Positions 1 to 64,000 of a stretch of DNA of 64,000 bases are shown one piece after another. Source of the DNA: Promethearchaeota archaeon (lineage in GTDB: Archaea; Asgardarchaeota; Lokiarchaeia; Sigyniarchaeales; SOKP01). Every line of letters starts with the position of its first letter. Positions within the stretch are counted from its first letter, which is position 1. A program made the position numbers and the translations under genes. The stretch covers positions 20,701 through 84,700 of the forward strand of contig JBHLNT010000003.1 in assembly GCA_048941265.1 (NCBI GenBank), in the 5' to 3' direction. The notes beneath the pieces are model-generated. The model worked only from the letters and a program-made list of their open reading frames with translations, made no database searches and had not been told where the DNA came from.

Positions 1-111
1 TCGGATTATAAATTTCTTGGATCATTAATAAAATAAAATGGAACTAAATAATCCTACTTTACGCATTTAAAAACTAATAAGATTAAAAAAAAATGAATTA
101 GTTTCTGAAAA

Positions 112-1488
112 TTAAATTTTATTTTTTGATCGATATTTAATTAGAACGATGGCAAGACCTAATATTGAACCTAAGATTAAGAAAACATCATACCCATATA
201 TGATATTTCCCTCATCATTACCGCTCTCATTATTATCGGATTTACTAGAACCTAAAACTCCTGAAAATTTTGCGAACAACGTTTGACCATAAAACCCCGA
301 ACCAAAATTTCTTGTGTAGCCTGCTATAAATATATCACTTACATTATTAATGACAATACCTTCAGCTCTATCATCATCACTTCCCCCCCAAATCAATTGG
401 TCTTTTATTCTACCATTGCAATCATATTTTAATAATAACACTTCATCTTCTTTTGCATAAGAATAAGAAGTCCCCGCTATGTATAAATTTCCTTTTTTAT
501 CTAATGTAATATCCCTTCCTACATCATCCCAATCTCCACCGTCCCAACTATATTGCCACAATTCTTTACCGGTATGATTATATTTATATAATGCCAAATC
601 ATCATCCGAGGGACCCTCGATAAAACCAGTTATATACACATTACTATCCTGATCAACTGCTATACCATCAATCCATTCATCTGCATTGCTTCTCCAGCGT
701 GTAAAATTCCATAGTTGTTTATTACTTGAGCTATATTTAACGAGCATGAGGTCTTGATAAGAAGTTGTAGAATTTTCAAGTACTCCTGCCACATATATAT
801 TATTATCTTTATCGATTGCTATACATTCTGCATATTCCTGATCAGGAAAATTCCATGTAGCATTCCAAATGGAAGTTTTATCCTTATCAAATTTCGCAAT
901 AAAATTACCACCAAAAGTGTCAGTAATACCACACACATATATATATCCATCACCGTCAATTACTATATCATTTCCTTCATCATCATTAGAACCTCCCCAA
1001 GTAAAATTCCATAATTCATTGCCATTACTGTCAAATTTTACTAAAAACATATTATCTGATCCTGTTATGGTGTTATTTATAACACCAGTAACATAAAAAT
1101 GACTTTCATTATCGGCAATTATCGCATTCCCTCTAGTTTTATATGGAGTTCCCCATGTATAGTTCCATAATTTCATTCCTTTTGCGTTATACTTGATAAT
1201 AAACATACTATATGGAGAGATCCCAAAACTATAAGTATATCCTGTTATATATAAATTTCCAAACTTGTCAATAGTAATGTCATTCGCTCTTTCGTAATCT
1301 AAACCCCCCCATAATCTATACCAATTGTTTGCTATACTTGAAGTTTTAAGATCGTCAACATTAGTGTAATTATCCTCATTTGGAGTATTAATATTCAGTG
1401 TTGTAATGTATAGATTTATCAATGATCCAAATATAAATGAAATTAGCAAAAAATAAATTAGTCTTTTAGAGTATATTTTTAATTCCAC
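112..1488 (-). CDS. Secreted beta-propeller (SBBP-repeat) protein with C-terminal Loki-CTERM-like anchor
   Basis: N-terminal hydrophobic segment; ~7 repeats of W..TWGG...D.G..I.ID..GN.Y+.G; C-terminal I.GYD + TM helix + basic tail. Confidence 0.8.
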   Translation of the reverse strand: MELKIYSKRLIYFLLISFIFGSLINLYITTLNINTPNEDNYTNVDDLKTSSIANNWYRLWGGLDYERANDITIDKFGNLYITGYTYSFGISPYSMFIIKYNAKGMKLWNYTWGTPYKTRGNAIIADNESHFYVTGVINNTITGSDNMFLVKFDSNGNELWNFTWGGSNDDEGNDIVIDGDGYIYVCGITDTFGGNFIAKFDKDKTSIWNATWNFPDQEYAECIAIDKDNNIYVAGVLENSTTSYQDLMLVKYSSSNKQLWNFTRWRSNADEWIDGIAVDQDSNVYITGFIEGPSDDDLALYKYNHTGKELWQYSWDGGDWDDVGRDITLDKKGNLYIAGTSYSYAKEDEVLLLKYDCNGRIKDQLIWGGSDDDRAEGIVINNVSDIFIAGYTRNFGSGFYGQTLFAKFSGVLGSSKSDNNESGNDEGNIIYGYDVFLILGSILGLAIVLIKYRSKNKI

Positions 1489-1774
1489 CTCTCGTTAATT
1501 TAAGATCATATTTTGTTATCATTTGGTATGAAAATATTATACTTTAGAATTTATAAATCTAAGTTCAAATTTATTGATATTATTCTTTTTTAATTAGAAA
1601 AGAAAAACCATATGAGGAATTAATTTCTGAAATATTATAATAACCTTGAAATAATATTTCAAAATAATTTCTTTTATAAAATGTGAATTATAATTCAAAA
1701 CCAATTATAACATTGGTCATAATTATTTTAAATCATTAATAAAATAAAATAGAATAGTTAAATAAATCTCAATA

Positions 1775-2158
1775 ATGGTTTTTTTTATGGATCGACAGGA
1801 TTTCATTAAACAATTGGCAAATGTATCTGATTTAATGGTAAAAGAAAAATATCAAGAAGCCCTAGTTATTCTCGAAAAATTGAAAGAAATCGAAAAAAAA
1901 GGGGATTTTGATTACAATTTGACACATAAACTCTATCAGCTTGATTCAAATACTCGCTCATTATACAATCAAGAAGTAATTCTTAACCAAATCAATGCTT
2001 TAGCTACGAAACAAACTATAATACCTTTAAAGAAACTACATGATTTAATAAAAGATGATCTACAAATTGATGAAAGTATGCTCAGAAGGGAGATTGAACT
2101 TCTTATATTAAGGGATAAGATTCAAATTCAGATTAATGGGAATGAGTTAAAATTTTAG
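1775..2158 (+). CDS. Hypothetical protein, helical hairpin plus PCI-like winged helix
   Basis: 127-aa ORF; C-terminus ...LRREIELLILRDKIQIQINGNELKF resembles the PCI winged-helix end. Confidence 0.5.
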   Translation: MVFFMDRQDFIKQLANVSDLMVKEKYQEALVILEKLKEIEKKGDFDYNLTHKLYQLDSNTRSLYNQEVILNQINALATKQTIIPLKKLHDLIKDDLQIDESMLRREIELLILRDKIQIQINGNELKF

Positions 2159-2552
2159 TAGTATTTTTTTGAGGTCTTTTCACAAAATAATCAATATTAT
2201 AATTATAAGTACAAACACAATCGTAAGATATATTAAAAGCGTTCCTAATATTCGAGACTTGTGGCTTTTTTTTTTAAAGTCTCAACCTTGATATCTTTAT
2301 CATGCCACCTTACTATTTCCTTATTGTTATTTTTTTTTCTTCTTATCTTCACTCTCGTTAGATTCTGCAAAACCACTTCATTCTTCTCTCATAATGGCCT
2401 TTTTAACATAGATTATTACTAGGACTTTAATGGTAAAATAATATACTATAATCTGAGGATTTTTAATTACTTTAGCATCAATCGTGTTAAAAATACTAGG
2501 GTTTTTATATCTATTTTTTAAATCAACATAAAATGATCGTGTTGATTAAAGT

Positions 2553-3158
2553 TTGATTGTTGATGCGTTAGATAAGATCATCCAGTTAAAAATAGTTTAC
2601 TTTGGACCAGCAATGTCAGGCAAGACAACTTCTCTTAAAAATCTTTTCAATCATTTCGGTAAAAATAAAGAAGTTGAAAGCGTGGAGAGCACAATTGGGA
2701 GAACATTATTTTTCGACTATGGCTTAATTAATTTTCAGAATGATAACTGGAAACTTAAAATTCATATATATTCGACTACGGGACAAGACTTTTACATTGT
2801 AACTCGACCTGTAACTCTCAAAGCTGTGGATGGGCTCATTTTCGTAGCAGATTCTCAAAAAATAGCTTATGAACGGAATGTGATTTCATGGGGGGAGCTA
2901 AGTTCATATTTTGGCGATAATTTAATTAAAATCCCGAAAGTGATCGCTTTAAATAAACAGGACCTTCAAGATAAGTTTAGTACTGCTCAGTTTTTAAAGC
3001 AAATAAACTTTGATATTTTAAGTCCTTACGCAAAAGTTACCAAAACTATTGCTTTAAATGGAGAAGGAATTTTAGAATCTTTTGAGAAAGTTTTAAGCTT
3101 AATATTTAAAGAATTATATGGCAGCCAAATGATTTTTGATTTAAACTATGGAAACTAG
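2553..3158 (+). CDS. MglA-like small GTPase
   Basis: KIVYFGPAMSGKTT P-loop, RTLFFD switch I, TGQ, NKQD; TTG start. Confidence 0.85.
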   Translation: MIVDALDKIIQLKIVYFGPAMSGKTTSLKNLFNHFGKNKEVESVESTIGRTLFFDYGLINFQNDNWKLKIHIYSTTGQDFYIVTRPVTLKAVDGLIFVADSQKIAYERNVISWGELSSYFGDNLIKIPKVIALNKQDLQDKFSTAQFLKQINFDILSPYAKVTKTIALNGEGILESFEKVLSLIFKELYGSQMIFDLNYGN

Positions 3159-3289
3159 ATTTTCTTAGAATGTTTTCATATTTTCATCTTGTTTTTTTGG
3201 ATATTATAAAGTAAATACTTTTAATAGGAGTTCTACTTACAATTATATTAATTGTTTTTCCTAAATCAAATTCAACTTTAAGGATTTAT

Positions 3290-4009
3290 TTGAGTCTAAC
3301 TTTAACTCCTGAAAATGTTTGTCATAAGGTTGTAAATAATCAATTAACTAAAGTTGCTGCCACTGGACTGTTGATATCCTTATTAGAAAGGAGTAATGAT
3401 GATGAGACTAGAGCAAAGTGTATTGATGCATTTTCGAAATTAGGGTTAAAAATGCAAAAAATTTTTAGAATCATAGAAAATTGTGTGCTTTCTGATACAA
3501 GCGCACTTGTCAGAAGAGCAGCAATAAGAGTATTAGTCCAAGATTTTCCTAAGAATGATAACTATCTTTTGTTAAAATGGGTGGTTAATCACGAAAATTC
3601 TGTGATTGTGGTTAAGCAGTTATTTGACTTATTTAACGGTATTGATGATCCACATTTTAATCTCTTTAAGAAAACTTTACTGAAGAAGCTTGAAGATGTA
3701 TATAATATTATAGCTGATGAAGTTGAACTTATTCTAAATTTAGGAATATTATATATTGAATATTCCGGGGAATTTCAATTGGACATGCATTCCTCTTGGT
3801 TTAAAATAATGGAATTTGTGAAAAAGTATCCTGATAATGTAGGATTGCTTCCGAGGCTTATGTACCTAAGATCTGGAGGTCATAAATTAAAGCCATTATC
3901 AAAAACTACGCTTTCACTTTCAGAACTTAGAAAAATTTATCTTAAGGATAATGAAATAAGTTCTCTACCGAATTTTTGGGACAGAATAAAAGTGATTAAA
4001 GGATTATAG
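3290..4009 (+). CDS. HEAT-repeat protein with C-terminal LRR-like remnant
   Basis: RAKCIDAF / LSDTSALVRRAAIRVL HEAT motifs; LSELRKIYLKDNEISSLP LRR motif. Confidence 0.7.
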   Translation: MSLTLTPENVCHKVVNNQLTKVAATGLLISLLERSNDDETRAKCIDAFSKLGLKMQKIFRIIENCVLSDTSALVRRAAIRVLVQDFPKNDNYLLLKWVVNHENSVIVVKQLFDLFNGIDDPHFNLFKKTLLKKLEDVYNIIADEVELILNLGILYIEYSGEFQLDMHSSWFKIMEFVKKYPDNVGLLPRLMYLRSGGHKLKPLSKTTLSLSELRKIYLKDNEISSLPNFWDRIKVIKGL

Positions 4010-4030
4010 CTTCAAATTTTACCATATAAA

Positions 4031-5452
4031 TTAATACCAAACTAAGTCAATATTAAAATAATTTTTTGCGTTGTTATAACAAATATCTTGCACAATAGTT
4101 CCGATTAACTCAATATCATTAGGTAATTCACCTTTATCAATTTCTTCTCCTAAAAGATTGCATAATATTCTGCGAAAATATTCATGCCGCGGATATGATA
4201 AAAATGATCGTGAATCAGTCACCATTCCTACAAATTTACTCAACATTCCCATGTCTGAAAGTACATTGATTTGATTTATCATCCCTAATTTAGTATCTAA
4301 AAACCACCATGCGGGACCGAATTGGATTTTTCCAGGGATAGAGCCATCCTGGAAATTTCCGATCATAGATGCCATTACTGCATTATCTTTTGGATTTAAA
4401 TTAAAAAGTATAGTCTTAGGGAGTTTATTATCTTTATCAAGATTATCGAGAAATTTTGAAAGTGATCGAGCCATATCTGATTCACCAATAGAATCGAATC
4501 CAGAGTCAGGTCCAATTATTCGAAAAAATCGTGAATTATTATTTCTCATAGCTCCAATATGCAACATTTGAGTCCAATTTTTTTCGTAATTCATTGATGC
4601 AAATTCACTCATCATAGCCGATTTGAACTTCACAATTTCAAAATGGTCAAGTTCATAACCACTTCTTATTTTATTAAAGATCTTTGTTATTTCATTTTCA
4701 GAGTACTTTTCAGCAAAAATAGTTTCCATCCCATGGTCAGAAATTCTACAACCGAGTTTATGAAAACTGTCATGTCTCTCCTTTATAACCGAAATGTATT
4801 TATCATAATTATCAATAGAATTATTAGTAATAGCTTCTAAATTATCAACCCATTCATTAAAATTCTTAGCAGATTCAACCGCCATACCTTTATCTGGGCG
4901 AAAGGTAGGTAATACATTTATTTCAAATTTATCTTCCTTTAACTTCTTATGATATTCAAGGCTACTAGTAGGATCATCTGTAGTGCATACTACTTTAATA
5001 TTAAACTTTCTCAATAAATTCTTTACGCTGAAATCATCAGTTTCCAGTAATTTATTACATTTATTATAAATATAATCTGCGGTGTTTGGATTTAAAACTC
5101 GGTCAGTGATCCCGAAATAATTTTTAAGCTCAAGATGCGTCCAATGATAAATCGGATTGCGAATTGTATAAGGAACTGTTTCGGCCCAGGCTTTAAATTT
5201 TTCATAATCACTTTTATTTCCAGTAATATATTGCTCATCAATTCCATAAGCCCTCATCAAACGCCATTTATAATGATCACCATACAACCAAATTTGAGTA
5301 ATATTTTCAAATTTTAAATCATTCGCAATTTGATCAGGGGGAAGATGGGAATGATAATCAATAATAGGCATATTTTTAGCATAATTATGATATAGCTCTT
5401 TTGCTGATTTTGAATACAAAAGAAAATCTTCCGCTATAAAATTTTGAACCAT
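4031..5452 (-). CDS. uxaC: Glucuronate (uronate) isomerase
   Basis: PIIDYHSHL, GDHYKWRLMR, GPAWWFLD, GMVTDSRSFLSYPRHEYFRRILC motifs. Confidence 0.95.
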   Translation of the reverse strand: MVQNFIAEDFLLYSKSAKELYHNYAKNMPIIDYHSHLPPDQIANDLKFENITQIWLYGDHYKWRLMRAYGIDEQYITGNKSDYEKFKAWAETVPYTIRNPIYHWTHLELKNYFGITDRVLNPNTADYIYNKCNKLLETDDFSVKNLLRKFNIKVVCTTDDPTSSLEYHKKLKEDKFEINVLPTFRPDKGMAVESAKNFNEWVDNLEAITNNSIDNYDKYISVIKERHDSFHKLGCRISDHGMETIFAEKYSENEITKIFNKIRSGYELDHFEIVKFKSAMMSEFASMNYEKNWTQMLHIGAMRNNNSRFFRIIGPDSGFDSIGESDMARSLSKFLDNLDKDNKLPKTILFNLNPKDNAVMASMIGNFQDGSIPGKIQFGPAWWFLDTKLGMINQINVLSDMGMLSKFVGMVTDSRSFLSYPRHEYFRRILCNLLGEEIDKGELPNDIELIGTIVQDICYNNAKNYFNIDLVWY

Positions 5453-5470
5453 TTTGAATTCCTCTATTTT

Positions 5471-7012
5471 TTATGTTATTTGATCTATACCCAATAGTTC
5501 CATATGTTTAGATATATGATTTTTAACTAATTCATAATGAATATCTTCATATTCATTTAAAGTTTTGAAAAACTCATCTCTGATTTCAGGATCGTTTAAT
5601 AAACCACCATAAGTAATGTGAAGTAATTGCCTAGATTCATCTTTTTCTAGATATTCAATTAAATTTTCGTCTTCTACATCATTTATATTTTTTATTTTTG
5701 AAATATCTGCCGTTATATGATAATATTTTAACGCGTTATCATAATATTGAAAGGCTTTTTTATGTATTTTACGATATAAATTTGGATTACATTTGGCGAT
5801 ACATCTAAGTGCTTCAAGCCAGCTTGTACCCGCGGTTTTGAGATGTAAACGTAAACCTGTATATTTCCCAATAATAGGATAAATTGAGAATTTATCACTT
5901 CCAGAATGTATGGAAATTTTATAATTTCCATATTTTTTTGCAATTTCACAATGAATTTTGAAATTATTCTCAAATTCGTTAACATCTCCTAAATAATCAA
6001 TTGCTTTTTGAAATTCTCCGATAAATCTCGGAGCTAAAGAGTTAATAGATATTTCTCTATAAATTAGCTCATTAATGATAAATAAATGGTGTGTAGGTAA
6101 AGTTGGTGTAGTCGTTTCATCAATACTGATTTCAAGGTCATAATCATCACCCCGATCTTTTTTTAAGTGCATATCTACTTTTTTAGCAAAGTTTAAAGCT
6201 TCTTGATATAATAGAGTGCACAACTTAGCTTCTACTGAAGTAAAAACTATTTCATATTTCCCAATATGAAAAGATTGATTAATATATGTGTTTATTATAC
6301 GTTTTTTTTGATTATTATCCAATTTTTTAAATTCTTCATTAATTTCAAAATCACTCCAATCCGAAACCTCTGTATTTAACACATTTGTTAAATCTAACGT
6401 TATCATTGGCATTCCTGCTTTTAACGCAACGTTAATATCTTCTATAGTTTTTAAGTGGTCTCCATCTGCCCCATAACCTCTCTCAAAACCTTCTTGAAAC
6501 ACCAAAAACGCTACATCTGTAATTACCTGATTATAACTCCTTTTTGTTAAATTTAATTCTCTGATGGATTGTTGAGCAAGTACAGGATAGATATCATATT
6601 TTCTAGCAGCGTGAATATGACCAGGTGTAGCTAAACCAAGCCTATCACCGAAGCCAAAAGTTGTTTTTTTATCCCAAAGTGATATAGGCTTTGTAAAAGG
6701 AAAAAGTTTTTGAAGTATTTGAGAATTATAATAATTTATCTCCACTTCTTCGATGAAGATTTTGCCAATAAGTTGAACAACGCCAGTAAATTCTGAACTA
6801 AAACTTTTTTTAGAAACTAAATATAGAGATTTCTTATTATTTACTTTTCCAATGAAAAATAATATGTTATTTTTTAAGTATAACGAATTTCTATAAATTT
6901 TTACATCTTTCGAAAGAAAAAAATGGTCTTTTTGGTGTTTTAATTTATATATATCTGCTTGATCTTTATCTAATAACTTCAATTCTTCAATTAATTTTAT
7001 TAGATTATGCAT
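5471..7012 (-). CDS. uxaE: Tagaturonate/fructuronate epimerase
   Basis: GFGDRLGLATPGH, AQQSIRE, GADGDHLK, EISIDET, HSGSDKFS, HLKTAGTSWLEALR; adjacent to uxaC. Confidence 0.9.
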   Translation of the reverse strand: MHNLIKLIEELKLLDKDQADIYKLKHQKDHFFLSKDVKIYRNSLYLKNNILFFIGKVNNKKSLYLVSKKSFSSEFTGVVQLIGKIFIEEVEINYYNSQILQKLFPFTKPISLWDKKTTFGFGDRLGLATPGHIHAARKYDIYPVLAQQSIRELNLTKRSYNQVITDVAFLVFQEGFERGYGADGDHLKTIEDINVALKAGMPMITLDLTNVLNTEVSDWSDFEINEEFKKLDNNQKKRIINTYINQSFHIGKYEIVFTSVEAKLCTLLYQEALNFAKKVDMHLKKDRGDDYDLEISIDETTTPTLPTHHLFIINELIYREISINSLAPRFIGEFQKAIDYLGDVNEFENNFKIHCEIAKKYGNYKISIHSGSDKFSIYPIIGKYTGLRLHLKTAGTSWLEALRCIAKCNPNLYRKIHKKAFQYYDNALKYYHITADISKIKNINDVEDENLIEYLEKDESRQLLHITYGGLLNDPEIRDEFFKTLNEYEDIHYELVKNHISKHMELLGIDQIT

Positions 7013-7066
7013 TATTTAGCATTTACTTTAATTTTAATAATATAATAAATACTATAGACAAATAAA

Positions 7067-8269
7067 TTAGAAAAAATCAGCCGATACTGGAGATTGTATT
7101 CTTATAGATTTTTGATTGTTATCCTCTAAGATTGAAATTAACGCAGATATATTTTGTTTAGATTTATAGGTAATCTCTTTTTCTTCATCTTTTTTCCAAC
7201 TTTTAAATCCAGTTAGATTAGGAGCTGTTTCAAATAGGCCTTCCTGTAAACCTGTGAGTTTTACAGTAACTCCTTCTAAATCCTCATTTGATGTGTTTTT
7301 AATTCGTACAGTATATTGTTCCAAGTCCGACTCTATTTCTATAACCTTATAAAATTTTTGAAACTTTGAAGAAATCCCATCAAATAAAGAGGGGGCACTA
7401 GCCTGTCCAGAAGAAAATAAATTTATTCCTTCCTGTTCCTTTCGGGCAGGTCCTGAGGTGATGGTAATAGGGATTTCAAATTTTATGATATCACGCCCAG
7501 TAGATGGCTTTCCAAGTACTAAGACAGACCACTTTGTATAATCACCATATCGAAATCCCCAGTATTCTTTATCCGTTGGTTCCCAAAGGTAATTGTGTGT
7601 TGGTTCTGCAATTTCTGGTACTTTTAACAACATAAAGCCTTGTTCTGTATTAGTAGTTTTTACATCTCCTGCGATGGCGGGGGGTAATTCCTCCACCTTA
7701 CGACAATTTTGGCCGTAAGCTTCACAATAACATACTATATTGGCAGACTGTAATAATCTTATTTCAATTTCTTTATAATGGTCGGAAGTGTAATTGAATT
7801 TAATAGTCTCTCCCGGTTTAAAAACATCTTTTTTGAGAAGAACATTCAAACCTGACATCGAAAAAGAAACAGGGTTTTGTGTTACAGCTTGAAGCTGTGA
7901 TTCTTTGACTTTAATTTCTATATCATGAGATTTTTTGACCACAATATTATCATCCGGATTTATTGGGTTTTCCTGTCGTAAGATCATTTGAATTGTATAC
8001 TCTAAATTTCGTTTTTTAATAGTAGGAATTACATTATTTTTTATGAGCATTGATCTTTCACGAATATATTCTCCCGCTTCAAAATTTCCTTTAGAAAATA
8101 TCTCCGCCTTTGCAATTTGAAGCTCTTTCAAACAAGGAGGATGAGTAATTAATCCTATTCCGCTCCATAAAATCGATGTCTCACCGTCAAAATTGAATTT
8201 CGTCCTTAGATTCAATTTTTCTCCGATATAGACCGAACCATTGTTTAAATCAGTTAATTCAAGCTTCAT
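7067..8269 (-). CDS. Arrestin/Vps26-like beta-sandwich protein with extra C-terminal Ig-like domain
   Basis: GEY...IPT....Y.IQM pattern of arrestin-N; LKKDVFKPGETI pattern of arrestin-C; all-beta character; inferred by eye. Confidence 0.5.
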   Translation of the reverse strand: MKLELTDLNNGSVYIGEKLNLRTKFNFDGETSILWSGIGLITHPPCLKELQIAKAEIFSKGNFEAGEYIRERSMLIKNNVIPTIKKRNLEYTIQMILRQENPINPDDNIVVKKSHDIEIKVKESQLQAVTQNPVSFSMSGLNVLLKKDVFKPGETIKFNYTSDHYKEIEIRLLQSANIVCYCEAYGQNCRKVEELPPAIAGDVKTTNTEQGFMLLKVPEIAEPTHNYLWEPTDKEYWGFRYGDYTKWSVLVLGKPSTGRDIIKFEIPITITSGPARKEQEGINLFSSGQASAPSLFDGISSKFQKFYKVIEIESDLEQYTVRIKNTSNEDLEGVTVKLTGLQEGLFETAPNLTGFKSWKKDEEKEITYKSKQNISALISILEDNNQKSIRIQSPVSADFF

Positions 8270-8461
8270 TATTTAATAGATTCAAATTGATTTTATTATG
8301 CTCATTTAATTAATTTATAAAGGTTTTGTACTATATTAATTTTTATGATTGCGACTTAAATTTCAAGAGTTTATTCCGAAATCTCCTAATTTATTGTTTT
8401 TTAAATAAAACTTTTACTTTTAATATCTTAAATCATTTTTAAAAATAATATATAATAAAAT

Positions 8462-9190
8462 ATGCTAAAAATTACTACTATGAGCTTAAGAAACAACATA
8501 AAAGCAATTCTTTTTGATCTGGATGGTACTCTCATAGAAGTTAATTTGAAATTATTCATCCCAGAATATTTAAAATTATTGGCTTCAAATGTATCTCATC
8601 TTGTAAGGCAAAGCAAATTTATTTCAAAACTTATGATTGCTTCACAGGAAGTGGATAAAAATGACGGAACCAAAACTAATGACCAAGTCTTTGCTGAAGC
8701 ATTTTTTCCTCTAATAGGCTATGCTCGAGAAGAGATGGATCCTTTGTTTGATAAATTTTATGAACAAGATTTTCCAAAACTTCGTCAATACACAAAACCA
8801 AAGCCCGCTGCTCGAAAAGTTATGAAACGCGCTTTTGAAAAAGGGTATGACGTGGTAATTGCAACTACTCCATTACTTCCTGAAACTGCAATTAGACAAC
8901 GTTTAGATTGGGCAGGAGTTCCTATTGATGATTTTCCTTATAAATTGATTACATCACTCGAAAATACGTATGCAAATAAACCAAATCTCTTATATTATGA
9001 GTTAATTGCTGATACTATAGGTTGCTCTCCGGAAGAATGTATGATGGTAGGAGATGAGGATAAAGATATGGTTGCAGCACGATTAGGAATGAAAACGTTT
9101 TTGGTGCAAAGTTCTAATACGAAATTAGGATCTGATATACCTAAACCGGATTACCAAGGAACTTTGGCTGATTTGGAAAAAATACTTTAA
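8462..9190 (+). CDS. HAD-superfamily hydrolase
   Basis: FDLDGTL motif I, KP motif, MVGD...D motif IV. Confidence 0.9.
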   Translation: MLKITTMSLRNNIKAILFDLDGTLIEVNLKLFIPEYLKLLASNVSHLVRQSKFISKLMIASQEVDKNDGTKTNDQVFAEAFFPLIGYAREEMDPLFDKFYEQDFPKLRQYTKPKPAARKVMKRAFEKGYDVVIATTPLLPETAIRQRLDWAGVPIDDFPYKLITSLENTYANKPNLLYYELIADTIGCSPEECMMVGDEDKDMVAARLGMKTFLVQSSNTKLGSDIPKPDYQGTLADLEKIL

Positions 9191-9191
9191 C

Positions 9192-9773
9192 TTATTCTTG
9201 ATCTATTATACGATTAATCTCATTGTATCTAAAGCAATCTATTATATGGTCATTTACCATACCGACGGCTTGCATAAAAGCATAACTAATAGTTGGTCCT
9301 ATGAATTTAAATCCTCTTTTCTTCAAATCCTTACTCATCTTTTCAGATTCCTTAGTTTGGGAGGGCAATTCTGAAAGGATTTTAAAATCATGTATAATAG
9401 GTTTATAGTTTACAAATTGCCAGATATACCTGTCAAAGGAACCAAACTGTTTCTGTACACCTAAAAAAGCTTTAGCATTGGAAACCGCGGCATTTATCTT
9501 TAACCAATTTCTTATAATATTGCTATTTCCCATCAATTCTTCAATTTTCTCTTCATTATATTGAGCTATTTTATTATAATTAAAACTATCAAATGCCTTT
9601 CTGTAATTTTCACGTTTTTGTAAGATTATATTCCAACTCAATCCCGCCTGAACTCCCTCTAATATTAAGAACTCAAAAAGAGAATCATCATCATGGTTGG
9701 GAACACCCCATTCTTTATCATGGTATTCTTTCATAATTTTGTTATAATTACCCCATTCACATCTCGAAACCAT
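9192..9773 (-). CDS. tag: DNA-3-methyladenine glycosylase I
   Basis: RCEW, YHDKEWGVP, LEGVQAGLSW, GFKFIGPT, GMVNDH...C. Confidence 0.95.
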   Translation of the reverse strand: MVSRCEWGNYNKIMKEYHDKEWGVPNHDDDSLFEFLILEGVQAGLSWNIILQKRENYRKAFDSFNYNKIAQYNEEKIEELMGNSNIIRNWLKINAAVSNAKAFLGVQKQFGSFDRYIWQFVNYKPIIHDFKILSELPSQTKESEKMSKDLKKRGFKFIGPTISYAFMQAVGMVNDHIIDCFRYNEINRIIDQE

Positions 9774-9853
9774 TTTAAAATTACTCTCAAAATATTTTAA
9801 TAGTCATATAAAAAGACAAAAAATAAATAAAGTTAATTGAATATCATTAAAAT

Positions 9854-10237
9854 ATGATAGAGAATGATGAATCTATTGAAAGATACTTTGATTGCCGTGT
9901 GTGCGGTCGTAGTCACAAAGTTAAATTAAATAAGAAGTTACTTGAGGGAAGGACTAAATTTCCATTTCCACAGATATACCTCCACGATCATATCGAAGGA
10001 ATTGAACATAAAGAAGTCTTGACAATCCTTTATTTAGATAACAATCTACAGATTAGACATACAGAAGTCCAGGAATTAGGTTCCGACTCTATTTTTTCTA
10101 AGGAGCAAGTAGAGGCAATAACTAAACCATTAATAGGTGAAATAGAACTTTTACGCGATGAAATCAGGAAGTTAAATAGAGAGATTAAGGATTTAAAAAT
10201 TAAACTTACTAGTAAGCATTATAATAGGCAATATTAA
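9854..10237 (+). CDS. Small CxxC Zn-binding protein with C-terminal coiled coil (paralog 1)
   Basis: CRVCGRSH, LHD, LTILYLD; highly similar to 10352-10705. Confidence 0.7.
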   Translation: MIENDESIERYFDCRVCGRSHKVKLNKKLLEGRTKFPFPQIYLHDHIEGIEHKEVLTILYLDNNLQIRHTEVQELGSDSIFSKEQVEAITKPLIGEIELLRDEIRKLNREIKDLKIKLTSKHYNRQY

Positions 10238-10351
10238 ATCTTCTTAAACAAAAATGTAAGACTTAATTTCATAACTTTAACGTACATGATTTTGAGTTTT
10301 TAAATTTACGCCAAAACTTAAGCATTAATATTCCTTTATTATATTTGCATT

Positions 10352-10705
10352 ATGGAAGATAAAGAAGATTTCATCGAAAGACCTTTTCGGTGTAAAATTT
10401 GTAATAAAACTCATATGGTCAAATTAAACAAAAAAATTATAGAAGGTCGTAAGAAATTCCCCTTACCCTACGTTTTTCTCCATGATTCCATCAATGGAGT
10501 TCAACATAAGGAAGTTTTAACTATTCTTTACATAGATAGTAATTTACAGATACGGCATTCAGAAATTCAAGAATTAGGATACGACGACTTGTTCTCTAAA
10601 GAGCAAGTAGTCGCGATAATGAGACCATTATTAGAAGAGATTAATATCCTAAGAACAGAAGTAGAAAAACTCACGGCGGAGCTTAAAAGCTATAGAAACA
10701 ATTAA
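10352..10705 (+). CDS. Small CxxC Zn-binding protein with C-terminal coiled coil (paralog 2)
   Basis: CKICNKTH, LHD, LTILYID; tandem duplicate of 9854-10237. Confidence 0.7.
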   Translation: MEDKEDFIERPFRCKICNKTHMVKLNKKIIEGRKKFPLPYVFLHDSINGVQHKEVLTILYIDSNLQIRHSEIQELGYDDLFSKEQVVAIMRPLLEEINILRTEVEKLTAELKSYRNN

Positions 10706-10792
10706 AAAAGAGATATAACATTCTTTTTATAATTTCTTTAAGATTTGGTAATAAAAAAGAAAGAAAGAAAAAATTTAGAAGTTTCCGTTTTT

Positions 10793-11701
10793 TTAATCAA
10801 CATGAGCTGATATAACTAAATCAGCGAATAATTTCATATCTTTTAACAAAGTATTGAGCTTATCTTGTGATTCCATATCAAGTTCTTCAGATTTCATTAT
10901 GAGTACTGATAAAATATACTTAAAAATGTGCAGCTCAATTTCTTTTCCATCATCACTTTGCCCTTTAAATGCTGCTGAATCATTCATAAATATGTTTTCC
11001 CGAACTGTGTTGCATGCATTTATGAAATCTCTTAAATCGCCCCTCAATGTTAATCCACTGCTAACTCCTTGAACATTATGGACAATTACATTTCCAGATA
11101 TATCAGAAATGATTATTTTCGCTTTAATTTCTTCAAGGCGCTCTTCTGCTTTTTCTACATGCGATTTTAAATCAGCATATGATGCAATCAATATATCTCG
11201 AAAAGTTTTTGCCAATTTATCCTGGTCATATATACTCGTAAGCATATATTCAAATTCGTAGTCCTTAAATATATCTATAAAAATTTCTTTTGCCTTTTTT
11301 ACATTGGTATCCAATAACTCTTTCTCATATTGTTCAGAATCGTATTTATGGAGGAATAGAAATACTTTTGGCTTCTCATTATTCTTTCGGTAAATATCAA
11401 GTAGGCCCTTGAAATATTCTTTTGCCTGTTCAAAATTTTTCGGATCATGAAGATCAACGATCGGTATTAGAATATCCGTTCCCCTAAATATATCTGGTTT
11501 TTCCATGTATTCTTTTCTATATTGCTCCTGGCCACCAAAATCAAAGATCCCTACTTGTAGTCCAAGGAACGGGTGTCTTCTAGTTTCATATAATATCGTG
11601 GGGCTTAACGCTTTTGTATCTTGAGGTGATTTTTCTGCAAATGCTACACTATATAAGGAGGTCTTTCCGCATCCCCCTAATCCTACTAAGCTAATTTTCA
11701 T
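10793..11701 (-). CDS. Rag/Gtr1-like small GTPase with C-terminal roadblock/longin-like domain
   Basis: GLGGCGKTS, SPT, DFGGQ, LHKYD and TSIYD (Rag-type G4/G5); ~120-aa alpha/beta C-terminal extension. Confidence 0.8.
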   Translation of the reverse strand: MKISLVGLGGCGKTSLYSVAFAEKSPQDTKALSPTILYETRRHPFLGLQVGIFDFGGQEQYRKEYMEKPDIFRGTDILIPIVDLHDPKNFEQAKEYFKGLLDIYRKNNEKPKVFLFLHKYDSEQYEKELLDTNVKKAKEIFIDIFKDYEFEYMLTSIYDQDKLAKTFRDILIASYADLKSHVEKAEERLEEIKAKIIISDISGNVIVHNVQGVSSGLTLRGDLRDFINACNTVRENIFMNDSAAFKGQSDDGKEIELHIFKYILSVLIMKSEELDMESQDKLNTLLKDMKLFADLVISAHVD

Positions 11702-11801
11702 TTTTGCAAGCCTCTTAAATTATGTATATTATTAATTAATCACTTCATTTAACTTTTGATTGGTATCATTCGTTTTAACTTTTTCTTGCTAATTTTTTAT
11801 T

Positions 11802-13280
11802 TTATTCTTTTTTTGCCTCAAATTTTATAGTTCTTGAAAATATTTTACCATATAATTCAGATGTAGCTTCAAGAAGAACAGCACCCTCTAAAGAATCAAC
11901 TGGATAATCTACATCAATTGATTCATAAGGAAATATTTCTTTAATGGTGGTTATCCAAGGTTTACTCTCAAAAACTTCATCTATCGTAGCAATTCGAATT
12001 TGAATTTTTTCTAAAGTGAATCCTGCTGTATTTGTTATAGTCAAGTTAAGTTTTTTTTTCTTTTCATCTAATAATTTAGTTACAGATATAGCGCGTCTCG
12101 TACCAAATACCGACTTAGCTTGCTCACTTATCTCTTTGGTTTCAATTCTAGATTCCTCTTCATCTATCATATCTTTCACAATAAAGACTTTTCTTTTTTG
12201 GATAGTATATTGGCTTACTTTCTTTAATTTTCCTAAAAACAATACTGCGTTTAAATTTATGGCATTATATGGTTCGATTGTTAAATATCCTTTTTTAGCA
12301 GCATCTTCAATAATTTCAGCTCCGATTGAAGTTCTTGCAAATACCGTATTCTTATTTGCTCCCGAACCAACTGATCCGACAGAAATATCCGCATTTTCAG
12401 CAGTTAAATCTGTACAAAAACTACATGAAGAGCTTTTATATTTATGAAGGGTATTTATAGTATATGATTTTATAGGTTCTTCTTGGTTCTCGTAATATAA
12501 ATTAAATTTACCTTTATTAATATCCATTTTTACAACTTTAGCTAAATCTATGCCATCGTTCTGAAACATAGGGTATAAAGTTTCAGGAGAAAAACTATCC
12601 ATACAAAACAGCCCTATTGTTAAAATATGAGCCCTCATAAAGTATTTAAGCATACCTGAGGGAGAATTATACATTTTATATACTGCATCGATGTTGCAGG
12701 GAGTCCCTACGAAAGCAATTGATCTATAATCCGCGCGTATGGCATCCATTAAAGAATCTACAGTTTGACTGTGTGCATATATTGAACCAGAGGATTTAAT
12801 CGCATCATCCTTACTAGTAATTATTTGGGCAATAGGATACCAAGGTTTATCTGGATCTTTCATGGTAACAATCGCAGCATCGATTAGATGTTCATCAAAC
12901 AAATAACATAAGAGGCTAGTAACTGTACCTCCATCTTGGCCTCCAATTACTTCAGGGATGTTTGTATTGGCTACATATCCGCTTTTAAACTCACCTATAA
13001 GTTGGACTGGATCTGTAATTGTACGGGGGCATTGATTGTAACATATTCCACAGCCAGTACATTTTCCTATTAACTTAGGTTGTCCAGTGAGATGATCCCA
13101 CTCTAAGACAGGACATACAGCAGCACAAGTTCCACATTGAGTGCAAATTCCTGATCTTACGATTTCTTTCATCAACATTCCAAAAGAATCCTTCTTACCT
13201 TCAAGCTTCTTCTGGATAAAGTCAAACGAATATTTATACTTAGAGTCAGCTTGTTCGTGTTTAACTTCTTCTTCTGTCAT
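11802..13280 (-). CDS. FrhB/FdhB-family F420-dependent oxidoreductase subunit with 2x[4Fe-4S] and C-terminal Ig-like extension
   Basis: Two CxxCxxCxxxCP motifs, GQDGGTVT, VGTPC, GLFCM, CSFCTD, ADISVGSVG. Confidence 0.85.
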   Translation of the reverse strand: MTEEEVKHEQADSKYKYSFDFIQKKLEGKKDSFGMLMKEIVRSGICTQCGTCAAVCPVLEWDHLTGQPKLIGKCTGCGICYNQCPRTITDPVQLIGEFKSGYVANTNIPEVIGGQDGGTVTSLLCYLFDEHLIDAAIVTMKDPDKPWYPIAQIITSKDDAIKSSGSIYAHSQTVDSLMDAIRADYRSIAFVGTPCNIDAVYKMYNSPSGMLKYFMRAHILTIGLFCMDSFSPETLYPMFQNDGIDLAKVVKMDINKGKFNLYYENQEEPIKSYTINTLHKYKSSSCSFCTDLTAENADISVGSVGSGANKNTVFARTSIGAEIIEDAAKKGYLTIEPYNAINLNAVLFLGKLKKVSQYTIQKRKVFIVKDMIDEEESRIETKEISEQAKSVFGTRRAISVTKLLDEKKKKLNLTITNTAGFTLEKIQIRIATIDEVFESKPWITTIKEIFPYESIDVDYPVDSLEGAVLLEATSELYGKIFSRTIKFEAKKE

Positions 13281-13462
13281 ATTTAATACTTAAAATCAAG
13301 TCTATGTTTAATTATTCTAATTGTAATATTATTTATTGAAAATTAAATATAACAAAAAAAACTTATTAATTACGTTAAGAAGTACACTAAAAATTTAACT
13401 TATTTTTAAAAATAATTTGAGATTTTATGGTCCTAGATCCAAGTGTAAATTGACAATGATAA

Positions 13463-14899
13463 TCAATCATGTAAAATTGGTTTTCTTGCAGCTTGGACTG
13501 CATCTAAACGCTTAACTGGAGTAGTATGAGGGGAATTTTTAAGTAGTTCAGGATTAACCTTTGCTTCTTCATAGACATTTAACATAACATTAACAAAATT
13601 ATCTAGAGATGCTTTAGACTCTGTTTCAGTTGGTTCAATCATCATTGCTCCGCTAACAATTAAGGGGAAATAAATTGTTGGAGCATAAATCCCATAATCA
13701 AGAATTCTTTTAGCTATATCTTCGGTAGTTATGTCATTAGGTAAATTTTTATCAGAAAGAACAAATTCATGTTGGCATAATCGTTTATAGGGTAAGTGGT
13801 ATTTTTTTTTTAATTGAACTTGTAAATAATTTGCATTTAAAACGGACATCTCTCCTACACGTCTTAAACCTTGACCTCCTAATGCAAGTAAATATGCATA
13901 TGCTCTTATGATAACACCAAAATTGCCCCAAAAACTTCTCATTCTTCCAATACTACTTTCAGAGCTTTCTCTATATTGAAAACCATCTTTATGTGAAATA
14001 ATACAGGGCTTTGGGAGAAATGGAATCAGATATTCTTTAACTCCCACTGGTCCAGAACCAGGGCCACCTCCTCCATGAGGAGTCGAAAAGGTTTTATGTA
14101 AATTCAAGTGAATAATATCGAATCCCATATCTCTTGGTCGAGAAATTCCTAATATTGGATTTAAATTAGCACCATCATAATAACATAATCCCCCATAATC
14201 ATGAACAATTTTAGTAATATCTTTAATATTCCTTTCAAATAAACCTAATGTATTAGGATTAGTTAACATGATTCCAGCAACATTATCTCCTTCCATTGCA
14301 TATTTAAGAAGATCTAATGGAATCTCTCCGTCGTTATTAGACCTTATTTTAATAATTGAAAAGCCTGCCATCTTTGTTGATGCGGGATTTGTTCCATGAG
14401 CTGATTCGGGAACAATAATCGAAATTTTTTTGTGATTTTTGGTTTCAAAATATTTTTTTATGATTAACAATCCCGTTAATTCACCATGAGCACCTGCAGC
14501 TGGCTGAAATGTAAATCCATCCATTCCCGTTATTTCACATAATAATTTAGATAATTCATTCATTAACTCAAGTGCACCCTGATTTTCTTCTTGTAGCGGA
14601 TGCAATTTAGAAAAATTCGCAAGCCGAGCTATAACCTCATTGATTTTAGGATTATATTTCATGGTACATGATCCTAAAGGATATATCCCCGTGTCGATAC
14701 CATAAGTTTTCTGGCTCAAATTTAAATAATGACGTACGATTTCAATTTCCGGTATGTTAGGTATTGGCAATTCCTCTCGCTGTAATGATTTAGGTAATAA
14801 TTCATCAATATTCACCCTTTCAACGTCCATTTTGGGAATAAAATTATTATATGGATAGTTATAACTCTTTTCAAAGATTAGTTTTAAATTTGAATGCAT
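13463..14899 (-). CDS. gcvPB: Glycine dehydrogenase (decarboxylating) subunit 2
   Basis: PLGSCTMKYNP, QPAAGAHGE, HLNLHKTFSTPHGGGGPGSGP (PLP lysine). Confidence 0.95.
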   Translation of the reverse strand: MHSNLKLIFEKSYNYPYNNFIPKMDVERVNIDELLPKSLQREELPIPNIPEIEIVRHYLNLSQKTYGIDTGIYPLGSCTMKYNPKINEVIARLANFSKLHPLQEENQGALELMNELSKLLCEITGMDGFTFQPAAGAHGELTGLLIIKKYFETKNHKKISIIVPESAHGTNPASTKMAGFSIIKIRSNNDGEIPLDLLKYAMEGDNVAGIMLTNPNTLGLFERNIKDITKIVHDYGGLCYYDGANLNPILGISRPRDMGFDIIHLNLHKTFSTPHGGGGPGSGPVGVKEYLIPFLPKPCIISHKDGFQYRESSESSIGRMRSFWGNFGVIIRAYAYLLALGGQGLRRVGEMSVLNANYLQVQLKKKYHLPYKRLCQHEFVLSDKNLPNDITTEDIAKRILDYGIYAPTIYFPLIVSGAMMIEPTETESKASLDNFVNVMLNVYEEAKVNPELLKNSPHTTPVKRLDAVQAARKPILHD

Positions 14900-14901
14900 T
14901 C

Positions 14902-16242
14902 TTAACTCCTCGATTTTGTTTTATGAATAGATATTGAGGCAGCATTAAGGAAAGCTTCAATATCAGATTTTTTATTCATTTCAGTTACACAAACTAAAGC
15001 TACATCTTTCATATCAGCAAAGTATTTAGATAATTTTAGAGGTGGTAGTAAATTTGCTTCTTTACATAAAGTTCTAAATTCATCTATATTTGGACATTTA
15101 ACTAAAAATTCATTATATGTAGGTTTCTGATTTAAAATTTCAAAGCCTTCTAAATTTCCTAATTTGTGTTTAACATAATTTGCCTTTTGAAAATTCTGCT
15201 CCGCAATTTCCCTCAGGCCTGTTTTCCCAAGAGAAATCAGATATATTAATGCTGCCAATGAACATAAGGATTGATTTGTGCAAATATTTGAGATTGCCTT
15301 TTCTCGACGAATGTGTTGTTCGCGTGCTTGTAATGTTAATATAAAACCCTCTTTTTCACCATTGATTTCTTTAGTTTTACCAATCAATCTGCCTGGAACT
15401 TTGCGTAAGAAGAGATCTTTAGCGGTAAAGATTCCTAATCCAGGTCCTCCAAAGGACGGAGCAATTCCCAGTGATTGGCCCTCTGCAACAAATATATCTA
15501 TATCTAATTCTCCAGGAGGTTTTAGTATCCCTAAGCATGTCAAATCCGTCATTACCTGAATTATTAAACATTGATGGACAATCGATCTAATTTTTTCTAC
15601 TAAAGATGGAACATTTTCTATATCTCCAAAAAAATTAGGACTTTGAAAAAGAACTGCTGCAATATCCTCATTTAATTTTGAAAATAGCAATTTCTCCGAG
15701 ACAATTTCATATTCGATATGATAACCCCAACAATAGGTTTTGACTACCTCTAAATATTCTGGATGAATACCCTCTAATAATAGAATTTTATTTTTTTGGG
15801 TAATGATAGTCGAAATAATGGCTGCTTCTGCGAGCGCCGTAGAACCATCATACATGCTTGCGTTAGCGACGTCCATTCTTGTTAACCTAGAAATCGCTGA
15901 TTGATACTCAAAAATTGCTTGTAAATAGCCTTGACTAGCCTCTGATTGGTATGGAGTATAAGAACTATAAAACTCCGATCGACTAATCACAAACTCAATT
16001 AAGGAAGGAATATAGTGATAATAACAACCAGCTCCCAAAAAAGAACTTGCATAAATCTTGTTTTTTTTTGCCAATTGTTTTAATCTTCTCAAAAGATCTG
16101 GCTCAGATAAGCCCTCTGGAAGAGAAAGTCTATTTATTTTTAATTCATTCGGAATATCCTTAAAAAGATCTTCAATAGAATTCACTCCTATAACTTTTAA
16201 CATATCTTTAATTGTTTCATTGTCATGTGGAATAAAATCCAA
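14902..16242 (-). CDS. gcvPA: Glycine dehydrogenase (decarboxylating) subunit 1
   Basis: FLGAGCY, YTPYQSEASQG, NASMYDG, LQAREQHIRREKAISNICTNQ. Confidence 0.95.
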   Translation of the reverse strand: MDFIPHDNETIKDMLKVIGVNSIEDLFKDIPNELKINRLSLPEGLSEPDLLRRLKQLAKKNKIYASSFLGAGCYYHYIPSLIEFVISRSEFYSSYTPYQSEASQGYLQAIFEYQSAISRLTRMDVANASMYDGSTALAEAAIISTIITQKNKILLLEGIHPEYLEVVKTYCWGYHIEYEIVSEKLLFSKLNEDIAAVLFQSPNFFGDIENVPSLVEKIRSIVHQCLIIQVMTDLTCLGILKPPGELDIDIFVAEGQSLGIAPSFGGPGLGIFTAKDLFLRKVPGRLIGKTKEINGEKEGFILTLQAREQHIRREKAISNICTNQSLCSLAALIYLISLGKTGLREIAEQNFQKANYVKHKLGNLEGFEILNQKPTYNEFLVKCPNIDEFRTLCKEANLLPPLKLSKYFADMKDVALVCVTEMNKKSDIEAFLNAASISIHKTKSRS

Positions 16243-16292
16243 ATTCCATACCCCGCTAAATTATATTAAATTGAAATTAAATAGAGAAATCA

Positions 16293-16700
16293 TCACTGAT
16301 TTTCCTCCTCTTGAATCAATTCTTTATATTGAATTGCTGTAAGCAATGTATCTAATTCAGTTGGCTTATTGAATTTAATTTTTAAAAACCAGCCCTCTTC
16401 ATAGGGGGAGGAATTAATTAATTCGGGCTTATCACGAATTTGGCCATTTATTTCAACGATTTCACCTGATAAAGGCATATAAAACTCGTTTACAGCCTTT
16501 ACAGATTCAATTTCTCCAATCATTCTCCCTTTTTCAAAAATATCTCCAATTCGAGGTAATTCTACATATACCACATCACTAAGTTGATGTTGAGCATAAT
16601 CAGTAACACCCATTACGGCTAAATTGTTTTCTACCCTTACCCATTCATGGGATTTTGTATATTTCAACTCTGAAGGAACATTAAATTCCATTTGAATCAT
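16293..16700 (-). CDS. gcvH: Glycine cleavage system H protein
   Basis: YTKSHEW, G+TDYAQ, ESVKA lipoyl-lysine motif, PYEEGW. Confidence 0.95.
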   Translation of the reverse strand: MIQMEFNVPSELKYTKSHEWVRVENNLAVMGVTDYAQHQLSDVVYVELPRIGDIFEKGRMIGEIESVKAVNEFYMPLSGEIVEINGQIRDKPELINSSPYEEGWFLKIKFNKPTELDTLLTAIQYKELIQEEENQ

Positions 16701-16722
16701 TCAATTATTTTAATTATTTTTT

Positions 16723-17820
16723 TTAAACATTTCGATAAAAAGGTGTAGGTACTACATTACATCTCAATAATTTTTCTCGAATTTCAATTTCTAATTCGGT
16801 TCCGATGGAGCTTAAATCTTTCCTGACTAACGCTAAACCAATGGTTTTTTTTAATGTAGGTGAATACCCACCAGAAGTAACATAACCTATTTTTTCATTT
16901 TCCTTGAATAGCTTGCAATTTTCTCTTATTATCCCTCGGTCTAAAAGATTTAATCCTACGAGAATACGGGATGGTCCTTTTTTTTTTTGATTTAAAAGAG
17001 CTTTTTTTCCTGAAAAATCAATTCCATTCTTTTCTTTAACCACCCACCCAATACTCGCTTCAATTGGTGTAATAGTTTCACTAATTTCATGTCCATATAA
17101 GGAATAACACGCTTCTAAACGTAATGTATCGCGAGCACCTAATCCAACGGGTTGTGCTCCAGTTTGAAGAATAGTTTCCCATATTTTTTCTGCTTGGCGA
17201 GCGTCAGAAGATAATTCTACCCCATCTTCCCCTGTATAACCTGTTCGAGCAATGAAGATTGGTATTTTATCCAAATTACACTCCATGAAATAAAATCTTT
17301 TAAGAGCAGTTAAATTTCTATCAATTAAGGAATTGAGTAGTTCAATGCTTTTTGGACCTTGAAATGCTAAACGACATCTCTCTTTAGAAATATCTGAAAT
17401 TGATAAATCATAATCATTTATATGGTCAGAAATCCACTGGAAATCCTTAATTTTATTACTTGCATTAACTATCATTCGAAATCTTTTATTACTTTCCATG
17501 TAATATATAGTATCGTCAACAACAGTTCCATCATCATAACACATAACAGAATATTGACTTTTCCCTACTTCTAGAAGCCTTAAATCATTTGTCATTATAG
17601 ATTGAAGGAAATCGAAAGCGCCTTTACCATTGAGGAGAAATTCACCCATATGAGAAATATCAAATAAGCCTGCTTTTTTCCTAACCATTTCATGCTCCTT
17701 TATTATACTTTCATATTGTACAGGCATCAACCATCCGGCGAAATCGATGATTCTTGCTCCGTATTTTAAATGCATCTTATATAAAGGAGTCCGATGCTTA
17801 TTATTTTTTTCTGATGCCAA
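16723..17820 (-). CDS. gcvT: Glycine cleavage system aminomethyltransferase T
   Basis: FAGWLMPVQY, FDISHMGE, RTGYTGEDG, GLGARDTLRLEA. Confidence 0.95.
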   Translation of the reverse strand: MASEKNNKHRTPLYKMHLKYGARIIDFAGWLMPVQYESIIKEHEMVRKKAGLFDISHMGEFLLNGKGAFDFLQSIMTNDLRLLEVGKSQYSVMCYDDGTVVDDTIYYMESNKRFRMIVNASNKIKDFQWISDHINDYDLSISDISKERCRLAFQGPKSIELLNSLIDRNLTALKRFYFMECNLDKIPIFIARTGYTGEDGVELSSDARQAEKIWETILQTGAQPVGLGARDTLRLEACYSLYGHEISETITPIEASIGWVVKEKNGIDFSGKKALLNQKKKGPSRILVGLNLLDRGIIRENCKLFKENEKIGYVTSGGYSPTLKKTIGLALVRKDLSSIGTELEIEIREKLLRCNVVPTPFYRNV

Positions 17821-17887
17821 GTCCGTTTCATTAAAGCAAATTTGTTTTAATGGGATTTATATACAAAACAATTATTTATAATAAAAA

Positions 17888-19495
17888 CTAATTTTGTTGA
17901 GAATTCTCTAACTCCAGTTTCTCTTCAATTTTTTTTATCGCATTTGAAGCGTAAATTCGAACGACTCGATGGAAATCATTTACTCTTTTTAATAAAGCAT
18001 TTAAGGCTGGTTCGCCACCATATTCTTCTAAAAATCGAATAAGGCTCAATTTAACCTTAAAGTTTTCCTTTTCTTTCCTGCCTAAATAATCTATCAATTT
18101 TGCGGTGGACATTGTTAATCTTCTCCTTGATTCTTCCCTTTTCTCTGTAAGTAAATACGAATTTTTTTGAAAAATATGATAAATAGCATCGACAGCAACT
18201 TTCTTTATAATCCAATATGAGTATTTGTCCTCCAAAATTTTAATTAGGGGTTCTAAAGCATCTATATTCCCAATTTTTCCCATAGCAATAACGGAATTTT
18301 TTTTAACATCTACATTCTTAATATCTAATAGATTAACTAAAGGTTTAACAAATTCGTCCTTGGCAATTTCACCGAAAATAAAAGCAATACTTTCTTTTAT
18401 TGTATCATTTTCCCCCTCTAAATATGAAAATAGTTCGTTGTAAGAGGCATCTTTATTATTTAAATAAATCCTTTTTACAGAATCAAGAATATAGAATTTC
18501 ATATCTAAATCAAGATATTCATAGGAAATATCTTCGATATTTAAGACATTTAAAAGTTCAGGAACTGCGGATAGATCTCCTATTTCCCCTAAAGCTTCAA
18601 TCGAGGCGATACTAACTTCACTATATATATTATCTAAATTTACAATAAGAAAATCTACAGCATCTTTCAGTTTTAATTTTCCGACGAGTTTAATTGCATT
18701 TTTTTTAATAATGAAGTCATCTTTTAATAATAATTTGATAAGATCTTTATTCAACTCATCGCCTAATGTCTTAAATATTGCTAAAGCATTTTTCAAAAGT
18801 TCCGAATTTTCTTGTATTGAAATAGTAGTAATATTTTCCAATAAAATATTTTTATATTGGAGTAAATAGGCAAATAGTTCAGGATATTTTATCTTCAAGT
18901 AGCTCGAGTTTTCAAATGTAATGTTAATACTTGCCAATTCAAGACCAATTAAATTAATAATTTCAGCTTTATGCTCTTGGGAAAAAGTTTTATTCGTTAA
19001 AGAAGTTAGTAAGATTTTGATGCTATCCTCCGGATTAAGCATTATTAATTGATTTTTAATGAATTCTCTAATAGATTGAGTTCCATTATCTAATTCTTCG
19101 ATAAACAATTTAATTTCTGGTTCATCAAATCGAATATTAGCAATTGCCCTTAAAGATGCTTCTTTAAGGGCATTAGTGGTTGCCTCTTGTTCAAGAGCCC
19201 ATTTTAATGGCTTTAATGCTTTTTCAGACTGCGTTTCTCCGAGAGATTTTGCTGCTTCACATTTTATCTCATTATTATCGTCAGAAATCAAAATATTTTC
19301 TAAAATTTCGTAGCATTCATTCTTCAAATGACTTGAATCCTTACTTAATTTTCCCAAATAATTAATTGCTTCTTTTCGAATTTTAGTGGTTTTCCCCGTA
19401 TCGATTATTTCAGATAACATTCGAATTGAATTATTTAATCCAAGTTGTTCGCGTTTTTGAAATATTTCTTCAGGGTGAAATTTCTGATCTACCAT
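17888..19495 (-). CDS. HEAT-repeat protein
   Basis: Multiple A..ALG.IG...A+.PL..+L HEAT/PBS-lyase repeats. Confidence 0.8.
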   Translation of the reverse strand: MVDQKFHPEEIFQKREQLGLNNSIRMLSEIIDTGKTTKIRKEAINYLGKLSKDSSHLKNECYEILENILISDDNNEIKCEAAKSLGETQSEKALKPLKWALEQEATTNALKEASLRAIANIRFDEPEIKLFIEELDNGTQSIREFIKNQLIMLNPEDSIKILLTSLTNKTFSQEHKAEIINLIGLELASINITFENSSYLKIKYPELFAYLLQYKNILLENITTISIQENSELLKNALAIFKTLGDELNKDLIKLLLKDDFIIKKNAIKLVGKLKLKDAVDFLIVNLDNIYSEVSIASIEALGEIGDLSAVPELLNVLNIEDISYEYLDLDMKFYILDSVKRIYLNNKDASYNELFSYLEGENDTIKESIAFIFGEIAKDEFVKPLVNLLDIKNVDVKKNSVIAMGKIGNIDALEPLIKILEDKYSYWIIKKVAVDAIYHIFQKNSYLLTEKREESRRRLTMSTAKLIDYLGRKEKENFKVKLSLIRFLEEYGGEPALNALLKRVNDFHRVVRIYASNAIKKIEEKLELENSQQN

Positions 19496-19785
19496 AATTT
19501 TTCTTTGTTAGTTATAATATTTCATTAAAAAATTCTTCATTTATTATCAATTCTGTTGATCTTGTTTCATAATATTAATTTAATGCTTTAAAAAAACCAT
19601 CACAAATATTTATAAGATGAAAACTTTAATTTAATTTTTAATTATCATATCAAAAATTAATTACTTTTACTTAATAAGATAAATAAAAAAATATAAATAA
19701 TTATTACGTAAAAGTTTTAGTAATTATTTAAATAAAGGTATAATCATAGTTGTAAAATATATCTGAGGTGGATGTGTAAAAAATT

Positions 19786-21747
19786 ATGGAAAAAAATCAA
19801 AAGCAACGGATAGAAGAACAGAGAAAACGACGAATAGGATACTACGCATGTCAATGAGGGATTAATATTAAAGGCAAAGTTGACTGCAATAAATTAGTAG
19901 AATTTGCGAAAGAACTTGATGATGTAATCGTTTCTAAGACTCATCCATTTTTATGTACTGAAAGTGGCCAAAATCAAATCATAGAAGATATAAAGGAAAA
20001 GAACTTGGATCGAATAGTTGCAACTGCTTGAACACCGCGTACTCATGAACCAATTTATCGTGGCTCAATTGCAAAAACAGATCTTAGCCCTTATTACTTC
20101 CAAATGGTAAATGTCAGGGAACATTGTAGTTGGTGTACAGAAGACACCGAAGAAGCGACAAATAAAGCAAAAATCTTATTACAGAGTGGTATTGAAAGGG
20201 CAAAATTATTAGAGGTTGTTCCTGTTAGAACTGTCCCAGTCGAAAAAGCCACTTTAGTAATTGGTGGCGGAATTGCTGGCATGAATGCGGCACTTGATCT
20301 GGCAAATCAAGGAATTAAGGTATATCTTGTAGAAAAAAATACAACTATTGGAGGCAGAATGGCTCAACTTGATCGAACATTTCCAACAGACGATTGTGCC
20401 ATATGAATTTGTGGTCCAAAGATGCTTGAAGTTAACAGGAATGAAAACATTGAAATTATTTGTAATGCAGAAGTCACGAAGGTAGAAGGTTATGTTGGTA
20501 ACTACGAGATAACGATTGAGAAAAAACCATGGTACACAACAGAGGATTGTAATGGATGTGGAGCATGTACCGAAGTTTGTCCAACATATACCGCGAATTT
20601 TTTTGATGAATTTTTGGGTGCTCGTAAAGCAATTGATATATCATTTGGTCAGGCCGTTCCTTTTAGATATAACGTTGATCGGAATGTTTGTGTCGAATGT
20701 TTTAACTGCGTTGATGCTTGTGAGTTAAATGCTGTAGATTTTAGTCAAACTCCAGAAGATTATAAGGTAAAAGTTGGTACCATAATTATTGCAACTGGAT
20801 GGGATATTTATGAACCATTTGGCGAATATGGATATGGAGAATATGAAAATGTTATTACTCAAGCTCAGCTTGAAAGAGTGCTTGCCCCAAACGGTCCTTT
20901 AGAGGGGCACGTCCATCGCATTTCAGATGATAAAAAACCAAAAGAAATTGTATTTATTCAATGCGTTGGAAGCCGAGATACAGAAAGAACATATTGTAGC
21001 GGAGTTTGTTGCATGCTGGCTTTAAAAAATGCTAAATTGCTTAAAGAAGAATTTCCGGATGCGAACATTACAATTTGCTATATAGATATCAGAACTAATG
21101 AAAAAGGCTTTGAGGAATACTATCAACGCGCCAAAGACTCTGATATTCGCATGATAAGGGGAAAAGTTGGGGAGATTTCAGAAGATCCAGAAACTAAAAA
21201 TATAAATATTCGAGTATATTCTTCGCTGACTGATGAAATTATTAGAATTGATGCGGACTTAGTGGTACTCTCAAGTGCTGCCTTACCATCAAGAGGTACG
21301 GAACAAATTTCCAAAGTTTTAAATTTAGACGCAGATCGAAATGGATTTTTGACTGAATCTCACTTTGGGCTTATGCCCCAAGAAACTAAAGCAAAAGGAA
21401 TTTTTATTGCGGGATTTGCACAGGGACCAAAAGATATTGCCTATTCAGTATCTCAAGCCAGAGCAGCAGCGAGTAAAGTGGCAGAAATAACCTCTGCTGG
21501 AGAAATTGAACTTGAACTTATTACTGCCGAAGTTAAAAAAGATCTCTGTATTTCATGTGGAAGATGTGAAAAAGAATGTCCCAAAGGTGCTATAAAACTA
21601 AGTGATGCTGAAGGAGCTGTTGTGGATGAGATAAACTGTGATGGATGTGGAATATGTGCAACATGCTGTCCAACGCAAGCAATAGATATTCGCTATTTTC
21701 GGGATGAACAACTGTATGCTGAAATTAAAGCACTATTAGAATCTTAA
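19786..21747 (+). CDS. hdrA: Heterodisulfide reductase subunit A, selenoprotein with three in-frame UGA (Sec24, Sec82, Sec207); 653 aa
   Basis: One frame from ATG 19786 to TAA 21747 joins track ORFs 20104 and 20422. TGA at 19855 (CQ*GINI), 20029 (ATA*TPRTHE) and 20404 (DDCAI*ICGPK) match Cys in paralog 26263 (CHCGINI, ASCTPRTHE, NDCSLCILAPK). GAGGTGG upstream. Confidence 0.92.
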
Positions 21748-21769
21748 ACAAAATGGAGGTCTCTATAAA

Positions 21770-22210
21770 ATGCAAAATAATTTCCAAATTATATTGTTTG
21801 CTTGTCTAAAATGAGGTTATGGTGCCGCTGATCTAGCAGGGGTCTCTCGTATGAAATATACTCCTTCAGTTAAAATCGTTAAACTTAGATGTACCGGGAG
21901 GATCGATGTAAAACATATACTATATGCGATAAAATCAGGAGCAGATGGAGTAATGGTCGTAGGATGAAAACCAAATGAATGTCAATTTAAGATCGGGAAT
22001 TTTACAGCTCAGAAGCATGTTGATTTTGCAAATCGAATATTAGAATCTCGAGGATTTGGCAGTCAAAGAGTAAATATGTATTGGTGTAGTAGTGCTGAAT
22101 CAGAAAAATTAGTCAAGAGTGTTGAAGATGCACTAGAAAAAGTACAGAGAGCTGGTCCAAATCCACTTAAAACAGTAAAAAGTAAAGCGAAAGTGAAAGG
22201 AAAAACTTAA
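21770..22210 (+). CDS. mvhD: Hydrogenase/Hdr [2Fe-2S] subunit D, selenoprotein with two in-frame UGA (Sec15, Sec66); 146 aa; absent from ORF track
   Basis: GGAGG then ATG 21770: MQNNFQIILFACLK*GYGAADLAGVSR...RCTGRID...GADGVMVVG*KPNEC. TGA at 21812 and 21965 align with Cys in paralog 29370 (CCNWCSYAGADLAG, TGCHIGDC). Confidence 0.92.
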
Positions 22211-22280
22211 CTACCCTAAATGAATGATTCTTGTAAAAAAATATTAGTTATAAGATGACTTGCCTCGCAAGGGATGGGGT
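22211..22280 (+). promoter_or_regulatory. SECIS-like element (eukaryote/Asgard type) in 3' UTR of hdrA-mvhD
   Basis: AUGAU (22224-22228), stem UCUUGUAA/UUAUAAGA (22229-36/22248-55), A-rich loop AAAAAUAUUAG, 3' UGAC (22256-59) forming the tandem GA core; lower helix CUACCCU/AGGGAUGG possible. Confidence 0.75.
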
Positions 22281-22340
22281 TTTTAAAAAAAAATTTTTTA
22301 CAATTTTTTTAACTAAATTTAAAAAAAGTATGATGGAAAT

Positions 22341-23840
22341 ATGGTTCAAATTAAAAAAAATTATGATTTTAATAATGTAACTTCAAAAATATTAATGGAT
22401 GCTACTTATCAAGCTTCAGAAAATTTTCAAGTTAGAGCTTTTCTTGAAGCAAAAGATGAAATTTTAAAAACTGGCAAATATTCAGAAGAAGAATTCTTCG
22501 AGATTCTTGATGCAATGATCGATGCTGAAACTGAGCGTAAATTAGTTCTCGAAAAAATGAAAGGGATAGAACCATTATTTTTAAATGAACTTGCAGATAA
22601 AATTAATGAATTTCCCCCTGAAAATGTAATAAGAGATGTAGTTTATTTAAAAGAACAAGGATATGTCGCTGAAATTGTTGAAATTAAAACCAAAATGGTT
22701 AAAAAAAAAATTAAGGGTGAAGAAAAAGAAGTCGAAGAAAAAGAATATTTTTACCGTTATCAATTAAAAGATATACATGATGATTTTGTTGAGCATTATT
22801 TTGAGCCAGTTTCAATAGTTTTTGATGCAGGTGTATGTTGTCATTGTGGTTGGTGTTCAGCTATATGTCCAGTGAATGCGATTGAAGTTACGGCAGATAT
22901 TCTAGAAATTGATGATAAAATCTGCATGAAATGTGGATTATGTTTCTCAATTTGCCCACGTTCCTTTTCAATTGATCAAGCTAATAAAAGTATTAAAAAA
23001 TTAGATAACTCCTTAAATTGGTCTGACAAAATAGGCGCTTATGTAAATACGTATTCAGGTTCAACAACCAAGGACGAAATAAAGGAAGTTAGACAAGATG
23101 GCGGTATTGTAACTTCATTGGTTGAATATTTATTAGAAGAGAAACTAGTAGATGCTGTTGTAGCAGTTCAACATTCAGAAGATTTATGGAAACCTGAACC
23201 CATTATAATAGAAGATGTAAAAGATCTTTATAAAACTGCAGGAACTAAATATGCAAATTCTCCTTCCTTGACGATTATCGATAAATGTAAAAAGTATGAT
23301 AAAATTGCTTTTGTAGGAGTTCCTTGTATGATGAAGGCCATTGGTAAAGGATCTCTTTTTCCAAGTGGATTACCCTTCTTTAAAAATATTAAATATAAAA
23401 TAGGATTATTTTGTATGGAGTCATTTCCATATGAAGGAATTATAAAATTAGTCAAGGAACAATTTAATAAGGAAATTCATGAACTAACTAAAATGAATAT
23501 TGGAGGAGGAAAATTTATAATAAAATTAAAGTCTGGCGAGCAATTAGATGTTCCCTTAGCAGATGTACAGAGTTATGCTCGCGATAATTGTCATTTCTGT
23601 GAAGATTTAACTTCAGATTATGCCGATATTTCTGTAGGATCCATTGGATCTCAAGATGGTTGGTCATCGGTAATTACGAGATCAAAAGAAGCTGATGAGA
23701 TCTATAATGATGCAGTTAAAGCTGGGTTAATTGAATCGAAAAGTCTAAAAGAGGTCAAACCCGGCCAATTCTTAGTTGAAAGAATTGCTGGTTCGAAGAG
23801 AACTAAGTGTAAAAAAATAGTGTTGGAAAAAAAAGAATAA
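22341..23840 (+). CDS. FrhB-family protein with ~155-aa N-terminal helical/winged-helix extension
   Basis: 2x CxxCxxCxxxCP, QDGGIVT, VGVPC, GLFCME, CHFCED, ADISVGSIG. Confidence 0.85.
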   Translation: MVQIKKNYDFNNVTSKILMDATYQASENFQVRAFLEAKDEILKTGKYSEEEFFEILDAMIDAETERKLVLEKMKGIEPLFLNELADKINEFPPENVIRDVVYLKEQGYVAEIVEIKTKMVKKKIKGEEKEVEEKEYFYRYQLKDIHDDFVEHYFEPVSIVFDAGVCCHCGWCSAICPVNAIEVTADILEIDDKICMKCGLCFSICPRSFSIDQANKSIKKLDNSLNWSDKIGAYVNTYSGSTTKDEIKEVRQDGGIVTSLVEYLLEEKLVDAVVAVQHSEDLWKPEPIIIEDVKDLYKTAGTKYANSPSLTIIDKCKKYDKIAFVGVPCMMKAIGKGSLFPSGLPFFKNIKYKIGLFCMESFPYEGIIKLVKEQFNKEIHELTKMNIGGGKFIIKLKSGEQLDVPLADVQSYARDNCHFCEDLTSDYADISVGSIGSQDGWSSVITRSKEADEIYNDAVKAGLIESKSLKEVKPGQFLVERIAGSKRTKCKKIVLEKKE

Positions 23841-23856
23841 AAATGATGATATTTAA

Positions 23857-24966
23857 ATGCCAAAAACATTCCAAGATTTAATTGAGGAAGTACATAATAA
23901 AGGTATTTGTCAAGAATGTGGAGGCTGTGTTAGTTTCTGCAGCTCTGCAGAGTATGATGTGATAGGTTTAAAAGATCCTTACACTCCACCAGAATATATA
24001 AACAAAGATAAATGCTTAGAATGTGGTATATGTTATTATATTTGTCCACAAACACATATATTAGATGATGAGCTTAATAAAACTTATAATTTTGCTGATT
24101 TTTCATCAATGCCAATTGGTAATTATGATAATATTTATTCTTGTCAAGCAACGGATAAGGAGTTCTTAGAATATGGAACTGATGGGGGTGTCGTGAATTC
24201 TCTAATTAATTTTTTAATAGAACAAAAATTAATTGATGGAGCTGTTGTTTCGAAAACTGATGCTCCTTTTTCAAGAGAAGCTACTTTTGCCGATAGCAAA
24301 TATGACTTACTAAAGGCATCAGGTGCAAAATTAGACGTTACCCCTCAACTAGATGAGATCCAAAAATTTTGTACATATACTCACTCAATTCCAAAATTAA
24401 ATCATTATAAATTTAAAAAGTTAGCAGTGGTTGGAACACCTTGTCAGCTTTATACAATTAGATGTATGCAGGACCTGGGTGTAACACCATCAGAAAATAT
24501 AGAAATCTGTTTAGGATTATTTTGTTATGAGAACTTTCTCTTTGAAAAATTTCAGATTCAAAAATTTGAAAAGGATTTTAACATAAAATTCTCAGATATT
24601 GTTAAAATAAATATTAAAGAAGATGTAATTTTTCAAATAAAAGATGAGGCAATCGGAGAGAAAATAGTTCATATTCCCTTTAATCATTTAACTGATTATA
24701 TGCGCCCAGCATGTAATGCTTGTGGCGACTTCACAAATATTTATGCCGATATTTCCTTTGGGGGGTTAGGTTCTCCCGATAAATATACAACTGTCATCCC
24801 GCGAACTGAAAAAGGAAAAAACATTTTTTTAAAAGCGATTAATGCGGGAATAATAAATTGTAAAGATATAGATTCTACTAAAAAAAATAAAATGATTGAG
24901 TTAATTTCTCAGTTCTCTCAATCAAAAATAAAACGTAAAGAAAATTTTATTAAGAATCTACAATAG
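23857..24966 (+). CDS. FrhB-family F420-dependent oxidoreductase subunit
   Basis: CQECGGCVSFC, CLECGICYYICP, DGGVV, VGTPC, GLFCYE, CNACGD, ADISFGGLG. Confidence 0.85.
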   Translation: MPKTFQDLIEEVHNKGICQECGGCVSFCSSAEYDVIGLKDPYTPPEYINKDKCLECGICYYICPQTHILDDELNKTYNFADFSSMPIGNYDNIYSCQATDKEFLEYGTDGGVVNSLINFLIEQKLIDGAVVSKTDAPFSREATFADSKYDLLKASGAKLDVTPQLDEIQKFCTYTHSIPKLNHYKFKKLAVVGTPCQLYTIRCMQDLGVTPSENIEICLGLFCYENFLFEKFQIQKFEKDFNIKFSDIVKINIKEDVIFQIKDEAIGEKIVHIPFNHLTDYMRPACNACGDFTNIYADISFGGLGSPDKYTTVIPRTEKGKNIFLKAINAGIINCKDIDSTKKNKMIELISQFSQSKIKRKENFIKNLQ

Positions 24967-24979
24967 AGATGAGGAGATT

Positions 24980-26263
24980 ATAACAGAAACAAATTCAGAA
25001 TCAAAAAGAGAAATTATTCGTAAAAAATTATTTGCCGATACACTTAATTATTTAGATAAAATATATGAGCCAAATTTACGCGATTTATTAAAGAGATGCT
25101 ATCAATGTGGACGATGCAGTGGTGTGTGTCAATTAAGTAAAGTTCAAAAATATACCCCAAGTAAAATTATACAACTCATTTTGGAGGGTTTTGAAGATAA
25201 AGTCATTGAGAGTGGGGCTCTATGGGATTGTCTCACATGTAATCAATGTCTTAAAGACTGTCCAGAAGAAATTAATTTTGCAGATATCGTAAGAATGGCT
25301 AAATGGAAAATGAGACATAATGCTAATCAAAATCCTGATGAACTTATCGCTCATAAAGGTATGTATACTACGATATCAGAAATAATGAGTCGACCATATG
25401 TTCAACCAGAACGCTCTCTTGATTGGGTTCCGAAAGGATGTAAAGTATCAAATAAAGGAAATATTTTATATTACGTTGGATGTTTACCCTTTTTTAATTA
25501 TGAGTTTGAAAATTCAACCTCGATTGCAGAAAGCACTTTAAAAATAATATGCCAGATTGAAAAAGAAACGATCGTAGTTTTTAAAGAAGAGATATGCTGT
25601 GGGCACGATATTTATTGGGGACAAGGAAAACTAAAGACTTTTATAAAGTTAGGTAAAAAAAATATAGAGATGTTCGAAAAAGCGGGAATATCTAAAATCA
25701 TAACTGCATGTGCCGAGTGCTATAGAACATTTAAAGTAGATTATCCAAACATTTTTGATGATTTTAATAATAAATTTCAGGTCCAACATATTATTGAATA
25801 CATTTATGAAAATTGGAAACAACAAAAAATTAAATTTAAAAATCCAAAAGAGAGTTCTGAAAGAATTCCTTTTACATATCACGATCCTTGTAGATTAAGC
25901 AGATTTTTACCCAAGGAGAACACTATAAATGAAAAGGCTCGTGAAATTTTTAAGGAATTTAAAGATTTAGGGTATGATTTTGAAGAAATGAAGCATAATA
26001 AAAAAAATTCTCTTTGTTGTGGGGTGAGCAGTTGGATGAATTGTAATGAGAAATCCAAAGCGCTGCGATATAAACGTATGTTAGAAGCGAAGGCCGCTGG
26101 AGATATTATGCTTACTTCTTGCCCTAAATGTAAGATACATCTGTCTTGCCTTCAAGATGACTTTGAAGATATAGCTTCTATAGAAATTATGGACTTTTCT
26201 GAATTTTTAGTTGATCATATTGAGATAATTAAACCTGGAAAGGATACGGAGGCTAAAAAATAA
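24980..26263 (+). CDS. HdrD/HdrC-B-like Fe-S protein (2x[4Fe-4S] + CCG domains); probable ATA start
   Basis: Frame open from 24932. First cluster motif CYQCGRCSGVC lies mostly upstream of the track GTG (25124); CCG, TACAECY, YHDPC, CCG, SCPKC follow. Confidence 0.8.
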   Translation: MTETNSESKREIIRKKLFADTLNYLDKIYEPNLRDLLKRCYQCGRCSGVCQLSKVQKYTPSKIIQLILEGFEDKVIESGALWDCLTCNQCLKDCPEEINFADIVRMAKWKMRHNANQNPDELIAHKGMYTTISEIMSRPYVQPERSLDWVPKGCKVSNKGNILYYVGCLPFFNYEFENSTSIAESTLKIICQIEKETIVVFKEEICCGHDIYWGQGKLKTFIKLGKKNIEMFEKAGISKIITACAECYRTFKVDYPNIFDDFNNKFQVQHIIEYIYENWKQQKIKFKNPKESSERIPFTYHDPCRLSRFLPKENTINEKAREIFKEFKDLGYDFEEMKHNKKNSLCCGVSSWMNCNEKSKALRYKRMLEAKAAGDIMLTSCPKCKIHLSCLQDDFEDIASIEIMDFSEFLVDHIEIIKPGKDTEAKK

Positions 26264-29200
26264 TGGAAGGATCGGTGGTGGTTATTGGTGGAGGAATCGC
26301 CGGGATTCAAACATCATTGGATTTAACCGAATTAGGTTTTAAAGTTTATTTAGTAGAACGAAACCCATCAATTGGAGGGAGGATGGCTCAGCTTGATAAA
26401 ACATTTCCTACTAACGATTGTAGTTTGTGCATACTTGCTCCTAAAATGGTTGAGGTTTTCAGAAATCCAAATATTGAACTTATGACGTACCATGAGATCA
26501 AAAAAGTAGAAGGAAAACCAGGTGATTTTACGGTCACAGTCCTTAAAAAACCACGATATATTGATGAAACGAAATGTAAAGGCTGTGGAGACTGCGCTGC
26601 TAAATGTCCCAAAATTGAAGTTCCTAATCTTTTCGATATGAATTTAGGCAAAAGAAAATCAGTTTACATTCCATTTCCTCAGGCAGTCCCTCCTATTTAT
26701 CTAATTGATCCTGAAATTTGCTTAAAATTGACTAAAGGAGTTTGTGGAGTCTGTGAAAAAGTTTGTCAAGCTGAAGCAATTGATTATGAGCAAAAACCAA
26801 AAGAAATTAAACTAAAAGTTGGTGCCATCGTCGTTGCAACTGGATTTGATATGCCTGCTGAAGAATTAACATCAAGATGGGGGTATCAATATGAAAATGT
26901 GGTAAGCGCTCTCGAATATGAAAGAATTCTATGTGCTTCTGGTCCTTTTGGAGGTCATGTGTTGAGACCAAGCAATCAAGAAGAACCCGAAAAAATTGCA
27001 TTTATTCAGTGTGCCGGTTCAAGAGATCTTCATGAAAATGTTCCTTATTGTTCAAGTGTGTGTTGTATGTACACCGCAAAAGAAGCTATTATTACAAAAG
27101 AACATTCTGATAATTCAAATTGTTATGTATTTCGGCATGATATTAGAGCTTATGGGAAAAATTTCTATGAATTCACCCAAAGAGCCCAAGAAGAATATGG
27201 AGTGCAATATTTTCAAACTAAAATTAGTACTATTGAGGAAGAACCTGAATCAAAAGATCTTATTATTCATTATGAAGATTTAAGAACTGGAAAATTTAAT
27301 GATTTTAAGGCAAATTTGGTGGTATTAGCAACTCCATTAGTACCTTCTAAAGGAACAGAAGAATTAGCTCAAATATTAGGTGTTGAAATAGACAAATATC
27401 ATTTTTTCAAAGAAAAAACCTTTTTTGATAAATCTTTATCATCTAAAGATGGAATATTCTTATGTGGTTTTTGTCAAGGACCTATGGATATTCCAGAAAC
27501 AGTGGCAGATGCCAGCGGGGTAGCATCTCAAGTTGCAAATCTACTAAATTCTGTGAAATATACTGAAACTAAAGAAAAAGTTTTTGAATTACCTGAAATA
27601 GAGGTAAAAATCACAGATGAGCCACGAATTGGAGTATTAGTCTGTCATTGCGGAATTAACATTGGTAAATATGTTGATGTATCCGAAGTAGTTGATTATA
27701 TTGGAAAGTTACCATATGTCGTACATTGTGAGGCCAATTTATACTCATGTAGTTCTGATTCTCAAGCAAGAATTAAAGAGGTAATTCAAGAAAAAAACTT
27801 AAACCGATTTATTGTAGCATCTTGTACACCAAGAACTCATGAAGCGTTATTTCAAGAAACCTGCCAAGAAGCAGGTCTAAATAAATACTTATTTGAAATG
27901 GTTAATATACGCGACCAGTGTTCATGGGTTCATATGGGTGATAATAAGGGAGCTACTGCTAAAGCAAAAGATCTCATAAGAATGGCCGTCGCAAAATCTC
28001 GATTATTAAAGCCGCTAACGGAGACTAAATTAGATATCACTCCTACTGCGCTAATAATTGGTGGAGGCATATCTGGGATGACAGCCGCATTAAATATTGC
28101 TAATCAAGGATTTAAAGCATATCTTGTAGAAATAGAGGACAGATTAGGAGGTAATTTGAATAATCTTAATGTTCTATATCCTATTCAAGAAGATGCAACA
28201 ATATTTTTAAATAATATTCAAGATAAAGTTAAGAAACATAAAAATATCGAAATTTTCCTAAAATCTCAAATTAAAGAGATTAAAGGTTATATCGGAAATT
28301 ATAATGTCTCGATTGCCACCAATAAAAAATCTCAAGATTTTAAAATTGGAACAATTATCGTTGCCACTGGCGCTCAAGAATTAAAACCTAATGGCGAGTT
28401 CCATTATGATAAAAAGAATAAGAATATTCTTACTCAGTTAGAGCTAGAACAAAAGTTAAAAGAAAAAGATAAATCATGGCTAGATAATATTAAACGAGTT
28501 ACAACCATTTTATGTGTTGAAGCCAGACAGAAAGAGGGAATTACTTATTGTTCTAATGTGTGTTGTGGCGTTAGCATTAAGAATATGAGTATTTTAAAAG
28601 AATTAAAGCCAGATCTCGAAATGATTATGCTCTATAGAGACTTTCAAATGGCGAAAAAGGAATTTGAAGAATATTATCGAGAACGAAGGAAAGATGCGAT
28701 TTTCCTACGATATGATCTAGATCAAATACCAATAATTTCGAAGAAGAGCAGCAAACCAGAAAAATATGAGATAAAAGTTTTTGATACTAATCTACAAGAC
28801 ACAATTGAATTTGAGACAGATTTAATTATATTATCTACTCCTATGATTCCAGCTGATAATTTAAGTGAATTAGCCAAAATGTTAAAAGTTCCATTAGATA
28901 AAAATGGCTTTTTCTTAGAAGCTCACGTGAAGCTAAGGCCATTAGATTTTGCTACGGACGGAATTTTTCTTGCAGGATGTGCCCAATGGCCAAAAAATAT
29001 ACAAGATTCAATTGCTCAGGCTAATGGAGCTGCTGGAAGAGCAAGTCGATTTTTAAGTGCGAAAACAATAAAAACCTCAGGATTAATTGCAGAAGTAAAT
29101 CCTGAAAGATGTATAGGTTGTGGAAAGTGTGAATCTGTGTGTCCATATAATGCAATAGAAATTAAAGAGGCATCAATGGAATTCGAAGATATCAGCTTAG

Positions 29201-29343
29201 TGCTAAAAAAATCATTTATTAATTCGGCATTATGCAAGGGGTGCGGAACGTGTGCCGCTACCTGTCCGAATGGCGCCATTTCAGTAAAACATTATGATTT
29301 TGACCAAATTTTTGCTATGATTGAAACATATTTATTGGATTAA
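26263..29343 (+). CDS. hdrA: Large HdrA-like flavoprotein (two FAD modules, all-Cys)
   Basis: Two VIGGG.AG FAD motifs, DKTFPTNDC, CSSVCC, internal CHCG/CTPRTHE domain, C-terminal ferredoxin. Confidence 0.9.
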   Translation: MEGSVVVIGGGIAGIQTSLDLTELGFKVYLVERNPSIGGRMAQLDKTFPTNDCSLCILAPKMVEVFRNPNIELMTYHEIKKVEGKPGDFTVTVLKKPRYIDETKCKGCGDCAAKCPKIEVPNLFDMNLGKRKSVYIPFPQAVPPIYLIDPEICLKLTKGVCGVCEKVCQAEAIDYEQKPKEIKLKVGAIVVATGFDMPAEELTSRWGYQYENVVSALEYERILCASGPFGGHVLRPSNQEEPEKIAFIQCAGSRDLHENVPYCSSVCCMYTAKEAIITKEHSDNSNCYVFRHDIRAYGKNFYEFTQRAQEEYGVQYFQTKISTIEEEPESKDLIIHYEDLRTGKFNDFKANLVVLATPLVPSKGTEELAQILGVEIDKYHFFKEKTFFDKSLSSKDGIFLCGFCQGPMDIPETVADASGVASQVANLLNSVKYTETKEKVFELPEIEVKITDEPRIGVLVCHCGINIGKYVDVSEVVDYIGKLPYVVHCEANLYSCSSDSQARIKEVIQEKNLNRFIVASCTPRTHEALFQETCQEAGLNKYLFEMVNIRDQCSWVHMGDNKGATAKAKDLIRMAVAKSRLLKPLTETKLDITPTALIIGGGISGMTAALNIANQGFKAYLVEIEDRLGGNLNNLNVLYPIQEDATIFLNNIQDKVKKHKNIEIFLKSQIKEIKGYIGNYNVSIATNKKSQDFKIGTIIVATGAQELKPNGEFHYDKKNKNILTQLELEQKLKEKDKSWLDNIKRVTTILCVEARQKEGITYCSNVCCGVSIKNMSILKELKPDLEMIMLYRDFQMAKKEFEEYYRERRKDAIFLRYDLDQIPIISKKSSKPEKYEIKVFDTNLQDTIEFETDLIILSTPMIPADNLSELAKMLKVPLDKNGFFLEAHVKLRPLDFATDGIFLAGCAQWPKNIQDSIAQANGAAGRASRFLSAKTIKTSGLIAEVNPERCIGCGKCESVCPYNAIEIKEASMEFEDISLVLKKSFINSALCKGCGTCAATCPNGAISVKHYDFDQIFAMIETYLLD

Positions 29344-29369
29344 ATTAAAGAAAAAATGAGAGAGAAAAA

Positions 29370-29807
29370 ATGTCAAAAACCAAAAAAAAACCCAAAAATC
29401 CTGATTTTAATCCTGAAATTTTAGTTTTTTGTTGTAATTGGTGTTCTTACGCTGGAGCAGATCTTGCTGGTGTATCAAGATTCCAATATCCTCCCAATAT
29501 GAGAATCGTCCGTGTTATGTGTTCTGGCAGAGTTGACCCGACATTCGTTTTAAAAGCTTTAAAGGATGGAGCAGATGGAATTTTGATAACAGGATGTCAT
29601 ATTGGCGACTGCCATTATATTTCAGGGAACGAATATACCCGAGATAGATTTAAAAAACTTCATGAAATTATTATTAAACAGTTAGGAATTGATGGAAAAC
29701 GCGTAAGACTCGAATGGGTTAGCGCATCAGAAGGAAAGCGATTCGCCGATTTAATTACTGAATTTACAAACCAAATTAAAGAATTGGGCCCTCTTAAAGT
29801 ATTTTAA
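29370..29807 (+). CDS. mvhD: MvhD/FlpD [2Fe-2S] subunit, Cys form
   Basis: FCCNWCSYAGADLAG, RVMCSGRVD, GCHIGDCHY, WVSASEG. Confidence 0.93.
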   Translation: MSKTKKKPKNPDFNPEILVFCCNWCSYAGADLAGVSRFQYPPNMRIVRVMCSGRVDPTFVLKALKDGADGILITGCHIGDCHYISGNEYTRDRFKKLHEIIIKQLGIDGKRVRLEWVSASEGKRFADLITEFTNQIKELGPLKVF

Positions 29808-29821
29808 AAAAAAGATTTTTT

Positions 29822-31054
29822 TTAGCTAATTAATGACTCTAAAATTAATTCAACTAAATCAACCATCTTTATATTCGAGTTAAGTTCTTTAATTGCATCA
29901 GATAAGTTTCGATAACAAAATGGACAAGTACTTACTAAAATAGAAGCTCCTGTTTCCTCTGCATCTTTAATCCTGTTTTTAGCCATCTCGAGAGACAATT
30001 CTGGAAATCCTTTCTTTACGCCACCTCCTGCCCCACAACACATGGCTGCTTCACAATTAGTTTTCATCTCAGTTAGATTCGAAATTTTGCTTAACAATTC
30101 TCTTGGAGTGAGGTATAATCCCATATGTCGTCCAATATGACACGGATCATGATATGTGGTTTTGACATCCAAATTTTTTAACTTAATACCTTTTTGGGCT
30201 ATAATATTTTTTATATAATCGAATGAATGGAATATCTCAATCCCCTCAAGCCTATCTCCATAATCTTTTTTAAAGGTTCTATAGCATCCTGCACAACTGG
30301 TTATAATCTTTTTCACTCCTCTTTCTTTAAATAACTTAGCATTTTGTTCTGCCACTGTGTTAAATGCTTTTTTGTCTCCGGTTCGCATTGCTACACTTCC
30401 ACAACATACTTCTTTTTCTCCGAAGATTGAAAAGTCTATTCCTAAATTTTTTAATATTTTAGCGGTAGCGACGGCAACATTTTGTATTTCAGAGGTTAAT
30501 GCTGCTGTACATCCTACGAAATATAGGATATCAGAACTCTCATTTTGGGCGTTCTTAACTTCAAAATCCAATTGCTCTGTCCATTTAAGTTTGTCTTTAT
30601 TATCTCGTTCATAAGGATTTAATAATTCTACCATCGCTTTATTCATTGGAACCTGAGATTCTATCGGAAAACCAGCTTCTACTAAATCTGCTCTCAGGGC
30701 TTCATATACTTTCACATGATCAGTCCATCTGTGAGTTATAAAATCGAAATTATCATTATGGGCGTCAAAACAAAATTCATAACAAGCTCCACAGAGTGTA
30801 CACTGAAATATAATATCGCTTATTTCTTGGCTTAATTGCAAATCCCCCCAAAAAAGTCCTCTTAAAATAATATTTTTCCCCCGAGAAAAAAACGTATCAA
30901 ATTTTGGAGTTATATCAGTATTATATACTGGACAAACATAGTAAATTCCTTTCGAAGGCCAATTAGCAACCCGGCATTGTCCGCATTGAACGCACGATAA
31001 TGCGGCATCCTTAAGTTCGCTTAAATTTTTTAACGAATTTTGGGTTTCATTCAT
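29822..31054 (-). CDS. HdrD/GlcF-like Fe-S oxidoreductase (CCG domains)
   Basis: CVQCGQC, CTLCGAC, CCG, SCAGC, YHDPCH, CCGAGGG, CPFC. Confidence 0.85.
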   Translation of the reverse strand: MNETQNSLKNLSELKDAALSCVQCGQCRVANWPSKGIYYVCPVYNTDITPKFDTFFSRGKNIILRGLFWGDLQLSQEISDIIFQCTLCGACYEFCFDAHNDNFDFITHRWTDHVKVYEALRADLVEAGFPIESQVPMNKAMVELLNPYERDNKDKLKWTEQLDFEVKNAQNESSDILYFVGCTAALTSEIQNVAVATAKILKNLGIDFSIFGEKEVCCGSVAMRTGDKKAFNTVAEQNAKLFKERGVKKIITSCAGCYRTFKKDYGDRLEGIEIFHSFDYIKNIIAQKGIKLKNLDVKTTYHDPCHIGRHMGLYLTPRELLSKISNLTEMKTNCEAAMCCGAGGGVKKGFPELSLEMAKNRIKDAEETGASILVSTCPFCYRNLSDAIKELNSNIKMVDLVELILESLIS

Positions 31055-31066
31055 TTTTCACACCTC

Positions 31067-32572
31067 TTAATAATTATCTCCTACATAAAACTTTCCAGGG
31101 CTCAATATTTTATTGGGGTCTAAAGCCTTCTTAATTGAAATCATAAAATTATAATAGTCTTCTGTTACCGCTCCTGAATCTATTAATGCCCTGCCAATTA
31201 TCTCGCCCATCCAATAGTGAATCCCACCTAATTTTTTTATCTGTGTAATGATTAAATCTTTCCATAAATCATGCTGAATTTTCCTATTTTCAATCTTACT
31301 TGCTATTGCCAATCCTCCAGCGACATCAATATAATTGGGATATACTCCAAATGCTATGAAGTCAGCACCTCCTCCTCCAAGGTCCCCCATTTTCTGAAAA
31401 TTCATTTTTACCCAATTTTCATATACTTCTATAAAATCAGGTAATTGATAAGTAGGACATTTCAAACATGTTCCCATACTAAAAACTAAAGGGCCCAGCC
31501 AAAGCATATGGCCCCATTGCCATCGTCCATCTTCCTCATAAAACCATTTGCCTAAATTCCCCTCCTCTACGGTATCACCTAATTTTTTCACTTCAAGCTC
31601 ATTCGCAACCTTTTCAATCCTTTCAACATTATAATCTAATTGTTTTTGAGTATCTGCGACAGTTGTATAAAACAAAATACTTCCCCTTACCTTAGCTTTA
31701 ACTAAATTCTTAGTAGTCCCCATCGCTTTTAAATTCCTAACCATAGATAAAGGAAAATAAAAAAAATCATGTAAAGGTAATTTTTTTTGTTGCCATCCCA
31801 TCATTAATTGTGCTGTTCTTAGTGGTTCAGACATCTCAGAGGTTTTCCTAATTTCATAGGTACTATATGCGGCATATTCCGGAAGAGGATATAAATTTAA
31901 AGAAGCTTTGGTTTTTATCCCATGAATTCCCACATCTCCTAAAAATAAACCAGAATAATCGGGCCCCAATCCAAATCTTGTAAACGCCTTTTCACAAAAA
32001 GAATTAGCCTTGGCTCCTGTATAGATAATCTCTCCGGTAGGCAATACGACTTCTAAGCCAACACATTGTTCAGTAACATTTCCATACATTGCAGCTCCGC
32101 CACCTCCCACCGTATTATTTGAAAGGCCACCTCCAATGGTTGCAGAAAATCCAGAAGCGGGTCCTGTTGAGCCTGTATAATAGCCAATTCCCACCTTACT
32201 CAACTGTTCGCATAATTCACTCCACGAAATTCCAACCTCAACCGTAACAATTCGATTCTTCTCGTCAACCTCTAAAATTTTATTCATACGAGTCAAATCG
32301 ACTACTATTCCTCCATTTCCGATTGGTTTTGCACCACCCGTTAAATCTGCTCCATTACCTCTAGGTATAACTTTTATTTTAAATTGATTTGCCACTTTTA
32401 GGATCTCAGACACTTCATTTGGAGTTCCAGGTCTCACGACTATATCAGGAATTCCTTGTAAAACCATATCACAATTCATTGAATAAGAATAACAAATTGG
32501 TTCTGAATCAGTAATATGCTTTGTACCGACAATATCCTCAATCATTTCAAACACATTCTGAATTTCGGTCAT
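31067..32572 (-). CDS. FAD-linked oxidase/dehydrogenase, GlcD/D-lactate dehydrogenase-like (copy 1)
   Basis: PRGNG...TGG FAD motif, ATIGG, GLEVVLPTGE, KKALDPNKILSPGK. Confidence 0.85.
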   Translation of the reverse strand: MTEIQNVFEMIEDIVGTKHITDSEPICYSYSMNCDMVLQGIPDIVVRPGTPNEVSEILKVANQFKIKVIPRGNGADLTGGAKPIGNGGIVVDLTRMNKILEVDEKNRIVTVEVGISWSELCEQLSKVGIGYYTGSTGPASGFSATIGGGLSNNTVGGGGAAMYGNVTEQCVGLEVVLPTGEIIYTGAKANSFCEKAFTRFGLGPDYSGLFLGDVGIHGIKTKASLNLYPLPEYAAYSTYEIRKTSEMSEPLRTAQLMMGWQQKKLPLHDFFYFPLSMVRNLKAMGTTKNLVKAKVRGSILFYTTVADTQKQLDYNVERIEKVANELEVKKLGDTVEEGNLGKWFYEEDGRWQWGHMLWLGPLVFSMGTCLKCPTYQLPDFIEVYENWVKMNFQKMGDLGGGGADFIAFGVYPNYIDVAGGLAIASKIENRKIQHDLWKDLIITQIKKLGGIHYWMGEIIGRALIDSGAVTEDYYNFMISIKKALDPNKILSPGKFYVGDNY

Positions 32573-32689
32573 AAATTATCCTATTTTTTCAGATTATTTT
32601 TATAAAATAATTTTTCTATATTTTCTTTTTTTTGAATTTCTATTATAACATTAAACCATTTAAATATATCTAAGGTGATGTAAAAGTTT

Positions 32690-34195
32690 TTAATATTTTT
32701 CCCCTAAATAGAATTTGCCGGGACTTAATATTTTATTGGGATCTAGAGCTTTCTTAATTGAAATCATGAAATTGTAATATTGTTCTGTAAGTGCACCAGA
32801 ATCGATTAAAGTCCTGCCTATAATTTCTCCCATCCAATAATGAATTCCCCCCAATATTTTCATTTGACTAAGGATTAAATCTTTCCATAATTCGTGTTGA
32901 ATTGATCTGTTTTCTATTCTGCTAGCAACTCCAAGACCACCAGCCACATCAATGTAATGTGGATACACCCCAAAAACAATAAAATTGGCACTCCCTCCCC
33001 CAATTTCTCCTAGTATTTTAGAATTTTTTTTTACCCATCCTGTATATACCTCTTCAAAAGCAGGTAATTGATAGGTGGGACATTTTAAGCAAGTAGCTAA
33101 AGTAAAGAGATGGGGCCCCATCCAACTTGCATTTGCCCATTGCCATCTTCCATCTTCCTCGTAGAACCATTTTCCTAAATTCCCTTCTTCAACAGTATCA
33201 CCTAATTTTATTATCTCTGTATCTTTTGCAATCTTTTCAATCCTTCCAACATTAATATCTAATTGTTTTTGAGTATCTGCCACAGCGGTATAAAATAGGA
33301 CACTACCACGCACTTTAGCACTTATTAAATTCTTTACAATTTTTTGCATTTTGAACTGACTTACAAAAGATCGTGGATAATAATAAAAATCATGTAAAGA
33401 TAATTTTTGATCTTGCCATCTCATCATTAAATTTGCTACTCGTTCCGATTCAGACATTTCCGGTGTTTTTTTAATTTCATATGTACTATAGGCAGCATAT
33501 TCAGGAAGCGGATATAGATTTAATGATGCCTTGGTTTTCACTCCATGGATTCCTATATCTCCTAAGAATATCCCTGTATAATCGGCTCCTAATCCAAATC
33601 TCGTAAAAGGTTTCTCGCAAAACGAGTTTGCTTTTGCACCTGTATAAATTATCTCTCCAGTGGGCAATACCACTTCTAATCCCACGCAATGTTCTGTAAC
33701 AGCTCCATACATCGCAGCTCCTCCTCCTCCCACGGTGTTATTTGAGAGTCCGCCTCCAATGGTCGCAGAAAATCCAGAAGCTGGACCAGTTGATCCAGTA
33801 TAATATCCTATTCCTATTTTACTCAGTTGTTCACATAATTCACTCCACGAAATTCCAACTTCAACTGTCACAACTCTATTTTTCTCATCAACATCCAATA
33901 TTTTATTCATGCGAGTTAAGTCTAAGACAATTCCCCCATCTCCAATAGGTTTTGCACCACCAGTTAAATCCGCCCCATTACCACGGGGAATTATCTTTAT
34001 ATTATATTCATTTGCTACTTTTAATATTTGGGATATCTCATCAGAATTACCTGGACGTATAACTATCTCCGGTATCCCTTGTAAAACCATATCGCAATTC
34101 ATCGAATAGGAATAACAAATTGGCTGTGAATCCGATATATATTTTGATCCAACAATAGCTTCAATCTTTTCATAAATCTTTTGAATTTGAGACAT
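32690..34195 (-). CDS. FAD-linked oxidase/dehydrogenase, GlcD/D-lactate dehydrogenase-like (copy 2)
   Basis: Same motifs and length (501 aa) as 31067-32572; tandem duplicate. Confidence 0.85.
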   Translation of the reverse strand: MSQIQKIYEKIEAIVGSKYISDSQPICYSYSMNCDMVLQGIPEIVIRPGNSDEISQILKVANEYNIKIIPRGNGADLTGGAKPIGDGGIVLDLTRMNKILDVDEKNRVVTVEVGISWSELCEQLSKIGIGYYTGSTGPASGFSATIGGGLSNNTVGGGGAAMYGAVTEHCVGLEVVLPTGEIIYTGAKANSFCEKPFTRFGLGADYTGIFLGDIGIHGVKTKASLNLYPLPEYAAYSTYEIKKTPEMSESERVANLMMRWQDQKLSLHDFYYYPRSFVSQFKMQKIVKNLISAKVRGSVLFYTAVADTQKQLDINVGRIEKIAKDTEIIKLGDTVEEGNLGKWFYEEDGRWQWANASWMGPHLFTLATCLKCPTYQLPAFEEVYTGWVKKNSKILGEIGGGSANFIVFGVYPHYIDVAGGLGVASRIENRSIQHELWKDLILSQMKILGGIHYWMGEIIGRTLIDSGALTEQYYNFMISIKKALDPNKILSPGKFYLGEKY

Positions 34196-34604
34196 CTTAG
34201 CTCGATTTGTTTTCTTCGTTGAATATTAATAAAATAGATAAATGCAAATATAAATTTTTTAAATGATCAAAATTAGAAATCCTCTCTGGATTATGTGATG
34301 ATTTTCGATCATCTTATTCAGATTTTCTATGCATATTGGTAACTCACTCTCAGATCCTTTATGATTTGATTGATAATGTAGGAAAGGGATCATTATTCCA
34401 TCTGATCTTTCGGAAAGTGAAAAAAAAGTGGGTTGAAATGTTGGGAAATAGTGATCATTGAAAAGAATTTTATCAAAATTCGACAAAATTGAAGCATAAT
34501 ATTTATATACACTTTTTTACTCTTCATATTTTAACGAATAAAATTCTTGTTCAAATTTGACAAATCTGAAAAAAATATATTTTTATTAAAGAGGTATAAA
34601 AAGA

Positions 34605-37364
34605 ATGGAAGGCTCAGTATTAGTAATTGGTGGAGGAATTGCCGGAATTCAGACTTCCTTAGACTTGACAGAATTAGGATTTAAAGTTTACTTAGTAGAA
34701 AGAGAACCATCGATTGGAGGTCATATGGCCCAATTTGACAAACTATATCCCCAAAATGATTGCAGCTTATGTATTTTAGCACCTAAAATGGTGGCTGTAT
34801 ATAGAAATCCTAATATTAAATTATTAACTCTTTCAGAAGTCAAAAAAGTCTCAGGAAAGGTGGGCAATTTCACTGTTTCTATTATTAAAAATCCTCGGTA
34901 TGTAGATGAAACAAAATGCAAAGGATGCGGAGATTGTGCAGCCAGATGCCCAAAAATTGAAGCTCCTAATGCTTTTGACATGAATCTTGGCAAAAGGAAA
35001 TCCATTTACATGCCATTCCCTCAGGCAACCCCTCCAGTATATATGATTGATCCCGAGTTATGTTTATATATAAATCGAGAAGTGTGTGGTGTCTGTCAAA
35101 AAGTATGTAAGGGAAATGCCATAGACTATAATCAAAAACCTCAAGAAATTAAAATAAATGTTGGTGCTATTGTTGTTGCGACAGGATTTGATATGTTAGG
35201 TGAGGATTTGTCACCAAAATGGGGTTATCAATATAAAAATGTAGTTAATGGTCTGGAATATGAACGAATATTATCTCCCACTGGTCCATTTGGTCCAGCA
35301 ATTTTAAGACCTAGTGATGAGCAAGAACCAAAAAAAATTGCATTTATTCAATGCGCAGGTGCGGGTTACTTAGAAGAAAATGTACCTTATTGTTCCCGGG
35401 TTTGTTGCATGTATATAGCTAAAGATGCAATTCTTACTAGGGAATATGCACAAGATTCTGATGTATTTGTATTTAGACATAATATCAGGGTTTTTGGCAA
35501 GAATTTCTATGAATATACGAAAAAAGCTCAGGACGAATTTAATATAACATATATTCCGTCTAGTATTGATAATATTGAAGAAGATCCTGAGACAAATGAT
35601 TTAATAATTCATTATGAAGATTTGAAAGTTGGAAAATCAAAGGAGTTTCGAACAAATATGGTAATTTTAGGGTCTCCTTTGGTTCCCTCAAAAGGATCTA
35701 GAGAATTAGCTAAAATTTTGGATATTGATTTAGATGACAATGGCTTCTTTAAGGAAAAATCTTATTTTAACAAGTCATTAACTCAAAGGGACGGAATTTA
35801 TATGAGCGGGTCATGTCAATATCCTATGAATATATCCGAAACCGTCTCAGATGCTAGTGCTGTGGCATCCCAAGTTGCTACGTTATTAAAACCTACAAAA
35901 TATTCTCTAACAAAGGAAAGAGAAATCGATATATTACCTAAAGAAGATATTATTGAAATTACGCCTCGAGCACTAATAATCGGTGGAGGTATCTCTGGTA
36001 TGACAGCTGCCTTAAACATTTCGAATCAGGGTTTTGAGACAATAATCGTAGAAAAAGAAAAAGAGTTAGGTGGAAATTTGAATCATATCAACATATTATA
36101 TCCTATTCAACAAGAGGCTTCAAAGTTTTTAAATAATTTAAAGGACGATATTCAAAAAAATAATAACATTCGAATTTTCTTAGATTCAAAAATTGCTAAA
36201 ATTAACGGAACAATCGGTAATTATGAAATCTCAATTGCCAAATCCAATAATGAAATTCATGACTTTAAAGTAGGTATTATTATTGTGGCCACTGGAGGAA
36301 AAGAATTCAAACCACGAGGACTTTATTTATACGACGAGAAGAATACAAATATACTGACACAGATGGACCTAGAAAAAAGACTAAAAAGTAAGGATAAATC
36401 TTGGCTAGATAAAATCAGACATGTGACTACGATTATGTGCGTAGGAGCTAGGCAAAAAGATGGATATTCATATTGTTCCAATGTGTGCTGCAGTAATACA
36501 GTAAAAAATGTTGATATCTTAAAGAAATTAAAGCCTGAGATAGAAAATATTGTCCTATTCAGGGAATTACATCTCTCGAAAAAGGAATTCGAAGAATTTG
36601 CCAGTAAAAGGAAAGAGATTGCAAATTATTTAAAGTTTGATATTGGAAACAAACCCGAGATTTCAAAAATTCAAGAAGATCCAGAAAAATATGAAATAAA
36701 ATTGCGTGATTATGTTAATCGAAACAAAAATATTACGTTTGAAACAGATTTAATTGTATTATCAACTCCAATGATTCCACCTGATGATTTACAAGAATTA
36801 GCTGGTATGCTGCAAGTCCCATTGGATGATAATGGATTTTTTATAGAAGCTCATAATAAACTAAGACCATTAGATTTTGCAGCACACGGAATTTTCATAT
36901 GTGGATGTGCACAATGGCCAAAAAATGTACAAGACTCAATTGCAGAAGCTAATGGCGCTGCAGGGAGGGCAAGCAGATTTTTAAGCGCTCGTGAGATTTC
37001 TTCGACAAAATTAGAATTGCTTTCATTTATGCTATCAATAGAATGCTTTTTCAAGGATATGAAAGTAAATGTGGAAAAATGCAATGGCTGTGGAAGATGT
37101 GAAGAAGTATGCCAATTTAAAGCTATAACTTTAACTGAAGTAAAACAGGAGTTTGAGGATGTATCGGTACCAACTAAAAAAGCATTTATTAATCCGGCAA
37201 TATGTAAAGGGTGTGGAAGATGTGCTGCAACCTGTCGTTTGAAGGCAATTAATCCAAGGCATTATGACTTTAAACAAATTTCGGCGATAATTGATCCTTA
37301 TTTTTTAGGAAAGGCTCAAAGCGAGAAAATTGAGAAAAAATCAGAAGTAATCGTTAGCGATTAA
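34605..37364 (+). CDS. hdrA: HdrA-like flavoprotein, paralog of 26263 lacking the internal CHCG domain
   Basis: Colinear with 26263-29343 but jumps from KEREIDILP to EITPRALIIGGG; two FAD motifs, C-terminal ferredoxin. Confidence 0.85.
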   Translation: MEGSVLVIGGGIAGIQTSLDLTELGFKVYLVEREPSIGGHMAQFDKLYPQNDCSLCILAPKMVAVYRNPNIKLLTLSEVKKVSGKVGNFTVSIIKNPRYVDETKCKGCGDCAARCPKIEAPNAFDMNLGKRKSIYMPFPQATPPVYMIDPELCLYINREVCGVCQKVCKGNAIDYNQKPQEIKINVGAIVVATGFDMLGEDLSPKWGYQYKNVVNGLEYERILSPTGPFGPAILRPSDEQEPKKIAFIQCAGAGYLEENVPYCSRVCCMYIAKDAILTREYAQDSDVFVFRHNIRVFGKNFYEYTKKAQDEFNITYIPSSIDNIEEDPETNDLIIHYEDLKVGKSKEFRTNMVILGSPLVPSKGSRELAKILDIDLDDNGFFKEKSYFNKSLTQRDGIYMSGSCQYPMNISETVSDASAVASQVATLLKPTKYSLTKEREIDILPKEDIIEITPRALIIGGGISGMTAALNISNQGFETIIVEKEKELGGNLNHINILYPIQQEASKFLNNLKDDIQKNNNIRIFLDSKIAKINGTIGNYEISIAKSNNEIHDFKVGIIIVATGGKEFKPRGLYLYDEKNTNILTQMDLEKRLKSKDKSWLDKIRHVTTIMCVGARQKDGYSYCSNVCCSNTVKNVDILKKLKPEIENIVLFRELHLSKKEFEEFASKRKEIANYLKFDIGNKPEISKIQEDPEKYEIKLRDYVNRNKNITFETDLIVLSTPMIPPDDLQELAGMLQVPLDDNGFFIEAHNKLRPLDFAAHGIFICGCAQWPKNVQDSIAEANGAAGRASRFLSAREISSTKLELLSFMLSIECFFKDMKVNVEKCNGCGRCEEVCQFKAITLTEVKQEFEDVSVPTKKAFINPAICKGCGRCAATCRLKAINPRHYDFKQISAIIDPYFLGKAQSEKIEKKSEVIVSD

Positions 37365-37519
37365 TAATTTTTCTTTTTCTTGACTTGTATTTTTTTCGAT
37401 TGATAAAAAAAATAAAAATTTGTTATTTAAAATATTAACTATCAGTAATATTAAATCATAAGAACTTAAATTTTCGGCTGATAATATGAAATATAAGATG
37501 GCTATTTTCTTTTGGCAAT

Positions 37520-38650
37520 TTACATTGTTATAAGTTCTCCAAAAGAAATACCTCCGATTTTTGGAGCCGCTTTGGGAACATTTTCTCTAACTTTTATCAT
37601 CTTAATTGCATCCTTAGGACAATTTGCCGCGCATATTCCGCATCCGATACATAATTCTTCCCTAATAACCATCTGTTCATCAGAGGAATCTGATTCTTTA
37701 GGCCATTTGTGATATATTGCTTTACCGGGGCATTTACGCATGCAAGTCTCACATTTCACACATATTTCCATATCAATTATAGGCTGGTAATTAGATTGAC
37801 TTGAGCCTTTAACATGCATTAATCTTGCGGGATATAACGCACCACAATGACAACTGCAACAATTACAAATAAAAATACTATTTTCTGAACTCCCAGAGGT
37901 AGCATTATGTACTAGTCCCGCCTTCTCAGTGTCTTTGAGGAATTGAATTGCTTCTTCTTTTGTCATAACACGAGCCTCATCACACATTTGGGGAATCATT
38001 TGAGCTGCAATCCCTACTAAAAAGCACCCCATTTCCGCAGGGGCACATTCACAGGGTTCTCCAGTTAATTCACCTATTAAGCGACATTGACATGGTATTA
38101 CTGCAAAATGTTCGTTTTTATCAATCATGTCTTTAACTAACTCATAAGGGAGGGCTTGTGATTCATAATCTAAGGATTCATTAATTTGAATTAATTTCTC
38201 TTTCGCTTCATATGGAAGTAAAGGTCTGAATACATGTTGAGTTTCTCTTTCTACAACTTCTTGGGTACTTACTTCCTTCATAATATCACGATATAATCTC
38301 GCTGCCTTTTTCTGATTTTCCTCAGTGTCTTTACGTATAATAAAATATTTCTCAAAAATACCTGGTAAAATAGGTATTAAACTATATCTGGAGCCTTTTT
38401 TAGCTAAAGTTCCATTTTTAACCGATCTAGCTAATTTGTTTCTGATTTCCTCTTTGGACATATTTGTTTTTTCCGATAATTCTCTGGTTGTAATGAACTT
38501 TCCAACTTTATCAAAATGTGACAATATCTTAATCTCATCTTCATCCCAGAATACTTTCATCAAATGAATTATCTTCTTATGTTTTGCAGCATAAATAGGT
38601 CCTAATTCTAAATTCTGTCTGACTTGCTCATAATAATTAACTTCTGTCAT
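37520..38650 (-). CDS. 4Fe-4S dicluster protein with N-terminal HTH-like region
   Basis: CQCR...C...C, GLVH, ICNCCSCHC, two C-terminal CxxCxxCxxxCP; ATG MTEV start preferred over TTG 38674. Confidence 0.8.
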   Translation of the reverse strand: MTEVNYYEQVRQNLELGPIYAAKHKKIIHLMKVFWDEDEIKILSHFDKVGKFITTRELSEKTNMSKEEIRNKLARSVKNGTLAKKGSRYSLIPILPGIFEKYFIIRKDTEENQKKAARLYRDIMKEVSTQEVVERETQHVFRPLLPYEAKEKLIQINESLDYESQALPYELVKDMIDKNEHFAVIPCQCRLIGELTGEPCECAPAEMGCFLVGIAAQMIPQMCDEARVMTKEEAIQFLKDTEKAGLVHNATSGSSENSIFICNCCSCHCGALYPARLMHVKGSSQSNYQPIIDMEICVKCETCMRKCPGKAIYHKWPKESDSSDEQMVIREELCIGCGICAANCPKDAIKMIKVRENVPKAAPKIGGISFGELITM

Positions 38651-38759
38651 AATTATAAATGATTGTAAATTCAATAAAAATTTATTGAAGATAATAATTC
38701 TTGTACGAAATTAATAATATAGGATTTATGAAAGCAAAAAGAATTAGTTACAATATTTA

Positions 38760-38806
38760 AAGTTTAGCTATGCAAACTCTAAGAATGTTTTATTTCCTAT
38801 AATATT
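38760..38806 (-). repeat. Imperfect ~47-bp repeat copy 1 (minus strand reads NIIGNKTFLEFA*)
   Basis: AAGTTTAGCTATGCAAACTCTAAGAATGTTTTATTTCCTATAATATT matches 39764-39810. Confidence 0.7.
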
Positions 38807-38930
38807 TTCCTAATAATTTAATTGTAAGCAATCTATGGAGTTAGAGTTCCTTTTTAAAAAAGATTATATGCAATTAATTTAACTATATTTTAAAAATAAT
38901 AAAAATTTAAACCTCGAGGAGACAGATTTA

Positions 38931-39644
38931 ATGATATTACAAGACGTAAGATTCATTGGAGTTTTCACTGCTTTTAGTATTATCATATTTGCGTTTTTAT
39001 TTATGGCATACAAAATTCTACATAGAGATAAAAAAAGGTTAAATATAATCTTTACTGGATTCTTCTTTTCGGTATCAATTGGATTGATTCTTAACTTAAT
39101 TTATTACCCACTCAGAGATAAAACAGTAGTTACAGTATTGAATACAGGTACAAATGCATTTGTTATATTCGGAATAATTTTCTTAGTAGTTATGGAATTG
39201 ATAATATTAAAATCGGAAAAGGTTATAACTCCTAATAAGCAAATTTTAATAATTTTAATATATGGCGCATTAGATTCAGTACTGTTTATATTTTTAGCTA
39301 TACCTGGTTGGGGTGTAACTATTAATGATAGTACGGATTGGAGACCACTTTGGTCATTACCTTACTTTATTTATGCTATTACAATCTTTGGTATCGCTGT
39401 AATATTAATGCTTTATTACTCAGTGTTGATTGATAAACAATTTAAAGAGCCTCAATTGAAAAGGAGATGGAAATTTTTCCAATTAGGATTAGTTCTTCTT
39501 CTCTGCTTTACATACGGAGTTTTTATTTCAAATTATTTAGATATACTGATTATAAGAAACATAGTGAGCCTTTCAGGTATATTGTTGGCAGTAGTGGGCG
39601 GATATCTAATCTACTATGGGGTAGGACGACAATTAGAGAAGTAA
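38931..39644 (+). CDS. Polytopic (about 7 TM) membrane protein
   Basis: About seven hydrophobic segments; P.WS motif; related in style to the N-terminal region of 47568-48644. Confidence 0.75.
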   Translation: MILQDVRFIGVFTAFSIIIFAFLFMAYKILHRDKKRLNIIFTGFFFSVSIGLILNLIYYPLRDKTVVTVLNTGTNAFVIFGIIFLVVMELIILKSEKVITPNKQILIILIYGALDSVLFIFLAIPGWGVTINDSTDWRPLWSLPYFIYAITIFGIAVILMLYYSVLIDKQFKEPQLKRRWKFFQLGLVLLLCFTYGVFISNYLDILIIRNIVSLSGILLAVVGGYLIYYGVGRQLEK

Positions 39645-39763
39645 ATAACACCTTAATTTTTGTTTCTTTTTTTATTCTTGTTCATTTAATATCAATCTTA
39701 TGATTTTAGGATTTAAAAAAAATAGGATTGATGAAAAAAGAAAGATATGTATATAAATTGTAA

Positions 39764-39810
39764 AAGTTTGGTTATGCAAATTCCAGAAATGTTTTATTCC
39801 CTATTAGATT
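39764..39810 (-). repeat. Imperfect ~47-bp repeat copy 2 (minus strand reads NLIGNKTFLEFA*)
   Basis: AAGTTTGGTTATGCAAATTCCAGAAATGTTTTATTCCCTATTAGATT. Confidence 0.7.
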
Positions 39811-39933
39811 CTTATTGGGAGGTTTAATATCTCTTACGCACGCGTCAAAAGACCTATAAAAGGATTAAAATAATTACCTATTTATTACATAATAACCTAT
39901 TAAAATAAAATAATTAGAAAAAAGGGTTTAAAA

Positions 39934-41022
39934 ATGAAGGCATTAATAGTATATGGTAGTCCTCGCCATAAGAAATCTGCATCATATCATATTGGAGATA
40001 ATTTTGTGAAAGGATTGAGAAGAGCGGGAGTTCAAGTTGACGAGATTATGCTCTCTAAACAAAAAATCCATCATTGCATCGGATGCTGGACATGCTGGAC
40101 AAAAACACCTGGAGTGTGTATATTTAAGGATGATATGGCCGAGAATTTACCTAAAATGAAACAAGCAAACCTGATTGTGTTTGCAACCCCTCTCTATGTA
40201 TATAATGTTACTGGTCTGGTAAAAAACTTTTTAGATCGTCAAATGCCATTATTAGATCCTCATTTAGTTGAAAAAGGTGGAGTCACAGGGCATCCCAGAC
40301 CCGGAACGGTGGAAGATCAAAAGATCTTTCTAATTAGCGTCGCAGGATTTCCAGAAGTGTCCCATTTTGATGCTTTAATTTCTATGTTCAAAAAAATGTA
40401 TAGAGGAGGGAAATACGTTGGTGAAATTCTAATTCCTGGATCCGAACCGATGAGTATGGATGATTTGCAGGAGGAATATCAAGATCTATATAAACTAATC
40501 GAACAGGCAGGATTTGAAGTAGGAAAAGATGGGGAAATCTCGAAAGAAACTCGTAAAGCAATTAAAGATAAAACCACATATACTGCCGAGGAATTAAAAA
40601 CTTTTCGGGAAATGGCAAACCAATACTGGGATTCAGTGATACCAAAAGATTACAGTCAAATTAAATTGGAAATATTGGACTCTGAACCATTGACCGCAAC
40701 TGAAGGCGATCCATCAGAATTATCAGTCTTTTTTGTTAAAATGGCAGAAATTTACAACCCTAAAGCTATTCCAGGGCTTAAAGCTGTAATGCAATTTAAT
40801 ATTGATAATGAAGCTTATTATCTTATTATAGATGATGCTGAATGTAAAGCTTATAAAGGTTCATATTCCGAGCCAACATTTACTATAATATCACCAAAAG
40901 ATATTTGGATGAAAATCACCTCAGGAGAACTTAGTGGAGCAAAAGCTTTTATGCAAAGAATGTATGAAGTGAAAGGTGATATGAAATTATTAATGAAAAT
41001 GAATCAGATGTTCTCTAGATAA
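39934..41022 (+). CDS. Iron-sulfur flavoprotein/NADPH-FMN reductase-like domain fused to SCP2 sterol-carrier domain
   Basis: GSPR, CIGCWTCW....GVC..KDDM, ATPLY; C-terminal GEL.GAKAFM...V.GDM SCP2 motif. Confidence 0.85.
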   Translation: MKALIVYGSPRHKKSASYHIGDNFVKGLRRAGVQVDEIMLSKQKIHHCIGCWTCWTKTPGVCIFKDDMAENLPKMKQANLIVFATPLYVYNVTGLVKNFLDRQMPLLDPHLVEKGGVTGHPRPGTVEDQKIFLISVAGFPEVSHFDALISMFKKMYRGGKYVGEILIPGSEPMSMDDLQEEYQDLYKLIEQAGFEVGKDGEISKETRKAIKDKTTYTAEELKTFREMANQYWDSVIPKDYSQIKLEILDSEPLTATEGDPSELSVFFVKMAEIYNPKAIPGLKAVMQFNIDNEAYYLIIDDAECKAYKGSYSEPTFTIISPKDIWMKITSGELSGAKAFMQRMYEVKGDMKLLMKMNQMFSR

Positions 41023-41035
41023 AAGAATTTTTTAT

Positions 41036-41215
41036 TTAGAAGGGATAATCATATAAAGCCAAATCATCGATTGGTATTGGATAAAAAGTTCCACAATCAA
41101 TACATCGAAAGATGAATTCCTCCTCTGTTTCATCCCAATATTCTATTCTTACACTGTCGCATATTTCACACTCTTTAGGAACTCGTGCTAAAACATCTTT
41201 CGTTATTTTTCCCAT
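41036..41215 (-). CDS. Small zinc-ribbon protein, 59 aa (not in track)
   Basis: MGKITKDVLARVPKECEICDSVRIEYWDETEEEFIFRCIDCGTFYPIPIDDLALYDYPF; two CxxC. Confidence 0.7.
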   Translation of the reverse strand: MGKITKDVLARVPKECEICDSVRIEYWDETEEEFIFRCIDCGTFYPIPIDDLALYDYPF

Positions 41216-41380
41216 CTAATTATCGCATATTTTTTTATTTTTAACTCGTACAATTTTGTTAATGAACTTACATTATTTAGTATCATAAATATACTTATAA
41301 AAATTATGATCAATTTTTTAGTCAAATTCCTTAAGCAGACCAGAAAAAGTAAAAACAATTGGCAATCGTTTTTTCAAGGA

Positions 41381-41554
41381 CTAATACAAGTTCTTCGAAG
41401 TTGATTTCAATTTTTTTAATTTATCCTGATAATCTGGACAGAGTTTATAACTGGGGAAATGGCATAAACACTCCATTTTTGGTAGAATACATGACTGTGA
41501 GAATGGACAAAATAAAAGTGTGTTTTCAGGACTAAAATTTAATTCACTACTCAT
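41381..41554 (-). CDS. Small Cys-rich protein
   Basis: AGGTGA upstream of ATG 41554; FCPFSQSCILPKMECLCHFPSYKLCPDY. Confidence 0.5.
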   Translation of the reverse strand: MSSELNFSPENTLLFCPFSQSCILPKMECLCHFPSYKLCPDYQDKLKKLKSTSKNLY

Positions 41555-41757
41555 ACATCTTATCACCTAATGAATCTTTATAAATCAAAAATCAGATCTT
41601 TAATGTCTATCTAGAGCATCGAACCTTAATAAAAAAAGATGACTACTCAAAATTATTAATTTTTTGATAATTAACTTATCATCGCAAAATCAAATTAGCT
41701 TTTTTTCAAATAAAAAATAGTGGGAAAAAAAGGGGTATAGAAGCATAATATTATCTC

Positions 41758-42072
41758 CTATTGGAGTCCAATTAAGGGCAAAGCTTCTCTTGTAGTTAAC
41801 AAATGTTCTATTTTGAATCGCGTTCCCTCAATATAAAAATAGCCCGTAAACCTATTTGCTATAGCAATTAGCCCTTCGTGGGCCTTATCATCTTTAACTT
41901 CGTAAAGTACGTAATTCTTAATTTCAGAATCAAGAACCACGAAAACTTTCTCTTGGGTTACATATTCAGGCAATTTGGGGGCCTTTCCAGATAAAAACGC
42001 TTGCCCTACTTCTTTTGCTTTAGAGGGGGGGTATGTGAAAATCACGAGATAGTAAGTCAGTTTTTTTTTCAC
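41758..42072 (-). CDS. Small hypothetical protein (ferredoxin-like alpha/beta); start possibly CTG 42060
   Basis: 104-aa ORF; the track GTG is part of GAGGTGA. Confidence 0.65.
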   Translation of the reverse strand: MKKKLTYYLVIFTYPPSKAKEVGQAFLSGKAPKLPEYVTQEKVFVVLDSEIKNYVLYEVKDDKAHEGLIAIANRFTGYFYIEGTRFKIEHLLTTREALPLIGLQ

Positions 42073-42212
42073 CTCTTTTAAATTAATTTTTAATTGAAAA
42101 TTTTGGTCAAACTTTGTATTTTTCTAAATATAATTATTAATTCAATCTATTCTTTTAAAATTGTTTAGAGTTTTAGAGTTATGGAAATCTCTAAAAAAAA
42201 ATAGAATTTCTA

Positions 42213-43115
42213 TCAAAAAGCATCTAAATTACTCAAATTATCAAAATCAAAGAGAGGATTCGTCTTTATCATACCAGCCATGTGAAATACACCAAAGGAT
42301 CCACACAGATTACAATTCACATCATTTCCATGGCAACAGAACGGAATCTCAAATCCATGATTCCCTAAATAAAGAGGTAATAAATATTTCTTTAAAGGGC
42401 AATTATTTGTTATTTCTAGTGCATTTTGAGATAATAATAGGTCAAATGCTAATTCGTGATTAAGAATATAATTGGGATATTTCTTTTTCATAGCATGAGC
42501 ATTTTCTACTGCGAAATCTCGTTCTTTTAGAGATTTCCAAGCAAATTCGGATGTATCATACTTCCTTGGTACATAAAAGGAGAAGATAAATCCTCTGATT
42601 GGAGTTTCTTTCATTAAAAAATCGATAAGTTCCTTGAAACAGTTTTCATTCTTTTTTGTAATTACACACTGGCATTGGAGATCACCTTCAAAATCTTCTG
42701 GTAAATTATTTAAATTATTAATTACTTTTTGAAATGAGCCGTTCCCTCGTATTTCATCATTTATTTCTTCAGGACCGTCTAAAGAGATCACCCATTTTGT
42801 TTTTGGACCCAAATTAATTAAAGGTAGTGTTCCATTAGTGGTAATAACATTACGGGGGAAAAGTTTCACACCTAATTTTAAAATATCTTTTCTTAAAAGG
42901 GGTTCTCCTCCCATCCAGACCATAGAATAGATACCGTGCCTTCTTTTATACTTTTTAATCTCTTTTATCATTATTTCTGCGGGCATCTCATTTTTCCCTG
43001 TGGGAGTATTAGGATTGCCCTCTCGAAATACAAAACAGTGTTTACATTTTAAAGTACATCTATTAGTTATATTTACCATAGCAAGAGGATAAAACCTTTT
43101 TAACTCTTTATTCAA
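42213..43115 (-). CDS. Radical SAM protein
   Basis: CTLKCKHC, GGEPLLR, TNGT, SLDG; C-terminal CC...C..CG. Confidence 0.9.
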   Translation of the reverse strand: MNKELKRFYPLAMVNITNRCTLKCKHCFVFREGNPNTPTGKNEMPAEIMIKEIKKYKRRHGIYSMVWMGGEPLLRKDILKLGVKLFPRNVITTNGTLPLINLGPKTKWVISLDGPEEINDEIRGNGSFQKVINNLNNLPEDFEGDLQCQCVITKKNENCFKELIDFLMKETPIRGFIFSFYVPRKYDTSEFAWKSLKERDFAVENAHAMKKKYPNYILNHELAFDLLLSQNALEITNNCPLKKYLLPLYLGNHGFEIPFCCHGNDVNCNLCGSFGVFHMAGMIKTNPLFDFDNLSNLDAF

Positions 43116-43145
43116 AGAAAATTTCCTCGTTAAATATTAAAAAAA

Positions 43146-43616
43146 TTATTTTTTTAATTCATTCGTAAATATTTCAATCTTCTCTAAGTGAGCTTCTTTC
43201 TTTATTTCTTTGGATTTAATTTCAAGTGTTGCAACTGGATCTTTTTCACACAATTTAGCCATTTCTTCAAAACAATTTTCTCCTCCACGTCCCGCTTCTG
43301 TACAAAAGAAAGCAACCTTCTTAAATTTCTCTTTATTTTCTACAATATATGTTCTTATAGGAATTGACATATTGCCCACCCAAATTGGAGTTCCAATAGC
43401 AATTAAATCGTAAGATTCTGGATTTTTATTGGTGGTTTCTAAAATAGTTAATTTCTTCTTCATGGCATCAATCGCAGATTTTAAATAGCCAAAAAATCCT
43501 TTTCTGTTCTTGGTATCAAAAATTTCTTCACAGTCACAATTTAAATTTTCTTTAATTAAGTTAGCAACCTTTTTTGTCGAACCTGTTCTGGAATAATAAT
43601 TTATTAAAACGTTCAT
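43146..43616 (-). CDS. Flavodoxin
   Basis: YYSRTGST, GTPIW, FFCT. Confidence 0.88.
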   Translation of the reverse strand: MNVLINYYSRTGSTKKVANLIKENLNCDCEEIFDTKNRKGFFGYLKSAIDAMKKKLTILETTNKNPESYDLIAIGTPIWVGNMSIPIRTYIVENKEKFKKVAFFCTEAGRGGENCFEEMAKLCEKDPVATLEIKSKEIKKEAHLEKIEIFTNELKK

Positions 43617-43768
43617 AGTAAGTCAAATTAAACCTTAAAAATTATTAAAAGTTATCTAAAATTCTTGAAAAACCTTATTCTATAAATTTTAGATAATAAA
43701 AGAAAGATTGTACTACATTAAATTTTAAAATGATAGTAGCACAAATAATATCAATTCTAAGTTAAAAT

Positions 43769-44764
43769 GTGAAGTATATGGAAAACAAAAAAAAATCCTT
43801 AAAATTGACGGATGGAGGGATGGCAACATTCTTTGCTGGAATGGCATTACAATATAATCCAAATATCGAGCCGGGATTAGAGGCTGTGCTGCAGTTTAAC
43901 CTTGAAGATGAAGGTTATTATCTCGTCATCAATCAAGATGAATGTAAGGCTTATAGAGGTTCATATCGGGAACCTACAATGACAATAATTACACCAGCAG
44001 ATATATGGATGAAAATTTCGACAGGTGAACTTGATGGAACAAAAGCTTTTATGAAAAAACTTTTTAAAGTTGAGGGGGACATGAATCTATTATTAAAGTT
44101 AAATAAAATCTTTTCTGAATCTGGGATTCAACAAAATATCTCTAGAGAATCTCAAAAGCCAATTAAAAATTTAGAAAAGCTTCCTGATCATCGAGGACCT
44201 CTTAATATATCGGGTATGACATGGCTGAATATAGCTTTCATCCCTTGGATCATAGTCTGGGTCTGGGGTTCAATTTCACCTGGTATAGTTCCTCAAATCG
44301 TCGCTGCTGGAATTGCTCTTATAATTACACTTTATCACTTTTTAACGAATCGAACAACACTTTTTGAAAAAGGTACGTGTATCTATTTAATTTTGGTTGC
44401 TATATTTTATGGCATTGGTATTCAACTTTTTATAACCTATTCCAGAATTATCAATTATATTTTTCTTGGAGGATTATGGTTAGGATCCCTTATGAATAAC
44501 TTCTGTTTGACAGCAGAATATTCTCGATTACCATACCCTAAGGAAATCTGGGGATCTCAAGCCTTTTTAAAGACAAATGATATATTATGTGCAATATGGG
44601 GAGTATATTTTTTGATTATGGCAGTGTATAATTACTTTATGCTGATATATAGTGAGTTGTATTTAATTTTGATGATAATTTCTTATATTACGTTAATTCC
44701 TATGTTTTGTTTTACATCATGGTTCCAAAAATGGTATCCTTCAAAATTGATTAGAGAATCGTAA
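43769..44764 (+). CDS. SCP2 sterol-carrier domain fused to multi-pass membrane domain
   Basis: N-terminal SCP2 very similar to that of 39934; ~6 TM segments. Confidence 0.8.
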   Translation: MKYMENKKKSLKLTDGGMATFFAGMALQYNPNIEPGLEAVLQFNLEDEGYYLVINQDECKAYRGSYREPTMTIITPADIWMKISTGELDGTKAFMKKLFKVEGDMNLLLKLNKIFSESGIQQNISRESQKPIKNLEKLPDHRGPLNISGMTWLNIAFIPWIIVWVWGSISPGIVPQIVAAGIALIITLYHFLTNRTTLFEKGTCIYLILVAIFYGIGIQLFITYSRIINYIFLGGLWLGSLMNNFCLTAEYSRLPYPKEIWGSQAFLKTNDILCAIWGVYFLIMAVYNYFMLIYSELYLILMIISYITLIPMFCFTSWFQKWYPSKLIRES

Positions 44765-44812
44765 CCTAAATCTAAAGTCTATTAAAATAAAAAATTAAAA
44801 AGAATACATCCT

Positions 44813-44956
44813 TTAAGACACGAGATCTTCCTTCAATTTTTCTGCTATAGTGCCCAATCAATTTACTATCGCGGCTATTTCTTCCATCAAATCTATTTGT
44901 TCCTCAGTTGAAACACTAATTTCCTCTATCGAATAAGTTGCCCATGTAATTTTATC
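44813..44956 (-). pseudogene. C-terminal relic of a methyl-accepting chemotaxis-like protein
   Basis: DKITWATYSIEEISVSTEEQIDLMEEIAAIVN*LGTIAEKLKEDLVS*; no start codon before the TEEQ motif, internal TGA at 44858-44860. Confidence 0.5.
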
Positions 44957-44960
44957 ACGA

Positions 44961-45467
44961 TTAGAACTTCAAATGTCTAAATCTATTTATTAAAAGCGAC
45001 ATAAGTAGAGAAAATATAAAAAGCTGTAAAATAAATGATATTTCCATTAATATAATCTTACCCCATCCCACATAGCGTATGATTACTTTTACAATCCCAT
45101 CAACACGGCTTCTAGGGATTGGTCTCTTATCTACTACCTCATTTGCATCTCCTTTAGTTAAATAAAACCACTCACTACCATTTTTCCACTTTCCAACGAC
45201 TCGATGTACAATAGATTCCTCAGGAGCATCATCCCATAGACCAGCTGCATTAAATACAATAACATCACCGTCCTTATTTTCTATTGATCCTGCTTTAATA
45301 ATCGTATCATTTTTAATTCCTTTAATTATTACAGCATCTCCTTTATTTATGTAGGGTTTCATTGAATCTGATTTAACAACTGCTATAGGCTGAGAAGTGG
45401 ATAATGTAAACTTCAGAATAAATAAGAACATAAATGGACTAAAAATTAGAAAAAATATGACGAACAC
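44961..45467 (-). CDS. Signal peptidase I (Sec11/S26B type)
   Basis: VVKSDSMKP (Ser), GDVIVF, IVHRVV (His), TKGDAN; start may be ATT 45497. Confidence 0.88.
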   Translation of the reverse strand: MFVIFFLIFSPFMFLFILKFTLSTSQPIAVVKSDSMKPYINKGDAVIIKGIKNDTIIKAGSIENKDGDVIVFNAAGLWDDAPEESIVHRVVGKWKNGSEWFYLTKGDANEVVDKRPIPRSRVDGIVKVIIRYVGWGKIILMEISFILQLFIFSLLMSLLINRFRHLKF

Positions 45468-46057
45468 AATGATGCTTTTTTTAGTATGATCTCTAATAAA
45501 ATCACCACATGAATAAATTACTACTAAAAAGCATATTATATAAAAAAACTCCTTTTTCTACAAAATAATACAACTTCACGCTTATAAACTTTTTAATTCT
45601 CTATATAAAATATATTGTAGTAGAGAGAGATATATAGATCTTCTAAGTATATTCTTGACTAAAGTTTTAAGCTCTATTTAAAACCGTGGTTTAAGAGAAG
45701 ATGAAAATTGGTTGTTTGCATTGTTTATATCATTTTTTAGCTTAGAAATTAGAAAACTTATCATTTCTTCAATAATTTGCTTTTAAGAGAGTTGTTAAAA
45801 TAAAAATATTCACTACTTTTAAAAAATCTGATATCTATTAAGGTGATTTGATTCTTTATTATTTGACTTTTTATACAATGCAATATCCTTTAACTCAATT
45901 AGAAGTTTTTAACAATAAAAGTAATTTAAATAAAATATGTAAAGCGAAAGTTAAATTGATATTTTGAGTTAATATTGCGTTAAGCAAAATTTTTATTCTA
46001 TTTATTTGTATAGTAATGTATAATTTGATCTTTTTTATGGAATCCGAGGAACGTTAA

Positions 46058-47527
46058 ATGACGCATCAACCCATAAAAAATAATTCTTCATGGAAAAGGA
46101 TATTATTAATTAAACCAAATTATAGGGTTGCTGATTTTCCACCTATAAATTTACCGCCATTAAATTTAACCTATATTGCAAGTTATTTAATTGATTTAGA
46201 TGTTGATATAGAAATTATTGACGCAAAAGTGAACAATTTAAGCTATAAGCAAATAAGGAAAAAAATCCAGAAATTTCAACCAGATATCGTGGGTATCACC
46301 GTTTATGTAACCCCGGCTATTAAGATATGTTATAAAATTGCTAAAATTGTAAAGGAGGTAAATAGTAATTGTATTGTTGTATTTGGTGGTCGGCATCCCA
46401 CATTTGAGCCAGAAGATACGTTCCAATCAAAAGATGTGGATATTATAGTTAGAGGAGAAGGAGAATTAACTTTTAGAGAACTCATTATAAACGGTTCACC
46501 AGAAGAAGTTGACGGAATTTCTTATAGATATAATGGAAAAATTGTCCATAATCAGGATAGACCTTTAATGGATTATGCTAATATTAGATTTCCAGCGAGG
46601 CATCTTCTCAAAAATTACAAATATTTAAATTTTACAGTTCGACAAGAAACAATAGAAACATCTAGAGGCTGTCCTTTCGCTTGCAAATTTTGTACTACAC
46701 ATGTAATTAATAATGGCCACTGGAGACCGCAACCGATTGAAAAAATAATTACGGAATTGAAAATCATCTCAAAAAATAAGCATAATATGGATATTTTTTT
46801 TGTGGATGATAATTTTGCTGCCGATACCAAAAGAATCGAAAAGTTATGCACCAGAATAATAGAGTGTAAAAAAAAAAAGGAAATTAAGGATTTCAAATTT
46901 CTTGCTCAAGTTAGGGCCGATTCCGTTGTAATATCTCCCCAAATGATAAAAAAAATGGCTGAGGCTGGATTTTATAATGTATTTTTTGGGATAGAGAGTA
47001 TTTATGATAAAACTTTACAGGGTATAGGAAAGGGCATTACGTTTAACAAGGTTTTAAAAGCCATTGAAGTTTTGCATAAAAATCATATAATTATTATGGG
47101 AAATATGATAATTGGTTCTGATCTCAATCAAAAAGAAGATGATGTAATAAAAGAGATAAAATTTATGAAGAATGTAGACGTTGATATATTGTCCTTCAGT
47201 TTATTAACCCCGTTTCCGGGAACCGCAATATTTCGGGAGTTAGATGAAAAAAAACTTCTGATTTCTAAAGATTGGACTAAATATACGTTATATAATCCAG
47301 TAATTAAAACTTACCAACTATCACCTGAAAAATTGCGTGAATTATTTCATTTTGCTTTAAAGGAATTCAAATATAGTAACAATTTACGAGCGATGGTTTA
47401 TCGATTAACTAAAACGCGAGGAAAACTCTTTTTTTTGAATCCTATACGGCTTTTTCTTCTTTTCAAATTATTTATTGAAGCCAGAATTTTATTAAAAGTT
47501 ATGTCAAAACAGTTTATAAATCCTTAA
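46058..47527 (+). CDS. B12-binding radical SAM protein
   Basis: PPLNL.YIA, GG.HPT, RGEGE, TSRGCPFACKFC, DDNF, TPFPGT. Confidence 0.9.
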   Translation: MTHQPIKNNSSWKRILLIKPNYRVADFPPINLPPLNLTYIASYLIDLDVDIEIIDAKVNNLSYKQIRKKIQKFQPDIVGITVYVTPAIKICYKIAKIVKEVNSNCIVVFGGRHPTFEPEDTFQSKDVDIIVRGEGELTFRELIINGSPEEVDGISYRYNGKIVHNQDRPLMDYANIRFPARHLLKNYKYLNFTVRQETIETSRGCPFACKFCTTHVINNGHWRPQPIEKIITELKIISKNKHNMDIFFVDDNFAADTKRIEKLCTRIIECKKKKEIKDFKFLAQVRADSVVISPQMIKKMAEAGFYNVFFGIESIYDKTLQGIGKGITFNKVLKAIEVLHKNHIIIMGNMIIGSDLNQKEDDVIKEIKFMKNVDVDILSFSLLTPFPGTAIFRELDEKKLLISKDWTKYTLYNPVIKTYQLSPEKLRELFHFALKEFKYSNNLRAMVYRLTKTRGKLFFLNPIRLFLLFKLFIEARILLKVMSKQFINP

Positions 47528-47567
47528 TTTATTTAAAGCTCTCCTTTATGACCATACCTAATATTAG

Positions 47568-48644
47568 CTACTTTTCGGGTGGTTCTTTATGCGTCGTTGG
47601 CACCTTTTTAGCTTTTTTCGGTGGTTTAGATTCGGTTACTTTTATGATTTTTTTTACTGGTTTGGATGGATCAATTGGTGCATTACAAACCCAGCAAGCG
47701 TTTTCTAAGGTTTCTAATGCGAGTGCGCAGTTTTTGCAATAAAGAGCATCGCAAGCTGGACACATAAAAATATTATACCCCGATAGTTTACCCATACATA
47801 CTAAGCAAATTTTTTTTTCTTTAGCAATTGAAACTTCTTCTTCAGTTAGGTGGCCAGTTCTTTGAGATATGATAAATAATGATTCTTCAACTTTAATCTC
47901 CTTTTTGCTTGGAAATTCCTCAAGTTTTTCAGGTTCTTCTCTTAATCCAAAATAAAAAAACCACAAGGCGCACATCATTCCAATTTTAAAAAGAATATCG
48001 AAAAGACTGTATATCAGAAAACCTTCTAATAAGACAAAAGTAAGTGTTGTAAACCATCCTATTGATAGCGATAAAAATTTTTTCCTTATCACCCCTCTTG
48101 ATCGAATACTTTTAAATAAAGTTCCAAATCCATTAAAAGTTATAGTAAAGAATATCATGAGAAGTATTATGATGCTTGCGGGGGAACCAAGAATAACTTG
48201 ACTTTGAATTAACTCTTCACCTGAATTTGGGGGATAAACAACATTCACGTTATTCACAGGATCAAATATAAAAAACACGAAAAGGAGGGATACCAAAAAT
48301 AAAAACACAGATATCACATACCATTTTTTCTTAGGTATGAGAAGTTTTGTGGCAATATAGAGTGCAACTGCTCCAGAAAGAGGCGACCACATCCAACATA
48401 ATAAAAATTGTACGAAGTATGGAAAATTTGAATTATTACCTGTTATTAATATCGTTAAAAAATCAATGCAGATTCCTAAATACATACAACCCGTACATAT
48501 ATTCATTATTCCCAAATAATAAAGCAATTTTGCATTGGTTTTTTTGGATTTATCAATCAAAAATATTCCAAAGCCTAGATATATTATAACAATACTTATA
48601 GCTGAAATGCCATTGATTACACCCGTATTAGTAAGCATGAGCAT
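47568..48644 (-). CDS. ~7-TM membrane protein with C-terminal RING-like C8 zinc finger
   Basis: Hydrophobic N-terminal ~235 aa; CLVC..CPAC....CKNC..CWVC. Confidence 0.75.
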   Translation of the reverse strand: MLMLTNTGVINGISAISIVIIYLGFGIFLIDKSKKTNAKLLYYLGIMNICTGCMYLGICIDFLTILITGNNSNFPYFVQFLLCWMWSPLSGAVALYIATKLLIPKKKWYVISVFLFLVSLLFVFFIFDPVNNVNVVYPPNSGEELIQSQVILGSPASIIILLMIFFTITFNGFGTLFKSIRSRGVIRKKFLSLSIGWFTTLTFVLLEGFLIYSLFDILFKIGMMCALWFFYFGLREEPEKLEEFPSKKEIKVEESLFIISQRTGHLTEEEVSIAKEKKICLVCMGKLSGYNIFMCPACDALYCKNCALALETLENACWVCNAPIDPSKPVKKIIKVTESKPPKKAKKVPTTHKEPPEK

Positions 48645-48925
48645 TTAAAAAGAACCCCATATTTCATATAATTTTTAGTAATTCACAATTTCAAGCACTA
48701 TCAATATATTCTTAGAATTTCTATTGCATTAAAAAATATGCAATCTTGTATTAAAATTTATTCATTAGAACCGAATGATAATGATAATAACCTAAAAAAA
48801 ATCTTAAGAAATTTTATTTTGAATCCCGAGGATCTTTGTAGGAATATAACTTTTTAGGATCCTATTAAATCTAACAATTCTTAGGGGAGTTGTTCCTGTC
48901 ATAAAATATATTCATGAAACTCTAT

Positions 48926-49084
48926 TTATCTAAGTTTATTCAATAGATAGAACATAAATGAGGAAAAGATAATAACCTGTAAAATAAAAGATATTTTTAT
49001 TAATATAGCCTTAGCCCAAGTCATATAACATGCATGTTCTTTAACAATTCCTTTAATACGACTTCTAGGAAATGGTTTCTTATT
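48926..49084 (-). pseudogene. Relic of the 3' end of a signal peptidase I paralog
   Basis: NKKPFPRSRIKGIVKEHACYMTWAKAILIKISFILQVIIFSSFMFYLLNKLR* aligns without gaps to the C-terminus of 44961-45467; catalytic part absent. Confidence 0.7.
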
Positions 49085-49203
49085 TTTAAATGAAGTTCTA
49101 AGATATTTTTAGGACTTTTTTTTAAGAGGATATGAATATTAGCATTGCTTAATATTTCACTTTATATATATACAACAAAAAATATATTAGAAAGAGATGG
49201 AAA

Positions 49204-50586
49204 ATGACAGAAGAAATAAAAAAGAAAGAGACAGGATCATTGATTGAGGATCAGAATACTGAAAAACTCAATTGGAATTTATTATTGTCGTTCTTTAATC
49301 AAAGAAAAGGTCCTGATGTTCTATTTAAAGGTCTTGATTCCAATAGTATTGAAGAATTAGAATTAGATGCTATTCTACAGAATTTGGATTATAATTTTGA
49401 AGAAGAGACATTTATTTTTGGGTTTCGAAAAAACTTAATCTTAAATTATTTATTTAACATTTATTCAGAATTTGCAAGATCTAAGCAAAACCTTCTTATG
49501 ATTTCTTATATTATCCGAGAGGAATATATTCACGAGCAAAATATTGATACTCTTAGATTATTGGAAAATAAAAAACATATACTTAAAAAATTTGGCGAAG
49601 AATTAAAAAATATGGATAATCTTCCTACAATGATACGAAAAATCGAAGATCCAGGATGCGATATTCCAGATTCAATGTTTAATGAATATAGAGATGAATT
49701 TTATCAATTATACAAAAAGTATTATGAAAAATTTGAACCGATTTCAGAAGTTTTAAAAAAACTTAAAATAACATGTCCAATTTGTAAAACTTCGAAAGAA
49801 ATCGATATTCCCGGAAGAATAGTGAATTTTAAAAAAGATTTGATAACGATTCCAATCCCCCAACATAGAGTCTGTGAGCATGCGTTTTTGATGTGCTTAA
49901 AAATTGTCGATGATCAAATTAAAATTGGTGGAGTAAAAGAATTAGAACATAAACGTGAATATGTAGCACCAGAATTTAGATTTAGATTTCGAGAAAAAGA
50001 TATTGTTGAGATCAAATCTTACTTAAAATCAGAAACATTAATTAATGTTCTCAATGCGTTATTCTTTAGGAAAAAAGTGTTGATATTAACACGAAATTCA
50101 GATGATTTTAATAAAATTATCTTGAAATTCATTAATTTAATTTTTCAAGATTCTTTTGCAATCTCGATTGAAGTCAAAAAAAGGTCAATAATTGATAAAA
50201 ACCCGGTTCTGTTTGAAGATTATTTTATTATTGAAAATTTGAATGAAGAAGCTATAAATTCTGAAAATCTCTTTTATGAAATAAAAATTGTTGAAAATTT
50301 CTATAATAATAATGATTATCTTTTAAGTTTAGATAACCTTAAGCATGAAATCTCTTTCATTTATGGACTCTCCCAAGAAATATATAAGTTTGCTATAAAT
50401 GAAAATAAAACACACCCTATAAAACGCAAGAATTTAATTCAGAATCTGCTTGACACTTTTTTAATTGAAGTAAATAAAAGCTTTCTCTCGTTTTTACTCA
50501 AAATTGTGGAAAATTACTTTGATACTCGAATTGAATTCACACAAGATTTATTAGCTAAAAAAATTGACGAGATGTGGGGAAATTAA
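49204..50586 (+). CDS. Longin/uDENN-like + Zn-finger + DENN-like protein
   Basis: LLSFFNQRKGPDVL (uDENN/longin-like start), CPIC...CEH Zn site, LNALFFRKKVLIL (DENN-core-like); inferred by eye. Confidence 0.5.
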   Translation: MTEEIKKKETGSLIEDQNTEKLNWNLLLSFFNQRKGPDVLFKGLDSNSIEELELDAILQNLDYNFEEETFIFGFRKNLILNYLFNIYSEFARSKQNLLMISYIIREEYIHEQNIDTLRLLENKKHILKKFGEELKNMDNLPTMIRKIEDPGCDIPDSMFNEYRDEFYQLYKKYYEKFEPISEVLKKLKITCPICKTSKEIDIPGRIVNFKKDLITIPIPQHRVCEHAFLMCLKIVDDQIKIGGVKELEHKREYVAPEFRFRFREKDIVEIKSYLKSETLINVLNALFFRKKVLILTRNSDDFNKIILKFINLIFQDSFAISIEVKKRSIIDKNPVLFEDYFIIENLNEEAINSENLFYEIKIVENFYNNNDYLLSLDNLKHEISFIYGLSQEIYKFAINENKTHPIKRKNLIQNLLDTFLIEVNKSFLSFLLKIVENYFDTRIEFTQDLLAKKIDEMWGN

Positions 50587-50733
50587 GATCTTCTTTTTAA
50601 AAACTTTTTAAAGGGATTAATCCTTTGATAGTATTTCCCCGTTATGAAACATATTAATATCTACCTGGATATTTATTTTAATACTGTGAATATTTCTAAT
50701 TTTGACGAATCATCAAATCATTGAAAAGATTTT

Positions 50734-51060
50734 TTAATTCTTTTGAAGATTTATGAGCTCAAATTTTGTATCTTCAAATAATTTATTTAGATTCCAGACA
50801 AACGCTTCAAATTTCTTAAATAATTGGAAATCAACTTCGCGAGTATCTTTCTCTTCAGCACAAAAAGGATTACTTTTAAACATTTTTGCAGTATCTATAG
50901 AAATTAAATTAGTCTCTAAAATTTGCTGAAATTTAGGAGAAATTTTAGCAATTAAGTCAGCTAATTCAAAGCCTGTACATTTATTTTCAACCAACTTCTT
51001 TATGTCTTCTAAAATGGTTAATTTTTGCTCGAGTTCTTTTACTTTATCTTTTTTATTCAT
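50734..51060 (-). CDS. Hypothetical helical protein
   Basis: 108-aa ATG ORF with typical composition. Confidence 0.55.
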   Translation of the reverse strand: MNKKDKVKELEQKLTILEDIKKLVENKCTGFELADLIAKISPKFQQILETNLISIDTAKMFKSNPFCAEEKDTREVDFQLFKKFEAFVWNLNKLFEDTKFELINLQKN

Positions 51061-51457
51061 TTTTAAGTTATTAATATATAATTAGAATTAATTCAATATC
51101 ATAATCTGATGAAATAAGTAAAATATAAATCTAATAAAACTTCTCTTAAAAAAGGATAAATTTATCATGAATGAAGATTATAAAACTAATGTTTCTAACC
51201 AAATTAGTTTTTATTATATTAAAATGATGAAAATCTGCTATTATATTTGTGCAATATAATCTGCTATTCGTTTCTTTGTAATTAGTATATCGATAATAAT
51301 TTCATCTACCGATTCATTTATGAAATCTTCTAATTCTTGAAAATTAACAGAATATTCTGATTAATTATCTAAATCTTTACTTTCATATGGCTTAAAGAAT
51401 ATATTCTTCCATCTAATTGTCAAAAGATAAAGCATTACTAATTTATATGCTTGAAAA

Positions 51458-52369
51458 CTAAATAAATAAAGTTTCAAATTGGGGATTCTCCTTTTTAAGA
51501 GCAGGTATATGGAATACTCCAAAAGAACCACATAAATCGCAATTAACATCATTTCCATAACAACAGAAAGGTATTTCGAATCCCTCATTACCTAAATATA
51601 AGGGAAGCATGAAGTTTTTTACACAGCAATCTCTAGTATACTGGAGGGCATTTTGAGATAACATAAATTCAAGTGCGAGTTCTCTATTTGGTATAAAGGA
51701 AGGATACTTGTTCTTTAAAGCTATAGCTTTTTTAACTGCAGAATCGCGTTCTTCTAGGGTATTCCATGCGAATTCAGACGTATCATTCTTTTTTGGAACA
51801 TAAAAAGATAAGACTAAATTATGAACTGAAGTTTCTTTCATTAATATTTCTGCGAGTTCTTCAATAAAATCTTCATTTTTTTTGGTTATTGCACACTGAC
51901 ATTGAAGTTTATTAGGGAAATTGTCCGGGAGATTATTTAGAGTATTCAGTACTTTTTGAAATGCACCTTTTCCTCGTATTTCGTCATTAATCTGTTCAGG
52001 ACCGTCGATTGATACTGTCCAATGTATTTTAGGATCTATGTTTGGAATGGGTAATGTACCATTAGTAGCAATGACATTTAAAGGAAACACTTTAACACCA
52101 AGCTCTAATACATCCTGTCGTAAAAGTGGTTCTCCTCCCATCCAGAGCATTCTCAAAATTCCGTATTTTTTTTTATATTTTTTAAGCTCCTTTATCATTG
52201 TATTTGCTGACATCTCATTTTCCTTTGTTGGTGTATTAGGATTGCCCTCTCGAAAAACGAAACAGTGCTTACACTTTAAATTGCATCTGTTTGTGATATT
52301 TACTAAGGCCAAGGGATAGGTTTTATTCATCATAATCACATCTGATTTATATGGAATATTATGATACAC
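51458..52369 (-). CDS. Radical SAM protein, paralog of 42213-43115
   Basis: CNLKCKHC, GGEPLLR, near-identical YLGNEGFEIPFCCYGNDVNCDLCG. Confidence 0.9.
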   Translation of the reverse strand: MYHNIPYKSDVIMMNKTYPLALVNITNRCNLKCKHCFVFREGNPNTPTKENEMSANTMIKELKKYKKKYGILRMLWMGGEPLLRQDVLELGVKVFPLNVIATNGTLPIPNIDPKIHWTVSIDGPEQINDEIRGKGAFQKVLNTLNNLPDNFPNKLQCQCAITKKNEDFIEELAEILMKETSVHNLVLSFYVPKKNDTSEFAWNTLEERDSAVKKAIALKNKYPSFIPNRELALEFMLSQNALQYTRDCCVKNFMLPLYLGNEGFEIPFCCYGNDVNCDLCGSFGVFHIPALKKENPQFETLFI

Positions 52370-52633
52370 TTAATGAAATTGTGAAGAATCAAATTAATAT
52401 TCATCTTTTGTGCAATCAAAATTCGAATCATAAACTAATATTAACCAAATTAGTAAATCTTGCTTATGAGTAGTTTATGTCTAATATGCTTCAAAAGATA
52501 TATTTCTAATAAATTATCTCTTATTTAGGCTGATAGAAAGTATGCAGTTTAGCCTATTTTTTTATGAAATATTAAAAAAACCTTTATTTTTTATAATAAT
52601 CTTTAAAGATTAATAACTATGGGATGATTTAGA

Positions 52634-53137
52634 ATGGATATTTTAACAGAAAATAGTGTAAACGAGTTATCAACACGATTTGAGACGGTTCCATTTAATA
52701 CGTTCTTTAAGCTCTGGTATGCTTTGCAAAAATCACTCCCTCCGGATAAAAAGGGAGAGATTCTCACGAGAATAGGAAGAACAATTGGAAGGGAATTCGA
52801 TGAGGAGGGAATCGAGACAATAAATGATTTTATGACTCGATTAGAGCAATTTTTAGAACAAGAATGGGCAATTACCGATAATGCTAAGGTAGAAGTTGTG
52901 AGGAATAGCGAGGGAGAAGTTATCAAATTAATTGCCAAACAAGATAGTTGTAAAATGTGCTTTGCCAACACATATTATAGATTTCACGACAATGGAAGCC
53001 CTTCTTGCATGTTTCCCCAAGTCGTTATGGGAATTTTATCAAAGGTGAAACATAAGTTCGGATTTAAGAATTTAAGGTATGAGGGCGTTCAGAAAGGTGG
53101 AGTTGGAATATGTGCGATGACTTGGAATGTCAAATAA
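52634..53137 (+). CDS. V4R-like small-ligand-binding domain protein
   Basis: G..IG helix, CKMC, C.FP..+.G.L, terminal C.M.W pattern. Confidence 0.5.
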   Translation: MDILTENSVNELSTRFETVPFNTFFKLWYALQKSLPPDKKGEILTRIGRTIGREFDEEGIETINDFMTRLEQFLEQEWAITDNAKVEVVRNSEGEVIKLIAKQDSCKMCFANTYYRFHDNGSPSCMFPQVVMGILSKVKHKFGFKNLRYEGVQKGGVGICAMTWNVK

Positions 53138-53469
53138 ATCGAAAAAATTTTCTTTTTATTCTTTCTTGATTATTTTTTAGCATATTGCCTTAATGCTAAT
53201 TATGATTTCTCCGTAATTATTAAATAAGTCATATCCATTCCAAAATCGAACAAATACGCGTTATTAACCATTATTGGATTCCCTTCCCATACTTTTTACG
53301 AATGGATATTATCATTCGCACTCTATTCTTGGATTATTCTTTGCAGTATTTATCTCCTAAAAGATATTGAATAAGAAAAAGGCGTTATAACATTGCTTTT
53401 TTAAAAACTACCATTCATTATAAAATAACTGATAACGAATACAATAATTAAAAAAATGAAAAAAACTAT

Positions 53470-54423
53470 TTGTTTATTATGACAATCCATAAAAAGATAA
53501 ATATATTTTCAATATTTATAGCTTTTTTGGTACTTTTTTCCATAACTCCCGTGATTTACTGTGATAGCAATACATACGAAGTAGGCTTTGAAGAGAACAG
53601 CACAATAGTGTGGGAGATCATTGATGTAGATAAAGACCAAATAGATTATCTTTTATCAGTTACAGAATTAGATGAAAATGATTTTGATTATAAAGAAGGG
53701 GATAAAATTAAGTATGAAATAAATACAATAAGCGAGGTCTCTGAGGATGAATATTATTTGATTTCTTATGACTATTATGAAAACGATGAGAATCAAGGAG
53801 CCAAAGCGGAAAGAATTGCGATGGATCCTGGCGATTTGGCGGGAGATTTTGAGGAAGATTTCGAGCTGGATGAATATACGATAACTTTCGTATTGACTGA
53901 CACAGAAGATTATATAGATGAAGTTGGAAACGAAGTTTCAGATACTTATAAACCTTTTGTGTACACTTCAGGATCTTCGATTATTTTAAACGGATCATTT
54001 GGTAGTTTCTTATTCTGGCTAAAGATGGATTACGATGAGCATGGTATTCTAGAAGAAATTTCATTGGTTTATGAAGGACAAGAAATTTTTAACATGGTAC
54101 AAAAGAGTTATACTACATCAAATGTACTTCCTTTATTCTGGCTCATAATTATTGGAATACTTATTATATCAGCAGTTGTTATTGTAGTAGTCGTTTTGGT
54201 CGTAATTTTAACTAAGAAATCAAAAAAGTCTAAACAACCAAAAATAACCGCACCTATAAAACCAGCTGAAGATGTTGAAAAGAAACAATTGACAAAGACT
54301 CAAATGGTTTCTGAAGCCGAGACTAAGAAAGAAGTACCTGAAATAACACAGTATTGTGCGAATTGTGGTGCTAAAAGAGACACCGAGGCCGCATTTTGCG
54401 CATATTGTGGCAGTAAGTTCTAA
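53470..54423 (+). CDS. Secreted acidic domain + single TM + cytoplasmic zinc ribbon
   Basis: Signal-like N-terminus, Asp/Glu-rich ectodomain, long TM, YCANCG...FCAYCG. Confidence 0.75.
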   Translation: MFIMTIHKKINIFSIFIAFLVLFSITPVIYCDSNTYEVGFEENSTIVWEIIDVDKDQIDYLLSVTELDENDFDYKEGDKIKYEINTISEVSEDEYYLISYDYYENDENQGAKAERIAMDPGDLAGDFEEDFELDEYTITFVLTDTEDYIDEVGNEVSDTYKPFVYTSGSSIILNGSFGSFLFWLKMDYDEHGILEEISLVYEGQEIFNMVQKSYTTSNVLPLFWLIIIGILIISAVVIVVVVLVVILTKKSKKSKQPKITAPIKPAEDVEKKQLTKTQMVSEAETKKEVPEITQYCANCGAKRDTEAAFCAYCGSKF

Positions 54424-54487
54424 TTTTATTTAATATATCTTTTTATTTTCTAATTCTTTTTATATTAAGCGCAAAATATAAAATATA

Positions 54488-55198
54488 ATGAATAAGAACA
54501 TATTAATCATAAAAAATATTACCCATGAACGTCCTGGATTAATTTTAGAAATATTAAATGAATATGAATTTGACTATGAGATTATTGATTTATCAAAAAG
54601 AATAGAATTTCCTGAAATTGATAAATATAAATTAATTATCATTATGGGGGGGCCCGATAGCGCTAATGATAATTCGGAAAAAATATTAAAGGAGCTAGAT
54701 TACATAAAAAAAGCTTTAAAAAGAGAAATACCAATTTTTGGGGTATGTCTTGGTCTACAACTAATGATTAAAGCCCTTGGTGGAGATGTGTATAAAAATC
54801 CGGTTAAAGAAATCGGATTTAAACAAAATGATGAATGGAATACAATAAAACTAACAAAGGAAGGATTAATAGATCCTATCTTTGAAGGAATTACAAATGA
54901 ATTTAAAGCATTCCACCTTCATGGAGAAACCGTTAAATTAACTAATGAAATGGCAATTTTAGCTATAGGGAAATTCTGTCAAAATCAAATAATTAAATTT
55001 AGAGAAAAAAACTATGGTTTTCAGTTTCATTTTGAAATAATTATGACTATGCTTAATGAGTGGGTTGATAAGGCATCAGAATTAAAAGGAAAAAATATAA
55101 GTAACATTATAAAAGAGTTTGAATTAATAAAGGATGATTATATATCAAGAGGGAAAAAAATCTTTACAAATTATCTAAAATTAATCCAATTTCTTTAA
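54488..55198 (+). CDS. Type 1 glutamine amidotransferase (GMP-synthase-like)
   Basis: MGGP, GVCLGLQ, HGET, QFHFE. Confidence 0.9.
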   Translation: MNKNILIIKNITHERPGLILEILNEYEFDYEIIDLSKRIEFPEIDKYKLIIIMGGPDSANDNSEKILKELDYIKKALKREIPIFGVCLGLQLMIKALGGDVYKNPVKEIGFKQNDEWNTIKLTKEGLIDPIFEGITNEFKAFHLHGETVKLTNEMAILAIGKFCQNQIIKFREKNYGFQFHFEIIMTMLNEWVDKASELKGKNISNIIKEFELIKDDYISRGKKIFTNYLKLIQFL

Positions 55199-55387
55199 AT
55201 AAATAAGAATTCGACCTTTTCATTATACATGAAATTATTAATAAGAAAAAATCTCACGTATAGAATACTTATATCCTAATCTATATAACCTATTTTCCTA
55301 TAAATAATTAAAAAATTTCAATGATATAAGATGAGTTAACGTTCTATTACTCTGATAAATAATGGAAAAGTTGGACCTTCTAAATGA

Positions 55388-55546
55388 TTAGTATTCAATA
55401 AAGGAATCATCATCGGTATTTGTGAAATTTTTCAACTCGTTTAAATCATGAAACAAACAACTGTAATCGGATATTTTATATACTTCCTCAAACGTATCAG
55501 CGTTTCTTTTTCTCCATTGTTTCAGCTTTTCTGGTAAAATTTTCAT
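55388..55546 (-). CDS. Possible 52-aa hypothetical protein (not in track)
   Basis: MKILPEKLKQWRKRNADTFEEVYKISDYSCLFHDLNELKNFTNTDDDSFIEY; no motif support. Confidence 0.3.
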   Translation of the reverse strand: MKILPEKLKQWRKRNADTFEEVYKISDYSCLFHDLNELKNFTNTDDDSFIEY

Positions 55547-55729
55547 CAATAACTAGATAAAAAATTGAGTAATTAAAGATTTTATTTATGTTTTATTAAC
55601 TTTTCATCAAATTTTCTTATTTACAACAAATGTTTAACCATTTAACACTCCAATGCATTTATTTTGAAAAGATATAAAAACAAATTTGTAGTGATTTTTA
55701 TTATTTTAATAATAAAGAAATAAATTTTT

Positions 55730-56489
55730 TTGAAAAATATTTTTAACTCATTGAAAGTAGCAATTGAATTGATAGAAAATAAAAATCCTTTAGTAATTGC
55801 CCATCGAGGAGCTAATAGATTAGCTCCAGAAAATACTATTAAAGCATTTAAAATCGCTATTGATTTGGGAGCTGATTATATAGAATTTGATGTGAGACAA
55901 TCGGCAGATAAAGAATTAATCATAAGTCATGATAATTGTCTACTCAGAACCGCTCATAAAATAGGATGGATTAGTAGAATGAAGAGAGAAAAAATCAAAT
56001 CATTATATGTGGAAAAGAATGAACGAATCCCAACATTAATTGAGTTAATTACTGAAACTAAAGGAAAGATTAATTATATGTGCGAAATTAAGACTAAGGG
56101 AATTTCGAGAAAAGTAGCAGATATCCTAAAAAATCAAAATGTCCTAAAATCAACAATAATGATATCTTTTAAACATAATGAAATTTTAGAGATTCAAGAT
56201 GAATATCCTGACTTAAAATTAGGTGCTATTGTTCCAACTGGATTCGGATGGTTCACAAATTGGTTTCAAAAAAAAAGTAATCTTATCAATAAGTAAAAAT
56301 CAATTTTTTGCGATTAATCCTTTCTATAAATTAGTAAATAAAAAATTTATTGCCTTCGCACATAAGAAAGGTCTAAAAGTCTATCCATGGACGGTAAATT
56401 CAATACAGGCTTTAAAGAAATTAATTGATATGGGCGTTGATGGAATACTAATCAATGATATCCTCAGATTTAAGAAAGTTTTCAATTAG
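55730..56489 (+). pseudogene. Glycerophosphodiester phosphodiesterase split by frameshift in an A9 run
   Basis: IAHRGA..PENT, EFDV, HD, EIK in 55730-56296; WTVN, GVDGI..D in the other frame (to 56489); switch at A9 56268-56276. Confidence 0.8.
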
Positions 56490-56883
56490 AGAAATAGAAA
56501 TCCATAAACTAGACTATTTATAGTCTAATCTCTGAATTATATAGAAAATTAGTGTAATATATTAAATTTTAATTCAATTTTTGGAATAAGATACCAATTA
56601 AAGCATTTTTTATTATAATTAATTATTATTTACGCTAATATTCTCAAGTCAAACGAATCTTGAATACGATATAGAATAGGCTTTTTTTTTTCTTATTGAT
56701 GCTGAATTTTCAATATTCTTATACTTTATAATAATTTTTATAGTAGTTTAATGGAATTTTAGAAAAACTTATTTCAGTTATTCATTTTAACTGAAAATCA
56801 AATAATTTATATTAATCAGATTTAAAAAATTGACATTTGACTAGGTAATTAGAAATCAAAATGAATTTTTGGGTGTATTAAAA

Positions 56884-57042
56884 ATGAATAGTGAAGATAA
56901 ATCAAAAAATATTGTTATATTACCTTATAAGGACGCTTTTAGGAATAGTCTTTTCGAACCTGAAGATGTTTTAAAATGGTTAGAAAATGAAAATATCAAG
57001 GATGATTTTGATAACTGCTTAGATAATTTGAAAAGCTCTTAG
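56884..57042 (+). CDS. 52-aa microprotein upstream of TBP (not in track)
   Basis: MNSEDKSKNIVILPYKDAFRNSLFEPEDVLKWLENENIKDDFDNCLDNLKSS; ungapped similarity to 58141-58308. Confidence 0.5.
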   Translation: MNSEDKSKNIVILPYKDAFRNSLFEPEDVLKWLENENIKDDFDNCLDNLKSS

Positions 57043-57084
57043 TAGATTCCACTTAACGGAGATTTAATTAGGAATGGATTAATA

Positions 57085-57717
57085 ATGAATGAAAGCCAGA
57101 TAACAAATAAAAATTTTCATATAAATAAAGAGATTAAGTATAAAATCTCAAATGTTGTTGCTTCAGTTTCATTTAGATTAGAAGACAAGATTGATCTTTT
57201 AAAAATTTTAAATAATTTTGAAGATGCAAGATATAATCCTGAAATTTTTCCAGGCCTTATTTTAAAAATTAAAAAACCAAAAGCCACTTTTTTAATATTT
57301 TCATCAGGGAAAATGATATTGACTGGGCTTAGAGATACTTTTTATGCAAAATTAGCAGTAAATAAATTAATGAATAAGCTAAGAAAAGTAAAAATTAATT
57401 TAAGCAATCCTGAAATAACAATAACTAATATTGTTGCGAGTATAGATTTTCAATCATTCATTAATTTAAATAAAGCAGTTGTTAAGTTGGATAATGTTAT
57501 GTATGAACCTGAAGTATTCCCGGCAGTTATTTATCATATGAAAGAACCAAAATCAGTTTTTCTTATTTTTTCAACAGGAAAGGTAATATGTACCAAAATA
57601 AAGAATAAAAATGATTTAGTTAAAGCTGTTTCTGAACTTAAAAATCGATTAGAAACTCAAAATATTATGACTGATAAATTCGAGCCCGAAAGTGAAAAAG
57701 AACTGATTTTTTTTTAA
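57085..57717 (+). CDS. tbp: TATA-box binding protein (divergent)
   Basis: Two repeats NVVAS...YNPEIFPGL...LIFSSGK and NIVAS...YEPEVFPAV...LIFSTGK. Confidence 0.92.
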   Translation: MNESQITNKNFHINKEIKYKISNVVASVSFRLEDKIDLLKILNNFEDARYNPEIFPGLILKIKKPKATFLIFSSGKMILTGLRDTFYAKLAVNKLMNKLRKVKINLSNPEITITNIVASIDFQSFINLNKAVVKLDNVMYEPEVFPAVIYHMKEPKSVFLIFSTGKVICTKIKNKNDLVKAVSELKNRLETQNIMTDKFEPESEKELIFF

Positions 57718-57796
57718 TCTCTCTATTGAAATATAGGCTATTAAAATGGGATATCGAATGCCTTTAGAAGTCTTATTTTTTCTAGATCTGAATTGA

Positions 57797-58015
57797 TCAC
57801 CAAGCAGAATGGTTTAAAATTGCACTTGTCGGACAAACATCTTGACATGCCATGCAATCAGTACATTCAGCAATATTTTCAGCTATTGCTTTGCCATCCA
57901 CAAGCTCATAAACCTCCACTGGACAAACCTCCACACATTCAGCGGCACCAACACATCGATCAAGATCAATTTCAACCCAATGTTCATTTTCTTCCCATCT
58001 CTTAATATCGGTCAT
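57797..58015 (-). CDS. Ferredoxin
   Basis: CVGAAECVEVCP and CTDCMACQDVCP. Confidence 0.9.
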   Translation of the reverse strand: MTDIKRWEENEHWVEIDLDRCVGAAECVEVCPVEVYELVDGKAIAENIAECTDCMACQDVCPTSAILNHSAW

Positions 58016-58140
58016 TTTTAGAGTAATTTCTGGTTAATTTATTATTAATTCCTTTTAAGACATAAAGAGAATATTAAGTTCATAAATCAATTGATTATAA
58101 AAAATAAATTCTTATCCATGTATAAGTAAAGAAGAGTGCA

Positions 58141-58308
58141 TTAATGACTAAAAAGTTTTGAACTTGAACTTAAACATTTATCAATGTTCTTTTTTTTATC
58201 GGGGTCCTCAATTATCTTAAATAATTCATCAAAGTTAACACAAGAATTAATGGTTTCGTTCTGAAATCCTATACGGATTTCTTTAAAATTCCTTTTACTA
58301 TCATTCAT
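58141..58308 (-). CDS. 55-aa microprotein upstream of ferredoxin (not in track)
   Basis: MNDSKRNFKEIRIGFQNETINSCVNFDELFKIIEDPDKKKNIDKCLSSSSKLFSH; similar to 56884-57042. Confidence 0.5.
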   Translation of the reverse strand: MNDSKRNFKEIRIGFQNETINSCVNFDELFKIIEDPDKKKNIDKCLSSSSKLFSH

Positions 58309-58537
58309 AAAATCACTCTCATTGATTCACTCTTATATCTTCAATTATGATTCACTGATTTAAACTTAATTTACATAATTTAAAGAAAATCGACTACTTT
58401 TAGAAGCAAATTATAGGTAATATTGTGAAATAGTTTTTGTTCTAAAAAAAAATTTAGGAGTAAATTTTTCTGCTTTTCACTTATAATTAAAAACTAAATC
58501 CACTTTAAAGAGTTTTAAAATTACTTTTTTATTTTTA

Positions 58538-58876
58538 TTATATTTTTATATTACATTGATGGCAATAATTTCCAGGTGGATTTAATTTTGTTCCACAATA
58601 TGGACAATAATTTAGCGCAGTCCCAGCCTGGGAAGCTGTCTGAAGAATTACTTGTTCTGGAATAACTTTTGGAAAAACTTCTTTAGGTTTCCTATACCGC
58701 AAAAATTTCTTTTGTTTACATATCGGGCATGTATCTCCTTGTGAAATCAAGTAATAAATAAAATATATAATTCCACCTATCAACGTAAATAGAAATAGCA
58801 TAAAAAACATACGCCGATTAAATATCTTAATTGGTAATACTTGTTTTTTACATAAATCGCACCAATTTTTTCTCAT
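58538..58876 (-). CDS. LITAF-like zinc/membrane domain plus C-terminal zinc ribbon
   Basis: CDLC - hydrophobic stretch - CPIC, then CPYCG...CHQC. Confidence 0.65.
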   Translation of the reverse strand: MRKNWCDLCKKQVLPIKIFNRRMFFMLFLFTLIGGIIYFIYYLISQGDTCPICKQKKFLRYRKPKEVFPKVIPEQVILQTASQAGTALNYCPYCGTKLNPPGNYCHQCNIKI

Positions 58877-59123
58877 ATTTCTGTCGTACCACGTATTGAA
58901 ACTTATTATCTATTTTTACATAAAGAAATAGATATTTATATTTTAACTTTTATTGTAAAAAAATCATAAGACAATAAAGCAAGTGAATCTTCTTTAAACA
59001 TTAAATTTTCTTTTATTTTTAAGTAAACTCATTACATTATCTAAATTTACACCAACTAAACAAATTATTAAAAAAAGGAAAAAAAAGGAAATTTAATGAT
59101 TTTATTAATTGTGCGATTATCAA

Positions 59124-59774
59124 CTATGCTATGCCAAATAATAATCCTAACGCAGTTAAAACAGTAGGCCAATGCTGTGAAGCGACAATACCTATTGCTG
59201 CTAAGAATGGCTTTTTTGTTGTTATATCTTTTTTTAACAGCTTCACATCAGCCCAAATAATCCATACAGCCTGGATTCCCCATAAAGTAAATTTAAATGT
59301 AGCAAACCAGCTATGTGCTACGGCCCAAATATCCGGAAAACCTTGGGGATCAAAGGTCATCATAATTATAAAAGTGTTTTCTGTAATATCACATAAAGCT
59401 CCGATTAGACCTAAAATAGCAATTAAAAACCCAGATCTTCTCCAACTTGAATCTGCATCGAATTTTCGAGCCAAGAATAACGAAAGGCCAAAAAACATTG
59501 TTATATAGCAAAAATCATATACATCATCAGACAATTGATACAATCGATAATAATAAATTTGTTCAGCAGTCATACTTTTAAAGTGTGACTTGATTACAGC
59601 TCCACTAAATGAAAGTTGACTCTCGAGAAAACTCACGGGATAATGCGAAATTTCAAGGAGGTAAATTATAATTGGAAAGTTAATCCAAAGAACAATGAAA
59701 CCGAGATATATTAATCGTTTTGTTGTCTGATCTGATGGCCAATTATTAAATTTTTCTAATTTCATTTTGATCAC
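59124..59774 (-). CDS. Polytopic membrane protein
   Basis: ~5 TM segments, D..EN motif. Confidence 0.7.
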   Translation of the reverse strand: MIKMKLEKFNNWPSDQTTKRLIYLGFIVLWINFPIIIYLLEISHYPVSFLESQLSFSGAVIKSHFKSMTAEQIYYYRLYQLSDDVYDFCYITMFFGLSLFLARKFDADSSWRRSGFLIAILGLIGALCDITENTFIIMMTFDPQGFPDIWAVAHSWFATFKFTLWGIQAVWIIWADVKLLKKDITTKKPFLAAIGIVASQHWPTVLTALGLLFGIA

Positions 59775-59947
59775 TTTAGATTGGATTGAGATCTATTATT
59801 GCGAATATTTTATTAAATCTTACTTTTAGGTTTAAATGAATCAGTTGCCCAATATTAATGAAAAATATATAATCTCCGTCATCAAAATGAGGATTTTTTA
59901 TAATCATTTACAGAGGAATAGATAGGTATGTAAAAATAAACCTAACA

Positions 59948-60162
59948 TAGAAGGGCTTTAAAAAAAGCCCTCCTACTGTGCTCAGAGAGTATCGGACGGA
60001 AAGTTTGATAATTCTTTTAGTTGATTGAATATTAAGGAAAAACTAACCTTAAGGACCTTAGGAAAGATTTTTGGCACCCCATTTCCTAAGAAATGACCTA
60101 AATTCGTCGGCAGGGATGCCCAGCGAGTTCACATTCTCTCCTTTCAGCTCAGAGAGGAAGCC
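59948..60162. ncRNA. Candidate structured non-coding RNA or mobile-element relic
   Basis: GC-enriched, no ORF; stems TAGAAGGGCTTT/AAAGCCCTCCTA and CTTAGGAAA/TTTCCTAAG; 10-bp repeat GCTCAGAGAG. Confidence 0.35.
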
Positions 60163-60435
60163 ATTTTTCGATTTTTTTTTAAATTGTAATTCCCAATCTA
60201 AATATGAGGGTGCTTTTTCCATGAATTGTGGGATTATTTTCTAAAAAATAAATCATAACAGAGGATAAGTTTAGTAAATTTCTGAATATTAAAAATTTGA
60301 GATTGATCCCCGCGAATTTGCTGGCAATATAATTAACTTATTTTTGTCGAATTTATGTCAAAAAAGTATTTTTAAAAAAAATTCATTTTAAAACTCATTA
60401 AATAGCATTCTCTCATTTAATTTTCTCAATTTTTC

Positions 60436-60981
60436 CTATAAACTTTCCTTTTCTTTGAATAGCATTAATCTAGTCAACCTTTCGAAAATTTCATCTACAT
60501 TTTCTCCAGTTATTGCGGATGTTTCCATATAATAAAGATTGTATCTATGAGTAAAATCAAAAATTTCTTCTATAGAAATTGCTCGTTGATCCCTTAGATC
60601 GCGTTTATTTCCAACAAGAAACAATGGGATTTCCTCTTCAGTATTCACTCTAATCTCTTCAATCCACCGAGATACATTCTTAAAACTGTTATACGATGTA
60701 AGATCAAATAGTATCAAACCACCTTCCGAATTTCGATAATACATTGGTCTTAGTGAACTAAATCTTTCCTGCCCTCCCACGTCCCATATTTGAATTCTAA
60801 CTAATACAGGACCCTCTTTAGTATTAATCGAAATTGTTTTTACATGAAAATCTGTGCCAATAGTCATCGTATATTCTGTAGTGAAAAGTCCATTAACGAA
60901 CTTTGAAAGTAATGTTGATTTCCCGACTCCTGTATCACCAACGACTACAATTTTATAAAGGGCATCAAATTCTTGTAAAAT
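60436..60981 (-). CDS. Rab-like small GTPase; probable ATT start
   Basis: Upstream extension (I)LQEFDALYKIVVVGDTGVGKSTLL supplies the P-loop missing from the track ORF; TIGTDF, WDVGGQERF, GNKRD, ETSA. Confidence 0.88.
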   Translation of the reverse strand: MLQEFDALYKIVVVGDTGVGKSTLLSKFVNGLFTTEYTMTIGTDFHVKTISINTKEGPVLVRIQIWDVGGQERFSSLRPMYYRNSEGGLILFDLTSYNSFKNVSRWIEEIRVNTEEEIPLFLVGNKRDLRDQRAISIEEIFDFTHRYNLYYMETSAITGENVDEIFERLTRLMLFKEKESL

Positions 60982-61830
60982 TTTTACTCACCCATGAAGA
61001 TATTTTTCATTTTTTTTATTTTCATTTTTCTCTTCTTGTCATTTTTTCCGACAGTTCTAATAGAATTTTTGTTACATTTTGAGATTACTCCCACAATATT
61101 GACAATTGAGTTCATAACCGTCTCTTCTCCCAGCTCAATAACCTTTACTTTATGTTTGTCTTTACCTTTTAAATCAATTTTAATCTGATAAAACATATAA
61201 TTTTTCGCCTTTGCTAGGAGAATAAATAAAAAATAGTTATAAAAATTTTTACATAATTGTTACAAAATTTTATTGATATAAGCATAATTACTATAGAAAA
61301 TCGCCTTTCTCAAACATTTTTCATGTATTTATTATCATTTTCAGATATGTGGATTCAATCATTAAATGGATCTGATCAAAATTCGCCTTTCAATCTATCT
61401 TGCCTGCAATAATTTTCGTTTTTCGAAATTTCTATTTTCTTTTTGTGGTTTATTCATCACTTTGCAAACCATGTGATATTTGCATAACTTTTTTGATCGA
61501 TATTGATATTTTTTGATTATTTTAATACATGGATCCACGATTTTTGTTGGGATTTATTGTATCTATGAATTATTAAGTTTCAAAACCTAAAATAATCAAA
61601 TTTGATTTTTCCAGTTCTTGCAAAAAATCGTTTTTGCATGATCAGTTTTCGATGCAATTTCTCGATTTGATAAAACTGCAATAATTTTTATCGAAAATAT
61701 TTATTCTCAAACCATAAATGTACGAAAATGATCATATTTAAATATGATGAGGACCAAGTTAATATTAGTAAAAAAAAATTGTGAAAAAAAATTCACGATT
61801 AAAAAATAAAAACCTTGGATGTGTAAAAAA

Positions 61831-62061
61831 ATGTGTAATAAATGCGAATGTGATGGTATAGACCAATGTTCCATAGTTGGCTATCAACCTTTTGGTGCTT
61901 GTTGTACATTGTGTGTTCATTATGATGTGGAACACACTTGTCCAAATTATCAAATGGTTGCCAAGAAAATAACAGTTTCTCAAGGGAAACTATTTAATGT
62001 TGCACCAAAGGAAAAAGCCAAGTCCAAAGCTATGACCGTCTCAGTGGAGAAATTTCCTTAA
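61831..62061 (+). CDS. 8-Cys microprotein, tandem copy 1
   Basis: MCNKCECDGIDQCSIVGYQPFGACCTLCVHYDVEHTC; alternative ATG 61819. Confidence 0.75.
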   Translation: MCNKCECDGIDQCSIVGYQPFGACCTLCVHYDVEHTCPNYQMVAKKITVSQGKLFNVAPKEKAKSKAMTVSVEKFP

Positions 62062-62095
62062 AAAATTTCATAAACACTAAGGGGCGGGAAGAAAA

Positions 62096-62347
62096 GTGTG
62101 TAATTACTGTGAATGCGAAAATATGGACAAATGTTCAATAGTCGGCAATATTCCCTTAGGATTTTGTTGTCCTAAGTGTAAATTTTATACAGGAGCGCAT
62201 ACCTGCTTAAACTCGAGGATTAGAACTCAGGACAAAATCAAAGCGATAACGAAAAAAATAGAAGCTCTTCGTGAAGCTTTTAGTAAAAATGGCAATTCTT
62301 CCGAAGAGGAGGAAGAAGAAGCACAAGAGCTTGAAAAATATCCTTAA
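62096..62347 (+). CDS. 8-Cys microprotein, tandem copy 2
   Basis: MCNYCECENMDKCSIVGNIPLGFCCPKCKFYTGAHTC; GTG start. Confidence 0.75.
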   Translation: MCNYCECENMDKCSIVGNIPLGFCCPKCKFYTGAHTCLNSRIRTQDKIKAITKKIEALREAFSKNGNSSEEEEEEAQELEKYP

Positions 62348-62401
62348 AAAAAAAAATCAAAAATTCCTTTAAAATTTTGTAAAAGGGAGGTTAAATAAAA
62401 A

Positions 62402-62689
62402 ATGTGTAATAATTGTAATTGCGAGAATTATGATAAATGTTCGATAGTTGGGTATATGCCTATAGGGTTTTGTTGTTCTAAATGCGATCTTTATGATGAA
62501 CAGCATACTTGTTTAAACATTAAGACGAAACGAAAAACCCCGTTAAGTCAGCAAGATAAAGAAAAACGAGATGAATTGATACCGATTAGTACTACTATAG
62601 AAAATGGAGTAGTAAAGGTTGTGGTCGGTAAGAAAGATAAGAAAAAAGAGATATATATTGATCTTCAAAAACACCTAGAGTCGCAATAA
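62402..62689 (+). CDS. 8-Cys microprotein, tandem copy 3
   Basis: MCNNCNCENYDKCSIVGYMPIGFCCSKCDLYDEQHTC; GGAGG upstream. Confidence 0.78.
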   Translation: MCNNCNCENYDKCSIVGYMPIGFCCSKCDLYDEQHTCLNIKTKRKTPLSQQDKEKRDELIPISTTIENGVVKVVVGKKDKKKEIYIDLQKHLESQ

Positions 62690-62970
62690 ACGAATAATTT
62701 GAAAAATGAATACTATGTTAAATCTTTGACAGCAGAGATGGTTAAAATATCGGAGAATTCCAATATAAACAGAATAAGTAATCAAATATACTAAAAATTA
62801 TCAAAGATCACAAACGATATTTGAAGATTTGTATCATTTCCAAAAGTTTAAGGAAAGATGTGATAAATTATAATAATTTGTATAATTCCTCTTTTCGAAA
62901 AATAATAAAAACTTTATAAAATTTAAAGTATAAACAAAAACAAGAAATAATAAAAAAATAGGGTGTTGAC

Positions 62971-63471
62971 ATGAGTGTCATCAATTTTGAGTTTAGGAAT
63001 GAAGTAATGAAGCATAATGCCTCTTTGTCATATTGTTATCAATGTTCTACGTGTTCAGGAGGTTGTCCAGTAGCTTTGATAACAGAAGGGAAATATAATC
63101 CCAGAAAAATTATTGAAGAGGCGATTTTAGGTTTACAAAATAAATTGGTAATAGACCAAGATCCAAATCCTTGGTTATGTTCGACTTGTCAGAAATGTGT
63201 TGAACTATGTCCCCAAAAGGTAGAATTAACAGAGATTTTTAATCTAATCAAAAACCTATGTTTTGAAGAAGGAAAGTTTCCGGAGGCATTTACAGCACAA
63301 GGACAAGCAGTTTTAGAGTATGGTATCGCAATTCCCTATTCAAAAGCGATTATAACAAGGAGGGAAAAATTAGGACTGCCAAATATAAGCACTGCTCCTG
63401 TTGATGAGATACATAAGCTATTAAATGAAACGGAATTTGAAAAAAACATAAATAGGGGGGCTAATAAATAA
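62971..63471 (+). CDS. hdrC: Heterodisulfide reductase subunit C
   Basis: CYQCSTCSGGCP, WLCSTCQKCVELCPQ; followed by hdrB. Confidence 0.9.
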   Translation: MSVINFEFRNEVMKHNASLSYCYQCSTCSGGCPVALITEGKYNPRKIIEEAILGLQNKLVIDQDPNPWLCSTCQKCVELCPQKVELTEIFNLIKNLCFEEGKFPEAFTAQGQAVLEYGIAIPYSKAIITRREKLGLPNISTAPVDEIHKLLNETEFEKNINRGANK

Positions 63472-64000
63472 TGGTATATGATCTATTTTTAGGTTGCGTA
63501 ATTCCCGCAAGGCTCCCTTATTTGGAAGCCTCTGCGAGAAAGGTATTTGAAAAACTCGGCATTGAATTGAAGGATGTCGACGGATTTAGCTGTTGCCCCG
63601 ACCCAACGGGGATCGAGCTTATAGATCATAAAACATGGCTTGTTTTAGGAGCGAGAAATTTAAGTTTAAGCAATAATAATGGCGGTGTTATATCTTTTTG
63701 CTCCGGTTGTGTGGAAACGCTCAAGGGGGTGAATTTTTTTATTAATAAGGATCTCACCGTTAAGAAAGAAGTGAATAGATATTTACAAAAGATCGGTAAA
63801 ATGTATGATGGTAAGACTGTGGTTAAGCATTTTGCGGAAGTTCTCTATGAAAATCTCGAAAATGTCAAGGAAACTGTGGAAAAGCCTTTAAAAGGGTTTA
63901 AAGTGGCAGTTCATTATGGATGTCATTATTTACGTCCTTCAGAGATTATAGCATGGGATGATCCGTTTGAACCAGTTACTGTTGATGAAATAATAAAAGT
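63471..64000 (+). CDS. hdrB: Heterodisulfide reductase subunit B (truncated by window end)
   Basis: TAATG overlap with hdrC; MVYDLFLGCVIP...FSCCPDP...CSGC...AVHYGCHYLRP. Confidence 0.9.
   Translation, partial: MVYDLFLGCVIPARLPYLEASARKVFEKLGIELKDVDGFSCCPDPTGIELIDHKTWLVLGARNLSLSNNNGGVISFCSGCVETLKGVNFFINKDLTVKKEVNRYLQKIGKMYDGKTVVKHFAEVLYENLENVKETVEKPLKGFKVAVHYGCHYLRPSEIIAWDDPFEPVTVDEIIK

Follow-up and report, generated by a model that had tools for sequence, protein, structure and literature searches.

A Rag/Gtr1-family GTPase gene of Asgard archaea is linked to genes for an FrhB-family flavoprotein and a predicted arrestin-fold protein that share a C-terminal Ig-like domain

Analysis of a window of 64,000 nucleotides from the genome of a Promethearchaeota archaeon revealed a real and apparently undescribed gene module of Asgard archaea, composed of genes for an Fe-S flavoprotein (F), a Rag/Gtr1-family GTPase (R), and a protein with a predicted arrestin-type fold (A) (cf. 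Table 1). The C-terminal domains ("tails") of F and A are supported as one homologous Ig-like domain, which also occurs in a third protein family (L). In the explanation that we favor, to which we assign a probability of about one half, the module is centered on R, with F upstream and A downstream, and the tail would act as a common tethered assembly domain that gathers the otherwise unrelated F, A, and L on a shared partner or site, the GTPase cycle and the F420/Fe-S redox module being thereby coupled in one complex.

Table 1. Coordinates of the F, R, and A genes, their parts, and the intervening features in the window
Feature	Position	Strand	Description
F	11802..13280	-	492-aa ORF; FrhB-family Fe-S flavoprotein with C-terminal tail
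F residues 41-87	13020..13160	-	two CxxCxxCxxxC motifs; 2x[4Fe-4S] ferredoxin domain, Pfam Fer4
F residues 103-339	12264..12974	-	FrhB_N + FrhB_C; F420-reductase-like FAD/[4Fe-4S] domain
F residues 365-394	12099..12188	-	acidic variable linker ahead of tail
F residues 395-490	11811..12098	-	tail; ~95-aa predicted seven-stranded Ig-like beta-sandwich, conserved N..FE..E
F-R spacer	11702..11801	-	exactly 100 nt
R	10793..11701	-	302-aa ORF; Rag/Gtr1-family GTPase
R residues 1-172	11186-11701	-	G domain
R C-terminal domain	10796-11185	-	130 aa
Region between R and A	8462..10705		four other genes, non-core
CxxC/coiled-coil proteins	9854-10237 and 10352-10705	+	two paralogues
Methyladenine glycosylase	9192-9773	-	Pfam
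HAD hydrolase	8462-9190	+	Pfam
A	7067..8269	-	400-aa ORF; arrestin-type predicted fold + tail
A residues 1-273	7451..8269	-	two beta-sandwich lobes, arrestin/Vps26/Spo0M-like (predicted)
A C46	8132-8134	-	first lobe; fourth invariant cysteine
A C180, C182, C189	7703..7732	-	CxC-x6-C; second lobe
A residues 274-299	7373..7450	-	disordered linker
A residues 300-398	7076..7372	-	tail; predicted seven-stranded Ig-like domain, strands 307-392 in model

Conservation of the gene array

The first-pass annotation of this DNA had placed the arrestin-like and FrhB genes on the two sides of the GTPase gene. F indeed adjoins R, in the same orientation and at the distance that the annotation had given, whereas A is separated from R by four genes. 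Two of these, encoding the CxxC proteins, were considered as core parts of the module and rejected, since they were found only in the closest relatives. The F-R spacer contains a TTAAAT element (about 11747-11752) situated 45 nt ahead of the R start codon, which may be an archaeal TATA box, as well as GAGG immediately 5' of the R ATG. Alignment of nine such spacers showed that T61, A62, A63, A64, and T65 are invariant. F, R, and A may be co-transcribed, but the conserved TTAAAT element may instead represent a separate promoter for R.

The linkage was then followed in related and distant Asgard genomes, all of them metagenome-assembled. F was directly upstream of R in 61 of the 67 loci with enough sequence (58 found by script and three missed by its filter but read from the same output), with a median gap of 84 nt, and the gap amounted to 44-137 nt in 18 of 19 loci. 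A lay downstream of R and was co-oriented with it; nothing intervened in 7 of the 17 related loci holding both, so that F, R, and A were contiguous there. Among the 33 loci with A within 4.5 kb of R, the known intervening genes were HAD (13 loci), glycosylase plus HAD (11), CxxC plus HAD (one), glycosylase (one), or none of those queried (seven). A was missing within 4.5 kb in 33 loci whose downstream sequence extends for 4.4 kb or more. A and the F tail were encoded on the same contig in 19 of the 21 genomes with both. An uninterrupted F-R-A-L order was found in three genomes of one family (f4), and Freyarchaeia-type genomes carry an L-x-F-R-A order with gaps of 10-76 nt. Exceptions were also seen: F and R are on separate contigs in genomes G014 and G017, the flanks in the latter showing a real break, and in another family (f25) R is convergent with F and no A was found near the two genes.

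Co-occurrence was surveyed in 41 relatives. An R ortholog was present in 26 genomes, which include every one of the 23 that encode the F tail and of the 22 that encode A. The remaining 15 of the 41 lacked all three, their best GTPase match being at most 37% identical, and one family (f2) had neither A nor the F tail nor L in any of its 11 genomes. Going by source names, the array occurs in lineages as distant as Lokiarchaeia/Promethearchaeia and Freyarchaeia/Jordarchaeia, that is, in at least two named Asgard groups. The suspicion that the genes might be unlinked in related genomes was thus not borne out.

Properties of F, R, and A

R was identified as a Rag-like GTPase, in agreement with the first-pass annotation. 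It matches Pfam Gtr1_RagA (PF04670; 7.7e-26, 91.4 bits vs. a cut-off of 22) over residues 2-172, and its top solved relatives are Gtr1, RagA, and 8yl2_A, with Arl and Arf proteins ranking below. The P-loop GxxGxGKTS, DFGGQ, and HK[YF]D motifs are conserved in 18 orthologs (mean column identity 80%), and the G4 motif HKxD resembles that of Rag proteins. Matches to solved Rag/Gtr chains end at query residues 170-229, and a conserved 130-aa C-terminal domain lies beyond. R resembles eukaryotic Rag/Gtr proteins in having a PF04670 G domain, a C-terminal domain of about 130 aa, and apparently dedicated partner proteins, but differs from them in that (i) it is accompanied by an Fe-S flavoprotein and a protein of predicted arrestin fold instead of Ragulator/EGO, GATOR, and folliculin, (ii) each array holds a single R gene, with no second Rag-type paralog in it, whereas Rag proteins act as heterodimers of an A/B-type and a C/D-type paralog, and (iii) the C-terminal domain is unmatched by sequence to the Rag roadblock domain, which serves dimerization. 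Neither roadblock-only nor LAMTOR-like nor DENN genes were found in the array. In one genome (G016), a second, 57%-identical copy of R is located elsewhere.

F belongs to the FrhB/FdhB/FpoF family, as both FrhB_FdhB_N (2.6e-19, 69.6 bits, cut-off 22) and FrhB_FdhB_C (3e-40, 138 bits, cut-off 23.3) were above their cut-offs and the 4Fe-4S motifs also matched. Three Fe-S sites are predicted, and the ferredoxin-domain cysteines are invariant in 29 relatives. For FrhB proper the scores stay below the cut-offs (TIGR03289, 163.2 vs. 331.5 bits; PRK09325, 207.4 vs. 269), as does that for NCBIfam FpoF. The best solved relative is 8riu_B (E 1e-48, residues 32-355), and Fsr was matched with E 3.9e-46. 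A 2x[4Fe-4S] ferredoxin domain followed by an FrhB-like FAD/[4Fe-4S] domain is common to F, FrhB, the CODH zeta subunit (8RIU), FwdI (8RJA), and the N-terminal half of Fsr, and the layout of the zeta subunit, as given in the available part of its description, agrees with that of F (PMC11493965). The same source assigns to the zeta subunit a short, 20-aa C-terminal extension that serves homodimerization, whereas F carries a 30-aa linker and a 95-aa Ig-like domain. The genes of these plug-in F420-reductase modules accompany that of a catalytic redox partner, with which the modules assemble, whereas the neighbor of F is a GTPase; in the window, F is surrounded by this gene and glycine-cleavage genes, and neither FrhA nor FrhG was found among its neighbors by ORF and Pfam analysis. 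The source genome has cofE (two copies), cofD, and cofH above cut-offs, from which the organism probably makes F420. Since these genes are present and F matches the F420-reductase subunit of 8RIU, it is plausible that F uses F420.

None of the 426 relatives of A bears a name. Its AF2 model (pLDDT 71.2; under 50 at residues 274-304 and in loop 182-188) contains two consecutive beta-sandwich lobes, as is characteristic of the arrestin clan. Structural comparison (VIA) revealed similarity of A to the N-lobe of ARRDC3 (Z 13.3), of model residues 1-123 to Spo0M (5cl2_A; Z 15.1, rmsd 1.6, 114 aligned residues), and of residues 1-273 to VPS26C (Z 13.2) and TXNIP (Z 12.9), with VPS26C, TXNIP, Vps26, and arrestins spanning Z 11.3-13.2. 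Foldseek likewise returned VPS26C (8.3e-10) and TXNIP (6.7e-9), together with multi-Ig proteins such as complement C4. The predicted fold thus bears out the earlier description of A as arrestin-like. In the window protein, no Pfam family was matched at E <= 0.1, the Arrestin_N, Arrestin_C, and Vps26 models included, whereas among the relatives a subthreshold Arrestin_C match was seen in 3 of 70 scanned (24.6 bits vs. a cut-off of 27.7) and PF02752 was precomputed on 2 of 119. Arrestin-domain genes are already on record for Asgard genomes in the literature excerpts available. A is set apart from alpha-arrestins (TXNIP, ARRDC3), Vps26/VPS26C, and Spo0M, with which it shares the predicted two-lobe fold, by the additional C-terminal Ig-like domain and by four cysteines, read in the A family alone, that are invariant in 23 of 23 sequences down to less than 30% identity. 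These cysteines may bind a metal.

The cysteines would also fit a different explanation, in which R and A, the latter as a four-cysteine metal or Fe-S carrier, load or repair the three Fe-S clusters of F and those of related redox enzymes, the tail being a handle between client and helper. GTPases are common in metal-centre assembly, F has three predicted Fe-S sites, and an L paralog follows the large subunit of an Mvh-type hydrogenase in 7 of the 13 genomes of one family (f1) that have that hydrogenase. However, the metal-centre GTPases HypB, UreG, and CooC are of another class than Rag/Arf-like proteins, no precedent is known for an arrestin fold as a cluster carrier, and the arrays examined contain no Fe-S assembly genes. 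We therefore consider a maturation role improbable, slightly more so than the two alternative roles of the tail discussed below.

The tail domain shared by F, A, and L

The first-pass annotation had noted a similarity between the C termini of the two proteins, in peptides corresponding to residues 323-368 of A and 415-459 of F, and recounting the alignment confirmed 13 identical positions over 46 columns and a single gap. As a single pair, the A and F tails are not significantly similar (BLASTP E 1.6), and full-length profiles of A and F matched only tail to tail and weakly (P 0.009, probability 4.5%, Neff 1.7). Both values would be compatible with a chance likeness of two unrelated beta-sandwiches in accidental neighbors. 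The following observations, however, make such a coincidence very improbable: (i) profiles of the tails alone, built from 16 and 19 diverse relatives, aligned over 76 columns in hhalign with 87.7% probability (E 3.4e-6) and a score of 36.4, compared with a mean of 11.5 (sd 2.5, maximum 22.3) in 200 column shuffles, 11.0 for a reversed alignment, and 10.7 and 15.6 when the arrestin lobes of A were aligned one by one with the F tail; (ii) the L tail bridges the two, matching that of F with 98.5% (E 2e-15) and that of A with 97.9% (E 3.1e-13); (iii) when all 12,752 ORFs of the source genome were searched blindly with the A-tail HMM, F ranked as the best non-self match (E 0.0015), and genome-wide tail searches returned these families only; and (iv) the genes are linked and co-occur across families and classes. 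Moreover, the seven strands of the A tail correspond, each in turn, to the seven of the F tail in alignment A6, and models of middling confidence (pLDDT 71 and 77; for the F tail 76.7, with its first 14 residues under 50) give each tail the form of a seven-stranded Ig-like sandwich behind a flexible linker. The claim that both proteins carry the same Ig-like domain has thus held, and no difference in predicted fold emerged.

In the merged 28-row alignment of tails, an N, an F, and an E are invariant and one further E is nearly so. This N..FE..E signature persists over three families with 15-25% identity and across Asgard classes, and the tail was retained in every F, A, and L ortholog examined. 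No Pfam family was significant on the tails (A and F at E <= 0.1, 19 F tails at E <= 10), and CARDB (PF07705) gave no match within these same limits. A search of 1,835,955,588 representative proteins found the domain in 113 (E <= 1e-3), mainly of F-like, A-like, and L-like architectures, besides fragments and CARDB/DUF11 repeat proteins, the last as weak partial profile matches (profile positions about 15-36 or 15-75). The full-length domain with the FE and E motifs was confined to the three Asgard architectures. The tail resembles CARDB/DUF11/NEW3 and appendage/GAE-type Ig-like domains in its seven-stranded sandwich, and its second strand, 'x-phi-x-phi-x-N', recalls CARDB-like repeats.

L has about 340 aa and consists of an N-terminal part of no assigned type and the tail. 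Other lineages carry the L gene within this array, whereas in the source genome L lies beside the Mvh-type [NiFe] hydrogenase, and it occurs without F, R, and A in three genomes (G001, G004, and G010). Because of these two last observations, we rejected the idea that the tail is a docking device solely for R.

Possible roles of the tail and significance of the module

The occurrence of tailed L without F, R, and A would also agree with a tail that attaches to a membrane surface or binds a lipid or small ligand and so places F, A, and L at one site, R being linked to them through other surfaces. The invariant N, FE, and E residues may come together as a small polar site, and weak fold matches include lipid-binding NPC2/ML sandwiches, the adaptin appendage, and BBSome GAE domains. 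Nevertheless, all structural neighbors are generic Ig/Fn3/PKD-type domains (Z 6.9-8.3, Foldseek E 2e-3 to 1e-2) among which no specific family stands out, and a membrane anchor was seen in no member, which leaves a placement domain rather unlikely. Ig-like domains are often oligomerization or spacer domains. The tail might accordingly be a self-association or stability domain with no shared function that spread among neighboring genes when a 3' segment was duplicated, in which case F, R, and A would cooperate by other means; that tail genes adjoin one another favors local duplication, and the available text on the zeta subunit of 8RIU offers a C-terminal extension that homodimerizes (PMC11493965). 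The invariance of N..FE..E in families so divergent, though, argues for one constrained surface, and with the tail kept in all orthologs examined, we judge this explanation to be as unlikely as the preceding one.

We thus return to the tail as an assembly domain. The earlier proposal of a shared docking domain is a plausible hypothesis. The simplest candidate for its partner would be R, since R is the only conserved member without a tail, and the tails of F, A, and L would then bind to it; alternatively, they might bind each other. Control could run in either direction, from redox state to the GTPase or from the GTPase to the placement of the enzyme. A link to redox is known for the arrestin TXNIP, which binds thioredoxin via a cysteine (cf., in part, the title of entry 4ll1). 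A more far-reaching version makes A a redox-gated switch that acts upstream of a primordial Rag pathway. In it, the four cysteines of A would bind an Fe-S cluster or metal lying between the lobes; its charging or discharging would fall to F, with electrons from F420H2, and a lobe movement as in eukaryotic arrestin activation would be read by R via the shared tails. We regard it as a long shot, less probable than any of the other functional readings.

Numerous Rag-, Arf-, and Rab-like GTPases without an assigned role are encoded in Asgard genomes. A structural survey, as far as its text was available, reports that the genes of these GTPases as a rule do not share operons with regulators, so that genome layout does not reveal the partners (PMC10933270). 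The accessible text of a preprint describes an Asgard operon in which a LAMTOR1-like protein is encoded together with a Rab-like GTPase and a DENN protein; neither "arrestin" nor "FrhB" occurs in that text (10.1101/2020.10.19.343400). Like F-R-A, that operon is a conserved array which has a small GTPase at its center and eukaryote-like domains in the partners, but the two differ in the GTPase family and in the partners. Here, one Rag-like GTPase has conserved, tightly spaced neighbors, among them a redox enzyme and a protein of predicted arrestin fold that are linked by a private domain. F and A are the first concrete candidate partners for an Asgard Rag-like GTPase and make up a short list for co-expression, by which the role of an archaeal Rag GTPase becomes a question that can be tested at the bench. 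These findings raise the possibility that the coupling of Rag GTPases to metabolic state is older than eukaryotes, and, if the redox-gated switch were true, energy and redox sensing by a Rag GTPase would predate TOR and lysosomes.

A homologous Ig-like tail in three protein families

The first-pass annotation had noted that the C-termini of the FrhB-family Fe-S flavoprotein (F) and the arrestin-fold protein (A), whose genes flank a Rag/Gtr1-family GTPase (R), share 13 identities in 46 columns. The count is correct, though the pair alone proves nothing: BLASTP of A versus F gave a non-significant E value of 1.6, and full-length profiles a probability of 4.5% at a Neff of 1.7, i.e. with too little diversity. 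The full-length profiles were replaced by tail-only ones built from more distant relatives, for which the F, R and A genes were taken from 20 related genomes and the tails (about 95 aa) were cut by reference. A-tail and F-tail profiles then matched with 87.7% probability (E 3.4e-6, 76 columns; 89.6% in a separate run). The rival reading that the resemblance arose by chance, with which the single-pair E value would agree, is opposed by the controls: (i) 200 column shuffles of the F-tail alignment scored 11.5 on average (SD 2.5, maximum 22.3) versus 36.4 for the real alignment, (ii) the reversed alignment scored 11.0, and (iii) the two arrestin lobes of A, themselves true beta-sandwiches, scored 10.7 and 15.6 against the F tail. 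Searched against all 12,752 ORFs of the window's genome, the A-tail HMM placed F first after A itself (E 0.0015), while the F-tail HMM did not list A. Both HMMs also matched two proteins roughly 340 aa long (contigs C64 and C96), which define a third tail-bearing family, L; its tail matched that of F with 98.5% probability (E 2e-15) and that of A with 97.9% (E 3.1e-13).

The merged 28-row tail alignment is collinear with few gaps, and an N, an F and an E are invariant, with another E near-invariant. Modelled alone, the F tail is a predicted seven-stranded sandwich (pLDDT 76.7), whose strands pair in order, under the merged alignment, with seven strands of the third domain of A. The solved structures that it resembles are generic Ig, Fn3 and PKD domains, so the earlier label "Ig-like" was right. 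Pfam returned nothing meaningful on the tails, and no known family claims the domain.

Among 1.84 billion representative proteins, the merged profile retrieved 113 at E ≤ 1e-3, which we sorted by length, match position and Pfam content. The F-like proteins, of about 480-510 aa, carry FrhB domains; the A-like ones, of about 375-406 aa, include three with a sub-threshold match to Arrestin_C; and the L-like ones, of about 325-357 aa, match nothing in Pfam. The rest are fragments and giant proteins with weak partial matches in their CARDB/DUF11/ASH repeats. In one L relative (P0233) there is a fusion to four CBS domains, which ties L to adenine-nucleotide-binding modules. Across the phylum, 84 of the 251 genomes sampled had a match, concentrated in certain genome families (f1, 51/54; f11, 5/5; f16, 3/3; f22, 6/6; f25, 16/16), and many families had none, e.g. 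f10 (0/59) and f8 (0/26).

Linkage and gene order

In the window, F, R and A are three co-oriented minus-strand genes in an AT-rich region (G+C about 30%), with exactly 100 nt between F and R (see the table for coordinates). Proteins nearly identical to those of the window are recorded under the names Promethearchaeota, Promethearchaeia or Lokiarchaeota, which places this Asgard archaeon in the Loki group. Among 41 relatives, R orthologues (identity of at least 59%, or of 61-67% where only a part matched) were found in 26, the F tail in 23 and A in 22, and neither A nor the F tail occurred in any genome outside the 26 with R. The remaining 15, including four of the window's own family and all 11 of family f2, lack all three. 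Of the 21 genomes having both A and the F tail, 19 have them on a single contig, and F and R share a contig in 21 of 23, one exception (G017) being a real break. The F-R gap measured 44-137 nt in 18 of the 19 loci with both genes. Through R, 80 further loci were found, of which 67 had sufficient flanking sequence; F lies directly upstream of R in 61 of these (nearby in three, missing in three), with a median gap of 84 nt over 58 script-counted loci. The observation of a common domain on F and A beside a Rag GTPase was thus confirmed, by profiles and controls for the tail homology and by a gene order kept in relatives.

The position of A varies more. It lies downstream of R in the same orientation, and directly adjoins it in 7 of 17 loci; in the further set, 33 loci have A within 4.5 kb of R, another 33 do not have it within that distance, and 14 could not be decided. 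What comes between the two genes is most often a HAD hydrolase gene of opposite orientation, present in 25 of those first 33 loci and in the window's own family only, so that it may be a lineage-specific accessory gene. In the window four genes separate R from A, encoding this hydrolase, a 3-methyladenine glycosylase and two paralogous CxxC/coiled-coil proteins that match no Pfam family; a single copy of the latter adjoins R in two close relatives (L001, L020) and is elsewhere absent from the array. The expected place of A in genome G033, where the A query found no A, holds a toxin-antitoxin-like pair of small proteins and a 444-aa ORF resembling an ATPase. Three relatives (G021, G024, G012) have an R match that is split near residue 52-53 or starts at 53, and this recurrent break point could stem from a frameshift, an insertion or faulty assembly. 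In G024 and G012, A and the F tail are missing as well.

More extended arrays occur in genomes whose proteins are named as Freyarchaeum, Freyarchaeota or Jordarchaeia, in the order CBS protein, L, C25-type peptidase, F, R, A and then two V4R-domain proteins (the latter seen in L027), the genes from L to A being 10-76 nt apart. Family f4, of the same taxonomic order as the window's genome, has F, R, A and L contiguously in that succession. In family f25, L comes before F, R is convergent, and no A turned up nearby. Several genomes of the family to which the window belongs have L on the same contig as the F-R-A triad, 10-30 kb away. The peptidase, which in L027 and L029 carries GIFT/ABC_transp_aux-like parts, was rejected as a core component: it occurs in 37 of the 41 relatives, including all 11 of f2, and is unlinked in the window's genome, as is the single V4R copy there. 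Just downstream of A, Freyarchaeia-type loci carry a second, convergent FrhB-like gene that has no tail.

On the other flank, gcvPB was confirmed by Pfam and gcvPA was matched by BLAST, and the gcvH- and gcvT-like ORFs are named from their sequence only. A functional link to glycine cleavage was rejected, as gcvPB adjoins F only in the window's genome and in its closest relative, G003, among 26 relatives having the gene and occurs in 10 of the 11 f2 genomes, though f2 lacks the module; we judged the adjacency incidental. gcvPA and gcvPB also lie near the array in L027. A tagaturonate epimerase gene lies downstream of A. Within the F-R spacer, a TTAAAT element located 45 nt before the start of R is kept in 9 of 9 aligned spacers and a GAGG precedes the ATG of R, and these may be an internal promoter for R and its ribosome-binding site. 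A search for sequencing runs listed four data sets from two studies, all of DNA and none of RNA.

Positions of the genes and sites discussed (window positions, or positions within the named locus or contig)
Feature	Position	Strand	Remarks
F	11802-13280	-	492 aa
R	10793-11701	-	302 aa
A	7067-8269	-	400 aa
C180, C182, C189 of A	7703-7732	-	CxC-x6-C
C46 of A	8132-8134	-	
HAD-family hydrolase	8462-9190	+	between R and A, opposite strand to both
Two paralogous small CxxC proteins	9854-10237 and 10352-10705		N-terminal CxxC, conserved HKEVLTILY, C-terminal coiled coil
TTAAAT element	11747-11752		F-R spacer
Glycine-cleavage-like ORFs	13463-17820	-	apparently full set, directly upstream of F
Longer Freyarchaeia-type arrays	L027 1-11000; L029 1-10900		CBS-domain protein, L, Peptidase_C25 protein, F, R, A
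Tail-less second FrhB-like gene	L028 1454-2872; L029 629-2086		
Expected place of A in G033	L017 1400-3500		
Split or partial R orthologues	G021:C179:4469-5409; G024:C62:3212-4148; G012:C13:16431-17186		
Stretch with the second L paralogue and the hydrogenase gene	L021 (window's genome, contig C64) 644-3471		L paralogue of 349 aa, 21 nt downstream of Mvh/Vhu-type [NiFe] hydrogenase large subunit

Fold and family assignments of the members

F carries two CxxCxxCxxxC motifs followed by the Pfam domains FrhB_N and FrhB_C. Its closest solved relative is 8riu_B, the zeta subunit of an F420-reducing CO dehydrogenase (E 1e-48, residues 32-355), followed by F420-dependent sulfite reductase and then FrhB; according to the 8RIU paper, the zeta subunit comprises a ferredoxin domain, an F420-reductase domain and a short dimerising extension (PMC11493965). 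F scores under the NCBIfam cut-offs of both FrhB and FpoF and is therefore a family member that is orthologous to neither. As cofE (two copies), cofD and cofH exceed their cut-offs in the window's genome, F420 is probably available in this organism. R scores well above the Pfam cut-off for Gtr1_RagA, its closest solved relatives are Gtr1 and RagA, and its orthologues have a mean column identity of 80% (18 sequences); its C-terminal 130 residues are at most a putative roadblock domain.

Neither Pfam nor NCBIfam matched A. Its AlphaFold model (pLDDT 71.2) predicts two beta-sandwich lobes at residues 1-120 and 134-270, disorder at 274-304 and a third sandwich at 307-392. The lobes resemble Spo0M (Z 15.1, rmsd 1.6 over 114 residues) and the ARRDC3 N-lobe (Z 13.3), and residues 1-273 resemble VPS26C, TXNIP, Vps26 and arrestins (Z 11.3-13.2), with Foldseek E values for the fold matches of 8e-10 to 1e-7, so that an arrestin-like assignment is supported at the level of the predicted fold. 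All 23 family members compared, from across Asgard lineages and in part below 30% identity, share four cysteines (C46, C180, C182 and C189). The family has no more than 29 invariant positions, and these residues are four of them. Model confidence is low over the CxC-x6-C loop, as expected were it metal-dependent.

L gave no meaningful Pfam match, no NCBIfam match and nothing among solved chains (best E 0.35), and its ESM Atlas matches were unnamed Promethearchaeota clusters only. A longin-like look of its N-terminal part was unsupported, the hhalign probability against the C-terminal domain of R being 0.1%. A second L paralogue directly follows the large subunit of an Mvh-type [NiFe] hydrogenase in 7 of the 13 genomes with that hydrogenase, the window's included, where the large subunit comes after a small-subunit fragment. 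Three genomes (G001, G004 and G010) have a tail-bearing L without the triad.

A proposed role for the tail and the module

The first-pass annotation had proposed a module that ties F420 redox state to GTPase signalling through a shared docking domain, and part of this stands: the tails are homologous, the fold classes and family assignments hold, and the genes co-occur in a conserved order, from which we infer a joint function of F, R and A, together with L. Docking on R is a guess. The tail is always C-terminal behind a flexible linker and keeps the same few invariant polar and aromatic residues, which suggests a tethered assembly domain for a common partner or site. R would be the simplest candidate partner, as the one constant member without a tail; a complex prediction for R with the A and F tails gave no answer (score 0.00) and speaks neither for nor against binding. 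Since L bears the tail in genomes without the triad and beside a hydrogenase, the tail may instead connect these proteins with one another, or with a partner encoded elsewhere. Rival readings make it a plain oligomerisation domain, or one that places its carrier at a membrane or ligand. As a further rival, the whole array would be a maturation system for Fe-S enzymes, a reading to be set beside the Fe-S flavoprotein F and the hydrogenase-linked L on one side and the Rag-type GTPase on the other.

Arrestin-domain genes and many Rag-like GTPases are already recorded for Asgard archaea. One survey describes the roles of Asgard Rab and Rag proteins as unknown and the GTPase genes of the cultured strain MK-D1 as generally not in operons with regulators (PMC10933270). 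Another conserved Asgard array on record, with a LAMTOR1-like protein, a Rab-like GTPase and a DENN protein, differs from the F-R-A array. Our search of titles and abstract beginnings in the open literature returned no FrhB-like/Rag-like/arrestin-like array and no such tail domain, and a search on 8YL2 found nothing. F, R and A each belong to a known family; the tail family and the module they form appear to be undescribed. An arrestin-fold protein with a metal or Fe-S site would, if the site is real, be unusual.

Follow-up and report, generated by a model that had tools for sequence, protein, structure and literature searches.

A Lokiarchaeal hdrA-vhuD Selenoprotein Operon in Which a Single 3′ LokiSECIS Very Probably Serves Five UGA Codons

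Organization of the locus

Two consecutive open frames, hdrA and then vhuD/mvhD, are found on the plus strand of the window (the whole stretch of 64,000 nucleotides that was analyzed) once TGA is read as selenocysteine (Sec), whereas translation table 11 breaks both into fragments (Table 1). As an earlier note on this DNA had proposed, the frames are interrupted by TGA alone, at codons 24, 82, and 207 of hdrA and codons 15 and 66 of vhuD. The product of the first has the homology and architecture of HdrA, carrying FAD and 4Fe-4S Pfam domains and matching positions 1-642 of the 777 in the NCBIfam HdrA2 profile NF040770 with 770.5 bits; this profile also covers a fused MvhD domain, and its 1100-bit cut-off is not reached. 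The second protein scores 142.6 bits against Pfam FlpD (PF02662; cut-off 22.3) and 165 bits against NCBIfam VhuD (NF045873), under the cut-off of 215; this FlpD/MvhD domain, in which UGA occupies two Cys columns ∼50 codons apart, identifies it as a Sec-containing VhuD/MvhD.

The junction between the genes is the 22-nucleotide gap with a GGAGG motif that had been described. The two reading frames are offset by +1, and synonymous variability reaches a minimum of 0.50 at the 3′ end of hdrA, against a gene mean of 0.75. Archaeal transcription termination occurs at oligo-T, and such tracts follow the operon; however, runs of T5 to T7 are also present within hdrA, so oligo-T by itself cannot mark the transcript end.

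Table 1. Features of the hdrA-vhuD locus, in window coordinates
Feature	Position	Strand	Basis or remark
Shine-Dalgarno-like GAGGTGGA, 5′ of the hdrA ATG	19765-19772	+	Sequence reading; putative function
hdrA, heterodisulfide-reductase subunit A homologue, 653 aa	19786-21747	+	Stop TAA
hdrA Sec codons (UGA)	U24 19855-19857; U82 20029-20031; U207 20404-20406	+	
Intercistronic gap, 22 nt	21748-21769	+	GGAGG at 21755-21759, vhuD ribosome-binding site
vhuD/mvhD, delta subunit of methyl-viologen-reducing (F420-non-reducing) hydrogenase, 146 aa	21770-22210	+	Stop TAA
vhuD Sec codons (UGA)	U15 21812-21814; U66 21965-21967	+	
Candidate SECIS	Core 22224-22258; with flanking helices 22213-22280	+	
SECIS lower stem, 5′ strand ACCCUA	22213-22218	+	MFE fold, covariation
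LokiSECIS core AUGA, directly 5′ of main stem	22224-22227	+	
LokiSECIS 9-bp stem	22228-22236 with 22248-22256	+	
LokiSECIS apical loop, 11 nt, AAAAAUAUUAG	22237-22247	+	
LokiSECIS GA directly 3′ of stem, then C	22257-22258	+	
Mini-hairpin CUUGC-CUC-GCAAG, directly 3′ of core	22259-22271	+	MFE fold
SECIS lower stem, 3′ strand UGGGGU	22275-22280	+	Fold
Oligo-T tracts (T5 22280, T6 22294, T7 22304)	22280-22310	+	Possible archaeal terminator signal

UGA codons at conserved cysteine columns

All-Cys paralogs of both genes lie further along the window, and the claim that each TGA sits at one of their cysteines was borne out for 5/5 codons, three in hdrA (paralog at 26263-29343) and both in vhuD (paralog at 29370-29807). 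Alignment of homologues places U at the same columns in 15/15 (U24), 15/15 (U82), and 16/16 (U207) HdrA orthologs, and U15 and U66 of VhuD are kept in 16/16. The hdrA product is thus recognizable as a Sec-containing HdrA, with UGA at conserved Cys columns that include the canonical position near 200. TGC or TGT codons at the Sec sites, which the earlier note had listed as evidence that would count against its reading, occur in none of the 16 loci, and neither do frame disruptions there. Columns 57 and 621 of HdrA alternate between U and C among orthologs (U in 6/15 and 1/16, respectively) and, together with 24, 82, and 207, account for the five positions that were described as Sec in 2016 (PMC4989117).

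Elsewhere in the window, TGA serves as an ordinary stop, as had been asserted for gcvPB and gcvH: GcvPB (13463-14899, minus strand) reaches position 485 of the 487 in its profile before the TGA, and GcvH (16293-16700, minus strand) position 128 of 129. The same had been said of a radical SAM gene at 42213; the open reading frame there (42213-43115) does end in TGA, although its product has no NCBIfam match at 1e-20. Overall, the window has 51 non-overlapping open reading frames of 100 aa or more, which end in TAA (37), TAG (10), or TGA (4), one of the last being a fragment of hdrA.

Anatomy and class of the SECIS element

A lokiSECIS is defined by AUGA, a 9-bp stem, an 11-nucleotide loop, and GA (rarely AA) 3′ of the stem, and every feature in the list given in section 11 of PMC4989117 is present in the core element. 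The stem, UUCUUGUAA/UUAUAAGAU, is made up of 8 standard pairs and a closing U-U. The loop, AAAAAUAUUAG, is A-rich in its first five bases (AAAAA) and ends in a G preceded by an A, and the element sits 13 nucleotides past the vhuD TAA, close behind a UGA-containing coding sequence. Covariation supports the fold: in the main stem, 9/9 pairs change on both sides with 92.3% of cells paired, and in the lower stem 4/4 pairs do so with 79.8% of cells paired. The element belongs to neither of the other familiar classes. An Rfam scan of the window found no family at its gathering threshold, the eukaryotic SECIS_1 (RF00031) included, and the asymmetric GAA_A bulge of canonical euryarchaeal elements is absent from the fold, in which the main stem is uninterrupted.

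One element per operon

The proposal of a single downstream SECIS agrees with a search of the whole window, both strands and filters off, using the covariance model R1, which returned one match (92.6 bits, E 1.9e-22), the runner-up reaching only 16.9 bits (E 0.83). It agrees equally with the orthologs, where each of the 16 loci (∼4-6.4 kb) contains exactly one SECIS just after vhuD, located between -21 and +13 nucleotides relative to the end of the vhuD frame; in some, the vhuD stop is itself the UGA of the AUGA core. The hdrA-vhuD gap ranges from -11 to +28 nucleotides, and the hdrA stop is TAA in 14 orthologs and TAG in one, in addition to the TAA of the window, but never UGA; no U occurs among the last 12 HdrA residues. 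An frhB-like gene lies 3′ of the SECIS in 16/16 loci, so the element may be intercistronic rather than part of a 3′ UTR.

Sec machinery and other elements in the genome

Part of the Sec machinery that the earlier note had suggested looking for is encoded in the genome. SelD (185 bits) has one in-frame TGA and is thus Sec-containing; EFSec (470 aa) has as its best PDB match the SelB of Methanococcus maripaludis (4ac9, E 3e-89); and SepSecS is represented by its C-terminal 193 aa only, at a contig edge, with 196.5 bits. PSTK was not found in the genome by profile searches with TIGR03574 and PF08433, the matches being two proteins of 177-179 aa whose sequences read as adenylylsulfate (APS) kinases. 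Nor was tRNA-Sec found by Rfam RF01852 and two custom structure-based scans of the genome; three sub-threshold RF01852 matches (31-34 bits) are ordinary tRNAs, partly intron-bearing. With an assembly that is 91% complete, is spread over 361 contigs, and has only 10-12 tRNAs detectable by ARAGORN, the missing tRNA-Sec and PSTK are weak evidence.

The genome has ten lokiSECIS matches in all, and those whose upstream sequence was examined each follow a frame that contains UGA. Two further candidates, C137:10403 and C331:26096, were set aside as chance matches, lacking both an R1 report and a convincing upstream frame. A third, C334:33483, also lacks an R1 report, yet a one-UGA frame ends at the match.

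On another contig lies a member of an Asgard protein family in which two UGA codons always stand side by side (UGA-UGA) and every gene has a lokiSECIS of its own. The family seems not to have been reported, although the supplements of PMC4989117 and PMC11227280 may list it, and its invariant UGA-UGA pair is of a kind that escapes searches based on homology to Cys. Foldseek found no significant PDB match for a model of the family (best E 0.34); the highest-ranking weak matches are β-grasp proteins (ubiquitin-like, MoaD-related, Urm1), which serve as a lead only.

A shared SECIS and its alternatives

In our judgment, the locus is very probably a bicistronic selenoprotein operon in which one 3′ lokiSECIS serves all five UGAs, and the genomic predictions of the shared-SECIS model that could be tested all held, in support of this interpretation. 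We infer co-transcription of the two genes, actual insertion of Sec, and long-range action of the element, including action past a stop codon. The two cistrons would lie on one mRNA, where the eukaryote-like, kink-turn-type lokiSECIS located 13 nucleotides after the vhuD stop would recruit an archaeal/eukaryotic-type EFSec carrying Sec-tRNASec. The upstream UGAs, at 259, 412, 1820, 2195, and 2369 nucleotides from the element, would then be read as Sec. The hdrA stop, being UAA, is no substrate for the SECIS and would therefore terminate translation normally, with ribosomes restarting at the GGAGG-led vhuD, 22 nucleotides downstream.

It is conceivable, if improbable, that hdrA has a recoding signal of its own, in the form of a different RNA element within the coding region or the 290-nucleotide 5′ leader, or of a trans-acting factor, and that the SECIS behind vhuD serves vhuD alone. 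In Methanococcales, hdrA and vhuD do each have their own SECIS (PMC4989117), and R1, being built from type-I elements, could fail to detect a different second signal such as an SPS-type element; the SelD locus of this genome (L008) has no R1 match, so other element types do escape the model. There is in addition a dip in synonymous variability, to 0.50-0.62, around residues 117-134 of HdrA. A second SECIS serving hdrA, which the earlier note had recognized as fatal to its proposal, was nevertheless not encountered between 19496 and 22200 on the plus strand, where R1 gave no match above noise and a scan for the AUGA-stem-GA/AA pattern, in the stricter version adopted after a loose one had returned 353 matches, yielded no candidate. 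No stable local fold stands out downstream of any UGA (z from -0.77 to +1.34 against shuffles), those after the three hdrA UGAs included, and synonymous variability after these codons is normal (0.70-0.78 versus a mean of 0.75). Mariotti et al. likewise describe no further RNAz match in these genes (PMC4989117).

Read-through of TGA that does not depend on a SECIS, or its local reassignment to, e.g., Cys or Trp, with the hairpin acting as a terminator or stability element, is highly improbable. Several public gene calls for another UGA-containing family do place W at the UGA positions, but this results from the gene callers' choice of table and not from biology. Against such an explanation, TGA ends gcvPB and gcvH where their profiles end, and the in-frame TGAs are confined to Cys-aligned columns; the element has an invariant AUGA/GA core, an A-rich loop, and covarying stem pairs, recurs only behind UGA-containing genes, and is found in a genome that encodes SelD, EFSec, and SepSecS. 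Barely credible is the notion that both genes are pseudogenes or artefacts of assembly or sequencing, the all-Cys paralogs doing the work. Although these paralogs are indeed present in the same window, the same TGA columns recur in 15-16 metagenome-assembled genomes that are independent of one another, in proteins 75-84% identical, and neither TAA nor TAG breaks the otherwise intact frames.

Relation to known systems

The shared-SECIS model is already known, having been set out almost word for word by Mariotti et al. (2016, Mol Biol Evol, PMC4989117), who described tandem HdrA-VhuD pairs of Lokiarchaeota with one common lokiSECIS; Huang et al. (2024, ISME J, PMC11227280) repeated it and extended it to Asgard archaea. 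The pairs described in PMC4989117 have the same gene order and very short or overlapping junction as the present one, the same multi-Sec HdrA (with five possible Sec columns) and two-Sec VhuD, and the same single AUGA/9-bp/11-nucleotide-loop/GA element after vhuD, and their hdrA stop is never UGA. Nothing essential differs, and the present locus is a further instance.

The same source bears out the statement that HdrA and VhuD/MvhD are known selenoproteins of Methanococcales as well as Lokiarchaeota. Methanococcales and Methanopyrus share with the present locus the two selenoprotein families and their gene order, a VhuD with two Sec residues ∼50 codons apart and one 3′ element, and a vhuD element with AUGA and GAC around an extra stem (PMC4989117). 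They differ in having a one-Sec HdrA with its own SECIS and elements with the kink-turn-like GAA_A bulge, in contrast to the uninterrupted main stem seen here. A lokiarchaeal SECIS (SLoki) showed no more than background activity in M. maripaludis (PMC11881835 and its supplementary Table S2), and a Methanococcus reporter assay of the kind that had been suggested is therefore expected to fail.

Eukaryotic type-I SECIS elements (RF00031) and SelP mRNAs resemble the present system in the 3′ position of the element, its action at a distance, and the presence of several UGAs per message, as well as in an AUGA...GA core with a predicted kink-turn fold and unpaired A's in the apical loop. The present element has a shorter, 9-bp stem, and its message has two cistrons parted by a real stop. 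To our knowledge, no SBP2 is known for the lokiSECIS system, and only two L7Ae-family genes are found in the genome. SelP, moreover, uses two SECIS elements (PMC4989117) versus the one found here. Our survey of the literature found no transcript, proteomic, or compatible-host functional or reporter evidence for lokiSECIS recoding, and a search for RNA sequencing runs that cover 19700-22330 of the window likewise came up empty.

A possible larger module

In 23/25 and 12/12 of the lokiSECIS examined, the sequence immediately after the core folds into a hairpin of 3 bp or more, against means of 9.6 and 3.7 for shuffled flanks. These figures come from constrained folds of each sequence with shuffled-flank controls, which were used because the mini-hairpin aligned poorly under the covariance model (63.5% of cells paired). 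Such a conserved mini-hairpin, enclosed by the lower stem in vhuD elements, is possibly new: neither it nor its enclosure appears in the main texts of PMC4989117 and PMC11227280, whose supplements may show flanking helices.

Tentatively, and with the expectation that it will more probably prove wrong, we raise the idea that the shared element is a larger module, in which a kink-turn stem-loop and an obligatory GC-rich mini-hairpin 3′ of the GA(C) would be joined by the lower stem, in the vhuD type, into a three-way junction. The message may also be longer, hdrA-vhuD-frhB, with the element acting from between two of its cistrons. If the extra architecture were needed for long-range recoding across cistrons, it could explain the inactivity of the lokiarchaeal SECIS in the heterologous reporter, where the predicted fold energy of that element is only -6.9 kcal/mol. 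The hairpin and lower stem suggest constructs that span 22213-22280, beyond the core alone.

Biological significance

The arrangement was described in 2016 and has since been catalogued in hundreds of Asgard genomes, and so this locus adds an instance and is not a discovery. A lone 3′ element recoding as many as six UGAs, over ∼2 kb and past a genuine stop, would have no known parallel elsewhere. The arrangement bears on the origin of the eukaryotic SECIS in Asgard archaea, a significance that was itself recognized in 2016.

Reading frames and predicted selenocysteine codons

The hdrA and vhuD (mvhD) genes are both fragmented when translated with table 11. The observation that the two frames are broken only by TGA, three times in hdrA and twice in vhuD, is confirmed when that codon is read as selenocysteine (Sec, U). 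HdrA corresponds to positions 1-642 of the 777 in the NCBIfam HdrA2 profile and VhuD to positions 647-773 of this profile, which is a fused model; VhuD also has a clear Pfam FlpD/MvhD match. The vhuD frame is +1 relative to that of hdrA, and the two are therefore separate cistrons rather than a fusion, divided by a junction of 22 nt that does contain the GGAGG described in the earlier note. Also as described there, each of the five TGAs has a Cys opposite it in the all-Cys paralogs (26263-29343 and 29370-29807). The proposal that TGA remains an ordinary stop holds for GcvPB and GcvH, where the terminal TGA falls at the last profile residues of each, but the ORF at 42213, offered as a further example, could not be confirmed as a radical SAM gene. 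TGA terminates 4 of the window's 51 long ORFs, one of them an hdrA fragment. The operon is contained in a larger redox cluster (22341-37364).

Features of the hdrA-vhuD operon, its SECIS element and the surrounding redox cluster (window coordinates)
Feature	Position	Strand	Details
hdrA	19786-21747	+	653 aa, stop TAA; frame clean with TGA read as Sec
hdrA in-frame TGAs	19855, 20029, 20404	+	codons 24, 82, 207
vhuD/mvhD	21770-22210	+	146 aa, stop TAA; frame clean with TGA read as Sec
vhuD in-frame TGAs	21812, 21965	+	codons 15, 66
Lower stem	22213-22218 with 22275-22280	+	ACCCUA with UGGGGU
lokiSECIS core	22224-22258	+	AUGA, 9-bp stem, 11-nt loop AAAAAUAUUAG, GA
GC-rich mini-hairpin	22259-22271	+	CUUGC-CUC-GCAAG, directly 3' of GA(C)
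frhB-like genes	22341, 23857		redox cluster
CCG-domain HdrB-like gene	25124		redox cluster
All-Cys HdrA-like protein	26263		1026 aa; HdrA segments permuted and duplicated
All-Cys MvhD	29370		follows the 26263 HdrA-like gene in the cluster
Further HdrA-like gene	34605		919 aa

A probable shared SECIS element for two cistrons

The lokiSECIS, a type-I eSECIS-like RNA element of Asgard archaea, was described by Mariotti et al. (2016; PMC4989117) as a 9-bp stem with AUGA ahead of it and GA behind it, capped by an 11-nt loop in which bases 1-5 are mostly A and the final base is a G preceded by A. All of these features are present in the window's element, the core of which starts 13 nt past the vhuD stop; Rfam holds no matching family. 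A covariance model, R1, was built from 24 elements (the window's own, those of 16 orthologous loci and those of 7 other genes of the same genome) and run over both strands of the whole window with filters off. It returned a single match (92.6 bits, E 1.9e-22), which is a self-match by construction, so that the informative outcome is the absence of a second: the runner-up, at 30205 on the other strand, scored 16.9 bits (E 0.83), and nothing rose above noise on the + strand from the hdrA leader to the lokiSECIS. This agrees with the claim of one candidate SECIS and no separate 3' SECIS for hdrA. Oligo-T runs (T5-T7) lie downstream of the element.

A hidden hdrA-specific recoding signal was also looked for in RNA folding and codon variability. 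For all five UGAs, the 70 nt that follow are no more stably folded than shuffled sequences (z-scores -0.77 to +1.34). In an alignment of HdrA codons from 14 genes (the window's and 13 orthologs, leaving out two near-duplicates and one truncated gene), relative third-position entropy over the 25 codons past U24, U82 and U207 is 0.70, 0.78 and 0.74, the gene mean being 0.75. Marked dips occur only around residues 117-134 and over the last 24 codons (0.50), where the dip fits the overlapping vhuD start region. The internal one (20134-20187; synonymous-site variability 0.50-0.62 versus the mean of 0.75) adjoins no UGA and may be due to chance.

The same arrangement recurs in 16 orthologous loci (VhuD identity 75-84%) from Promethearchaeota/Asgard metagenome-assembled genomes, identified by a scan of species-representative genomes. 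Every one carries a lokiSECIS, positioned -21 to +13 nt relative to the vhuD frame's end, and gives exactly one R1 match; downstream of the element, every one also has an frhB-like gene together with a second paralog. Fifteen cover hdrA, one locus being cut before it; the junctions range from -11 to +28 nt and the hdrA stops are TAA (14) or TAG (1), with no U in the last 12 residues, so that no hdrA ends in UGA. In the comparison of Cys/Sec columns that the earlier note had proposed, HdrA positions 24, 82 and 207 are Sec in every covering sequence (15/15, 15/15 and 16/16). Column 57, a Cys in the window's HdrA, is Sec in 6 of 15, and column 621 in 1 of 16. In 7 of 17 loci (L016-L019, L022, L027 and L029) an in-frame UGA at the SECIS closes off the vhuD frame, either that of the AUGA core itself (six loci) or one abutting it (one locus). 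This UGA is presumably the real stop, and termination at the AUGA would agree with a minimum-distance rule for recoding. PMC4989117 had already pointed out such a stop within AUGA for VhuU.

Taken together, the published shared-SECIS model is the best-supported reading, and we hold it with considerable confidence. The hdrA and vhuD cistrons would be carried on one mRNA, on which a single 3' kink-turn-type SECIS, with EFSec and Sec-tRNASec, would direct Sec insertion at the five UGAs, 259 to 2369 nt upstream; the UAA would terminate hdrA, and vhuD would start afresh from its own ribosome-binding site. The earlier note's interpretation of one downstream SECIS acting across two cistrons and a working UAA is supported, but it had appeared in print in 2016 and was repeated in 2024 (Huang et al.; PMC11227280). 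Mariotti et al. described five possible Sec positions in HdrA, a single lokiSECIS after VhuD, an HdrA stop that is always UAA or UAG and a stop codon inside AUGA. A Methanococcus reporter would be uninformative in the form first proposed, because in M. maripaludis a lokiarchaeal vhuU SECIS gave 21.1 ± 6.4 mU/mg, about the same as the no-SECIS control (22.1 ± 5.1), as reported by Peiter et al. (2025; PMC11881835).

A possible refinement of the lokiSECIS fold

In the predicted fold of the window's element, a lower stem encloses both the core and a mini-hairpin, producing a three-way junction. Each element was folded with the main stem alone fixed, and compared with shuffled flanks, a comparison that overstates significance because the sequences are related. 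In a first set of 25 elements (one with an atypical core left out; 200 shuffles), a hairpin with 3 bp or more was found at the site in 23 (shuffles: mean 9.6, maximum 16) and the three-way junction in 20 (mean 6.2, maximum 13). In a second set, of 12 elements that follow genes of an unrelated family, all 12 have the hairpin (mean 3.7, maximum 7) and 6 the lower stem, a count that does not exceed the highest shuffle value, also 6. The lokiSECIS flanks examined come from loci L014-L034 and L058-L068, and the stem sequences vary between loci: hairpin stems include CCU/AGG, CUC/GAG, ACCC/GGGU, AGGA/UCCU and AAUGG/CCAUU, and lower stems CCCC/GGGG, GCUCC/GGAGC and UCCUCC/GGAGGA, with double changes at 4/4 pairs of the lower stem. 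The main texts of PMC4989117 and PMC11227280 make no mention of the mini-hairpin or junction, although a 'lower stem' and an 'internal loop' are part of the model of Huang et al. The hairpin and lower-stem closure in vhuD-type elements are a possible refinement of the lokiSECIS.

Selenocysteine machinery and other candidate Sec loci

The assembly that holds the window (5.01 Mb, 30.5% G+C, 361 contigs, 91% completeness) contains part of the Sec machinery. It encodes SelD, with one in-frame TGA; a 470-aa EFSec, the best solved relative of which is M. maripaludis SelB (4ac9, E 3e-89), with human eEFSec next; and, at a contig edge, the C-terminal 193 residues of SepSecS. PSTK and tRNA-Sec were not found in this 361-contig, 91%-complete assembly, absences that say little given that ARAGORN detects just 10-12 tRNA genes in the entire 5.0 Mb; the tRNA-like matches seen carry introns, so that most tRNA genes have escaped detection or assembly. 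Two L7Ae-family genes only are present, in line with the reported absence of SBP2.

R1 identifies ten elements genome-wide at E < 1e-4. They lie behind four hdrA-vhuD pairs (contigs C301, C138, C350 and C251), a UxxU peroxiredoxin-like gene and several small UGA-containing frames. The three further pairs (C138:1-1804, L030; C350:3882-8000, L034; C251:9391-10986, L043) have one SECIS each; the 3' core of the C251 element is atypical, reading UA in place of GA/AA, and the C251 VhuD has one UGA only, the second position being Cys. On C349 (L033:1751-2026, +), a frame of 91 aa has a hydrophobic segment at its N terminus and a single UGA, set in the motif G-U-G-C. A lokiSECIS (64.4 bits) follows 14 nt downstream, and the frame's Pfam matches are sub-threshold only.

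A probable selenoprotein family with adjacent UGA codons

Contig C159 carries tandem paralogous genes of 146 and 168 aa (L031:2374-2811 and 1778-2281, both on the - strand; same coordinates on C159). Each has two adjacent in-frame UGAs (HAD-UU-AD and SGC-UU-EK), in-frame conservation that carries on past the pair and its own lokiSECIS 6-8 nt past the stop. A third tandem gene (L031:1414-1629, -; same coordinates on C159) encodes 72 aa with CxxC pairs and four in-frame UGAs, and has its own lokiSECIS downstream (R1, 70.6 bits). Neither this frame nor the UU paralogs match Pfam, and an AlphaFold model of the UU family (pLDDT 78.9) gives weak, beta-grasp-like matches.

A protein search returned 202 relatives of the UU family, and Asgard archaea account for all those that are named. 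The majority stop short at the first UGA; in nine entries of full length the pair appears as WW, the product of gene calls that read TGA as Trp. Across 201 genomes from the phylum the family occurs in 38, of which 36 are among the 40 genomes in the same family-level clade, and a lokiSECIS directly follows the gene in 11 of 11 related loci. Among 54 matches listed, 53 have 2 or 3 in-frame TGAs, the sole exception being a fragment of 66 residues that lies at the end of a contig; no Cys form is therefore seen among the matches listed. The family is absent from the selenoprotein families named in PMC11227280 and in PMC13188914, a review from 2026 with a tally of 11 archaeal families. It is likely to represent a new, obligately Sec-Sec selenoprotein family.
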